Origin: Sphaerodactylus townsendi
Taxonomy: Eukaryota
Direction of reading: 5' to 3'
Length of the DNA: 64,000 nucleotides
Assembly (NCBI RefSeq): GCF_021028975.2
Contig: NC_059439.1
Coordinates: forward strand, 38,936,001-39,000,000
The notes under the pieces were generated by a model. That model was given only the letters and a program-made list of their open reading frames with translations, did no database searches and was not told the origin of the DNA. Numbering within the stretch: the stretch's first letter is position 1; each line of letters begins with the position of its first letter. The position numbers and the translations under genes are program-made. This document shows positions 1 to 64,000 of the stretch, piece after piece.

Positions 1-379
1 GATGTTCATGGACTACAATTCCCATCAGCCCCTGCCAGCATCATGCTGGCAGGGACCGATAGGAATTGTTGCCATGAACATCTGGAGGGCCATAGATTGG
101 AACCCCGATTGACACAGTACGTTTTTATTCTGCCTTTCCTTCAAGAAACGCAAGTTGGTGAACGTGGTTCTGTGTCCCAATTTCATCCACACAACACCCC
201 TGTGAGATTGGCTAGGCTGAGAGAACGTGATTGGCTTAAAGGTGAGCGAACCAGCTCCAAAGCAGAACGAATATCTGAATTCAGTCTCCTTGATCCTAAT
301 CTGGCTCCAGGTTCTGGTCCACTTAGAACAAGAGGAATAAGTTGCCGGGAATCTTTTCTGTTTTCAGCCATTCAGGCTT

Positions 380-1655
380 GGTGGGAATTTGACAGGTCAG
401 GTTATTGTGCCAACTATTTGTATATCTTGAGCGATCCCAAATAACGCAGAGCTTGTTTCAATTGCCTTGCCTAATGCTATGACATTTGGCAGATACAATA
501 ATATCCCCTATGACAGTGGTGGTGAACCTTTGGCACTCCAGATGTTATGGACTACAATTCCCATCAGCCTCTGCCAGCATGGCCAATTGGCCAATTGGCA
601 GGGGCTGATGGGAATTGTAGTCCATAACATCTGGAGTGTCAAAGGTTCGCCACCACAGCCCTATGAGAATAGGCTATGCCAATTGGCCATGCTGGCAGGG
701 GCTGATGGGAATTGTAGTCCACCACGGCCCTATGAGAATAGGCTATGCCAATTGGCCATGCTGGCAGGGGCTGATGGGAATTGTAGTCCATAACATCTGG
801 AGTGTCAAAGGTTCGCCACCACGGCCCTATTAAAATAGGCTATGCCAATTGGCCATGCTGGCAGGGGCTGATGGGAATTGTAGTCCACCACGGCCTTATG
901 AGAATAGGCTATGCCAATTGGCCATGCTGGCAGGGGCTGATGGGAATTGTAGTCCATAACATCTGGAGTGTCAAAGGTTCGCCACCACAGCCCTATGAGA
1001 ATAGGCTATGCCAATTGGCCATGCTGGCAGGGGCTGATGGGAATTGTAGTCCACCACAGCCCTATGAGAATAGGCTATGCCAATTGGCCATGCTGGCAGG
1101 GGCTGATGGGAATTGTAGTCCATAACATCTGGAGTGTCAAAGGTTTGCTACCACGGCCCTATGAGAATAGGCTATGCCACCATGCTGGCAGGGGCTGATG
1201 GGAATTGTAGTCCATAACATCTGGAGTGTCAAAGGTTCGCCACCACGGCCCTATGAGAATAGGCTATGCCAATGTTGAGACTGTCCAACATGTACTTTTA
1301 GAGTGTTCTATATATGATCTCCCACGCTCCATGTATATTCATCCCTTGATAGAGAGGTTAAATATTGACATGATGTCATCATCTGTTATGAACTTCCTAC
1401 TCATTGGTTCTTGTGATCTTATGTGTGAAAATGTTGCGAACTTTCTGAAGCATTACCTGACTAAGCGTAACTACTCTCCATAAAATAGTCATGGTAAATT
1501 TAGCTCTCTTTGTTTTCTGTATACAGGGTCTGTATGTAGATATTTTTAATGTATTTTAATGGGTTCAGTTAATAGATAAACGGTCCCTTTTTGTTTTGTT
1601 TTTAATATTGTAATATGGTAATTTATAATGCCAATAGAGGCTTCTGCCTGCCTGT
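380..1655 (+). mobile_element. Degenerate LINE 3' end (RTE-X-like) interrupted by a MITE-derived array
   Basis: Removing 514-1256 rejoins FGRYNNIPYENRLC..ETVQHVLLECSIYDLPR, a non-LTR C-terminal Cys/His knuckle; ends ATGCCAATAGAGG plus a short simple-repeat tail. Confidence 0.5.
514..1272. repeat. hAT MITE (514-658) followed by a tandem array of alternating 69-bp and 97-bp units
   Basis: 8-bp TSD CCCTATGA at 506-513 and 659-666; unit starts 659, 728, 825, 894, 991, 1060, 1157, 1249 (166-bp higher-order period). Confidence 0.92.
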
Positions 1656-1736
1656 CTAATTTCAGAACATCAGAGCAAAGAGTCCGGCGTCCAAGGGGCT
1701 GATGCCCAGCAGGTCCCACCTGCCCCCTGGCCCTAC

Positions 1737-4301
1737 CTCTGAATTCCGGCATGACGTACAGGTTGTCCATGTAAAGGTTTCTTCCTTTCCAGGTGCTGTA
1801 GGTGTAGACAGACAGGACGTATCCAATGAGAGTGTGACCTGTGGGGCAGGAAGATGTCATGGCACCTGTGACAGGTGGCGGAACTCGGGCACCCAGCAAA
1901 TGGAACATTGAATCGTAATCCCCCCGCCCCCCCCAAAAAAAAGTTCTTTGTCTCTAAGGTGCTGGTGGACTCCACTCTAGCTAAACTGGAACATTTGTCC
2001 CATAATACTTTTTATTAATTTCCTTCTTTAAAAAAACGCATTGGACATAAAACATACATGAAACCATTGAAACACATAAGACATCAACAAATATTAACAT
2101 GTAACAAATGACCCACACTTACAGTCACCCAAACATAAATCTATCCTACCCAACTACCCATAACCCAACTACCCATAACAATAACACATAATTCAACACA
2201 TCTAAATCAAATCAGTTACTTCACTATTCTTGGGTAAATTTATTCTTTAGCTTTAATAAACTTAAATATCTACACTATGCTACCTTATTTTTCATTCCAT
2301 ATTTTTAATATTTAACCTGCAAATATACCTTGTATTTCATAATGCTATATGTCATTCATATTTTAATTTAAATAAATTTCTTTTCTTATCTAGGCCGCTA
2401 AACTGGAACATTTGTAAAAGGGAAACGCTCCCCTTCCTTCCCCCATCAATTCAAACTGATTGGGCTACGCTGATGCTCACTTCTCGCCCTACCTACCCCT
2501 CAGTTCTGTCCCCAGAGGCCTCCTAAGTATGGTGTGTTCAGGGGAGACCGCTCCCCCCCTCATTACTCTTCCCACGGGGCCCTGTGAAGAGGAGTCAGGT
2601 ACTCCTATGCAAGCCAGCTCTCTCTCTCTCTCTCATCCTGGCTGCAGCCTTCAGTCGCAAGACCCTCCACATCTGTGCAGCAGGCCGAAATCCAGCAGGT
2701 GCAGCTTCCCCTCCCGCACGGTGGTTGAGTTCCTGCTGGCTCAAGGGAGGCAGTCTGGACACAGGTCCCCACAAGGCCCCAATTACCTTCTTTGCTTTTT
2801 TGTTGTGGGGGAACTTCGGCTACAAAACACTCGAATCTGGGATGTTCCCCAAATCCAGCCTTCATCAGCTCTGGGGCAGAAGGAAGAGCAGAGATGTTAG
2901 TCTGGATGACACAAGCATTCCTGTACAAGTGACAGGGCACATGGGAAGGGTGCCAAGGGTGGGGGGGAAGCATTAAGGGCTTGTGTTGTCAGGAGTATCA
3001 CAGTCAGGAGACATTGGCACAAGTGATGTTGCTCTTCGTTTAAAACTTTGACTTGTGTGCTGCTCAGGGTAGGAAAGCAGGCTGGGTCAGGGGCCGGCCT
3101 TGTGCAGGATCCCAGCAGAAGTCCCAGTGGAGAAGACCTGCCCCCGCTCCAGTCCCAGCAAAAGGGTTATGGGCCCAGAGGCACCGCGCCACGCAGCCCG
3201 TTTACCTTCCTCGCTGGTTCTGATCTCGTTCTCAGGAATCTTGTAAATGACGGCAATCTCCTGCAAGAGGGTGGAGGCTCAATGTGAGAATTCGCAGGTA
3301 TAATGGCACCTATTCCACCCCCCACCCCCAAATCACATACCTCTTCAGCCTCAAAGTGCCTGCTGTGGTTGCCAGCAGGGCTGGTTCTCTGGGCCAAGGG
3401 GGCAGGTCAGCCCAAGAGATTTTGGCAATCTTTGTCCCTCTTTATCCACATTAATGGAGGGGGGGCAATTCCTGCAAAACTGCTTCTACAGATATCTCAA
3501 AAAAACCCTCCCCATTTCTGCTAAGAAAACCTCATCACGCTGGCAGGGGATGATGGGAACTGTAGTCCATAACACCTGGCGGGCTGCAAGTTTGACACCT
3601 ATGCCAGAAGAAGCCTCCCTCCCCCCAGCTCTGCAAAACTGCTTCTGCAGAGATCTCAATCCCCCCACACACACATTTCTGCTAAGAAAACCTCATCCCA
3701 GACTGAGCTCATGATGAGACATAGAAACATGAAACATAGGACTGGAAGGGACCTCAAGGGTCATCAAGGCAACCCCCCCCCCTGCATAATTCAAGAAATT
3801 CACAACTCCCTCCCTCCCCCACCCCCAGTAACCCCTGCTCTATGCCCAGAGGAAGGCAGAAAACCTCCGAGATGTTTCTCTATTCTGCATTGCTTAGACC
3901 TCACCTGGAATATTGTGTTCGGTTCTGGGCACCGCAGTTCAGAAGGCTGGAAACCGGACTTTCTGGCTCTATTGGTTTTATTCCACGGCAGCTGGGAGGT
4001 GGACCATGAATCCTGGGCTCCAGCTCCAGGTGTCAAACTCACAACCCTCCAGATGTTATGGACGACAGTTCCCATCATCCCCTGCCAGCATGATGCTGGC
4101 AGGGGATGATGGGAACTGTAGTCCATAACATCTGGCGGGCCATGAGTTTGACACCTATGCCAGAAGAAGCCTCCCTCCCCCCAGCTCTCCTCTCCTCCTG
4201 CCCCACCCCTCCCTCCCTCCTTCCTTCCTTCCTCTCACCTTAATGAGCCGCATGATGTCCTTGAGATCCTTGGGGGCACAGGCACGCACAGCGAAAGCCA
4301 T
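1737..4301 (-). CDS. SAT2-like GNAT N-acetyltransferase, divergent paralog A (partial: exons 1-4; exons 5-6 not found, presumably left of the window)
   Basis: Exons 4301-4239 (MAFAVRACAPKDLKDIMRLIK), 3260-3206 (EIAVIYKIPENEIRTSEE), 2870-2787 (ELMKAGFGEHPRFECFVAEVPPQQKSKE), 1838-1737 ([34 protein letters not shown]). All junctions GT-AG; sizes 63/55/84/102 in frame and matching the SAT1/SAT2 exon layout; YSTWKGR is SAT2-type. Confidence 0.88.
1980..2415 (-). mobile_element. AT-rich retroposed insert (L1-like 3' end) with 19-bp target-site duplication
   Basis: GCTAAACTGGAACATTTGT at 1980-1998 and 2397-2415 flanks a 398-bp AT-rich segment ending AATAAAAA on minus. Confidence 0.65.
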
Positions 4302-4687
4302 GGTTCCCAGCCGTCCTCCTGCTTGTCTGCCTACCAGGTGCCCTCCAACCTTCTCAAGGACCCGCTTCAGCCACACATGTGACTCCTTGCCTCAGTGACT
4401 TCCTTGGAGGTGAGGCCAAGAGACAGCTTAATAATCAAATAGGATGGCAGCAGCTGGGGGGGGGGGGGCTTGCACCTCCGATCAGATGATCTCAGGACCA
4501 AGTGGGCCAAAGGTTGCCACCTTCAGGTTGGAAAATTCCTGGACATTCTCTTCCTGCCCTGGTGGCCGTGGCCGCTGCCTCCACGCCCCACGGGTGAAAC
4601 CATGCAGAAAGCTGTCAGAAGTCCTCCAAGAGGGTCAGAGTCCTCCAGCCAAGCGGTGGAGCAGAAGCGAGAAGGCACCCTGGAGCC

Positions 4688-4855
4688 ATGAGCTACATCA
4701 TCCGCCCCTGGGCTCGGAAGGACCTGAAGGCCATCATGGGGCTTATTAGGGTGAGAAACTGGGGGCGGGGGGATGTAGAACCCTGGAACACTCAAGGAAA
4801 AGAGGGTGCTGAATACTGAAAGGCATTGGGATGGGTTTGTCCCCCTGCCCCAATT

Positions 4856-4906
<51 letters not shown>

Positions 4907-7900
4907 GTCTGGGTGATTGGCAACAGGGTGGCATAAAGGTTAAAATGTTGGGCAAAGAGAGCCAGGTTCAACCCTATAAAGCTCACTGTGTGACTCTGAG
5001 CAAATGACGTCACCCGTCCTGCGCAGGGCTCTCCGAGAGCGTGGTAACGCTTACCAACCTGCGGAGGGCTCTCCGCAGCGGCTCCCCTGCCCAAAGGTCA
5101 CATTATAGCAACTATAACCTGAGAAATGCCGCGTGGTGGTGGTGGGGTTGCGCTTGTAATTCACACTTTTGGCCACTGGAGGGCACAGCAGCATCCCCAG
5201 CGGCTCACCTGCCCAAAGAGGCTCTGACATGTCACAACCTCGACGTGGGGCCTCGTGCGAAGGTGGCGCCCTAGGGCTCTCGGCTCAATCGTTCAAAGGG
5301 GCTGCCAAGCTCAAAGAGGCTAGGGAAGATAGCAGAACCCCCCCCCCCCCATAACCTCCACGTGCGGTCTTGTGCGAAGGCGGGGGTCAGCGTGGCGTGG
5401 TGCAGGGGAGGGACGGGGGGGGGGGGGCGGCTCTCCCGAGCACAGTGGGGCAGATTCTCTTCAGGTGCGGCACCCGATCAGAAGGGGCGGGGGTCCCAGG
5501 GGAGCAAGGCCAAGTTGGGGGGGGGGGGTTTGAAGCCAATGACGGGAGCCCCTCCCTCCCCATTGCCTCCGGGCAAGGACGTAGGTAAGGGGGAGGGTTC
5601 TCGGGTTCAACCCCCCATTGCATTTCCGAAGCTCCGCCCCCTGTTTGGGAGGTTTTTTAGTGTTTTTTCGGTTTTTGGCCTGCAGGGGGCGCAGTTTTTA
5701 AGCTAGCAGCACCATAATTTCAGGGCTGTTATGGGAGAATCTCCTGATGATTCTGCCCAGGTTTGGTGAAGTTTGGTTCAGGGGGTCCAAAGTTATGGAC
5801 TCCCAAAGGGGGTGCCCCCAACCCCTATTGTTTCCAATGGGAGCTAATAGAAGATGGGGGCTGGGCACCTTGAGGGTTATAACTTTGGATCCCCTAAAAC
5901 CAAACTTCTGGAAACCTGGGAGGTATCGATAGGAGAGTCTCCTGACTGATATCACCTAAGTTTGTGTAGTTTGGTCAGAGATTTGAAGCTATGGGACTCC
6001 CAAAGGGATGTGAAGGTCCCCATCCCCAAACTGACTCTCCAATTGGAGCTAATAGAGAAGATGGGGTCTACATCTTTCGAGGGTTCATAACTTTGGACCT
6101 CCTGGAAACTCAAACTTCACTGATGGTATCTATTAGGAGAGTCTCCTAAAGATACTCTGAAAGTGCTTAGTGGTGCTAGCTTTCTAACAATTGCACCCCT
6201 GACAGGGTAGGCACTCCCAGTTTCCCTAGACTTTCTCCTTTTTTAAAGTAAGCCCCTTTGGCATGGATTTAAAGGGAGAAATCTGAGGTCCCCTAGTTTG
6301 GGAAACATTGAAAGTGATGCTGTTTCCAGAGTGTAGGATAATCCACCCCAACAGTAGCATCACTTTCCAATATTATTTAACTAGGGACCTGTGTAGATTC
6401 TCTCCAGGTTTAAGGTGGATTTAAAAGGAGAATTTGGGCTCTCTAGTTTAAACACCATTGAAAGTGATGCTGTTTGGGGTGGATTCCAACATCACAGCAG
6501 CCACCCATGGGGGCCCCCCGCAAAACTCAGATTTTGCACCAGGCTTCATTTTCCCTAGCTGTGCCTCTGCCCAGAGGAGAGGGCAGAAGGGGCTGCCAAC
6601 TGGGAGCTCAGTTAGTGGCGAGGCACGGGAGGGTGGGGCAGGGGAGTCTGCCATCCCCAGCCTCGGAGAGCTACTTTTATAAGCACTGAGGCCAGGGGAA
6701 GGGCTTGGGGAGGCATGGACACGCCCCCAGGGGTGGGTGGGGTGCATGCCTTCCAAACCCCATAAAACTCCTATCTAAAATACCTACGTCCTCATTGCTG
6801 CTCGGGGTGACTAGTCGAGACGAGCGCACCGGTGGGCCAGCCTTCCCTTCCTCCTCCTCCTCCTCCTCCTCCTCCTCCTGCCGCTTGATTGGTTGGGGGG
6901 GGCTGTAAAGGTGGAAGTGTCCAGGGGCCCCCGTGAGCGAAGCGGCCGGCAGGGAGAAGGAGGAGGGGGCCCTTCTGCAGGGTCGTCAGTGGGGGGACTC
7001 TGGCTGCCCCCCCTCCCTCCCTCTCTGGCCCTGGTGGATGGGGAGGGGCCATGATTGTTTGATTCTCTGGAGCGGATTCCCCACAGACCTGAAGGACAGT
7101 CACAGATCTGAGATCAGCACTTTTCACTAGGCGATTTCTTTTCAGTCTGCCCTGTAAGAATCTTGTCCGGCTGTTGCTAGAAAGCCCCCAATGTCAGTGG
7201 GGCACTCCTGGGCACCCCCTCCCCCAGACCCCCTGGGGGCACTCCCTGGACGCCAAGGCACAGCCTCAACGTATCCCATCTTGATCTATTTCAGGAGGCG
7301 GCTTCTTTTCACAAAGCCCTGGACCAGGTGAAAACTACCCCGGAAAGTAAGGAAACAGCTGATTATTATTGTCAAGGCTTTCACGACCAGAATCGCTAGT
7401 ATTGTGTGTCTTTCGGGTTGTATGGCCGTGTTCCACTAGCATTTTCTCCCGACGTTTCGCCTGCATGGTAGAAAATGCTACTGGGACACGGCCATACAAC
7501 CCGGAAAACACACAACGCCCTAGCAGCTGCATATTACATTGTCACCGTTTTTCATCCAGACCTTGGCCGCTTTAATGCTTGTCATGGCCTACTAAAGCAG
7601 AGAGCATCTTCCCTGCCACGGGAGCCCGGGGGTCCTGGTTCCCCACCCACCCCAACAAGCCAATTTTCTCCTCCATAAGCATAAGCATTTATTGTCATTG
7701 TGCACGCATAACGAAATTTACAGCAGCATTCCTCGATGCACACTATTCCAGACTCACTTTCCCCATCCCCTCGCACCGCTTCCTCCACCCCATCCCTACA
7801 CAGCCCAAGCAAATTTACATCGATTACTTGCGAAGTTCCATGGAGTTCAGTATATGCTTGCACAGCTCTAGAGTAGAAGCTGTCTCTAAAGCCTCTTTGT

Positions 7901-10823
7901 CCTAGTTTTTATAGACCTGTATCGTCTGCCGGATGGTCACAGTTCAAAAAGAGAGTGTGCCGGATGAGACGGGTCTCTCAGAATAGTTTGGGCTTTTTTA
8001 AGGATTCGGGAATTATAGAGTTCTTCCAAGGAGGGGAGAGGGCAGCCGATAATCCTCTGTGCAGTAGCGATCACCCTTTGGAGCGCCTTCCTATCTGCCA
8101 CTGTGCAACTGGAGAACCATACACAGATGCAGTAGGTGAAGACACTCTCCATAGCACAGCGGTAAAAGGACACCAGGAGTTTTCCATTCAGTTGTTGTTT
8201 CCTTAACAGTCTCAGAGAACCTTAACAGTCCAGGAGAACCCCCAGGCTCCGAAGATGACTCCCTTTCCCGAACTCAGAAGTCCAGGCCAAGCTGCGCAGC
8301 TGCGGTTCCTCTTCCCTCGAAGCACTGAGGGGGATTGTGGCCCCTCAGCACCAGCCCGTTCCATTAGCTCCAGCGGGCTACTGAGCGGTCGTCCCTCACT
8401 GAGGTTCTTGCAAAGGGCAGGGATTGGCTGACCTGGCAAAGCACCCTGGATCAGAGTGACAATCTGGTTGCGAAAACAGAGTAAACAGCTCCTCTGGCTC
8501 TCAGGCAGTCTAGAGGAGCCATTTCATTAGTAAGGGAGCCCAACTGGGCTTGTGGGGCCATCCGGTCAGTCTCAGCCCCTTCCACCCTCCTGGGACTGAA
8601 TTGGCCCCTGATTTCTTCTGCCTTCCGTCCAGTGTCCACCACCTAACGCGTGCCTAATAAGCTGGAACTTTACTTGAAGAGTGTGGGATTCCGCATAATG
8701 TTCCCTGTAGGATTTTTGATTTGTTTGTTATTTTGTTGTTTCTTCCAATGTTTTCTTCCTCAGTGCTCAGAGACGAGGGCTTTGGGAAAGACGCCACCTT
8801 CGGGTGCCTGGTCGCCGAGGTGCCGCCACAGCAGGGGAGCAAAGAGGGTAAGAGGGCAGGAGGGAACTTTAGGGCAAGACTCTGGAACTCCTGGGGACGG
8901 GAAAGTCCCGTGGTTTGCTTGGGATTGGGTCTGTGTGGTATCATCCCTGCAGTGGATCTCTGCTCAGGGGACCACAGTGGCTCCCAGTAGCTGTGGAGAT
9001 GGTCCTTCCAGGAACCCCCCAAATCACTGACTGAGTGGCAGCCTGGTCTAGTTGGTAGAGATAGAGTGGAATTAGTGGTGAGAGGCCAGTGAGAGGCCAC
9101 AGCGCAGAGCGGCAGTTAAGAGCCCATTTTTCGGAAGGATGTTTGCTGGGAGCAGCGGATCCTTTCTCTTCCCCCTTTCTCCCTTTTCTGGCCTTTTTGG
9201 GTGGGTATTTCTGCAAGAGAACTGGGAAGACCTCTCACCCCATCTATCCCAATCAGCCCCCTTGACTTCCTCCCATCGCTGTCCCTGCCAAGACTTCTAA
9301 TAGATCTCAAATCCTGCAACTTGACTGTAGAATAAATTATGCATGGCGAGCAAACACTTCTCTGTTTGCAGAAGATTAAATTGCGTCATGTAGCATTATT
9401 GTGAGTTCAGCAAATACACTAATCGCAAAATTATATGTGGACAAGCTGGATTCCAAAGCCGGGGTATGGGGACGGGTCATGTCACGCAGCCAATATCTCC
9501 TAGCGCAGTAATGGCGAACCTATGGCACGGGTGCCAGAGGTGGCACTCAGAGCCCTCTCTGTGGGCACGCGTGCACAGAGTTCATCATGTGGGGGTGGGA
9601 TGGAAAATCACCCCCCACACACACACACACACCTAGGCTGGCCTGGGCATGATCCTTTACTTGGGAGTAAGCTCAGTTGCTGGCAATGGGGCTTGCTTCT
9701 GAGTAAACCCTCCCAGGGTCGCAATTCACCCATTCGAAGTGTTGCACGATTACTTCACCAAGCTTACTCCCGAGTAACATGCACCTCGGAGCCCACTGTT
9801 TTTTCTAAAGTAAAACCTCCGTATTCAGGTTAAATTGCCGTGTTGGCACTTTGCGATAAATAAGTGGGTTTTGAGTAGTAATTTGGGCACTTGGTCTCGA
9901 AAAGGTTCGCCACCACTGTCCTAGCGTAATAGTGGGTTTCCGCTTCATTTCCCTCCCCAGATGGCACAATTGTTGGGTACCAATTCCACTATTTGACGTA
10001 CTGCACGTGGAGTGGCCATATTTTATTTGGGGAAGATCTGTACGTGTTACCAGATTTCAGAGGTAAGAAGGTTATTGAAGTGCCTCTGAGCATGCACAGA
10101 GTGTTTCTCTCATACTGATGAGCTTTTGGAGATTACCGGAGAGTGATCAAGTGTTTTTGCCTTCTGGACTCACTGTACTGCTCAGCCTTCATCAGTTCAT
10201 AAGAGGAGGGCCACCTGCTTGGTGTAACGGGCAACCCCAAGAGGCCAGGCGGCTGGCCGTGATGATGTCACAGCAGCCGGGAGGTGAATTGGCGCTGGCA
10301 GACTTAAGCAACATTAGATCTTCCTGTGGACCTTGCTGGCCTTCTTCCAAGTGCCAGTCTCCGTGTTTTCAGTGTTTCACGAGACAGAGGGAATCCTCTT
10401 CTCTTCCCACACACTGAAAATTGGACCCCTTCTAATAATACAGATGGGGGGGGGCTGGGGCTATTTTTGACCTTTCTCATTGTCCGGAACAGGTAAAGGC
10501 ATCGGCTCCGGTTTGCTGGCCAAAGCTGCCAAGGTGAGCATGAGGTGGGGCCTCCCCTAGCAACACTGCCCACCTGCCCCGATCTGCTTTGGGGGACCCC
10601 AGCCCTTCTGCTCGCGTGACTCCCTGTCCCTCCGTCTCTTTCTTAGATGGCGCTGGGAAAGGGCTGCTCCCAGCTCCGGTTCATCTCCGCCAACTGGAAC
10701 CAGCCAGCCATGGATTTCTACGCCAAACTGGGAGCTGTGAACGTCACAGTTACAGACCACTGGAACCTGTGCAGCATAGAGGGGGAGCACGTTCAGAAAC
10801 TGGTTGAGCGAACAAGAAACTAG
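4688..10823 (+). CDS. SAT2-like GNAT N-acetyltransferase, divergent paralog B (complete, 172 aa)
   Basis: Exons 4688-4750 (MSYIIRPWARKDLKAIMGLIR), 7295-7346, 8764-8847, 9961-10062 (..YCTWSGHILFGEDLYVLPDFR), 10493-10533 (GKGIGSGLLAKAAK), 10647-10823 (..WNQPAMDFYAKLGA..stop). Sizes 63/52/84/102/41/177, GT-AG, no stops; acetyl-CoA motif FRGKGIG intact; ATTAAA at about 11317. Confidence 0.92.
4857..4905. repeat. (GCTT)n microsatellite
   Basis: About 12 perfect tetranucleotide units. Confidence 0.95.
5312..6569. mobile_element. Non-autonomous DNA transposon with internal subrepeats (hAT-like)
   Basis: Imperfect inverted ends (GCTAGGGAAGAT / ATTTTCCCTAGC) and internal repeats such as GGACTCCCAAAGGG and CATTGAAAGTGATGCTGTTT; boundaries approximate. 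Confidence 0.45.
7367..7523. mobile_element. Penelope-like element terminus in inverted (hairpin) arrangement
   Basis: Arms 7396-7447 and 7470-7523 are near reverse complements and homologous to 30410-30510. Confidence 0.7.
7674..8220 (-). mobile_element. Rex1/Babar-like LINE 3' fragment
   Basis: [45 protein letters not shown], in-frame stop, AATAAA plus (ATGCTT)n tail. Confidence 0.8.
9506..9918. mobile_element. hAT MITE, long family (other copies 15208-15716, 35909-36417, 46521-46978, 50298-50770, 52960-53467)
   Basis: TIR CAGTGATGGCGAACCT-like; 8-bp TSDs TCCTAGCG, CTTTACAC, GTTTAGGG, ATCTAGGA, TCCTAAAG. Confidence 0.9.
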
Positions 10824-11005
10824 TCGTTCAGTGTCCGCAAGCCCCGCCCATGTCCACGTGGCCAGCCCCTGCCTTGTATTCCCTTCCGGTTAATTATGAA
10901 CCTCCGCCTCCCCACTTCCCTGACCCTCCTGGCCCTGCAAACATCCCTCCACAAAATATTTTCTCCATATGTCCCAGAGGAGTCCAACAGACTTTCATGC
11001 CCCAT

Positions 11006-11300
11006 GCAGCAGTGACGTAGGAGGTTAAGAGCTCGTGTATCTAATCTGGAGGAACCGGGTTTGATTCCCCGCTCTGCCGCCTGAGCTGTGGAGGCTTCTC
11101 TGGGGAATTCAGATTAGCCTGTGCACTCCCACACACGCCAGCTGGGTGACCTCGGGCTAGTCACAGCTTCTCGGAGCTCTCTCAGCCCCACCCACCTCAC
11201 AGGGTGTTTGTTGTGAGGGGGGAAGGGCAAGGAGATTGTCAGCCCCTTTGAGTCTCCTGCAGGAGAGAAAGGGGGGATATAAATCCAAACTCTTCTTATT
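11006..11300 (+). mobile_element. tRNA-derived SINE, Squam3-type (other copies: + 11997-12354, 16270-16569, 32362-32680, 52575-52928, 60495-60831; - 20415-20616, 21422-21693, 44245-44545, 55545-55846)
   Basis: Pol III A box (TGGCGTAGGAGG) and B-box-like GGTTTGATTCCC; about 290 bp; (CTT)n tail; high mutual identity. Confidence 0.88.
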
Positions 11301-12324
11301 ATTATTCATTCCACCCATTAAAGAAATCCAAACTTCCTGGTAGCGCTGAGACCGTCAACCTGTAATGAAGGGCTAGAGGTGTCTTTTTTTAAAAAAAAAA
11401 TCCATTCATGTAAACTTTCCACTGGGGAGAAAAGGTTAGAAATAAAGAAACAAATGATATCCAAATCCTCCATCATTTGCGAAGTCTCGACCTTCATAAA
11501 GAGATAATTGCATGCGGTGTTTGCAAGCAGAAATGGTCTCCTAAAGGAGCTGATGGCACTCAAACGCCGATTCAGACCACAAAATCTAAATTAAAAAGTC
11601 CTCAGGGAGGAGACCGTCCGACCGTGATGGAAAAGTGTCTGGCTGTGTTGATGATACAGGGAGCAGGGAGGGGCGGGGGGAGGGGGGCTTCTTCTTATGT
11701 CTCCTTTCATAAAGGCTCTGGGGTAGCTCAGCATGCAGAGAGTCGCAGGGTCAACTCCCGGCCTCTCCAAGTAAAGTCTCTGTCGGAAGGTGATGTTGGA
11801 GACCTCTGAAATCCTGGAGAACGGTCACAAAATGAAGCAGAAATTTACTCGCACCTGAAAGACAGAAAACATTTAATTCAGTATGAACTTTTGGGAGTCA
11901 CCGTCTACTGCACTGACAGAAAATCATACAGAGGGATTTTTTATGCAGGTCGGTTGGGGATGGGGGAGCTAAGGCATTATCATAACAAAGAGCAAAGGAG
12001 CAGCAGTGGCGTAGGAGGTTAAGAGCTCGTGTATCTAATCTGGAGGAACCGGGTTTGATTCCCAGCTCTGCCGCCTGAGCTGTGGAGGCTTATCTGGGGA
12101 ATTCAGATTAGCCTGTGCACTCCCACACACGCCAGCCGGGTGACCTTGGGCTAGTCACAGCTTCTCGGAGCTCTCTCAGCCCCACCTACCTCACAGGGTG
12201 TTTGTTGTGAGGGGGGGGGAAGGGCAAGGAGATTGTAAGCCTTTTTGAGTCTCCTACAGGAGAGAAAGGGGGGATATAAATCCAAATTCCTCCTCCTCCT
12301 CCTCCTCCTCCTCCTCTTCTTCTT

Positions 12325-12355
<31 letters not shown>

Positions 12356-12950
12356 AGCGCCCATTAAAACACTCTAAGGATTGGAGCTCTTCTAACCCGG
12401 ATGGTCTGGGCTCCCCTGCTACGCTTGGCTGAGTGGTTCTCCGGATCGGCCCTGGCTAGTATTTGGAAGTCGCAGGTTGCCGTGCAGAGGCAGCAGGTGA
12501 CGGCAAACCACCTCTGCGTGTTTCTTGCCTTGACTGAGTGGTCCAGGCTGGCTGGGCCACGTCAGAGTTAGTTTGGAAGCTCATCTGGGGACTTGGAGGG
12601 GGTGGCCCCGCAGAGGCAGAGCAGCTCAGGTCCGGGGCGTCTCTTGCCTTTGAAGCCTCGCCAGGGTCTTGGGTGCGGCCGGAGGGCTCTTCCCTTCACC
12701 CCCCAAGGAGTGGGGGGGGGGTCCCATCTCATCCCCTGGGAAGGCATGCAGAGGGAGCAGCAGCAGCCCCCGAGCGAGCTCCCTGCCGGGCCACTGAGGG
12801 GTTCCCTCCCTGCCCTCTGCCGCAGCCAGCCGCGCTCCACTCCGGCCACTGAGGGATGGGTGGACAGGCCGACCGACCGGCCGACCCCTCGCCCTCCGCC
12901 TGCCCCGGGGCGTCCTGGGAAATGTAGTCCTCCTCGGGCAGGCGGCTCTA

Positions 12951-16164
<3,214 letters not shown>

Positions 16165-17107
16165 AGGATGGAGGGGCCAAGTTCTGCATGCTGGGTGAGT
16201 GGGTGGGTGGGGGAATCCCGCCCTTCCCCTGGCCTCCTCTGGAGGAACCTCGGAGCTCTTGATTCCTAGGAGCAGCAGTGGCGTAGGAGGTTAAGAGCTC
16301 GTGTATCTAATCTGGAGGAACCGGGTTTGATTCTCCGCTCTGCCGCCTGAGCTGTGGAGGCTTCTCTGGGGAATTCAGATATGCACTCCCACACACGCCA
16401 GCTGGGTGACCTTGGGCTAGTCACAGCTTCTCGGAGCTCTCTCAGCCCCACCCACCTCACAGGGTGTTTGTTGTGAGGGGGGAAGGGCAAGGAGATTGTC
16501 AGCCCCTTTGAGTCTCCTGCAGGAGAGAAAGGGGGGATATAAATCCAAACTCTTCTCTTCTTCTTCTTCTAGGGAGTCGGGGCGGTACCCCCATTCCACC
16601 AAGGCCAGTGTACCAGCTCTTGAATAGAAATTAAAAACACAGATAAGCCACAGACGGCGGGCTCTCTCGCATTAATAATATTTTCCATGCCTGTTTTCAG
16701 TCTATTCTGAGTTTGGGAATCCTGATCTCGGCATCCTCTCAACAGTAGCCCTGATCTGGGATACTTTTAAGGACAGACCTCAGGAAATGGCTTTTCACAC
16801 AAGCTGTAAATAAATCTCAAAATCCACCCCCAAAAGTGGGGAGGCACAGCTGCCTTTGGGTTATTTTTTAGTGTTAGGAAACTTCAGGTCATTTATTTTA
16901 TTGACTGAATTTATACCCGACTTTTTCCCCAACAGGAACTCAAGGTGTGTTTTAAATTTAAATTTAATTCTATCTAATGGGGTTTGTTTGTATATGCTAT
17001 ATGTAGGGCGGGATAAAAAAACCCCATAAATATGTAGGGTGGGATATATGTAGGGTGGGATAAAAAACCCATAAAAAACCCTTCGGGGGTAGGGCGGTAT
17101 AAAAAAA

Positions 17108-17159
<52 letters not shown>

Positions 17160-18033
17160 CCCCATAAATATATAGAATATATATATATAACCCCATAAAT
17201 ATATATATAACCCCATAAAGAATANNNNNNNNNNNNNNNNNNNNNNNNNNNNNNNNNNNNNNNNNNNNNNNNNNNNNNNNNNNNNNNNNNNNNNNNNNNN
17301 NNNNNNNNNNNNNNNNNNNNNNNNNNNNNNNNNNNNNNNNNNNNNNNNNNNNNNNNNNNNNNNNNNNNNNNNNNNNNNNNNNNNNNNNNNTCTCCATTTT
17401 ATCCTCACCACAAGACTGTGAGGTAGGTCAGGTGGACGGACCAAACCACAAGTGAGTTTCCATGGCAAAGGAGGGATTTGAACCAGGTTCTTTCAGATTC
17501 TAATCCAACACTCTAACTGCTATTCCATGCTGGGTCACGGAGTGCAAGTAAACCAAAGGCCATTAACTACAACAGCTTAATCGAACCTCCATGTCCAAAG
17601 GCAGTTTACCTCTGAAGACCAGATGCTGAGGGATGTAGGACAGCTGGAGAGCCATGCACATCTGGGCAGGAACTTCTCTGGCCGCTTGGAAGCAGAATTC
17701 TAGACTTGGTGGGTCTCTCTGGGCTCACTCTGACCCTGGCAATCCTTATAACCCTGCGAGGGAGGCTGGCTTGCCCGGGGAGTCCCCGTGGGCTTCAATC
17801 ACAGCTCAGCAGATATTGGAGGTCACCCCCACGTGGATGACGCCGCCCCACTTTGAAGGTCCCGTTCTGAACGCAAAGCTACCCCCCGTCCGAGACACGA
17901 CCACACCGACTGCCACGCTATCACGCGTTTATTTGCTCGTGACGCCCCATGGCCATTGGCTACACACCAGTTAGCCCCTCCCCCTTCCCTGCTCTCCTCC
18001 CGGCAGCCTGCCCGGTCCGTGCCTCAGCCGTGC

Positions 18034-21000
18034 TCAGCCCTTGAGTTCCATCTCGCACACCCAGCTGTATCGGTGCATGCAAGGATCCTCGTTCCATAGC
18101 CCGTCCCGGTGGAGGTGGACACAGATCACCACATTGTTTACTCCTTGGAAGAAGTGGTAGGGGTGTCCGGTTTTCCAGTCTCTGAGATAGCAAAGCAAAG
18201 GGAGGGGGCGGAGAAGTTAGAAGCCAGAGGCCCCCCTGGAAATCTCCCCTTCCCTTCCTGTTTGCAGAGGGTGGGGGAGGCTGAGATAAGTGTTCACTTC
18301 CTAGAGATGCCTTTGGGGGAGACAGCCACGCCCTGGGGATTTGGGGGGGCTCTGACCTCTGGAAGTGTGCCGGGGGATCCACGTGGGGTGGCTAACCTGG
18401 GTGGGATCATCTGAGGATCCCAACTCATTCCCAGACCACAGAGATCAGTTCACTTGGAGAAAATGGCTGCTCAGGCAGCAGCTGTGATTGGAGGCAAGCG
18501 CCGGCCGCCATTTTGTGACTGGTTCCGTCCCCTGCAGAAGCCATTTGCTGCCTATGCCCACCCCACCCCACTGCCAGCAGAGCCCCTCAGGTAGCCTCAA
18601 CTAGTTTTATTGGACCCGGATCATTTCTAGGGCCGTGGTGGCGAACCTTTGGCCCTCCAGATGTTATGGACTACAATTCCCATCAGCCCCTGCCAGCATG
18701 GTCAATTGGCCGTGCTGGCAGGGACTGATGGGAATTGTAGTCCATAACATCTGGAGTGCCAAAGGTTCGCCACCACTGTTCTAGGGTCCCCCTCTTGCAA
18801 GGCATGAAGGGGACGGGCCCCTGGAGGCTAGCAGAGGCTGCGACCCATAAGCCCCAGAGCGACAACCCCCCACCAGTGGTGGGATCCAAAAATTTTAGTA
18901 ACAGGTTCCCATGGTGGTGGGATTCAAACTGTGGCGTAGTGCCAATGGGGCTGGGTGGGGCATGATGGGGGTGTGGCCGGGCATTCCAGGGGCAGGGCAT
19001 TCCTGGGCGGGGCTGTGGCAAGGACCTTGGGCGAGAAACGAATGCACGCAGGCGCAGGCTGCCACGCACGCCGGTGCACCTCCTGCTAGGCTGCTTCCAG
19101 TTCTGCGCGCTACTGCTGAGAGGAGGGGCGTAACTAAGGCAAAAATCACTTGGCAAAATCACCCATTAGTAACCCCCTCTCGGCACACACAAATAATTAG
19201 TCACCTACTCTCGGGAACCTGTGAGAACCTGCTGGATCCCACCTCTGCCCCCCACCCACCCACTGTGCAGCCAGCCCGTTGACAACCCCCCCAGGGGGCT
19301 GACACTCTCTGGCAAACTCCTCCTCCTCAGCCGGCCTCGGGACTCACATTCTGCGGACGCTGTACGATGTCCCGTCCACCCACTTCCAGCTGCTGCTGGA
19401 GAAGGACAACCCGATCCACGCGTACCGCGGCTTCGTGCGCTTGGCCACGAATTGCTAGTGCGAGAGGGGATGCAAACAGGGCGGTCTGTGAACATTTGCT
19501 GCCCACCTCAAAGACCCGCTGGGAGGGCAGCAGGCCACGCGACTCCCCCTGCCCGCCCAGCCAGGAGAGAGAGCCGGGTGCTTCTGCCGTCAAAAACACT
19601 CCCTTGACATTTGGGGCAGAGGGAGGTCGGAGGGGGCTTGGGAGGGCTGGCGCCATGCCCAGCGGGGCAACAGGCAGCTCACCCCACTGCCCTGCCAGGC
19701 TGGCTTGGTGTTTGGGGTGGGGGTGGGGTTGGAGGGGAAGGAAGTGGCGGCGGATGAATCCACAATCCCACTTAGATCTTTTGGTGGGAAAATGCAGCTG
19801 GCTCACCTGCTCCAGGTAGGATGTGATGGTGACCAGGTGGGCATCCTTGTCCTCGCAGTCAGCTTTGGCTTCGTCCCACGACTTCTCTGCCCTGGAGACC
19901 CAATAGCAGTGACTGGCAAAGGAATCCCAGCCTGCCGGGCAGCAGGGCGCTCTGCTCACTGGCGGGAGGAAGCGGGAAGGCTTAGGTGGGGCTCTTGGAA
20001 TAATGGCCGCCTTTCTCTCCCGCGCTCCGGGATGACGGGGTGGGCACGGGGAAGGAGCAGGATGGAGCTCAGGAGCAGAAGGAGAGTCAGGTGGGGGGAG
20101 TGGGTCGCTCTGCCAGAGCACAAAGGCCGGGGGGGGGGGGGCTGGAGGCAAACATGAGGGGCACGGAAATGGGCCTGAAAAGTGGGGAAAGGTTGCCNNN
20201 NNNNNNNNNNNNNNNNNNNNNNNNNNNNNNNNNNNNNNNNNNNNNNNNNNNNNNNNNNNNNNNNNNNNNNNNNNNNNNNNNNNNNNNNNNNNNNNNNNNN
20301 NNNNNNNNNNNNNNNNNNNNNNNNNNNNNNNNNNNNNNNNNNNNNNNNNNNNNNNNNNNNNNNNNNNNNNNNNNNNNNNNNNNNNNNNNNNNNNNNNNNN
20401 NNNNNNNNNNNNNNTTTGGATTTTTATCCCCTCTTTCTCTCCTGTAAGGAGACTCAAAGGGGCTTACAAACTCCTTTCTCTTCCCCACCCCCCCAACAAA
20501 CACCCTGTGAGGTGGGTGGGGCTGAGAGAGCTCCAAAGAACCATGACTAGCCCGAGGTCACCCAGCTGGCATGTGTGGGAGTGCACAGGCTAATCTGGTT
20601 CCCCAGATAAGCCTCCTATGGACGGAGGTCTCCCATCCACAGGACTCTAGCACCAAAGCTGGTCCCACTGGAACGTCTCACTACTTGGGGAAGTTAGGGG
20701 GGGGATGAGTGGCAGCCAGATCCCGGCCTCCCCCTCTGCCTTACTCTCTGCAGGCACCCTCCAATCGCCCTCCAGACCTGTCCGGTTGTGCTTAATATCC
20801 TCCACGTTGCAGTTCATGGTGTTGAGGGTGTTCCGCAGGTTTCCCACTTTGCCCTGGACCTCAGACTTCACTGGAGAAGGAAGGAAGGCAGGAGAGCCGG
20901 GGGTCAGTTCCATGGGGAGCCCGGGGGGGGGGGGGGCACCTTTGAGATTCACAAGGTTTTATTCCCTAAAAGCTTCAGCCTGAGAGGTGCCACTCGGCTT

Positions 21001-24000
21001 ACGTTCATGCGTTGTCCGGAGGGGTTACCTTGGGATCGCAGACATGCATTCATGTGCCCCTACTCCCAAACCCTCATGCGCTACGTGCTGCGAGCCCTCA
21101 GCTCCCACAGTAACCCACCTTTTCCCATCTCGTCGGTCAGGTGCTCCACAGCCTTGTTGAACTTGGCCAGTTTCTTCAAGTCGTCTGTCTCTGCAATTAG
21201 TTTCAGNNNNNNNNNNNNNNNNNNNNNNNNNNNNNNNNNNNNNNNNNNNNNNNNNNNNNNNNNNNNNNNNNNNNNNNNNNNNNNNNNNNNNNNNNNNNNN
21301 NNNNNNNNNNNNNNNNNNNNNNNNNNNNNNNNNNNNNNNNNNNNNNNNNNNNNNNNNNNNNNNNNNNNNNNNNNNNNNNNNNNNNNNNNNNNNNNNNNNN
21401 NNNNNNNNNNNNNNNNNNNNNCCCTTTCTCTCCTGCAGGAGACTCAAAGGGGCTGACAATCTCCTTGCCCTTCCCCCCTCACAACAAACACCCTATGAGG
21501 TGGGTGGGGCTGAGAGAGCTCCGAGAAGCTGTGACTAGCCCAAGGTCACCCAGCTGGTGTGTGTGGGAGTGTATAGGCTAATCTGAATTCCCCAGATAAG
21601 CCTCCACAGCTCAGGCGGCAGAGCGGGGAATCAAACCCGGTTCCTCCAGATTAGATACGCAAGCTCTTAACCTCCTACGCCACTGCTGCTCCTGTGATTC
21701 AAGCCCCCCGAGAGCTCAGGCGCTCCAAATCTCGTCCTCCCGCCCCCCCCAAAATCAGGTCGGTCTCTCTCTGGGGCTGTTGCACCTGCGTCTCAGTGTC
21801 TCTGCACCCAGGTCCATTTATCCTGTGCCCCCCCTCCCCCAAGCAGCTCCATGTGTTTCTCTCCTCCCCATTTTATCCTCACGAGGTAAATTGGGCTGGG
21901 AGAGTAACTATCCCAAGAGTGCCCTGGGCTCAGTGGCACAGGGAGGATTGGAACTCGGCTCTCCCAGGGTCTAGCCCAGCACCCTGACTGCTACAGCCAC
22001 TACAGCAGGAATAATCATTCTTGTGGTTCTTTGACATGCCACCTGTGGTTCTTCAGAGCACCCTCCCCCCCCCCCAATGTGGCACAGACCAACACCATGT
22101 TCCAGGAAAGGGGCCCTGGCCCGGCTGGGCTGATGCTGTGCGGGTGGCTCACACAGGTGGAGGGTCTCCCAGGCTACAAGCAAGCTCGGCGCCTTCCTGG
22201 GGGGGCAGGTCAGGTGCGGGGGGGGGGGGGGAAGGCAAGGCGCAGAGGTGGGATCCAGCAGGTTCTCACCAGTTCCCAAGAGTGGGTTACTAATTATTTG
22301 TGTGTGCCGAGAGGGGGTTACTCATTGGGTCCGCTTTCCCATCTCCACGCCCTCGCCTCCCCGAGAGGCATCCTGCCTTTGAACGTGAAGGTTCCACATA
22401 GCAATTGCGACTAATAATGCATCTCCCTGAACTGGGTTAATCCCTTCCAGGTCCTGCAATTAATTGATTCTCAGCCTTTCGTGCCTTTTATCTCCCCAGT
22501 CTCTATCAAAGAACCTGTGTGTTTCACCATTGCTGTGTTCACATTGGTGAGTTGGGGCATTTTCTATAATGTGATGATGATTTAAAAATGACCTGGTGCA
22601 AAAAAATTTTGGGGGGTCGTGGTGGGGTGGCTGCCCATGGGGGGGGGCATCCAACTCAGGTTTTGCCCAGGGCTCAGGTTTGCCTAGGTACGCCTCCGCC
22701 CCCTTTGCTGGGGGGCGGGGCTGGCGAGGGAACCTGTTACTAAAATTTTTTGGATCCCACCACTGGGCAAGGGCCTGTTGCCGATCTGTACACCTTAATT
22801 CAGGAGGAGGGCAAAGAACCGTCTGGTGGCTGGAAATTCAGTGCAGAGCTCAGCCGGGTCCCGGGTCCCTCTCCAGGTGCTCCTACAGCACCTCCAGAAT
22901 TACCCTCTCTGGGGGTCTCCTCGGGAGGAGCCCTCAACTCACCCTTCTGTTTCAGAGCGAGCATCTCCGTGGAGATCGAGCGGTTGACCTTCTGGAGCAT
23001 CTCCTCCATCTTCTTCAGGTCTTTGCCAGCCATGTGGCCTGGGGGGGCGGGGTGGGGGGGGGCAAAGGGGTCAGAAGATCCAGGCGAGATAAATGCACAC
23101 CTGCACGGGCTAGCTTTCCAGTCACATGGCATGACCTATTGCTTGGAGCAGCCCGATCCAGGAAGGGGCCGGTCCGGCTCAAGGTCTTGATTCCCTCCTG
23201 CCGTTTGTGGCAACGGGTGTTGCTTCCTGGACACCCCCCACACCCCCGCTGAGCCCCCTGGAAGCACCATGCCAGGGGGCGTGCCTTGCTTGGAGTGACC
23301 CTCAGAATTCCCACTCGCTCGGCTTTGTAGGTCTCCCCAGCTTCTTCCAAACTCTTCCCCAAACCCCAGATGCCTCCCCTTCCTCCCCACACACAGCCAG
23401 CTTCCAGCCCTCATCTGTTCCTTTGGCAGCAATAATTCTGGTGCCTTCTCCTGCTGCCCCACGGCTACTTGTGGGTCACAAGCAGAGCGCAGAGATGGTG
23501 GCCCTGTGGCCACAGTAGGCGATTATGGCACAGCCAGGTCATATTCTTCATACAAACACAAGTTGTGGTCTGGAGCAGCCTGAGGAACACCCCCCCCCCC
23601 CCCCACATCCATTGAATGAGTCAACGGTGGCCAAATAGGGGAGCTCAAAATGCCCTCCATATTATCCTTATAACAACAACGCTGCGGGGTAGGCTGGGCC
23701 AAGAATGAGAGTGGGCTGTCCTCAGGTCATCTGGTGAGCTTTATGACCAAGTGAAGGTCTGATTCCAGGTTTCCCTCGTCCTCCGCTGATGTCCAACCTG
23801 CAATGCCCCCTCCCCCCTGCAGGACAGCCACTTCGTCCTCCTGCCCCCCCTCCCCACCCCACGTGGGCCACGGAGCCACTCACCCGTAATGCCAAAGACG
23901 ACTGTCAGGAGGCTGATCAGACCAATGAATCCCAGCAGGGCCAGAGCAAGACGGCCGCTGGAGCAGACACGCTGCCACCCGGACTGGGGTTCAGGAAAGC

Positions 24001-24009
24001 CCATAGAGG
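18034..24009 (-). CDS. Asialoglycoprotein receptor-like type II C-type lectin, non-canonical paralog (5' coding exons uncertain)
   Basis: Exons 24009-23884 (TM: RLALALLGFIGLISLLTVVFGITG), 23038-22943, 21190-21119, 20870-20778 (neck), 19958-19807 (CCPAGWDSFASHCYW..), 19454-19348 (WIGL..WKWVDG), 18181-18034 (..HPY..C..WNEDPC..WVCE, stop). Sizes 126/96/72/93/152/107/148, all in frame; AATAAA on minus at 17933-17928. Candidate upstream in-frame exons 25146-25064 and 27373-27318. Confidence 0.88.
18633..18778. mobile_element. Palindromic short hAT MITE (other copies near 1-102, 4027-4155, 41814-41986, 44103-44230, 45199-45346, 48860-49005, 51057-51202, 51630-51764, 54884-55019, 56735-56864)
   Basis: Near-perfect fold-back around CATGGCCAATTGGCCATG; 8-bp TSDs such as TTCTAGGG, AAATAGAC, ATTTAGAA, CATTAGAA, ATATGGGG. 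Confidence 0.9.
18874..19247. mobile_element. CpG-rich hAT MITE, GGGATCC-TIR family (other copies 22243-22765 variant, 24117-24507, 28050-28440, 33342-33732)
   Basis: TIRs CAGTGGTGGGATCCA / CAGAGGTGGGATCCA; 8-bp TSDs CCCCCCAC, GATCTGGC, ATGTCATG. Confidence 0.9.
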
Positions 24010-25499
24010 CTGCGGAGAGAGCACAATTATTTGCACGGCACCCTTTTCGGCAGAGTGGGCTACCTCCTTCCACAACTGCAGCAGGCGAAAATGGATCCAG
24101 AGGGATGGGATCTGGCCAGAGGTGGGATCCAGCAGGTTCTCACAGGTTCCCGAGAGTAGGTTACTAATTATTTGCGTGTGCCGAGAGGGGGTTACTAATT
24201 GGTGATTTTGCCATGTGATTGTTGCCTTAGTTACGCCCCTCCTCTCAGCAGTAGCGCGCAGAACTTGAAGCAGGCTAGCAGGAGGTGCACCGGCGTGCGT
24301 GGCAGCCTGCGCCTGCATGCATTTGTTTCCCACCCAAGGACCGGCGCAGCAGCTGCGTCTTTGCCACAGCCCCGCCCAGGAATGCCCTGCCCCTGGAATG
24401 CCCGGTCACACCCCATCGTGCCCCGCCCAGCCTCATTGGCGCTACGCCACAGTTTGAATCCCACCACCATGGGAACCTGTTACTAAAATTTTTGGATCCT
24501 ACCACTGGATCTGGCTTTAGGAAAATGCGACGCGACACATGGGCCTTCCCCTTGACTGGCTACCTGACCCTTCCCAAGAAAGAGAAAGGGCAGCCGTGGG
24601 GATTCTTGGACAGGGGGAGGGGGGAGGGGAAGGGGTCCGCAAAGGATCCTGGGGCCTGGGAAAGGAAGGGGGGCTGGGCAGAGAGAGTTCATGGCAGGTG
24701 TCAATCAAAACGGGCGTTTGCTGGTGGGGCCGTGCCCCCCTGTCTCTCCCACACGCCGCTTTTAACCTGCACCTCTGTGTTCTGTATCGAGAGCTTATCG
24801 TTTTAGGACTCCGTGATCACTGAAGTCTGGCGAGAGGGGAACCTGAAATCAGAGAAGCCGGGTGTGTGTGTGTTAAGTTCCAAGTCTTGAACTAATCCAC
24901 AAAACCGAGACCTCAAACCACTGTTGTGAAAAGAGTAAGCAGCCAAATCCGTGGCACCACAATAAGAACGCCCACACGCGCCAAACATGCTTTCCCCAGA
25001 CCTGAGCGGGTAGGGCGAACGGGGTGTGCGGAAGGGCCCCCCAGTCCCTGCTTTACCTCCTACCTCCTTGCTCTGGGGCTGACGCTCTGGGGCTGACTCC
25101 CTCCTCTTGTGTCCGCTGCGCTTTCCCCTCTCCGGTGTCCTTTGAACTGTCAACAGTTCCCAAACCCAGGAGAGGTGCCAGCTTGGTCAAAGAGGACCAG
25201 CTTCCTTTCGCTCCATTCTGAGCCTGTCCGTGCAAAGCTCCGGCTCTATGCTCAGGTAGGATCCAGCCCCCAGGTGCTGAGCAAGCCCAGAGAGAGCCCT
25301 GATTCTGGCAGCAGGGAGCAAACACAAACGACACAGACCTGTGTCTCCCGGGGGTCGACAAGAGCTTTTGCATGAGCTGGTTGCTGCTCTTGGTCTGTTC
25401 CAGAACTTAAATGGCTCTTCTCTTCCTTTGGCTTGTAGCACCAGAAAAAGGCTTGGCTGTCAGTTGAATGGAGGGGGTGGATACTGCCCAATGTCCACA

Positions 25500-25998
25500 A
25501 CTTCCTGTGGACCAAGGCTCGGGCAGCTGTGTTTCCCTCAAGCTCACAAGAACTCCCTCACGCGAAAGGGATCTGGGAGTCTTAGTAGACCACAAACTGA
25601 ACATGAGTCAGCAGTGTGATGCGGCGGCCAAGAAGGCCAACCTGATTGTGGGCTGTATCAATTGGAGTATAGTGTCTAGATCGAGTGATGTAATTGTACC
25701 TCTCTATTCCTACTCTAGGAGCCATGTGGTGTAGTGGTTAAGTGCTTGCACTGCCACTCACACGGTCAGGAGTTTGAGCCCCCTGTGGGTCAGATATCCT
25801 AGCAGCTGGCTCATGGTCAACTCAGCCAGCCATCCATTCCTAGGTTGGTAAATGAGTACCTAGCACATAGCTAGGGGTAAAGAATAGATGGGGAAAGCAA
25901 TGGGAAACTACTCCCAAAAACAGCTTGCCTATGAAATCACTGCTTGCAGTGGTACCCCAGGGTCGGACATGACTGAAGGGGAAACTTTACCTTTTTTA
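25500..25998 (+). mobile_element. Old CR1 fragment (ERDLGVLVDHKLNMSQQCDAAAKKAN) followed by an older tRNA SINE
   Basis: Canonical CR1 ORF2 peptide at about 25560-25710; A/B boxes at about 25725-25782. Confidence 0.7.
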
Positions 25999-26014
25999 TT
26001 CCTACTCATGCAGT

Positions 26015-26882
26015 GGATTGTTACCAATAATTACGGATTACTAAAACCAATTATTACCAATTATTACCGATTACCTAAACCGATTATTGCCGATTACTAA
26101 AATGAGTATTACCAATTATTACTAATTACCAAAACCAATTGTTGCCAATTATTAACAATTACTGGAACTGATTTTTACCAATTATTACCAATAACTGAAA
26201 CCAATTATTAATGATTATTATCGATTATTGAAACCAAGTATTACAGATTATTACTGATTACCGAAACCAATTATTGCCAATACCAAAACCGATGATTTCC
26301 AATTACTACCTATTAGTGAAACGATTACCGATAATTACCGATTACTGAAACCGATTATTATCGATTACTGAAGCCGATTATTACCGATTACTGAAACCGA
26401 TTATTACCGATTATTACCAATTACTAAAACTGATTATTACCGATTACCAATATAAATTATTATCAATTACTATAACCAAATATTACCGATGATTACTAAT
26501 TACTGAAATGGATTACTGCCAATTATTCCCGATACCAAAACTGATTATTGCCAATTGTTCATGATTACTGAAACCGATTATTACCGATTATCATGGATTA
26601 TTGAAAACGATTATTATCGATTACTAAAACTGGTTATTACTGATTATTACGGATTACTGATACCGAGTATTACCAATTATTACCGATTACCAAAACCTGA
26701 TTATTATCGATTACTGAAACCGAGTATCACCGATTATTACCGATTACCAAAACCGATTACTGAAACCGAGTATCACCAATTATTACTGATTACCAACACC
26801 TGATTATTATCGATTACTGAAACCGAGTATTACCGATTATTACTGATTACCAAAACCGATTATTACCGATTACTGAAACCGC
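26015..26882. repeat. Low-complexity satellite built from TTATTACCGA / TTACTGAAACCGA words
   Basis: About 870 bp of degenerate 7-13-bp units. Confidence 0.9.
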
Positions 26883-27317
26883 GTATCTCACAGAGGGAGG
26901 TGTCCGGACACGCAATGGTATTGAAGTCCCCAGTATTGCATCCAGAAGTGAATGAGAATAAAGGCAAGAAAACCAATGTATCTTAATATTTGCTATAGGG
27001 TGGTAGGGTGGTATTCTTAAGTGCGTGCAACGAACAGGATTCTTTGAGGATGCTCATTGGCAGAATACACCAGGAGTGTGAAGCATTTATTCAGATGTAG
27101 AGTGTTGACCAAAACAGCTAACCAGAGCCAGTAAAGACAGGGTGATGTGGGGGTGGGGGGAAGAGACAAAATTCCTGGGGGGCCCAAGTTAGCTGGAGGA
27201 CCCCTGAAGCCAGACCATGTAACATTCAAAGGCATTTCCATTTCTTTTACTCGTAACGTAATTGTGCACGACAACCACTAGGGCTGCAGGGAAGGCAGAG
27301 CACAGCAAATAGTTCAC

Positions 27318-27490
27318 TTTCTTCTCGCTGTGCCTTTCTGCAAAGTGTATTGCAAGGACGCCAACGCTTGCATATCTTGCTAAAGCCAGCCCTGCAGCAA
27401 GGCAATACCAGCCAGCGCGCTTCATGGCTGCCTCGGCCGTTTATAAGCTGAAGCCTCCTAATGAGATTGTGTTTCGTTTACGTCAATCCG
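27318..27490 (-). promoter_or_regulatory. Candidate TATA promoter and first exon of the non-canonical lectin
   Basis: TATAAA on minus at 27445-27440, CRE-like TGACGTAA about 35-45 nt further upstream, ATG at 27373 and a weak phase-2 donor at 27317 that splices in frame via 25146-25064 to the TM exon, mirroring the phases in the neighbouring gene. Confidence 0.35.
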
Positions 27491-28871
27491 TTTTCCTCTT
27501 CTTTTCCTCCAGCTCAGCTCCATCGTGTTTTGTGTGGTCCACCAGATCTTCCCTGTTAGTGTCATAGAAAATAAAACCTTTCTTCCCCCCCCCCCCTGAT
27601 TTCTCTTCCTCCTTCCCACCCTTTTCTCCTTTCAATTTGCACTCTTTTCATTAAATGCCTGCATTTCTCTCGCACCCCTTCTAATTCCCACCCTTCTTTT
27701 TTGTCAGTCTTGGTCTCGGCTCCTTCCCATTCCTGGTTGGCATCTTAGAATGAACTTCATAGCAGCAAACCTTGTTAATATTAGGAACAGAAGCAGGTGG
27801 TGGGGGAGTTAATATTTCCTCATGGTCTATCGAAGTAGTAAAAGGATGCCTCCCTTTACATGCATGGTAATGGAATGTTGATCTGTTTTACAGGTTACGT
27901 AGATGGAACAGAACAGAAGTTAACCCTTCCTACCATAATTAGATAGATTAATATTACATTTTAGACTCTGTTCAGGCAGTGAGTTGCTGTGGAATATCTG
28001 ATACCCCATAGTAAATACTACTTTGCTATTGTAGACATTACATGTCATGCAGTTGTGGGATCCAAAAATTTTAGTAACAGGTTCCCATGGTGGTGGGATT
28101 CAAACTGTGGCGTAGCGCCAATGGGGCTGGGCGGGGCACGACGGGGGTGTGGCCGGGCATTCCGGGGGCGGGGCATTCCTGGGGGGGCTGTGGCAAGGAC
28201 GCAGCCGCTGCGCCGGTCCTTGGGCGGGAAACGAATGCACGCAGGCGCAGGCTGCCACGCACGCCGGTGCACCTCCTGCTAGACTGCTTCAAGTTCTGCG
28301 CGCTACTGCTGAGAGGAGGGGCGTAACTAAGGCAAAAATCACGTGGCAAAATCACCAATTAGTAACCCCCTCTCGGTACACACAAATAATTATTAACCTA
28401 CTCTCGGGAACCTGTGAGAACCTGCTGGATCCCACCTCTGATGTCATGTTACATGAGAAATTACACCTTTTTTAGAAAATAGGTTAGCAAAATCTGTCCC
28501 AATGATTCCAGCACAAATTTGTCTTCCTTTTGTGCTAGGTACAGGTACGAGAGTAAACTTAAATAGATTTCTTACTCATTATTTATGAAAAATATGAAGT
28601 TGAGATATGAAGTTTTTGTGAACTACAGCCCGTTTCATCAGGTGTAAGATGTCTGTCCAATATTACTGCACATATGCATGGGGGTACAAATATAAAATTA
28701 GAAAACAAGAGATGATTTGGATCAGAATCATCCAATGGATGAGATGAATTATTGCACTTCTAAAGCTCGTGCGGAAGAAGTAAAAGCCCCAACTTCTCTA
28801 CCCATGAGGCACTCTTGTAACATGGGAGTCACAGCAGACTTCCGGGATTCCCGTCCTCTAGAGTCTAGACT

Positions 28872-31800
28872 CTAGACCTTCAGTTCCTTCTCACACATCC
28901 AAGCGAATGAACGGGAACAGTGGTTATCGTTCCAGCGGCCATCAGGATACGTGTGGACGCAGTCTTCCCCTCCCCCGAGGGTGTGGCCATACCAGTGGTC
29001 TGGCTGACCTTCACCCCAGTCCCTAAAACAAAAGAGACATTTTAAAAAATATATATATTAAATGTGCATTTCCAGATGTGTCTTCCTAACTGTGTCTGAA
29101 TACACAAGTTAAACTCAGTACACAATTCCCACCCACAATTCCCAACTGAAACCCTGAAGCCATCTTTGAGAACAACTAATCTAAGGGCAGAACAGCCCAA
29201 GAAGGTCCCTGCAGAAGCACGACAACTAGTGAGCGAGACATTCAGCACATGCTCAGAGGAATGTTCTCTTTCTCTGAGACTTTTAAGGAAACAACTGAAT
29301 GGAAAACTCCTGGTGTCTTTTTACCGCTGTGCTATAGAGAGTGTCTTAACCTCCTGCATCTGTGTATGGTTCTCCAGTTGCACAGTGGCAGATAGGAAGG
29401 CGCTCCAAAGGGTGATCACTCCTGCACAGAGGATCATCGGCTGCCCTCTCCCCTCCTTGGAAGAACTCTATCATTCCCGAAGCCGAAAGAAAGCCCAAAA
29501 TATTCTGAGAGACCCGTCTCATCCAGCACACTCTCTTTTTGAACTGTGACCATCCTGCAGACGATACAGGTCTATAAAAACTAGGACAAAGAGGCATAGA
29601 GACAGCTTCTACTCTAGAGCTGTGGCTATGCTGAACTCCGCGGCTTCGTGTTGATGTGTTTGGGGCTGTGTAGGGATGGGTGGAGGAAGGGGAAAGGGAG
29701 GGTGGGGTATGAGTCTGAAATTGTGTGCCTCGAGGAATGCGGCTGTAAATTTAGTTGTGCGTCCACAATGACAATAAAATGCTTATGCTTATGCACACAG
29801 GCAAGCTATACCAAAACCAGGGGCCAGGCAGTGTAGTAATGCACTGCTGACCCAGCAGCGCCGTGGTAGAACGTTGGGTGGTGGGGGGGCGTCTCGCCTA
29901 TTCCTTAGCGACGACCCTGCGGGGTTGACTACAAGGCAGAGTGAAACCAAGTATTGATTTTTCTGCTACTCCCCACCCCTCCCTGAACCCACCCACTGCA
30001 AGCAGAGGAGGCAGCCTCAGATGAAAATAAATCTTACTCCAGCGGATGTTAAAGATGTCAACAACCACAAAAGAACCAAAGGACAGAAAAGGTTGAGGAC
30101 AGAACTGACGAGAATTATTATGGTCAGGAAGGGGTTATCTGACAGCCCCAAACAACTGGCGCCTTCCTTCCTCTGCTCTTTATAGGAAGCTTTGCATTTT
30201 CCATTTTATCTGCACAACAAAAAGGGCTAGAAACATTTTTTTTAAGTGCAAGCTAAGAATTCAGAGGAAAACATGGCATATTTCTCTGGGGGCATTTCCC
30301 CATATGCCCCTCCATAGCTATAGGCCTCAGAAGCTTACAAACGAGGCACATGTGTGAAGGAATCCCTATCTTGTCCCCCACTCCTCTGAAGATGCCAGCC
30401 ACAGATGCAGGCGAAACGTCAGGACAAAATGCTACTGGAACATGGCCATACAACCTGGAAAACCCACAACACCCTAGTGATTCTGGCTGCGAAAGGCTTT
30501 GACAATACATTGAACTTAATTATCTTCTGAGTGGTGAATGAAGATGTAACCCTCATGCTCAGAATGGGTTGACCCAGAAAGGGGTGGAGACCCAAAGCAG
30601 GAGGAGGCTGCAGACCTCATGTAGTTTGGAGGAGACAAGGCTACCAGACTCGGACCTTGGTTTGTAGAAGCCCTTAACACCTTGTGAAGGTAACTGCAAT
30701 GTTGTTGGGAACTACTGGGAGGGTAGTTGTTTGTTTTTGCTGTGTTGTAAATGTTGGAGTTTACTGTTTCAGGGTTTTTGTGGTTGTCATGGGTGAGAGT
30801 TCTCCTGGAAACCTTCATCATGTTGAATCCTGTTCATCAAGCCCTTGGAGTCTTCAGGAGCCAACCCTCTTGCAAAGAAGAATTGGACTTGGCAGTATCA
30901 GTAGACTGTAAATATAAGGACTTGAAAATGCAACCTGAACAGGACCTTGAAGTGTAATGTTAAATGTTGATGTTATATATTATATGTTAAGAAAGTAAAC
31001 CATTTTGTTTTTTTTAAATTTGTTGTTGCAAACTCATTCCAAGTTCTGCCCCACAGAACCCACAAGCTGAGGTTACAAAGGCACAGCACAAGAGCGGGGG
31101 GGAGGTGATGGTGGGCTGTGTGGTTCACGGGACTCACTCTGAGCGGACGGTGTAGCCTGTCTCATCCACCCACTTCCACGTCCCGCTGACATCTGTCAGG
31201 CCGATCCACATGTAAGCCGACCTCCTGAGCTCATCCACAAACTTCTAGCAAAAGGAAACAACTGAGATGTTTGCTGATCCCACAGCACCCACGCTTCCAC
31301 CCCTCCGAGGTAGATGGCCCGCCCTGCAGGAGGACTACAGCGCTGTCAGTGTTCTGTGTTCAGTTCTGGTTGCCACATCTCAAAAAAGGATATTGAGGAG
31401 ATAGAAAAAGTGCAGAGAAGGGCAACGAGGATGATTGAAGGATTGGAGCACCTTCCTTATGAGGAGAGGCTGCAGCGTTTGGGACTCTTTAGTTGGAGAG
31501 GAGACATCTGAGGGGGGATATGATTGAAGTCTATAAAATTATGCATGGGGTAGAAAATGTTGACAGGGAGAAATTTTTCTCTCTTTCTCACAATACTAGA
31601 ACCAGGGGGCATTCATTGAAAATGCTGGGGGGAAGAATTAGGACTAATAAAAGGAAACACCTCTTCACGCAACGTGTGATTGGTGTTTGGAATATGCTGC
31701 CACAGGAGGTGGTGATGGCCACTCACCTGGATAGCTTTAAAAAGGGCTTGGACAGATTTATGGAGGAGAAGTCAATTTATGGCTACCAATCTTGATCCTC

Positions 31801-34800
31801 CTTGATCTGAGATTGCAAATGCCTTAGCAGACCAGGTGCTCAGGAGCAGCAGCAGCAGAAGGCCATTGCTTTCACATCCTGCAGGTGAGCTCCCAAAGGC
31901 ATCTGGTGGGCCACTGCGAGTAGCAGAGTGCTGGACTAGATGGACTCTGGTCTGATCCAGCAGGCTAGTTCTTATGTTCTTATGTTCTTAACACTTACTT
32001 TCTCCTCAGGTGAATTGATGATAATCAGGTGGGACTCTTTGCCTTCACAGTCCCGCTTGGCCTCCATCCAGGGCCGCTGAAGACGGGACATCCAATAGCA
32101 GCTCTCGTGATGGACTGCCCAGCCTTTAGGGCAGCAGCCGGACTTACTACCTGTTAGGGGAGGAGAAATCAAAGCGTTGCCCCTGAGCCACCAACGTGTG
32201 TGAGCCCACGGATGCACTTCTGGGGTTGGATCCAGCCATCTTTCCCCCCTCGGCCTGGATCGGTTCCTTCTCCTCTGACACGCTTTCCATCCACAAAGGT
32301 CCCACGATCCCATTCCATGATGGTTGGGTTTGGGGGGGGGGGGGACAGTCTCTCCTCAGTGGAGCAGCAGTGGCGTAGTGGCTAAGAGCAGTGGCTAAGA
32401 GCAGGTGCACTCTGATCTGGAGGAACCGGGTTTGATTCCCAGCTCTGCCGCTTGAGTTGTAGAGGCTTATCTGAGGAATTCAGATTAGCCTGTGCACTCC
32501 CACACATGCCAGCAGGGTGACCTTGGGCTAGTCACAGCTTCTCGGAGCTCTCTCAGCCCCACCCACCTCACAGGGTGTTTGTTGTGAGGGGGGAAGGGCA
32601 AGGAGACTGTAAGCCCCTTTGAGTCTCCTGCAGGAGAGAAAGGGGGAATATAAATCCAAACTCCTCCTCTTCTTCTTCTTCAATGGGGAGCTGCCTCCAG
32701 GGCCATACTGGGATTTACAGGTTTGCTAGTAATCAAATAATACATTCAGGCCACACAAACATCAGTGGAGGGAGGGGGGGGGGGAAGGGGACAGTCCTAA
32801 CCAACCAAGTAGCCCCACGGACCGGACCCTCATCCAGCTTTTCCCCTTTACCCAGTTCGTCTCCCCACCCGCCTCTTTGGTCTCTTCAGTACCGTTGCTT
32901 TGTAGCTCCACCAGCTGACAACGCAGCGAGTTCGAGTCCTGGTGCAGGATCGCCAGCAAGCTTTCCAGCCGCTTCTTGACTGACGGAGGAAAGAGGCAGG
33001 AAAGAAGGAGCGTGAGCCCCAGGCTAGGGAGTTGCCAACCTCCAGGGGTAGCCTGGTGATCTCCCACACGACAGAGGTCAGTTTCTCTGAAGAAAATGGC
33101 CGCTTTGGGGAGAGGTCCGGCCCAGCCCAGCCCGCCCGGGGGCTGAGTCATCAGGCCAGCTTCCCCCGCATCCCCCAGCCACAAAGGAGCACAAGCGGCC
33201 ACCAAGCATGGCCACGCCAGGCCCTCACTTTTCTCTGTCTCGTTGCCCTCGCGGCCCAAGGTCTGCTCCAACGTGGTCAGTCGTGAGCTGGTGCTGTTTC
33301 CTAGAACAGACAATAGAAAGACTATGCAGGTAGGGGGGCTGCAGAGGTGGGATCCAGCAGGTTCTCACAGGTTCCGGAGAGTAGGTTACTCATTATTTGT
33401 GTGTGCCGAGAGGGGGTTACTAATGGGTGATTTTGCCACGTGATTTTTGCCTTAGTTACGCCCCTCCTCTCAGCAGTAGTGCGCAGAACTTGGAGCAGTC
33501 TAGCAGGAGGTGCACCGCGTGCGTGGCAGCCTGCGCCTGCGTGCATTCGTTTCCCGCCCAAGGACCGGCGCAGCGGCTGCGTCCTTGCCACAGCCCCGCC
33601 CAGCAATGCCCCGCCCCCGGAATGCCCAGCCACGGCCCTGTCGTGCCCCGCCCAGCCCCATTGGTGCTTCGCCACAGTTTGAATCCCACCACCATGGGAA
33701 CCTGTTACTAAAATTTTTGGATCCCACCACTGGGTGGCTGGTCTCGATGTCCCCAGGAACTGCATGTGATCTCCAGGCGACAGAGAGATCTCCTCCCCAG
33801 GATCAAATGGCTCTTTTGAGAGGTACCTACTGATGCCCCTCCCCTCCTCAGATCCCCCTTGCCCAGGCTCTCCCCCTGACGTCTTGTTGTCAGCAGCCAC
33901 AAGGCCGGCTGTGGCCAGGGATGGGCGGAGTACAATAAAATAAATCCCTGAGCCTGTGGCTTGCAGCCAGCTCTGATTTCAGGGGCAACCGCAACATTGC
34001 AGGGGCTTTTCTGCACGGCAGACAGGAACCACAGGGCCCGCATCTGTGCCGGTCACTTTCTTGCCACTACACAAGCATCCACAACCACACAGGGGTGGGG
34101 TGAGGGGGGGGATTTCAACCCCAGCCTCTCCTCTTTTACTCACGCTTCTGCTGGAGGCTGCTGAGGCCCACCGAGACGGTCTTGTTGAAGCTCTGGAGGG
34201 ACTCCCAGGTCTCCTGCTGCGCTGTGCCAAACTGTGCCCCTGGCAAGAAGCAAATCGAGGGGATGCTGAAAAGTGGGTCTGCTGGAGGCTCGAGGTGCTC
34301 GGTTGCCCCACCTGCCCCCAGGATGGAGCCGCCCTGTCAGCCAGATCCAAGCCCAGCTCCGCAGGGGTTTGCCTCAAACCCAGACCCGGCAGCCCAAATC
34401 CATAAGAACATAAGAACTAGCCAGCTGGATCAGACCAGAGTCCATCTAGTCCAGCACTCTGCTACTCGCAGTGGCCCACCAAGTGCCTTTGGGAGCTCAC
34501 GTGCAGGAGGTGAAAGCAAGGGCCTTCTGCTGCTGCTGCTGCTCCTGAGCACCTGTTCTGCTCAGGCATTTGCAATCTGAGATCAAGGAGGATCAAGATT
34601 GGTAGCCAGAGATCGACTTCTCCTCCATAAATCTGTCCAAGCCCCTTTTAAAGCTATCCAGATGAGTGGCCATCACCACCCCCTGCGGCAGCATATTCCA
34701 AACAGCAATCACATGTTTTGTGAAGAAGTGTTTCCTTTTATTAGTCCTAAAAGCGGAACCCACCATCTCCCACTTCGAGGAGAGCGAATCGAGCCCCTGC

Positions 34801-36854
34801 AGAGCTCTGGTACCCCCCTAGTTGTTTTATCTATTCGGGGGCTTGGCCAGAGGATCCTGCCAGTCTGCCATCCCTTTGCCCAGCTGCCACTCACCCTTGG
34901 TGCCCATAATAATGACCAGAAGGCTGAGCACAGCGCAGAGGCCGGCCACGAGGAGGAGCAGGCGGCTGGTGGGGCAGATCCGGTCCAATGCCGACTGGGG
35001 TGGCGGCAACCCTGTGGGTACCAGAAGAGACGTTTCTATGCTGAGATGTGCCTCTTGCCGAGTTTTGCCAGGCCTCCAAGCAAGCGCCAAAACCCAGTGG
35101 ATCCAGGGAACTTGGGGGTTTGCATGAAGCCAGTGAGTGGGAGACTCTTGGGGGAAAGAAGGCAGGAGTCCAGGGAAGGGATTGCAGTGATGGAACAAAC
35201 ACAGCGATCCAGAAGGCAGGACAAGGAACCCCCCAGAAGGGACGCCCAACAGGGAGGAAGCGGTGGAGGCCGCTGAGCCCCAGGCCTTCATGTGGGTCTT
35301 CCAGAGTTGCCAACCTCCAGGCGGGGTCTGGCGATCTCCCAGAATTACAAGTGGATCTCCAGACTACACCAATCAGTGGGCTGCCTGGAGGGTGGACGTG
35401 AGGGCATTAGACCTTTCCAAGATCCCTCCCCTCCCCAGGTTCTATCCCAAATCTCCAGGGGTTTCCTGTTCCAGAGTTGGCAACCCTTGGATCTGCCGTC
35501 CCATGGTGTCCAAACCGTCCTTCCCACAGCTCTTCCAGTCCTCCCCCAACAGATCCAGTCCCAGGAGAAAGGTTGACTTCCCCCCGTTTCTTGCTGGGTT
35601 TATATGTCCCACGTGTCTGGTTGGCCCCACTTGGCAATATCCCCACATCTCAAGGCACCTCTCCCAAAGTGTTTCCGCCCTTCCTCTGCCATGTCCGTGG
35701 ATTTGAGATCTTGGTAGTCCTGGGCGACTGTGGGTTCGGGTTCAGAGGCGCTGAAGCTGGAAAGGAAGAGAGGCCAGAGGTTCAAATCGCCCGTGATGCA
35801 AACTGTTTAATCTCAAATGCGTTAGTCACGCTCTCCGTCTGGCCTACTTTACAGGGCTGTTGCAAACAGTGCTGTGTTTATTTTCACTAAACGAGCTTCA
35901 GTTTAGGGCACTGATGGCGAACCTTTTCGAGACGGAGTGCCCAAACTGCAACCCAAAACCCACTTATTTATCGCAAAGTGCCAGCATGGCAATTTAACCT
36001 GAATACTGAGGTTTTAGTTTAGAAAAAACTGTTGGCTCAGAGGCATGCATTACTCGGGAGTAAGCTTGGTGGTAGTCGGTGGCTTTGCTTTGAAGCAACC
36101 GTGCAACTCTTCCAACGGGTGAGTCACAACCCTAGGAGGGTTTACTCAGAAGCAAGCCCCATTGCCAGCAACCGAGTTTACTCCCAGGTAAAGGATTGCG
36201 CTTTTGCTCTTTGCATGAAAATCAGTGGGGTTTAACAGTGCTTACAGGGTTACCTACACTGCTTCCCCAAAACTAGGTCTTAGGTTTAATGCTAATAATC
36301 GAGCTCAGCAGCCCAGGCCAGCCTAGATGTGGGGGGGGGGGGCACTCTGTTTGCGGGTGCCCACAGAGAGGGCTGAGTGCCACCTCTGGCACCCGTGCCA
36401 TAGGTTCACCACCACTGGTTTAGGGCCTTGGATTATGAGGAGCTTCTAAATACAGGAAAACCACCACAAAATACTACAGGACCACTCTACTGGTACTGCT
36501 CCGGGGCTTCTTAAACTTGACGCAGCATGAAGCTTCTAGAAGTGCTTGACCCTAGCCACGGGTGTGTGATGCTAAAAAGTGAGGGAGGCCCAGTTCTCCA
36601 GATTAGAACCCACCTGCTTTTAACCACTACACCACGCTGGCTCTCACACTGGCTGTGAGATGCTGCCATCCCTGCCGGTCGCAGTTTCTGCACTCTGAAC
36701 TGCGGTGCGCTCTTCTCGAGTCCCAGAAACACTCGCCAAGGCAGCAAGACTCCGGGGTCCTGGCTCAACCCACACCCCTGAGCACGGCTGACATTTCTGA
36801 CGCTCTCCACACCCCTCCGCTCCAATAAACTTACTTCGCAAAAGACGTGGCCAT
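28872..36854 (-). CDS. ASGR1: Asialoglycoprotein receptor 1-like (ASGR1/CLEC10A family) Gal/GalNAc C-type lectin, 299 aa
   Basis: Exons 36854-36835 (MATSFA), 35756-35659 (..QDYQDLK..), 35011-34895 (TM), 34239-34144, 33300-33229, 32979-32893, 32150-31999, 31244-31138, 29022-28872 ([25 protein letters not shown], stop). Sizes 117/96/72/87/152/107 fit the ASGR layout; YQDL endocytosis motif, QPD and WND present. One-to-one orthology versus ASGR2/CLEC10A is not provable here. Confidence 0.85.
29270..29794 (+). mobile_element. Rex1/Babar-like LINE 3' fragment (second copy)
   Basis: Same protein segment, same premature TGA and same tail as 7674-8220. Confidence 0.8.
30378..30512 (+). mobile_element. 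Penelope-like element terminus containing a type I hammerhead ribozyme motif
   Basis: TCCT-CTGAAGA-T-GCC..GGC-GAAAC-GTC-AGGA at 30382-30424, followed by the typical PLE end ..GAAAGGCTTTGACAATAC. Confidence 0.75.
30545..31077 (+). mobile_element. Solo LTR
   Basis: TG..CA ends with inverted termini TGTAACC / GGTTACA, 533 bp, internal TATA-like and AGTAAA signals, imperfect 4-bp TSD AAGA/AAGG. Confidence 0.65.
31335..31990 (+). mobile_element. CR1 LINE 3' end (other copies: - 34401-34750, + 38632-38980, - 55024-56081, + 56965-57652)
   Basis: [44 protein letters not shown]; (TTCTTATG)n tail. Confidence 0.92.
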
Positions 36855-36859
36855 TCCGC

Positions 36860-36945
36860 CCAGCTGCAGGTCAGTCAGAACACGCGACTTTCCGCTCTCC
36901 CAAGATCCAATTGGAAATTATAAGCAGAGCAAACTTTGGACGAAG
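36860..36945 (-). promoter_or_regulatory. TATA box plus HNF4-like site upstream of the ASGR1-like gene
   Basis: TTATAA at 36918-36923, about 65 nt upstream of the ATG; adjacent GCAAACTTTGGAC (36929-36941) resembles an HNF4 DR1 site, consistent with a liver gene. Confidence 0.45.
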
Positions 36946-37072
36946 CCAAGGTCAGCTGCCAGATGGATTGCTCAATGGAAACCCTGTTGCAGCGCATAGC
37001 CATGACTTCTGGGAGAGCAGGAAAGCTCTGCAGAGGCCTCTGATGGTAGCTGTGGAAGGTGGAGCAGACAGA

Positions 37073-37213
37073 GGCTCATTCCGCACATGCAGAATAATGC
37101 ACTTTGAAACTGCTTTCAATGCTCTTTGAAGCTGTGCGGAATAGCAAAATCCACTTGCAAACAGTTGTGAAAGTGGTTTGAAAACGCATTATTTTGCGTG
37201 CGCAGAAGGGGCC
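37073..37213. mobile_element. Short MITE, PIF/Harbinger-like
   Basis: GGC..GCC ends, imperfect fold-back, 3-bp direct repeat AGA on both sides. Confidence 0.5.
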
Positions 37214-39261
37214 AGAGTTTGGGGTGACCTGGATCTTCCGTTGCCCTCCTCTGTGTGTGTGTGGGGGGGGGGGGGGGAGAATGCTCCTAGGTTGGATCTT
37301 GAGGCTTTTTCTCACTAACACCACAGGCATTCTCAACCCATCACAGAAACCTTTGATCTGTCAATATACTGTACTGGGAGCATTCAAATGCAAAACCTTT
37401 ACAAAATAAAAAGACCTCTGGTGACTCTTAAAAGCCAGTGCATGTACTCTGGGCTGGATCCCGCCACACCAAGTGCCACTTGTTCTTGATGATGTGTCCA
37501 CACTTAACCGTGGAAATGCAGAGCCTAGTCTCTGGTTTGGAACCTTGGCTCCAGTCCCCTGTGCGTCAGGCTGGGCGTGGGGAGGGAGGGGGGGGGGGGA
37601 AGACGTAGAATTCTCTTTTAACAGCAGTTAAAACTGGTGTTTGTTAGTGTGCTTAATCATAAATAAATTTAGTTTAAACCAACAAGAATATGCACTGAAA
37701 TATGTTCTATTTTACGCATTTGGACAAGGTGTCCGTAGGGGACGTCACACTTGGAGGAACGCAAAACAAACCAGCTGTGGGGCTGCCTAATGCAGCTGGA
37801 TTGGATCAAGGGGCTGTTAATTCTGTTTCCTGCACTGGCCAGCCAGATGTCTCTGGAAAAGGATGTGACAGGGAAACACAACCGCATGAAGCCATCTTGA
37901 GCCCCAGAAGAGTTTCGTGCTAACTTCACCCCTGGTTATGTTATCATCCTCACCACCATCACGAGTCCCAATTCACCTGTCACCTTGCCCTGCCCTTTTG
38001 CTGAAGGGCAGACTTAGCCTGGAAGGGCAGGGTGGTGGGCAATACCTCCCCCCAAGTGAGATCATTTGACAGACAAGAAGAAAAGCACTGGCTGTTGAAT
38101 TTCTGTCCGGTATGCTGTGCAGCTGTGACAGGAACAGAGCCATTGGCTGCTGAAGAGCATCACACCCGTGAAAGTGTGTTGGAGAGGTAAATAACAACGA
38201 TAGCAGATTGCTGCCACCTTTTAGGACTAAATTATATTATCTGGAGTGCTAATCTCAGGATTCCAACATTATGTAGTTTGATCTTTATTTACCAATAGGA
38301 GTCAAACTGGTAACCAACTCCAATAAATGTGGTTATTATATAGTCTTCTTATCCAAATAAGTCTGGAGGTACAAATGTGAAGGCCCAAGAAAGTTGCAAA
38401 ACACCATTTTAAAATCAGGTTTAAAACATTGTAAACTCTGGGGAGCCCGAGGAGGTCAGGAAAGCCTTCCACTCGCCCGGCTTTCAGCAAACTGCAAAAC
38501 TGAATTATTCAAGAGAGGTTGTGTGCAAAGGTAATAAACAGGGTTGCACCAGACAAAATGATTTTATAAACATGCTTGGATAAACGATTGGGACTGTGGT
38601 CTATACTGCTGTGCATAGTTTACTGTAAGTAGGAAGAATTAGGACTAATAAAAGGAAACACTTCTTCACGCAACGTGTGATTGGTGTTTGGAATATGCTG
38701 CCACAGGAGGTGGTGATGGCCACTAGCCTGGATAGCTTTTAAAAGGGCTTGGACAGATTTATGGAGGAGAAATCGATCTCTTAAGCTGTCAATTCTTGAT
38801 CCTCCTTGATCTCAGATTGCAAATGCCTTAGCAGACCAGGTCCTCAGGAGCAGCAGAAGGCCCTTGCTTTCACATCCTGCACGTGAGCTCCCAAAGGCAC
38901 CTGGTGGGTCACTGCGAGTAGCAGAGTGCTGGACTAGATGGACTCTGGTCTGATCCAGCAGGCTAGTTCTTATGTTCTTAGGATCCTGTTACATAATTTT
39001 TATACTGCCTAATGTCACGTGAATACTTATGCTGTGCTTCAGTTCTTTCTGATGGTTTGCGGACTTCTGCAATGCTGAAGCATCGTCTAACCAATGTCCC
39101 ATTTTGTAATTATACTGTGTAATCTGCTTGGAGCCCCCGTGAGAAAGATTATTCCAGACAAAATGTTGCTGATAGGCTGCCAGTGGGGATTCATTTATGG
39201 TGTGTTTGTGAGTCAGTTCCATGCACTTGGCATATAGAAAGCCTGCATCAGGCCACGAAGG

Positions 39262-40581
39262 GATTGTGTGTTGTAAGGGTGTGACATCCTCAAATGCAAC
39301 ATTTGGAGTTCGGGGTGGAGGGGAAGCAAAGCACTGCTGCTTTGTGTGTTGTGGGGTATGAGGGTGTTGCATCCTCAAATGCAACATCTGGTTCTCGGGG
39401 GGGGGAGAAAAGCAAAGCGGTGCTGCTTTGTGTGTTGTAGGGTGTTGCATCCTCAAATACAACATCTGGCACTTGGGGGGGACTAAAGCACTGCTGCTTT
39501 GTGCGTTGTAGGGTGTGAGGGTGTTGCATCCTCAAATGCAACATCTGGTTCTCGGGGAGGGGGGAGAAAAGCAAAGCAGTGCTGCTTTGTGTGTTGTAGG
39601 GTGTTGCATCCTAAAATACAACATCTGGCGCTGGGGGGGACTAAAGCGCTGCTGCCTTGTGAATTGTAGGGTGTGAGGGTGTTGCATCCTCAAATGCAAC
39701 ATCTGGTTCTCGGGGGGAGAAAAGCAAAGCGGTGCTGCTTTGTGCTGTGTTGCATCCTCAAATACAACATCTGGCACTTGGGGGCAACTAAAGCGCTGCT
39801 GCTTTGTGCGTTGTAGGGTGTGAGGGTGTTGCATCCTCAAATGCAACATCTGGTGCTCGGGGGGGGAAGAAAAGCAAAGCGCTGCTGCTTTGTGTGTTGT
39901 GGGGTGTTGCATCCTCAAATACAACATCTGGCACTCGGGGGGACTAAAGCGCTGCTGCTTTGTGCGTTGTAGGGTGTGAGGGTGTTGCATCCTCAAATGC
40001 AACATCTGGTTCTGGGGGGGGGGAGAAAAGCAAAGCGGTGCTGCTTTGTGCTGTGTTGCATCCTCAAATACAACATCACAGCGCAGGGAACGCTAAAGCG
40101 CTGCTGCTTTGTGCGTTGTAGGGTGTGAGGGTATTTGCATCCTCAAATGCAACATCTACAATTGGCGCGGGGAAAAAGCAAAGTGCTGCTGCTTTGTGTG
40201 TTGTGGGGTGTTGCATCCTCAAATACAACATCTGGCACTCGGGGGGACTAAAGCGCTGCTGCTTTGTGCGTTGTAGGGTGTGAGGGTGTTGCATCCTCAA
40301 ATACAACATCTGGCGCTCGGGGGGGGAAGAAAAGCAAAGCGCTGCTGCTTTTTGTGTTGTGGGGTGTTGCATCCTCAAATGCAACATCTGGTGCTCGGGG
40401 GGGGAGAAAAGCAAAGCGCTGCTGCTTTGTGTGTTGTGGGGTGTTGCATCCTCAAATACAACATCTGGCACTCGGGGGGACTAAAGCGCTGCTGCTTTGT
40501 GCGTTGTAGGGTGTGAGGGTGTTGCATCCTCAAATGCAACATCTGGTGCTCGGGGGGAGAAAGGCAAAGCGCTGCTGCTGC
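39262..40581. repeat. Minisatellite, about 17 units of about 78 bp with A/B alternation
   Basis: Core GTGTTGCATCCTCAAAT(G/A)CAACATCTGG recurs every 69-85 bp. Confidence 0.93.
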
Positions 40582-40589
40582 TCATGCCC

Positions 40590-41400
40590 TGCGTGGCGGG
40601 ACTGCCGTGATCCGCGCGGAGCCTACCCTGGGGAAAGCCCGGCCGCAGCTGCGCTCAGAACCGCGGAGCCCGAGGAGCTGCATTAGCTTAAATCCTTTAA
40701 ATATTTCAAAACAGCCCCAAAGTGGATCGATTTCCCGTCATGCCCGGCTCCTCCGGGTGACGTCAGCGTCATGGCGGCCACCGTCTCCGCCCAGCTAGCC
40801 GTCCCGGGGCTCAGCTCCATGGTCGACTCCAGCGCCCAGGGGCGGGACCCCGCCCTTTACTTTGCCGTGCGTCGTGACGTCACGCGCCGGGTGAAGCGGC
40901 GTGCGGGCGTCCCTTCCTTCTGGGCCGTGGGTAGCCCCGCCCTTTCCTCTCGACGCCGCTTGATGACGCCTTTGGGCGGCGCCGGCGGCGGCGGTGGCTC
41001 CTGAGAGAAGGAGGCGGCGGCGGCGGCGGAGGAGGAGGCGGCGGCGACGCTTCTGGGAGCCGGAGCGAGAGGCCCCTCTCCCGGCCCCGCTGCCGGACAC
41101 GGTGAGGCGCCGCATCACGGGAGGGCCCCTTCCCGCCTCTGGGCCGCCTCCCCCTTCCTCCGCCCCGGCATCCCGCGGTGCCCCCGCCCCTTCCCTCGCC
41201 CCCCGCCCGCCGCGATACGCGCTTGGCCACGCCCCTCCCCAGTGCGGGGGTCACATGGGGCCCCCTTCCCCGCCAGGCCTCCTGGGACTTCCTCCCCCCC
41301 CCCCCACCGGCCTTTGTGGCTCTTCCGCCGCAGCCTGGCCCGGTCCCTCCCCCGAGGCGCCCACCGGGCCAGGGGTTTCAGCCCCTCACTCCGTCCTGGC
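40590..41400 (+). promoter_or_regulatory. CpG-island promoter and non-coding exon 1 of SENP3
   Basis: Dense CpG; full CRE palindromes TGACGTCA at 40758-40765 and 40875-40882; GC boxes; donor CG|GTGAGG at 41101/41102. Confidence 0.8.
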
Positions 41401-42837
41401 CTGAGATCTGAGGAGGGGAGGGTTGTGTGGTGAAGCTGGCCTACCTTGCAAGGGTGGCAGCGAGGTAATGCGTGCTCAGGGCGCAGATATCTGCCCGGAT
41501 AGGTTTAGGGGTGAGCCACGGGGACACACTTCTGGATGCGAAGCGTGGCCAGAAGAGGCTGCGGTGATGGCCACGGGCATGGGCACCTTCAAGCTGCTTA
41601 TTAGATTTCTTTCCCCCGACGTTCTTCCCTAAAAGGCTCGGGGGGGCGGGGTTTGCAACCTCAGCTAAAGGTGGGCTAGTCAGACTCATGCAGGAGGGGA
41701 CTCTCAGTGGCTGGCAAACACAGGGGCCATTAGGAGCCTCCGTGTTCAGAGGCACACAACATCTGGATCCCAGGGCCAGGAGGCAACATCAGGGAAGGCC
41801 TCAGCCTCTATGGCAGGGGTCTGCAACCTGTGGCTCTCCAGATGTTCATGGACTACAGTTCCCATCAGCCCCTGCCAGCATGACCAATTGGAACCTTGGC
41901 TCCAGTCCCCAATTGGCCATGCTGGCAGGGGCTGATGGGAATTGTAGTCCATGAACATATGGAGAGCCACAGGTTGCAGACCCCTGCTCTATGACCTGCT
42001 GTTTGGCCTCCAGTGTGAGGCAGGACTAGATGGGCCTCTGGTCTGATGTGGCCAGCCTTTCTGGTGTTCTTAAGTTCTCGCTGTTGTATCTCCTCCCTGC
42101 TAGGAAGAACAATCGCGGGCTTCGCTTGCATGTTCCTCAGTTTTCTTTCTTCCTGCTTGGGATCTTGGCCCTGCAACCTGGGGTTGAGCTGTAGACCTGC
42201 TGTGAAGCTTCTCGAGCAGGGACGTCCGGACCCTCTGTTACAAAAAGTGAGGCAGATGAGGATGCGGTCTTCAGTTTAACTGGGGACGAGGTGCAGGCGG
42301 TTGTGATGTAAGAACGTGATCACGGTGATGTGGGAAGGAAGCACTGCAGCAGCTAACGCCTGGCCTATATGTTGGACCCAGGGTCCTGGGAATCCCCTCC
42401 AGATCTGACGTGTAAATTCGAGCTCTGGGGTGGGTTTGTCTGGGACGCTGGAGTGGTTTTCAGCCCTCTCCCTGTCCTGTAACTGGGCTTTATGCCTTTT
42501 GAGTTTATATCCATGCTCACGGTATGCCCAGGTGCCTTGAGCAAGCCGTCCAGTACTGGTAAGGACACCTCACGCCCAAAACCTCTTTCCTGGTCTTGTA
42601 GAGATCTGTGCAGTCTGTTTAAAAGCAAAGCGGAACATCAGAGCGGAACGTATCTAAAGACCTGCGAGCCCAGTCACGCAGCTGACAGAATTAGCCGGTC
42701 AGGGATTAAGTGACACTTTGGGGCGTGGCCTGCCATCTGCTTTGAGGGAGCGATAGCCCCTCCTCTGTAATCCGTTGTCCTTGCGTTGTAATACATACCA
42801 TCCTTTCTCTCTCTCTCGTGTCAGGCACATTGGAACC

Positions 42838-45800
42838 ATGAAGGAAACGACTCAAGACAAGAAGTATTGGGGGTCCTCCCATGGCCTCCGGGGTCCCACG
42901 GGTCCTCCGGGCAAGCTGCGCAGGTCTTCCCAGGAGTGGGGAGAGCAAGAACATAAGCACGGTGGTGGCTTTGAAGGAAGTCGGCACCTGGCATATGGCA
43001 AGGAGCAGCCTTTGGGCTTTGGCCCTCTGTCCTCTGGCAGTGAAGAAGATGAAGAGGATGATGAAGGAGGAGGAGGAGGAAAGTGGGATCTTCCCAGCAT
43101 GTCCAGTTGGGGGGTTGCAGGAGGCACATCTGACTCGTCCAGGAGCAAAGCCTCCCGGGGAAAGATTGCAAGGAGTGGGGGCAGAGCTTGGCCATTTGAA
43201 GTAGGAACAGGCTCCAACCCCAGGGGGCGCCCACAGATGCTGGGGACCCCCAAGCGACGCTATTTCCGCCGCAAGCGCCAGCGTGCCTGGCGGGCCCTCC
43301 GCATGCTGCTGTACTCAAAGAGTTCCTCCCTGGCTTTCCACTGGAAGCTTTGGGGCAAGATGGCATCTAAAGGGCGCCGGCGAGGAGGGCCGAAGCGAGC
43401 CCGGTCGTCCCTCTCCCTTTCCCCTGGCTCCCAGCCTGATGACGATCACCTTCCCCTTTACAAGAAGAACTGCCTCCTAGGGATGGGGGACTGTCCGGCA
43501 GGGGGAGCCAAGCGTCGGCCCGGCCCCTCTGAGTCACACTTGGACTACGAATTGGATGGGGCTTTTCCCACCTCTGTGACCTCGCCTCAAGCGTCCCGCC
43601 TCAGCTTGCTAGGAGCCCTGATAGATGAAACGTCCCCCTATCCTCAGTATGTGGAGCTTCAGGGGGTCAGCTTTGACAAAGACCCTGGAGCGATGGAGAT
43701 CGACGAAGAAGCAGCTGCCATGCTCAAGTACCCTGCTGGGGGAGCCCACGCCTCCCCCCGGACTCGGAGGCTGAGAGAGGCACAGCATAGCCTGGACGGA
43801 GATGGAGGTAAACGGGAAATGATATCCCTTGACTCTGTGATGGCATATGAGATCACGTATGCCATGCTTAATGCAGTTTAGGAAGTCCGACTTTTAACCA
43901 GCGTATGCCCTTGTTTGTTTATTTATTTGAAGTTGTGTCCTGCCCTCTGGATCCTGCCAATCGGGGTTGGCCTGAGGGCAGCTTACAGGGTTTAAAACAT
44001 AGTAGTACGAATATAAGTGCTATAACAAAAACCACAGCCCCGAGATGGCGACAGGACAAATCCCAGATTATCATAATAAAATCAAAACCAGAGGGGTTAG
44101 CACACAGGTGTCGAACTCACGGCCCTCCAGATGTTATGGACTACTGTTTCCATTATCCCCTGCCAGCATGATGCTGGCAGTGGATGATGGTAACTGTAGT
44201 CCATAACATCTGGAGGGCCGCGAGTCTTAGCATCACAAGAAATAAAGAAGAAGAAAAAGAGTTTGGATTTATATCCCCCCTCCTTTCTCTCCTGCAGGAG
44301 ACTCAAAGGGGCTGACAATCTCCTTGCCCTTCCCCCCTCACAACAAACACCCTGAGAGGTGGGTGGGGCTGAGAGCTCCGAGAAGCTATGACTAGCCCAA
44401 GGTCACCCAGCTGGCGTGTGTGGGAGTGCCCAGGCTAATCTGAATTCCCCAGATAAGCCTCCACAGCTCAGGCGGCAGAGCTGGGAATCAAACCCGGTTC
44501 CTCCAGGTTAGATACACGAGCTCTTAACCTCCTACGCCACTGCTGGGACAACAGAAGGCCTCAGCCAGAGACCCGAGAGAACCTCTCCATCTTTCAGGCC
44601 TTCAGAACTGTTTAAGATCCCACAGAGCGCTGGGGTCAGCTGAGAGTTCCATTGGGCTGGATACCTAAGTGTTGTTTCTTGAACTGTGGGGTCTCTGGGG
44701 CATAATAGTGGGGTGGGGGGGGCATAATAATCTGTAGGGCACAATAGCGGGGTGTCTGGGGTAGCCTGCCCCAGGTCTGCCAAAAACTCACAAGGAGACC
44801 TTCTGCAGGTGCTTGTCTTACTTGTTTTTGGCATGATCAGTTTTGTTTCATGGTTGTGAACTGTGGCAGGCAGGTTTGGAGAATAATAATGGTGCATAAT
44901 AAATTTTATTTATTCCCTGCATTCCCCAGGCTAAACTACAGCAAACCACACATACAATACTATTAACATTAAAAATCGAAACCACAATTAATAATTAAAG
45001 TATTGATAAATATAAAACATTCCTGGATTAGTGTTAGTCCCAAAGGTGACTTATTGGGGGGGATGGTCCGATCTAGGACCACACAGAATATTAGAAGGAT
45101 CCGCTGCCTAGAACAGAGAAGGAAGGAGGGGACGGGCAGGCAGGAGAAAGGCCAGACTGTGATTTTAAACCATCACTGTCCTCAGTCATCAAATAGACCA
45201 GGGGTCTGCAACCTGCGGCTCTCCAGATGTTCATGGACTACAATTCCCATCAGCCCCTGCCAGCATGGCCAATTGTGCATGCTGGCAGGGGCTGATGGGA
45301 ATTGTAGTCCATGAACATCTGGAGAGCCGCAGGTTGCAGACCCCTGAAATAGACTGAGCTGTTGCAATGTACTCTACTTGGGGCTACTCTTGAAGACTGT
45401 TCAGAATCTGCAATGAGTGTAGAATGCCGTGACTAGCTTTTGGGAGCAGGGGACCCCGATATTCCAACAATTACACTGGCTTCCAATCCACTCCAGAGCA
45501 CAATTCAAGGGTATTGGCTTTGTTCTTTAAAGCCTTACAAGACTTGGGACTCGGGTGTCTGAAGCTCCCCTTTCTCCAGCATCCTCCTGCCCAGAAACTG
45601 CGATCACGAGGAAAGAGAGGCCTTTCTGGCTATCCCATCAGTCAATGAAACTCCTTTGGCCAGCTCATGAGACAGGGTCATTTCACAATAACAGAAGAGC
45701 CACAATAACGGAGTGCACCTGATCCCCTCGCTTTTGATCTTCAGGAGGTTTTTCTTAGGACCTTGTTTATATTAAAGTATTTTTTATGTGTTCTATATTC

Positions 45801-48800
45801 TCTATATTGTAAGTTGCTCTGAGCTGTTTCCGGAAGAAAGGCAGCCTATGAGTGTTTCTAGTACATGAAATCTTCTAAAGAAATCAGTCCTGGCCTCGGG
45901 TCCAGGGGTCCGGTTGTTGTCAGTCCCACAGTCTGCTGAACCCCCCCCCCCCCTCTTTCTGTAGGGTCCCTGGACGCCCTTCCCAATGGCTTTGGTTCCC
46001 TTGCTTCCGACGGGGATATATGCTCCCTTCCTGGAGTCACAGATGCTACTATCCTCATCAGCAACGTCTGTAGCATTGGAGGCCACGTGGCCGAGGAGCT
46101 CTTCCACGGCCCGCGAGACAAGGACAGGCTAGAAGCAGGGAGCCAGCAGGCGGAGCTGCCCATGGAGGGTGGCCCTGAACACAGTCCGCTGAAGGAGGAA
46201 CACCTCACCTGTGTGCAAAGTAAGGCCGGTGTTGCGGAGAGGGACGCTGGTGGGAGCTGGGTTGTCTTGGGGTGAGACTTCTCCAAAGGCCAGCCTCCAG
46301 CTGCCCTCCTGCTCCCCATCCCTTCCAGGGGGGGCGGAAAAGGCATTGGGAATCGCTACGGAGAAAAGCACAGCGAAGAGCTGTGTTGAATCATGGAGGT
46401 GGCAGGGGCTGGAGAGTCTGTTCCGCACGGAGCAGCGAATGTGACCTAGAAAAGGGTTGGTTTTGTTTGCGGAGGCCTCTCTCTCAGACTGAGAACTGCG
46501 GTCCTCTTCACCATCTAGGACGGTGATGGCGAACCTATGGCACGGGTGCCAGAGGTGGCACTTGAAGTCCTTTCTAGGGCACGCGCACACAGAGTTTGTC
46601 ATGTGGGGGGTGGAAAATATCACACACACACACACATCTAGGCTGGCCTGGGCCACTGAGCACAACATGCGCGCACCACGGTGAGCAGGGAGGACTCAGC
46701 TGGCAGGCCTGGTGCCTGTGCTCCGGGTGACTGCTGCCGAGGATGGGGGGCGCAGAGGAGGCAAAGATGCTAGAAAGGTGCATGTGGGACTCGCTGGAGG
46801 CTAGAGCAGGGTGGCCCCTGCTCGAGCAGGTGGGGCAGAGGAAGAGGGAGCCAACCGTTTTTTCCCAAACTAAAACCTTAGCATTCAGGTTAAATTGCCA
46901 GGTTGGCACTTTGCGATAAATAAGTGCGGTTTGGGTTACAGTTTGGCCACTCGGTCTCAAAAAGGTTCACCATCACTGATCTAGGAAATCAAAGCAAAGA
47001 GGGAGGAGCTCCAGAGGAAACTTTGTTTTTTTAAAAAAGGACTGTGTTGGGGGCTTAATGACATCTCTTGAGCCTGTGGTTCTCCCCTCTTCCTTGCTGG
47101 AGTTCAGGGGGGCTGAGGCCGGGGTCTCCTGGCCTTCAGCAGTGGGACTGTTTTGTGCCTCCTTTTTTCTCCATTCAACCTGTTTGAGAGAGAGATCTGG
47201 GTGGCCTCAGGTGTCTTCTCCTGTCCTTCCTCCCAGACATCTTGGACGAGTTCATGCAGACGTACGGCAGCCTCATCCCCGTCAGCACAGACGAAGTCGT
47301 GGAGAAGCTGGAGGACATCTTCCAGCTGGAGTTCTCCACGCCTCAGAGGTGGGACTCTTCTCCCCTCCCTCCCCCCCCCCCCCCCCCCCCCCGCCTTCCC
47401 CCAATATTGCTGTGCGAGCATTGGAATCACGGGGTGGTGTAGCTGTTGCCGTGCCTCAAGGAATGCCCGAGCAAGTCCCACCTTGGGGGCTGGCAAGGTG
47501 CTGTCCTCTGCACTTGGTGGGTGGGTGGAAAGCCACGGTGCATTGGGTGGATTCAGGGGTGGAATACTACCGTGTTTCCCCGAATATAAGACAGTGCCTT
47601 ATATTAATTTTTGCTCCCAAAGATGTGCTATGTCTTATTTTCAGGGGATGTCTTATTTTTCTGTGTTCTGTTCGTCGGGCATGCTTCCAAACAAAAACTT
47701 TGCTATGTCTTACTTTCGGGGGATGCCTTATATTTCGCACTTCAGCAAAACCTCTACTACGTCTTATTTTTAGGGGATGTCTTATATTCGGGGAAACAGG
47801 GTAGTAGCCAGCAGTCTGGGCTTTTGTATCCTTTTTGGAAGGGCCTGAGAAAAGTAATCCTTTCTTGACTGTGGTGTCTTTAATGACTGGGATAAAGTGG
47901 AGGCCAGGGAGGTTTCTTCGGGCCTAGAATTGTAACACGGTGCTGGAGAAATATTTCAGATTTGTGCTAGAGTAACTTTTTTCCCTTTGTGCTTATGCAT
48001 TCTTCAGTTATGCTCCAGGGGCTCTTTGCATCTGTTTTCAGAGAGTCACCGTGTTGAGCTGCCACAGAACAGTTGCATTTGAATCCAGCAGCACCTTACA
48101 GCCCAACGAGATTTGGGGGGTATCTGCTTTCAAGAGTGGCCGCTCCCTTCGACAGAAACCAAGGGACGAAAGGAACTTTGAGAGCTGATACTCCCCAAAA
48201 TCTCGCTGCTCCTTGAGTTTGCTGCATGTCCCCCGGAGGAGCTCCCGTGAGTGCCGTGTTTGTGCCTTCACACCCTCTGAATCCTAAGAACGGAAAATGT
48301 CATCACATTCGTGCCCTGCCTTTTCATCATCTTTCCTGCTGGCCACGGAGTGTGGGGCTGGGCGGGCCTCTTCTCAGGCAAAGCGAGGCCTGTTTTGGGG
48401 TGTGTGTGTGTCAGAGCTTGTGCTTCAAAGTGGTCACGGTTCCCTCCCCTCTCTGGCCCCCGCAGGAAGGCCATGGTCCATCAGCTGATTCAGTCCTACC
48501 AGCGCATGCCCGGCAACGCTGTGATGCGGTCCTTCCGGGTCACCTATAAACGTCACGTCCTCACCATGGACGACCTGCAGACGCTCTACGGGCCGAATTG
48601 GCTCAATGACCAGGTACGAGGAGGGAGCAGGGAGTTCGAGGAAGGACAGCTGGAAACCGCAAAGAAGCGGGGTGGGGGTGGGGACTGCGTGTGTGGGCGT
48701 GGCACAGGCTTCGGATACTGCAGGGGTGGTTTGGGGCTGCGTGGCAGGCCGTGACAGTAGCGAAGAGCTGGGGCCGTAAAGTGGGCGTCAATCTCCCGCG

Positions 48801-51800
48801 TGAACTCAGCAGAAACGCTCCTCTCAGCGCATTTATTAACTTAATATATTTATTTAGAACTGTGGTGGCGAACCTTTGGCACTCCAGATGTTATGGACTA
48901 CAATTCCCATCAGCCCCTGCCAGCATGGCCAATTGGCCATGCTGGCAGGGGCTGATGGGAATTGCAGTCCATAACATCTGGAGTGCCAAACGTTCGCCAC
49001 CACTGATTTAGAATATCTCTGTGCCACCTTTTCAGAGTCCTGCTTGAAGTGGCTGATGGTTAAAAGCCACAGGGAGGTGGGGGCTCCTGTTTGAAACTGG
49101 GAACAGGCGTCTTGTCTTGTATCTGTGGCAGTGAAGACAGACGGCCTCGCCCTCCTCTAGTTCTCCTCAAATTCCATTGTCATCCGATGGTCCAACAGCT
49201 TCCCATAGTCAGTTTCCTGCTCCCAATTCTTCGTCTTTGGCCGCGATGCTTTTTGTGATACATTCCTCAAAATCATTTTTGGCATCCCTGATTCTCTGCT
49301 TGCATTTCCTGTGTGCCGCTTTGTATTAGTTTTTGAGCAAGACTTCCAGTTTCTGAAGGAAACAGCTTCCTTCCGCCTTCTCTCTAGCCTTCCTGGTGGC
49401 CTCCCAGACCACCTTCAGTGGTGATGGAAATGAAGGAGTTGATATGTGATTACAGATTGACAAGAAACAGGTCCTATTGGCTCAGAGTGCTCAGATTTGT
49501 GCTCAGATTTGGAACTGTTCCTCTGACATGCCACTGGCGAGGAAATTTCAGACCCTAATGTGGGTTCCAGGGAAATGGGTGGAAAGGAACCTGGAATTAA
49601 TGAAATGCATAGAAGAACAAGTCTTGCAAGGGAAGAAAGCATGGCTTTTGCAACCCACTGGAGTTCTTTGAGAGTGAACAGTCATGTGGCTAGGGGTTGA
49701 TTCAGTGGGCATACCTAGACTTCTGAAGAAGCTTTGACCAGGTCCCCCACCTGCTCTTAACCACTGCGTCACGCTGCCCCTCAGGGAAAGAGGCTGTCTT
49801 CTTGCTGTGCTGGGCTTTCCAGGACCATCTGTTTATTTTTACTATATTTTATTGGTACCTCGTCCTTCCAGCAAGGCCTACTTGCTGCTGAGAACAGGTT
49901 GTGGGTCTTGACTGCCCCTGAGCGGACAACCTCGGCCGAGTGTTCTGTACTCTTGTGAGTTTCTCACGGGCAGAAGCCTAACGCAGCCACCTCATTTCTT
50001 TCCATCTCTGGGCAGGTCATGAACATGTACGGGGACCTCGTCATGGACACAGTTCCAGAGAAGGTGAGCTGCTGGAGAGAATCCTGCTGGCCCAGGAGGT
50101 GGGGCAGGTGACAAGGATCCCAAACGGGAAGGCTTCCCCTGCCTCTGGGGTGGTCATCGATAGGGGCTCCTTCCCCAAAGTAAATGGACCATCCTGGTTT
50201 TCTTCCACCTTACTGGAACAGGACATTTGACAGAAGAACCCAGGAAGGAGGAGGCCACGTTCACCTCCAAAGAGAGTGGAAACTGTAGCCACTATTGCAG
50301 TGATGGCGAACCTATGGCATGGGTGCCAGAGGTGGCACTCGGAGCCCTCTCCATGGACACGCGCACACAAGAGTTCATCATGTGGGGGGTGGAAAATCAC
50401 CCACACACACACACACATCTAGGTTGGCCTGGGCCACTGAACACAATGTGCACGCACCACGGTGAGCAGGGAGGATTCGGATGGCGGGCCTGGTGCCTGT
50501 GCTCCAGGTGGCTGCTGCCTGAGAAGAGGCAGAAGAGGCAGAATTGCTAGAGAGGCACAGAGCGGTGCACGTGGGACTTGCTGGAGGCTAGAGCAGGCTG
50601 GCCTCTGCTCGAGCGGGTGGGGCTGAGGAAGAGGGAGCCAACCGTGTGTTTTTTTTCTAAACTAAAACCTCAGCATTCAGGTTAAATTGCCGGGTTGGCA
50701 CTTTGTGATAAATAAGTGGGTTTTGGGTTGCAATTTGGGCACTCGGTCTCAAAAAGGTTCGTCATCACTGCACTTAAGTTTGCAGCTCCCCCAACATGTT
50801 GTGATTGGCCTCTGAAGTCCACGGCCATTACTTTATGATTGTGGGTGCGTTCCACTCCTCACAATTCCGGAAGTGACCAGAGGCTCAACCAGTTGAGGGC
50901 ACTTGCCCTAAGCAGTTTGTTTTTATTTAATTTAGTATATCGCCCACCCCTGAAGGGCTCTGGCCAAGTGTGTGGCGGGAGTTGGGTATTCTTCAGTTAC
51001 TTGACCAAACCAGATGCCATTCTTGGTCATTATCTTCTGGGGCCATTGCTCTAGTTCCGTGGTTGCAAACCTTTGGCGCTCCAGATGTTATGGAGTACAA
51101 TTCCCATCAGTCCCTGCCAGCATCGCCAATTGGCCATGCTGGCAGGGGCTGATGGGAAATGTAGTCCATAACATCTGGAGTGCCAAAGGTTCGCCACCAC
51201 TGCAGTCTAGTTAATGACCTGCCAGCACTGCTGGATGTAATTGGGCCCTTCAGCTGCCTATGAATCAGGGAGGCCCTCGCCAGCGCCTTCGACGCGCCTC
51301 CCTGCTGGCCCCTTCCTGCTTCCAAGCCCAATTAGGGCAGCCTTCCTTCTCCAAGCCACAATTGCTCCTCTCCCTTCCCCCCCAGGTTCATTTCTTCAAC
51401 AGTTTTTTCTACGATAAGCTACGAACCAAGGGGTACGAGGGAGTCAAACGCTGGACCAAAAATGTGAGTGGCGGCCAAGAAATCCTTTTTGTGATGCGGT
51501 GGGGGCTGCAGTTGGCGAGGGGATTTGGCTGGGATGGATGTCGTCGCTTTAGCAGACTAAGTGCTTCATTTCCAGGTGGGGAAATGCCAGGCCTAGCCAC
51601 TCGGCCCTGTGACCCCCAAACATATGGGGCACAGGTGTCAAACTCGTGGCCCTCCAGATGTTATGGACTACAGTTCCCACTGTCCCCTGCCAGCATCATG
51701 CTGGCAGGGGATGATGGGAGCTGTAGTCCATAACTTCTGGAGGGCCACGAGTTTGACACCTGTGATATGGGGCATGAGTCAGCAGAGCTTTACTCGTTCT

Positions 51801-54800
51801 TAGGGGGAACACCCACCTTCACTGCGTTCCTGACTCTCCCCTCATGCAGTTTCTGTGGTTCGGCATGGTAAAGGGTCCCCCCCAAATGATTATTCCGAGA
51901 AGAGGCCGCTGGCAAGGCGGCCTGAATTGCCTCCGCAGGTGGATATCTTCAACAAGGAGCTGCTTCTAATTCCGATCCACCTGGAGGTCCACTGGTCTCT
52001 GATCTGCGTGGAAGTGAAGAAGAAGCAAATCACATACCTGGATTCCCAGCGCACCCTCAACCGGCGGTGTCCCAAGGTAAAGGGAGTGCCGCTACACGCT
52101 CGTGTTGGGCTCTCTGGCTTGCTTAAAGCTGGCCTTGCTGCCTTCCAAAAAACCCAGAATGCTTTGTGATACCAGTGAGAATCTTTGGAGACTGGGGCTC
52201 CCTTGATGGGAAAGCCCAAGGCACAGTGTTTCATACCTTATGTTTTTACTGCATATGAGCCTTTTAGGAAAAAGAGGCATCATGCATTTCATTGAAGCGT
52301 TTTCCTGGGCACCCAAAGAGCAGCTAGCTGTGTGGTGTTGCGTGTTTGGGACATGGGTGTGCTGACTGCCTCGGAAGCAGCGGGCGGCAGAGACTGAGCA
52401 CGGGAGTTCATTTTTGTTTATGTAAAATGTTTACTTAGCAGCCTTTCTTCCTTAATGGTGCTTATAATTTAAATAAAATGCATAAAATAAAGTACCTAAA
52501 GGTACACAGAACCAACGTTTTTAAAATCACAATTTAGGAGTGCTTTAATTCAACACAGTTTTAATTCAACACCGAGCCAGCATGGTGTGGTGGTGAAGAG
52601 CAGGTGCACTCTAATCTGGAGAACCGGGTTTGATTCCCTGCTTCCACTTGAGCTGTGGAGGCTTATCTGGGGAACCAGATTAGCTTGTGCACTCCAATGC
52701 ATGCCAGCTGGGTGACCTTGGGCTAGTCACAGTTCTTCGGAGCTCTCTCAACCCCACCCACCTCAGAGGGTGTTTGTTGTGAGTGGGGAAGGGAAAGGAG
52801 TTTGTAAGCCCCTTTGAGTCTCCTGCAGGAGAGAAAAGGGGGGGATCCAAACTCCATCTTTCCTCTTCTCCATCTTTCTTCTCCTTCTTTCTTCTTCTTC
52901 TTCTTCTTCTCCTTCTTCTCCTTCTTCTAAATGAAGCTGTCTTAAGTTATCTCCTAAAGCAGTGATGGCAAACCTATGGCACGGGTGCCAGAGGTGGCAC
53001 TCAGAGCCCTCTCTGTGGGCACGCACAAATAGAGTCGCCCCCCTCCCACATGTAGGCTGGCCTGGGCCACTGGGCTCGATTATTAGCATTAAACCTAAGA
53101 CCTAGTTTTGGGGAGGCAGTGTAGGTAACCCTGTTAAGAGCTGTTAAACCCCCTGATTTTCATGTGAAGAATTAAAGCACGATCCTTTACCTGGGAGTAA
53201 GCTCGGTTGCTGGCAATGGGGCAGAGTAAACTCCCTCTAAAGATTATTGATTTACCCGTTGGAAGAGCTACTACAGTTGCTTCAAAGCAAAGTCACCGAC
53301 TACCACCAAGCTTACTCCCGAGTAATGCACACCTTGGAGCCAAATGTTTTTCCTAAACTAAAACCTCAGTATTCAGGTTAAATTGCCGTGTTGGCACTTT
53401 GTGATAAATAAGTGGGTTTTGGGGTTGCAATTTGGGCACTCGGTCTCGAAAAGGTTCACTATGACTGTCCTAAAGATCTAGTTCAGGGATCTGCAACCTG
53501 CGGCTCTCCAGATGTTCATGGACTACAATTCCCATCAGCCCCTGCCAGCGCTGGCCAGTGGCCATGCTGAAGAACTGATGAAGGCATCTGGTCCTGGGCC
53601 CTGCTTCTATCACGCGATGAAACTTCCAGCGCCTCCCGCAATGGCTCACATGTAATCCTGGTAGCTTGATTAAGTCCAGGTTGGTTTTGACATCCTAATG
53701 CAAACAGTCCAATTAACCAGGATCCAGTGATTGGCACTGAACAGAGACTTGAATAGTGGTCACAGTTCGTTGTGACACCACAAATCCCAACCCTACACTT
53801 GCTTGTGTGATGCTGTCCCTGGCAACCTCTCAGCTACTGATGGGGCAGACCAGGAAGAGCCCAGAGGCAGCCCTGAGGTTTGTGACTGGTCTCTGGCCGA
53901 CAGTTGTGGGTGATGCCTCCGTGCCGTGGCTGTGTCTGAGCCCTGCTCCCTCCCTCCCTCCCTCCCACAGCACATCTGCAGGTACTTGCAGGCTGAGGCG
54001 GACAAGAAGAACCGGCCAGACTTCCGAGACGGGTGGAGAGGGATTTTCCAGATGGTAAGTATCCTTCTGGGGGTTCTTTGGGGCTGGGGGGAGGCAGGCA
54101 GGCCCTGTGTGGAGATCTGGCCTGGTGGCTTTCCCAGCAGAAGGAACCCCACCTGTCCTCAGGTAGACAGGGATTCCCTGGGCGGGAGCTGAGGCTCCAT
54201 TCTGCTGACTTGCAGCGTGTCACAAACTTTTTAGGTCTGCCCAGTGGCCTCCCTCTGGGTCTTTTCAACATTGTAGGGCTGGGGACTTCTGTTCCTGTGA
54301 ATCGTCAGGAAGGTGCAGTCCGTGTGAGTGGGAACCGCTTTTGTGCTGAGGTTAACTGAGCATAAAGATGGCACAGGTGTTTGCTTTGCTTTCAGTGTCG
54401 AGGCAAACCTGTGCAGTTGACTGGAGTGTTTAGTTGGTGGGCAGATACTTTGCTCCTCATCTGGAAACCTCTGTGTCGTTTTGTGTGTTTTCAGAGCTTT
54501 GGCTGTTTCTGTTGACTTGGGTCTTAATGTGTTGATCTGCTCCTGTCATCTTGCTTGGTTTTGTGGTGTGGCTTGAATGCAGTCTGCCTCTGGAGCAGGC
54601 CCGCAGGCGGCATTTGTGTTGTCTGAACAGAGCTGCAGGCAGATGCCCAAAATGCCACAGCCTCATAGCAGGGAAGCTGGAATCTTTTTGGCTGACCCCT
54701 CTCTCTCTCTCTCGTTTCGTCCTCAGAACATTGCCAGGCAAAACAATGACAGCGATTGTGGTGCTTTCGTCTTGCAGGTAAGGGCTGCGGGTTCTGTGTT

Positions 54801-57800
54801 CGGCAGGGGCCGGCTCTTTCTCCCTCTCCACCCCCTGCCCCCCACGTGGCTCTCACACAAAGCTTGACTTTAAACCATTAGAACCATGGTGGTGAACCTT
54901 TGGCACTCCAGATGTTATGGACTACAATTCCCATCAGCCCCTGCCAGCATGGCCAATTGTAGGGGCTGATGGGAATTGTAGTCCATAACATCTGGAGTGC
55001 CAAAGGTTCACCACCACTGCATTAGAACATTAACAACAAGCCAGCTGGATCAGACCAGAGTCCATCTAGTCCAGCTCTCTGCTACTCGCAGTGGCCCACC
55101 AGGTGCCTTTGGGAGCTCACGTGCAGGAGGTGAAAGCAAGGGCCTTAAGAACATAAGAAAGAGCCAGCTGGATCAGACCAGAGTCCATCTAGTCCAGCTC
55201 TCTGCTACTCGCAGTGGCCCACCAGGTGCCTTTGGGAGCTCACATGCAGGAGGTGAAAGCAAGGGCCTTAAGAACATAAGAAAGAGCCAGCTGGATCAGA
55301 CCAGAGTCCATCTAGTCCAGCTCTCTGCTACTCGCAGTGGCCCACCAGGTGCCTTTGGGAGCTCACGTGCAGGAGGTGAAAGCAAGGGCCTTAAGAACAT
55401 AAGAAAGAGCCAGCTGGATCAGACCAGAGTCCATCTAGTCCAGCACTCTGCTACTCGCAGTGGCCCACCAGGTGCCTTTGGGAGCTCACAGGCAGGAGGT
55501 GAAAGCAAGGGCCTTCTGCTGCTGCTCCTGAGCACCTGGTCTGCTAAGAAGAAGAAGAACAGTTTGGATTTATATCCCCCCTTTCTCTCCTGCAGGAGAC
55601 TCAAAGGGGCTGACAATCTCCTTTCCCTTCCCCCCTCACAACAAGCACCCTGTGAGGTGGGTGGGGCTAAGAGAGCTCCGAGAAGCTGTGACTAGCCCAA
55701 GGTCACCCAGCTGGCGTGTGTGGGAGTGTACAGGCTAATCTGAATTCCCCAGATAAGCCTCCACAGCTCAGGTAGCAGAGCTGGGAATCAAACCCGGTTC
55801 CTCCAGATTAGATACACGAGCTCCTAACCTCCTACGCCACTGCTGCTAAGGCATTTGCAATCTGAGATCATGGAAGATCAAGATTGGTAGCCATAGATCG
55901 ACTTCTCCATAAATCTGTCCAAGCCCCTTTTAAAGCTATCCAGGTGAGTGGCCATCAGCACCTCCTGTGGCAGCATATTCCAAACACCCATCACACGTTG
56001 CGTGAAGAATGTTTCCTTTATTAGTCCTAATTCTTCCCCCCAGCATTTTCAATGAATGCCCCCTGGTTCTAGTATTGTGAGAATTACATTAAAAAGAATT
56101 AAATTAAAAATTAAAAAAAATTAAATTATTACAAATAATAATGCGCCCCCCGCCCCCCCTCTTTTGCTTTGCTCCTTGGGCTTTTGCCCACTATTTTATA
56201 ATCTATTTGTATATTCATTGTTATTTTAAGGACGAGTTTGGCCGCTCCCTCCTTTTTGGGGGCAGTTAAAGGAATTGGGCTACGGGATGCCATCACCATC
56301 GTTATTATTGTTATTGCTTCTGCCCGCTGTTTAAATGGTTTTAATTGTTTTAATGGATTTTAGTGTATTTGGTCATTATCGGGACCCTTGTTATATACTG
56401 CGTACATAGTGTTGTACACCGCCCAGAGCCCCTCGGGGATTGGGCGGTTTATAAATCCAAATAATAAATAAATAAATAAAATTAAAAAGAAGAATAATTT
56501 TGAGAGCCAGGGCAAACTGCCTTCCGTTTTCCATGAAAGTTCTAATGCTGAGCATTGAGAACTGAGTACGAAAAGTTACTTTTCCTGTACGGGGCAGGTG
56601 TGAGGCCCATGCCCCTTTCAGAGGTTTCACAGAGCATGGTTTGGCTTCCTCGCCTGGCCGTGACTTCAGGGAAGAGGTCTCCAGCAGACAGAGGTAGTGA
56701 GCTTCTCTGCCTGCACCAAAGCTGAATGGTATGACACAGGGGTGACCAACTCTGGTGCTTCAGACTACAATTCCCATCAGACTACAATTCCCAATTGGCC
56801 ATGCCAGCAGGAGCTGAAAGGAATTGTAATACATAAACATCGGAAGCTCCAGAGTTGGACACCTGGTATGACAGGAGAAACTCCCTTCTCCTCCTCTGAT
56901 GTGAGGGATAGGGAAAGAGGGTTCTTCATGTGTCCAAGGCTGTCATTGGCCCATCCCTGTGGATAGATGGGCTGCAGATTGTCATGCCCTTATATAAAGC
57001 AGTGGTGCAACCGCACTTGGAGTCCTGTGTTCAGTTCTGAGTCTATCTCAAAGGATGCTCGAAGAAGAGATAGAAAAAAGTGCAGAGAAGGGCAACGGGG
57101 ATGATTGAAGGATTGGAGCACCTTCCTTATGAAGAGAGGCTGCAGCGTTTGGGATTCTTTAGTTTGGAGAGGAGGCGTCTAAGGGGGGATATGATTGAAG
57201 TTTATAAAAGTATGCATGGGGTAGAAAATGTTGACAGAGAGAAATTTTTCTCTCTTTCTCATAATACTAGAACCAGGGGGCATCCATTGAAAATGCTGGG
57301 GGGAAGAATTAGGACTAATAAAAGGAAACATTTTTTCACACAACAGGTAATTGGTGTTTGGAATATGCTGCCAAAGGAGGTGATGATGGCCACTCACCTG
57401 GATAGCTTTAAAAAGGGCTTGGACAGATTGATGGAGAAGTCAATCTATGGCTACCAATCTTGATCCTCCTTGATCTCAGATTGCAAATGCCTTAGCAGAC
57501 CAGGTGCTCAGGAGCAGCAGCAGCAGCAGGCCCTTGCTTTCACATCCTGCCTGCGAGCTCCCAAAGGCACCTGGTGGGCCACTGCGAGTAGCAGAGTGCT
57601 GGACTAGATGTACTCTGGTCTGATCCAGCAGGCTCCTTCTTATGTTCTTATGCACAGCCAACTGTTTTCGGCCTAGTTTAGGCATTATTTTAGGCACAAA
57701 AAATAGCAGGAACTCCTCCAGACTGTTCCTGGCCACCTGACTCTCTCTTGACTGCTTGAGCAGGTGGTCTCTTGCTGCCAGGTGTTAATGTAGGTGTGCC

Positions 57801-57977
57801 CCCTTCTCTGCTTGGAGTATGCAGAGGTTCACGGCCTTCCTGTTCTCTCTCTCTCCTCTTTTGCAGTATTCCAAATACCTGGCGCTGGGCCTCCCCTTCT
57901 CGTTCACGCAGCAAGACATGCCGAAACTCCGCCGCCTGATGTACAAGGAGATGTGTCACTGCAAGCTGACTGTGTGA
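42838..57977 (+). CDS. SENP3: Sentrin/SUMO-specific protease 3 (664 aa)
   Basis: Coding exons 42838-43807 ([25 protein letters not shown]), 45965-46219, 47237-47348, 48466-48613 (WLNDQ), 50016-50063, 51386-51463 (HFFNSFFY), 51939-52076 (HLEVHW..LDS), 53971-54054, 54727-54777 (QNNDSDCG), 57867-57977 (..CHCKLTV stop). All GT-AG and in frame; C48 His-Asp-Cys triad intact; AATAAA at 58560 and 58813. Confidence 0.97.
47570..47801. mobile_element. Tc1/mariner (Tigger/pogo-like) MITE
   Basis: TIR CCGTGTTTCCCCGAATATAAGACA, TA on both flanks, internal CTTATTTTCAGGGGATG repeats. Confidence 0.8.
55024..55515 (-). repeat. Four tandem 123-bp copies of the CR1 3' terminus
   Basis: Unit starts at about 55023, 55146, 55269, 55392; nearly identical. 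Confidence 0.92.
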
Positions 57978-60900
57978 AGAGGGTCTCTGCCCGTGCAGCC
58001 CCCCCACGCACGACCCCTTCCCTAAGCTGGGAGTGCCCCCCCCCCAGAAGCCCTGCCTCACCTGTCTGGGGGTGTACACGAGGGTGCTGGGGTGACTGGA
58101 ACTCTTGAGGTTTGACCAGTGGACTCCTTTTGGGGGGAATGTGTTTTCAACCCCAGTTTGCCCCCCTGTTTATCTTTTTATCTTCCTGGTCTTTTCCCCC
58201 CCTTTTTTTCATATTTAAACCTAACCCAGGGTGGGGGTTTTGTATGTTGGTTTTTTTGAGGAGGGGCCGGGGTGGCTGGCACCTGCAGCAAACCCACCCT
58301 CCGGCAGTCCTCCGCTCCAAGCAGAAGAGAGACGGCGGAGCCCTGAAACAAGGACCAGGGCGAGGGAGAAGGCGTTCCGCTCCCTCCCCTGACTTTCTTG
58401 CCTTTGTTGCTTACTCGTGTTAGTGAATAATATGTGGGTCCCCCCACAAAGGGGCTGGGAGTTGGAAAGGAGGGGTGGGCTGTGGGAGGGGTCAGGTTTA
58501 TACACTGGGGCCGAGAACTGAAACAAGTTTTTTTTTATACGATGGCTACCGTTGTGGGTAATAAAAAGCATTCTTTGGAGAATCACGGAAGTGGTGGCGG
58601 ACTTTCCCCGGCCCTCCCAGGCAAGCACGGAGTAGTGCAGCCTGGCACTCGATTGCTGTTTAAATCCTAGTGCAGGCAAGCCATGCGACCAGTGGGCAGG
58701 AAACAGGTGGAAATTGTACAGGTTTTTTAAAATGCAGGTTACAGATTAAAGGCAGTTAAAAAATACAGCTGGATGTGCCCTAACCGTTTCCCTTCCACCT
58801 CATGTTCTCAGGAATAAAGCTGCAGCGAAGGCCTTCCTGGCAGGTGCCCTCTTTGCTCTGCACAAAGAGTCCCACCTGTCGAAGGCTGGCTGAAGCACCT
58901 TGTGAAAGTTTCTAGTCAGTCTTGCTGCGGTGCTGGGTGGCTGCGGGTCCTGAGGCCTCCCTGGTTGTCAGTGGCCTTCCATCTGATTGCAGGGAGGTGT
59001 CCAGTGCGGTGCCTGAGTGCTCAGTTCTGGACCTGGTACTCTTCAGTATTTGTACAAGTGAACTAGATGAGGGGCTGGACAGATGACTCGTTAAATTTGC
59101 AGATGACACCAAACGGGGAGGTCTAGTGAACAACCCAGAACATAAAGATAGGATTCAGTGAGGTCTGGATACACTGGAAAAGTGGGAACAAGACACAATT
59201 TAACAAGGATAACTGTCAAGTTCTACCTCCAAGGGGAGGCTTAGGGTAACAAAAATGGGGAATGTTTGGGAATGTTTTTCAACAACCACCACCTTTATTT
59301 GGCATTTAAAAATAGGTTCTAGAGCGTTGCCAGAACATTTTTGCAGAAGTACAAATCAAAGGTATATTCAAAATACGCAGACAGGAAGACTGTATATAGC
59401 GGTAAAGTTACATGTCACTTGTAAAAGAAATTTACTGCTACTTTTCCAAAACATGACATCTGTGTTGTTTAACAGAAGCTCCACAACAGAACAGTCAGAA
59501 TACACTTTTCCAGCAGCGAATTTAATACAGAGGCCCAGCCTGGGAGAGAAATTCCTAAATACCCACATATCTCAGACAGTCCAAAATAATTAGTAGCGAG
59601 CAAAGAGTCCTCCCACTTGATTTTTTTTACAGAGTGTGAGGATGACCGCCCGATCCTGGAGAGGGATGGATAAATGTGAGAGGCCCTTTGTTATGACCGA
59701 TGGGGAAAGGTATTGGGATCCTGGCCCTTGTGATAATCTACCATCTCTGTTGGGGTTGGATTAATAATTTCAAGATGTTGTTGGCAATATGTGCCCCTGT
59801 TCCGGTATTATTCCGACAGAGAGGGGGGTTTGGGAATGTTTATACTGGAAGGGGGATACCATACTGAGTAGCAGCGTGTAAACAAGGTTTTGGAGTGAGG
59901 GTGCAATGTGATCTTGGGACAGAAATAGCAGGGAGCATAGGTTCGCCGTTCAAATTACAGGATGGGATAATGGTCCTGATGCGACTAGTTTTATGAACCC
60001 AGAAAGGAATAGGGGGGCAGCGTATCGATTGAAGAGATAGGAATATGCAGTGCCTGCATTAGAGCTGCCACCCAACATTTAATATATGTATGAAAGGTTT
60101 ACGCTTGGGTATACAGACACCTTCACGCACCATCTACTAAATGTGAAATCAACAAGCGCGCATAGTATATAAATGTAGACAATCTACAAATAAATCCACA
60201 ATATCTCCTATACCTATATATACCAGTCAGTATATATAAATAGGCTACAAATATTACAGATGCTTCTTATACATGGAACAACGTTCTTGGGTAAGCATAA
60301 ACATATGTATTCCAAAGGATGATGAATGTCTATCCCAAATGGAGATTAAGTGGATAGCAGGTCCTCAGCTGCTATCAGTTTCTTCCTGTTGCAGTGCTGT
60401 GCTGAGGAAGCCGCACAAATTTTTTAAAGGGGAGGTTCCCGATGTTTTTTTATATGTAGATGTAGAAGATATGGTGGATGTATTTATAGATTGTCTGCAG
60501 CAGTGGCGTAGTGGTTAAGAGCAGCTGTACTCTGACCTGGAGGAACCGGGTTTGATTCCCTGCTCTGTCACTTAAGCTGTGGAGGCTAATCTGAATTCCC
60601 CAGATGAGCGTCCACAGCTCAAGTGACAGAGCAGGGAATCAAACCCTGTGCACTCCCACAAACGCCAGCTGGGTGACCTTGGGCTAGTCACAGCTTCTGG
60701 GAGCTCTCTCAGCCCCACCCACCTCACAGGGTGTTGTTTGTTGTGAGGGAAGAGACAGGAAGATTGTCAGCCCCCCTTTGGAGGTCTCCCTACAGCAGGA
60801 GAGGGGATGATATAAATCCAAACTCTTCTTCTATTTGCACTTGTTGATTTCATATTTAGTAGATGTAGTTGGCATTGAATGTGTCTGTATATGTAAGTTG

Positions 60901-62199
60901 CACTTTTAACACATATTAACCGTTGGGTGGCAGCTCAGCTAGTACACTAGTCAGGCCTCACCTGGATGATTGAGGTCAGTTCTGGAGGTTTTACTTTGAA
61001 AGGGATGTGGATAGAATGGTGGGGGTGCAGGCAGGGTGGGGGGGAGGGCTGAGAGCCAGCTCACGGTGAGGAAGGGTGAAGGAGTTGGGGATGTTCAGTC
61101 TGGAGGGGGTAAGTGGGGACACACATGATTGCTTGTTTTAGAGTATTGACCAGGGCTGTGCAGCTTACAGGAAGCGGCATAGGACCTATACTCACTATGG
61201 AGAGGAGAGGACTTGCAGCAATGGGCATGGATTATGGAACAGTCCTGGCTGGACATGGGGGGGGGGGGTGAGTGTGTGAGAAATTTTGCATTCAGGTAAA
61301 CAAGTCTTCTGAGCATGAGATGGCATTAATGGATGTGCTCCTTTGCCTGCATCTGTTTCCCCATTCGGGAGAAGTGCAGAACTGTTTTGGGGTGGGTGGG
61401 AGTCAAAGTGCCCTTGCAGGAAAGGGGGGGGGGGGGGGCCTAGATCCTTGGCCTGTCTGAGAAGCCAGGTTGACATTGCTGTGAAAAGAGCTGAGCTGTG
61501 TGTGTGTGTCTGCCTGGGTTGCCAAACTCCAGGTAGGGACTGGGGATAGCAAATTATCTCCAGGCTACATAAACACACTAACTTCTTGCCTGTTTAATTC
61601 ATTAATTTCCCTTCTGCTGGAGAAAATGGCTGACGCTGTGGCAGGTGGACCCCGCACTGCACCCCTCCCTGAGCGCCCCAGGGTCTCCCAGGTGAGGTCC
61701 CCAAACGCCAAACCGGAGTTGGCAGCCCTCGCTTGTGCCAGGTGGCCCCGGCGACCCTTGGCGCAGGGAGGCCAGAGTAGGGAGTACCCAGGGGGGGTCC
61801 CTCTGGGGACATTAACCTGGGCTTACCCGGCGGACCTCGCAGTTTTCCACCCCCGCCGGCTCCCGTTTGGGCGGAAGGTCCACCGAGCACCCTTGCACTC
61901 CCTCTCCAGGCTAGCCCTGGCAGGGAAGGGACGGCCCGCCCTTTTTCGCCTGCCGGGGGGGGGGGGCGCGTATGGCGGCGTTGGCAACGGAGCGGCTCTG
62001 CTGGACACGTGCCCATGCCCGAGCGCCGCCTCTGCATGGCTGTCGGGGAGGGGCCAGTCCCACGGCGAGCTTGGCCGACCTCGCAGGGCGGTTGTGAGGA
62101 TAAGGGGCGGGAAAGCCGGGCCCTGTCAACCTCGAACGATGGGAAAGAGAGGCGGGGGAGGGCCCCTACACGTGTCTGTGCGTGTGTATGAACGGGTCC

Positions 62200-62635
62200 T
62201 TCCAGGGCACGTTGCCTCCGGGGCCATGCAGGCCTCCTCGGCCCCGGCGGAGGCCCCACCACCGTGGGCTTCAGCCTTCCGCGAGGACGCGTTCCAGTGG
62301 CCAGGCCGTCGCTTCGCCCGCCTGCCGGCCAATCCCTCGCCGGCGCTATTGCTGCGTCATCACGGCCTCCGCGCTCCTTCGCGTCACGCCCTTCGGCCGA
62401 TCCCCGGTTGGCGGTGGCGTCATCGTGATGCGAAGGGCGGCCCAATGAGAGCGAAGCCGGTCCGGTTGGGGCGGGGTGTAAGAAGAGGAGACGAGGGCCG
62501 CGCGGGCCAACCACAGGCGCGGAAGGGGAAGGCGGGCGCAGGGAGGCGGACCAATGACCGCGCGCCAGTGGGCGGGGCCTGCGGGGCCATTATAAGGTGG
62601 CGCGAGGCAGGCGGGGCCAAGACTTTCTCCCCAGA
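62200..62635 (+). promoter_or_regulatory. EIF4A1 CpG-island promoter
   Basis: CCAAT boxes (about 62329, 62442, 62551), multiple GGGCGG boxes, TATAAG at 62591, short pyrimidine-rich leader CTTTCTCCCC before the ATG. Confidence 0.8.
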
Positions 62636-62658
62636 ATGTCTGCGAGTCAAGAGAGTCG
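62636..62658 (+). CDS. EIF4A1: Eukaryotic initiation factor 4A-I, coding exon 1 (gene continues beyond the window)
   Basis: ATGTCTGCGAGTCAAGAGAGTCG|GTGAGT = MSASQES(R), a 23-nt coding exon like human MSASQDSR; directly downstream of SENP3 as in mammals. The last bases (..TGCTAG|ATCC) could be the exon 2 acceptor but cannot be confirmed. Confidence 0.85.
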
Positions 62659-64000
62659 GTGAGTGCGCGACGCCGCCGGGGAGGGGAGCCCACCGGGGGG
62701 GGAGGGGGCGGCGCGTCCCCGCCGGGCCCATCGCTCCCGTGACCCCCCCCTCCCCGTCTTGCGGCGGACCCGACTATTTTCGTGGAGGGGGGGGAGGCGA
62801 GCGCCGCTTCCGCCCCGGACGGCGCCCTGAGAGGGAGGCCCATCCGCCGGCCTCCCTCCTTCCACGTGGCCCCGGGGCCGCCGCCCGCCCCCCCATGCCT
62901 CTTCGACGACCGGGCCTTCCCTGCGGTGGGCAGGCTATTGCACCCGCAGGGGCGGGAGAGGAGAGCGGGCGGGCCCGGGCGCCCTGCCGGGTGACTAACC
63001 GCTTCCTCCGGGCCTCCTGCGGGTGACGCCACCTTTGAGGAGGCTGAGAGCACGCTGCTCTTTCACAACCCCCCCGCCGCCTTTTGGGGTGCCCCGGCAC
63101 GATCCACCCGCGATCACGCGAGGGGGGGGGGATCGGCGCGTTCCATCGGCCCCCCGATCCCGGCGGAGGCGGCTCCTTAGCGCGCCTCTCCTCCTCCCCC
63201 CCCGCCCCGTCTTTTGCTTCAGCCATTTTGGGCAGGCAAAGTTCGCGTTCGTTTTCCTTCCAACCCCCCCTTATCTTCCCTCCCCCCCCCCCGAGCCGCG
63301 ATGGTCCCTTCCATTTTTTTCCTCCTTTTCCCACCCCCGATGCTTTTGGGCGTTTGGTATGTCCCGGCGGGAGGGGGCTGTGTCCCCGCCGCGCGAATCT
63401 CCTTGGACGGATCCACCTCGGGGTGTTAATTCAGGGGGGTATGAAGAGCCTTAAGGCTCCTCCCATATTCCCCCGCAATTCGGGCGCGTCCATTTTCTTC
63501 CTTGCCCATTGTCCTGCCGCTTCCCATCCGGGAACTCAGCGGCCGTGACGTCACGGACCTGCGGCCAAAGGAGAGCGGGAGGAGGAGGAGGAGGAGCCTC
63601 TGGCTGCTGGGAGGGAGGCGGGAGGGCCGCAGCAGAGGAGGGGCCGCCCGGCGCACGCGGAGGGGGCCCTGGCGCCCCCTCCCGGACCGAGGGGCGGGAT
63701 TGGGGGGGGCTCCCGGCCACAGGGCGGCTCCCCTCCTTCCTGGTGGGCGCCCAAAGAAGTGACGGTGGCCCTTCTGCCCATTTTGCTCTCACCCCACCCC
63801 TGCGAGGTAGGACAGGCCCTGTCCCAACGTCGCCCAGCCAGCTTCAGGGCCACAACCGGGGGGGCGGGGGATGCGGTGGGTGGGCTGGCCCTTGCAGGGA
63901 TGCCCCAAGACCCTGATCCTTCGGGAACGGGAGGAGGAGCCTGGTCTGCAGTTTCTGTGATGCCCCCGTGGTGGGTGAAGAGGGCACCTCTGCTAGATCC

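What the first reader, a model, noticed from the sequence alone, without database searches (positions are those of the whole stretch)
18034..24009. ASGR-like lectin with an intact fold but a degenerate Ca2+/galactose site
Seen: relative to its neighbour, QPD becomes [15 protein letters not shown] becomes FFQGVNNVVIC, WND becomes WNE and WIGLTD becomes WIGLSF. All CRD cysteines, WIGL, the neck exons, the TM segment and the juxtamembrane Cys are conserved, and there are no stops. No YxxPhi motif appears in the candidate tail. Known: QPD, E, WND and the Gly-rich loop define Ca2+-dependent Gal/GalNAc binding; both mammalian ASGR subunits retain QPD. Inference: a Ca2+-independent protein- or lipid-binding receptor, or a non-binding partner subunit that co-assembles with the canonical receptor and borrows its YQDL signal.
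Basis: partly seen in the sequence, partly recalled or inferred. Interest (0 to 1): 0.75.

Follow-up and report, generated by a model that had tools for sequence, protein, structure and literature searches.

The report
Sugar-blind lizard and snake ASGR paralog
Lizards and snakes share an intact extra copy of the asialoglycoprotein receptor gene that has lost the residues that hold calcium and galactose but conserves a different, basic set of residues, so it likely works as a sugar-blind partner subunit or receptor.

Summary
The gene (Sphaerodactylus townsendi, RefSeq 'ASGR1-like') has seven intact coding exons, and its Ca2+/galactose site is degenerate as described. It is not one gecko's oddity. 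It belongs to a squamate-wide orthogroup ('B', 27 sequences with the last exon, 25 from named species). None keeps all five site-2 ligands, whereas 26 of 26 sequences of the two canonical squamate paralogs (A, C) do. In six matched species, long-loop identity is 10% in B against 86-91%, while the RRIDW, RDGLW and alpha2-beta2 segments are better conserved in B than in the paralogs. B is sister to paralog C, not to its neighbour A. The missing YxxPhi is explained: its exon survives as a frameshifted relic at 24842-24757; only 4 of 25 orthologs keep the motif. Site-4 acidic residues are kept, so 'Ca2+-independent' applies to the sugar site only. Most likely: a sugar-blind accessory subunit, like mammalian ASGR2 but further degenerated, partnering C (0.45); rival: stand-alone receptor (0.3). 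Binding, partner and tissue are untested. Sugar loss in C-type lectin domains is common; this ASGR-lineage case was not found in my searches. New variant of a known kind; interest 0.5.

The parts
18034..18181 (-). Gene B last exon: long loop, beta3-beta5, stop codon; HPY / VIC / WNE in place of QPD / EDC / WND
19348..19454 (-). Gene B CRD exon 2: alpha2, KPRY, WIGLSF, WKWVDG, RR (skipped in RefSeq isoform X2)
19807..19958 (-). Gene B CRD exon 1: CC motif, alpha1, site-4 segment ITSYLE
20778..20870 (-). Gene B neck exon 3, with conserved neck cysteine
21119..21190 (-). Gene B neck exon 2
22943..23038 (-). Gene B neck exon 1 (cassette; skipped in RefSeq isoform X3)
   Evidence: matched by one contig of run X4
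23884..24009 (-). Gene B exon with ATG at 24004 (start of UniRef model P0004), juxtamembrane Cys and transmembrane segment
24503..24692 (-). 5' coding exon of the RefSeq models (Tyr-free, Pro-rich, no counterpart in the orthologs); its donor lies in the end of a high-copy repeat (about 24117-24508); probably partly or wholly 5' UTR (inferred)
24757..24842 (-). Decayed relic of the ancestral cytoplasmic-tail exon: ALDTEHRG (24794) and QVKSG (24769) in different frames, stop codons, no ATG, GC at the donor
17928..17933 (-). AATAAA about 100 nt after the stop, likely poly(A) signal
28872..36854 (-). Neighbour gene A, nine exons, 299 aa, MATSF...YQDL, canonical QPD/EDC/WND

Best explanation
This gene is an intact, squamate-wide paralog of the asialoglycoprotein receptor that lacks the ligands of Ca2+ sites 1 and 2, and it likely works as a sugar-blind accessory subunit that would co-assemble through its conserved neck with a canonical paralog (most likely C) and likely adds a newly conserved basic surface. 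Shown: intact frame, orthogroup, loss of ligands, shift of constraint, repeated absence of the YxxPhi tail, relic exon. From established lectin knowledge: no Ca2+-dependent Gal/GalNAc binding (about 0.9). Inferred: B arose by duplication of C before crown squamates split. Its long loop was released from constraint. K186, R212, R213 and R239 form one patch that binds a conserved self partner (a protein, an anionic ligand or a neighbouring subunit). Tail-less B is internalised, if at all, by a partner's YxxPhi.
For: Ligand loss: 0 of 27 B sequences keep all five site-2 ligands (maximum 3), and 0 of 27 keep the site-1 Asp after WIGL, which is Phe or Tyr in 17. All 26 A and C sequences are canonical. 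Even the EPN-like lineages vary: EPD, EPN and EPG occur among three Podarcis species. Constraint shift, mean pairwise identity in six matched species, A/B/C: loop 91/10/86; residues 195-200 54/19/89; 244-253 82/39/83; but 207-216 (RRIDW) 52/81/56; RDGLW 55/87/60; alpha2-beta2 24/64/53; neck 45/50/41. Mean CRD net charge: B +0.4, A -5.3, C -9.8. Fold intact: best Foldseek hits are MGL, ASGR1 and ASGR2, TM-score 0.85-0.92 by target. B+C clade 98. YxxPhi at the homologous place: C 13 of 13, B 4 of 25. Family precedent: a review states that H2 does not bind glycans on its own and acts as a scaffold (PMC12367805, passages), and orangutan ASGR2 has Phe where ASGR1-type tails have Tyr.
Against: The newly conserved basic segments fit a stand-alone receptor equally well. 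The B and C necks are only 29% identical in S. townsendi, and C does not lie in the window. Four orthologs keep their own YxxPhi, so a partner is not needed there. Ortholog N-termini are automated predictions, so some tail losses may be annotation errors; only the S. townsendi loss was checked in DNA. That the basic residues are adjacent in space is recalled from the fold; it was not measured on the model. The tree is a quick search with SH-aLRT support only. Reviews disagree on ASGR2: one gives it measurable Gal/GalNAc binding (PMC7404283, passages).
Confidence: 0.45

Rival explanations
1. B is a stand-alone homotrimeric receptor or adhesion molecule. It binds a conserved protein, lipid or anionic glycan through the RRIDW / RDGLW / alpha2-beta2 surface and does not need endocytosis, as CD23 or LOX-1 do with non-sugar ligands (recalled).
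For: Three CRD segments are better conserved in B than in either sugar-binding paralog, and the net charge shifts by about 10 units relative to C. Human MGL, the top structural hit, binds E. coli lipooligosaccharide through a second surface (residues 202-216) even when QPD is mutated (PMC10538476, passages). The matching segment is 73% conserved in B.
Against: The MGL second-site segment is about as conserved in A and C (62, 68), so it is inherited rather than new. Repeated absence of the tail motif leaves a stand-alone receptor without a known output. No ligand is known.
Confidence: 0.3
2. The variable long loop is itself the recognition surface and diversifies under pathogen pressure.
For: Loop length is 6-13 residues in B against 13 in all 26 A and C sequences. 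Among five lacertids 7 of 13 loop sites vary against 32 of 207 other ectodomain sites (Fisher p = 0.0025).
Against: The lacertid tail varies nearly as much (11 of 29), which fits relaxed constraint. Pituophis and Pantherophis have identical loops, and Pogona and Salvator loops are similar across a deep split. The searches returned one B gene per species except two models each in Pituophis and Pantherophis, so there is no sign of family expansion.
Confidence: 0.1
3. B still binds sugar, either through a remodelled Ca2+ site (EPN/EPD...WSD in non-gecko lineages, mannose-like) or without Ca2+.
For: E before the Pro in 15 of 27, N/D after it in 14 of 27, final Asp in 10 of 27. An invertebrate lectin with an EPD motif binds microbial patterns (PMC3039652, passages).
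Against: The site-2 Glu two residues before the loop Cys is Ala in 16 of 27, and E in only one alignment row; the WND Asn is Ser in 25 of 27. These positions vary within Podarcis. S. townsendi keeps 1 of 5 ligands.
Confidence: 0.1
4. A decaying duplicate or pseudogene.
For: The tail exon is truly broken in this species. RefSeq isoform X2 is frameshifted in the CRD.
Against: The frame is intact, with 41 invariant positions across 27 sequences from geckos to snakes, and some segments gained constraint.
Confidence: 0.03

Closest known systems
Mammalian ASGR2 (H2, minor subunit of the asialoglycoprotein receptor)
   Same: Same family, type II topology, neck and long-form CRD. Weakened internalisation motif (Phe for Tyr in P0230). 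Described as a scaffold subunit that does not bind glycan alone (PMC12367805, passages).
   Different: ASGR2 keeps QPD, EDC and WND; B has lost them. B is not its ortholog: the mammalian genes form their own clade and B arose from squamate paralog C.
ASGR1 and CLEC10A/MGL
   Same: Best sequence and structure hits among single-CRD proteins. MGL has a QPD-independent second surface (PMC10538476, passages).
   Different: They bind Gal/GalNAc through Ca2+ site 2 and carry YQDL or YENF. B lacks the site and mostly the motif, and its CRD is near neutral instead of about -10 to -13.
Squamate paralogs A (neighbour) and C (P0019)
   Same: A has the same exon layout; neck length and register are alike in all three. 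B CRD N-part is 69% identical to C and 49% to A.
   Different: A and C keep every site-1 and site-2 ligand examined and a 13-residue Gly-rich loop.
CD23, group V CTLDs (LOX-1, CLEC-2, Dectin-1) and MCL as partner of Mincle (all recalled, not tested)
   Same: C-type lectin-like domains that turned to protein or lipid ligands, or act as partner subunits; basic patches; loss of the site-1 Asp after WIGL.
   Different: Different lineages and loci. B is a convergent case inside the ASGR lineage, between SAT2 and SENP3.

Membership tests
ASGR / hepatic lectin family (by descent) | Type II membrane protein with hepatic-lectin neck and long-form C-type domain | tested here: met
   Pfam Lectin_N 4.2e-8 and Lectin_C 2.8e-19; model has one long helix plus CTLD
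ASGR / hepatic lectin family (by descent) | Phylogenetic and structural placement with ASGR1/ASGR2/CLEC10A-like proteins | tested here: met
   Sister to canonical squamate paralog C, 98 (the tree held only ASGR-family rows); top Foldseek hits MGL, ASGR1, ASGR2
Ca2+-dependent Gal/GalNAc lectin (functional ASGR class) | QPD motif | tested here: not met
   HPY here; no QPD among 27 B sequences
Ca2+-dependent Gal/GalNAc lectin (functional ASGR class) | Site-2 Glu and WND | tested here: not met
   Val and WNE here; 0 of 27 keep all five ligands
Ca2+-dependent Gal/GalNAc lectin (functional ASGR class) | Trp plus Gly-rich loop of fixed length | tested here: not met
   Loop 6-13 residues, 10% identity in matched species
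Ca2+-dependent Gal/GalNAc lectin (functional ASGR class) | Cytoplasmic YxxPhi internalisation motif | tested here: not met
   Absent here, exon decayed; present at the homologous place in 4 of 25 orthologs with an N-terminus
Ca2+-dependent Gal/GalNAc lectin (functional ASGR class) | Measured Ca2+-dependent glycan binding | not testable with these tools
   needs a binding assay
ASGR accessory subunit (H2-like) | Co-assembly and co-expression with a major subunit | not tested
   no model of the complex and no tissue data were obtained
EPN-type mannose lectin (non-gecko orthologs) | EPN + Glu + WND complete | tested here: not met
   at most 3 of 5 ligands
Group V NK-receptor-like CTLD | No Ca2+ site 1/2 ligands | tested here: met
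Group V NK-receptor-like CTLD | Descent from, and location in, the NK complex lineage | tested here: not met
   Nearest relatives are ASGR/MGL; flanked by SAT2 and SENP3; hepatic-lectin neck

The most novel reading that the evidence does not exclude
Squamates evolved a dedicated third ASGR subunit that swapped the Ca2+/galactose site for a new basic binding surface, so that mixed trimers with the canonical subunit read galactose and a second, Ca2+-independent self ligand at once: a clearance receptor of dual specificity with no mammalian equivalent.
Probability: 0.2. Interest if true: 0.75.

Novelty: new variant of a known kind. Interest (0 to 1): 0.5.

Why it matters
The ASGR lineage is the textbook galactose receptor, and QPD, EDC and the Gly-rich loop were canonical in all 38 non-B sequences examined (WND in 37). 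B is a natural, long-lived knockout of that site in which the rest of the protein stayed under selection and gained new constraint. It therefore isolates what the ASGR scaffold does without sugar binding, which bears on the open role of mammalian ASGR2 and on QPD-independent surfaces such as MGL's. It also flags a misleading annotation: these genes are labelled 'asialoglycoprotein receptor 1(-like)' or 'CLEC10A' in many squamate genomes, so reptile ASGR1 picked by name as an outgroup may be this paralog.

Tried and rejected
No whole genome is held for this window, so paralog C could not be located and no codon-level dN/dS was possible; only proteins of orthologs were available. Complex prediction of two C ectodomains with one B ectodomain returned no model, so co-assembly stays open. 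Run search: no RNA holder listed; four runs of unrecorded kind from one study. Contigs of those runs on 22900-25500: one 154-letter contig of X4 matches only the 96-nt neck exon, with 30 and 29 unlaid flanking letters, the geometry expected of a spliced molecule. The joint is not among the 15 of 82 shown and the flanks are below the tool's 31-letter bridging rule, so this is a weak hint only. First relic test (ungapped, single frame, 24 residues) did not single out the relic; only the frameshift-tolerant two-part test did, and it was designed after I had seen the match. My first reading of the relic in one frame (VITES*ND as the decayed YQD) is not supported by the N-part profile. A hidden canonical last exon was rejected: the six-frame scan shows one QPD...WND exon, the neighbour's; three N gaps could not be read, but the frame is complete without them. 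The tree and the table held a mis-framed gene A row; corrected. The careful tree did not finish. The search of 50%-cluster representatives was crowded by multi-domain lectins; 15 of 150 hits were fetched. Earlier findings of this scan: nothing. Literature searches for a prior description listed no paper on this paralog, judged by titles and abstract starts; subscription papers and supplements were not seen.

Full report
Identity and observation. The last exon matched one database protein at 100%, a Sphaerodactylus townsendi RefSeq model named 'asialoglycoprotein receptor 1-like'. I call the gene B. Seven minus-strand exons from 24009 to 18034 have canonical splice sites, translate without an internal stop and contain the 262-residue model P0004 exactly; adding 24692-24503 gives RefSeq isoform X1. 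The neighbour (gene A, 36854-28872) is a 299-residue canonical lectin with YQDL. The pair lies between SAT2 and SENP3 exons; that these genes share human 17p13 with ASGR1 is recalled, except that PMC7404283 (passages) places CLEC10A, ASGR2 and ASGR1 there.

An orthogroup, not an accident. Homolog searches (one search listed 120 of 219 hits) gave three squamate groups. In a quick maximum-likelihood tree of 56 rows (5 of 61 dropped as partial, exon-skipped or half of a fused model) B, C and A are each one side of a branch (100, 95, 99), and B joins C at 98. S. townsendi C is P0019, annotated on a contig of the same length as B's but not in this window. B was found in geckos, a skink, a cordylid, lacertids, an amphisbaenian, a teiid, an anguid, iguanians and snakes. 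The three turtle rows and the alligator row are canonical, and no B-type sequence outside squamates appeared among the hits listed; tuatara is unknown. B therefore dates at least to the squamate ancestor (about 190-200 million years, recalled).

What was lost. Site 2 needs the QPD or EPN residues, a further Glu and WND (PMC7618208, passages and section 12; the residue mapping of sites 1 and 4 is recalled). Of 27 B sequences with the last exon, none keeps all five site-2 ligands and none keeps the site-1 Asp after WIGL. Both site-4 glutamates are kept in all 27. All 26 A and C rows are canonical. The commonest B state is EP[ND]...AxC...WS[DNE], so the ancestral B probably resembled an EPN lectin, but these positions vary even within Podarcis. 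The predicted fold is intact: CRD pLDDT is mostly 79-94 per block of ten, 59 in the loop, and mean 72 overall. The best structural matches are MGL, ASGR1 and ASGR2.

What was kept and gained. In six matched species every segment that carries a site-1 or site-2 ligand collapses in B (A/B/C identity: loop 91/10/86; 195-200 54/19/89; 244-253 82/39/83). Three other segments are better conserved in B than in the paralogs (207-216 52/81/56; RDGLW 55/87/60; alpha2-beta2 24/64/53), and the neck is at least as conserved (45/50/41). These are short segments and six species, without a significance test. B-specific conserved residues include K186, R213, I214, R239 and two neck lysines; R212 is also invariant. 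CRD net charge averages +0.4 in B (19 rows), -5.3 in A and -9.8 in C. This is a shift of constraint, not decay. That these residues form one surface is recalled from the fold and was not measured.

The tail. C keeps YxxPhi in 13 of 13 rows and A in 9 of 13. B keeps it at the homologous place in 4 of the 25 rows that have an N-terminus (two rows lack one); Salvator has a YLHV further down. In the window the ancestral tail exon survives as a relic at 24842-24757. ALDTEHRG is the best of 63,309 minus-strand positions for a profile of six non-gecko tails. QVKSG is the best of 4,859 positions in the upstream interval for four gecko N-termini. Their combined score (35.2) is the highest on either strand; the next independent one is 29.0. 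The two pieces are in different frames, with stops, no ATG and a GC donor. The test was built after seeing the match, and a single-frame test had failed. Four other gecko models are similarly short and start at or next to the equivalent of QVKSG, which suggests a shared gecko lesion (inference). The RefSeq 5' exon ends at a donor in the edge of a high-copy repeat and has no counterpart in orthologs.

Mechanism. Shown: intact gene, loss of the canonical ligands, new conserved basic segments, conserved neck, dispensable tail. From lectin biochemistry: no canonical Ca2+-dependent galactose binding (about 0.9). Inferred and preferred (0.45): B is an accessory subunit, analogous to ASGR2, which one review describes as non-binding alone and scaffold-like (PMC12367805, passages), although another reports some binding (PMC7404283, passages). 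The partner would more likely be C than the neighbour A, because C is B's sister and always has YxxPhi, while Euleptes lacks the motif in both A and B. Main rival (0.3): a stand-alone receptor using the new surface; MGL shows that this fold can bind lipooligosaccharide without QPD (PMC10538476, passages), but that surface is no more than slightly better conserved in B (73 against 62 and 68). The two readings are compatible. A loop under pathogen-driven selection (0.1) is weakened because lacertid loops (7 of 13 sites) vary little more than their tails (11 of 29) and two colubrid genera share one loop. Residual sugar binding gets 0.1 and pseudogene 0.03.

Novelty. By descent B belongs to the ASGR family; by function it fails every sequence test of a Gal/GalNAc lectin. 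C-type domains that abandoned sugar are well known (recalled: CD23, group V receptors), so the kind is not new. Six full-text searches listed no description of this paralog; I saw listings and abstract starts, plus passages of PMC13355650, which uses reptile ASGR1 only as an outgroup. Subscription papers and supplements were not seen. Verdict: real, functional, a new variant of a known kind; interest 0.5.

Noticed in passing
window 36854-36835 and 35756-35659 (-): Neighbour gene A starts in a 20-nt coding exon (MATSFA) and carries YQDL internally; the Tyr motif is missing in A of Euleptes, Pogona and Python and altered in Pseudonaja.
   Followed up: yes
window about 12900-16200 (+): SAT2 (diamine acetyltransferase 2)-like gene; one exon in 14182-14682 identified.
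   Followed up: partly
window about 51200-52200 (+): SENP3-like protease exons; a GC-rich stretch at about 40700-41400 may be its promoter.
   Followed up: partly
window 24117-24508: Very high-copy repeat whose end supplies the splice donor of the RefSeq 5' exon of gene B; similar copies lie near 18880-19250, 28100-28430 and 33350-33730.
   Followed up: partly
window 39264-40579; 26017-26887; 582-1271; 55024-55515: Tandem arrays: 78-bp unit x17; AT-rich 33/57-bp units between genes A and B; 166-bp x3.8; 123-bp x4.
   Followed up: no
proteins P0018/P0284 and P0281/P0282: Pituophis and Pantherophis each have two B models; in Pituophis they differ mainly in neck exon 2 and share the loop, suggesting a recent colubrid duplication or haplotypes.
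   Followed up: no
protein P0061 (Phrynocephalus): Gene model fuses A and B parts, implying A-B tandem order is conserved in agamids.
   Followed up: no
protein P0202 (Malaclemys): A turtle ASGR-like protein with partly degenerate motifs (GLSN, QPDES, WNN), a possible independent drift of the site.
   Followed up: no
protein P0008 (Heteronotia): B ortholog lacks one cysteine of the inner CRD disulfide (EGHS where others have ExC).
   Followed up: no
window 61485-63023 (+): 513-codon GC-rich open frame with no Pfam match; looks like a CpG-island artefact.
   Followed up: partly
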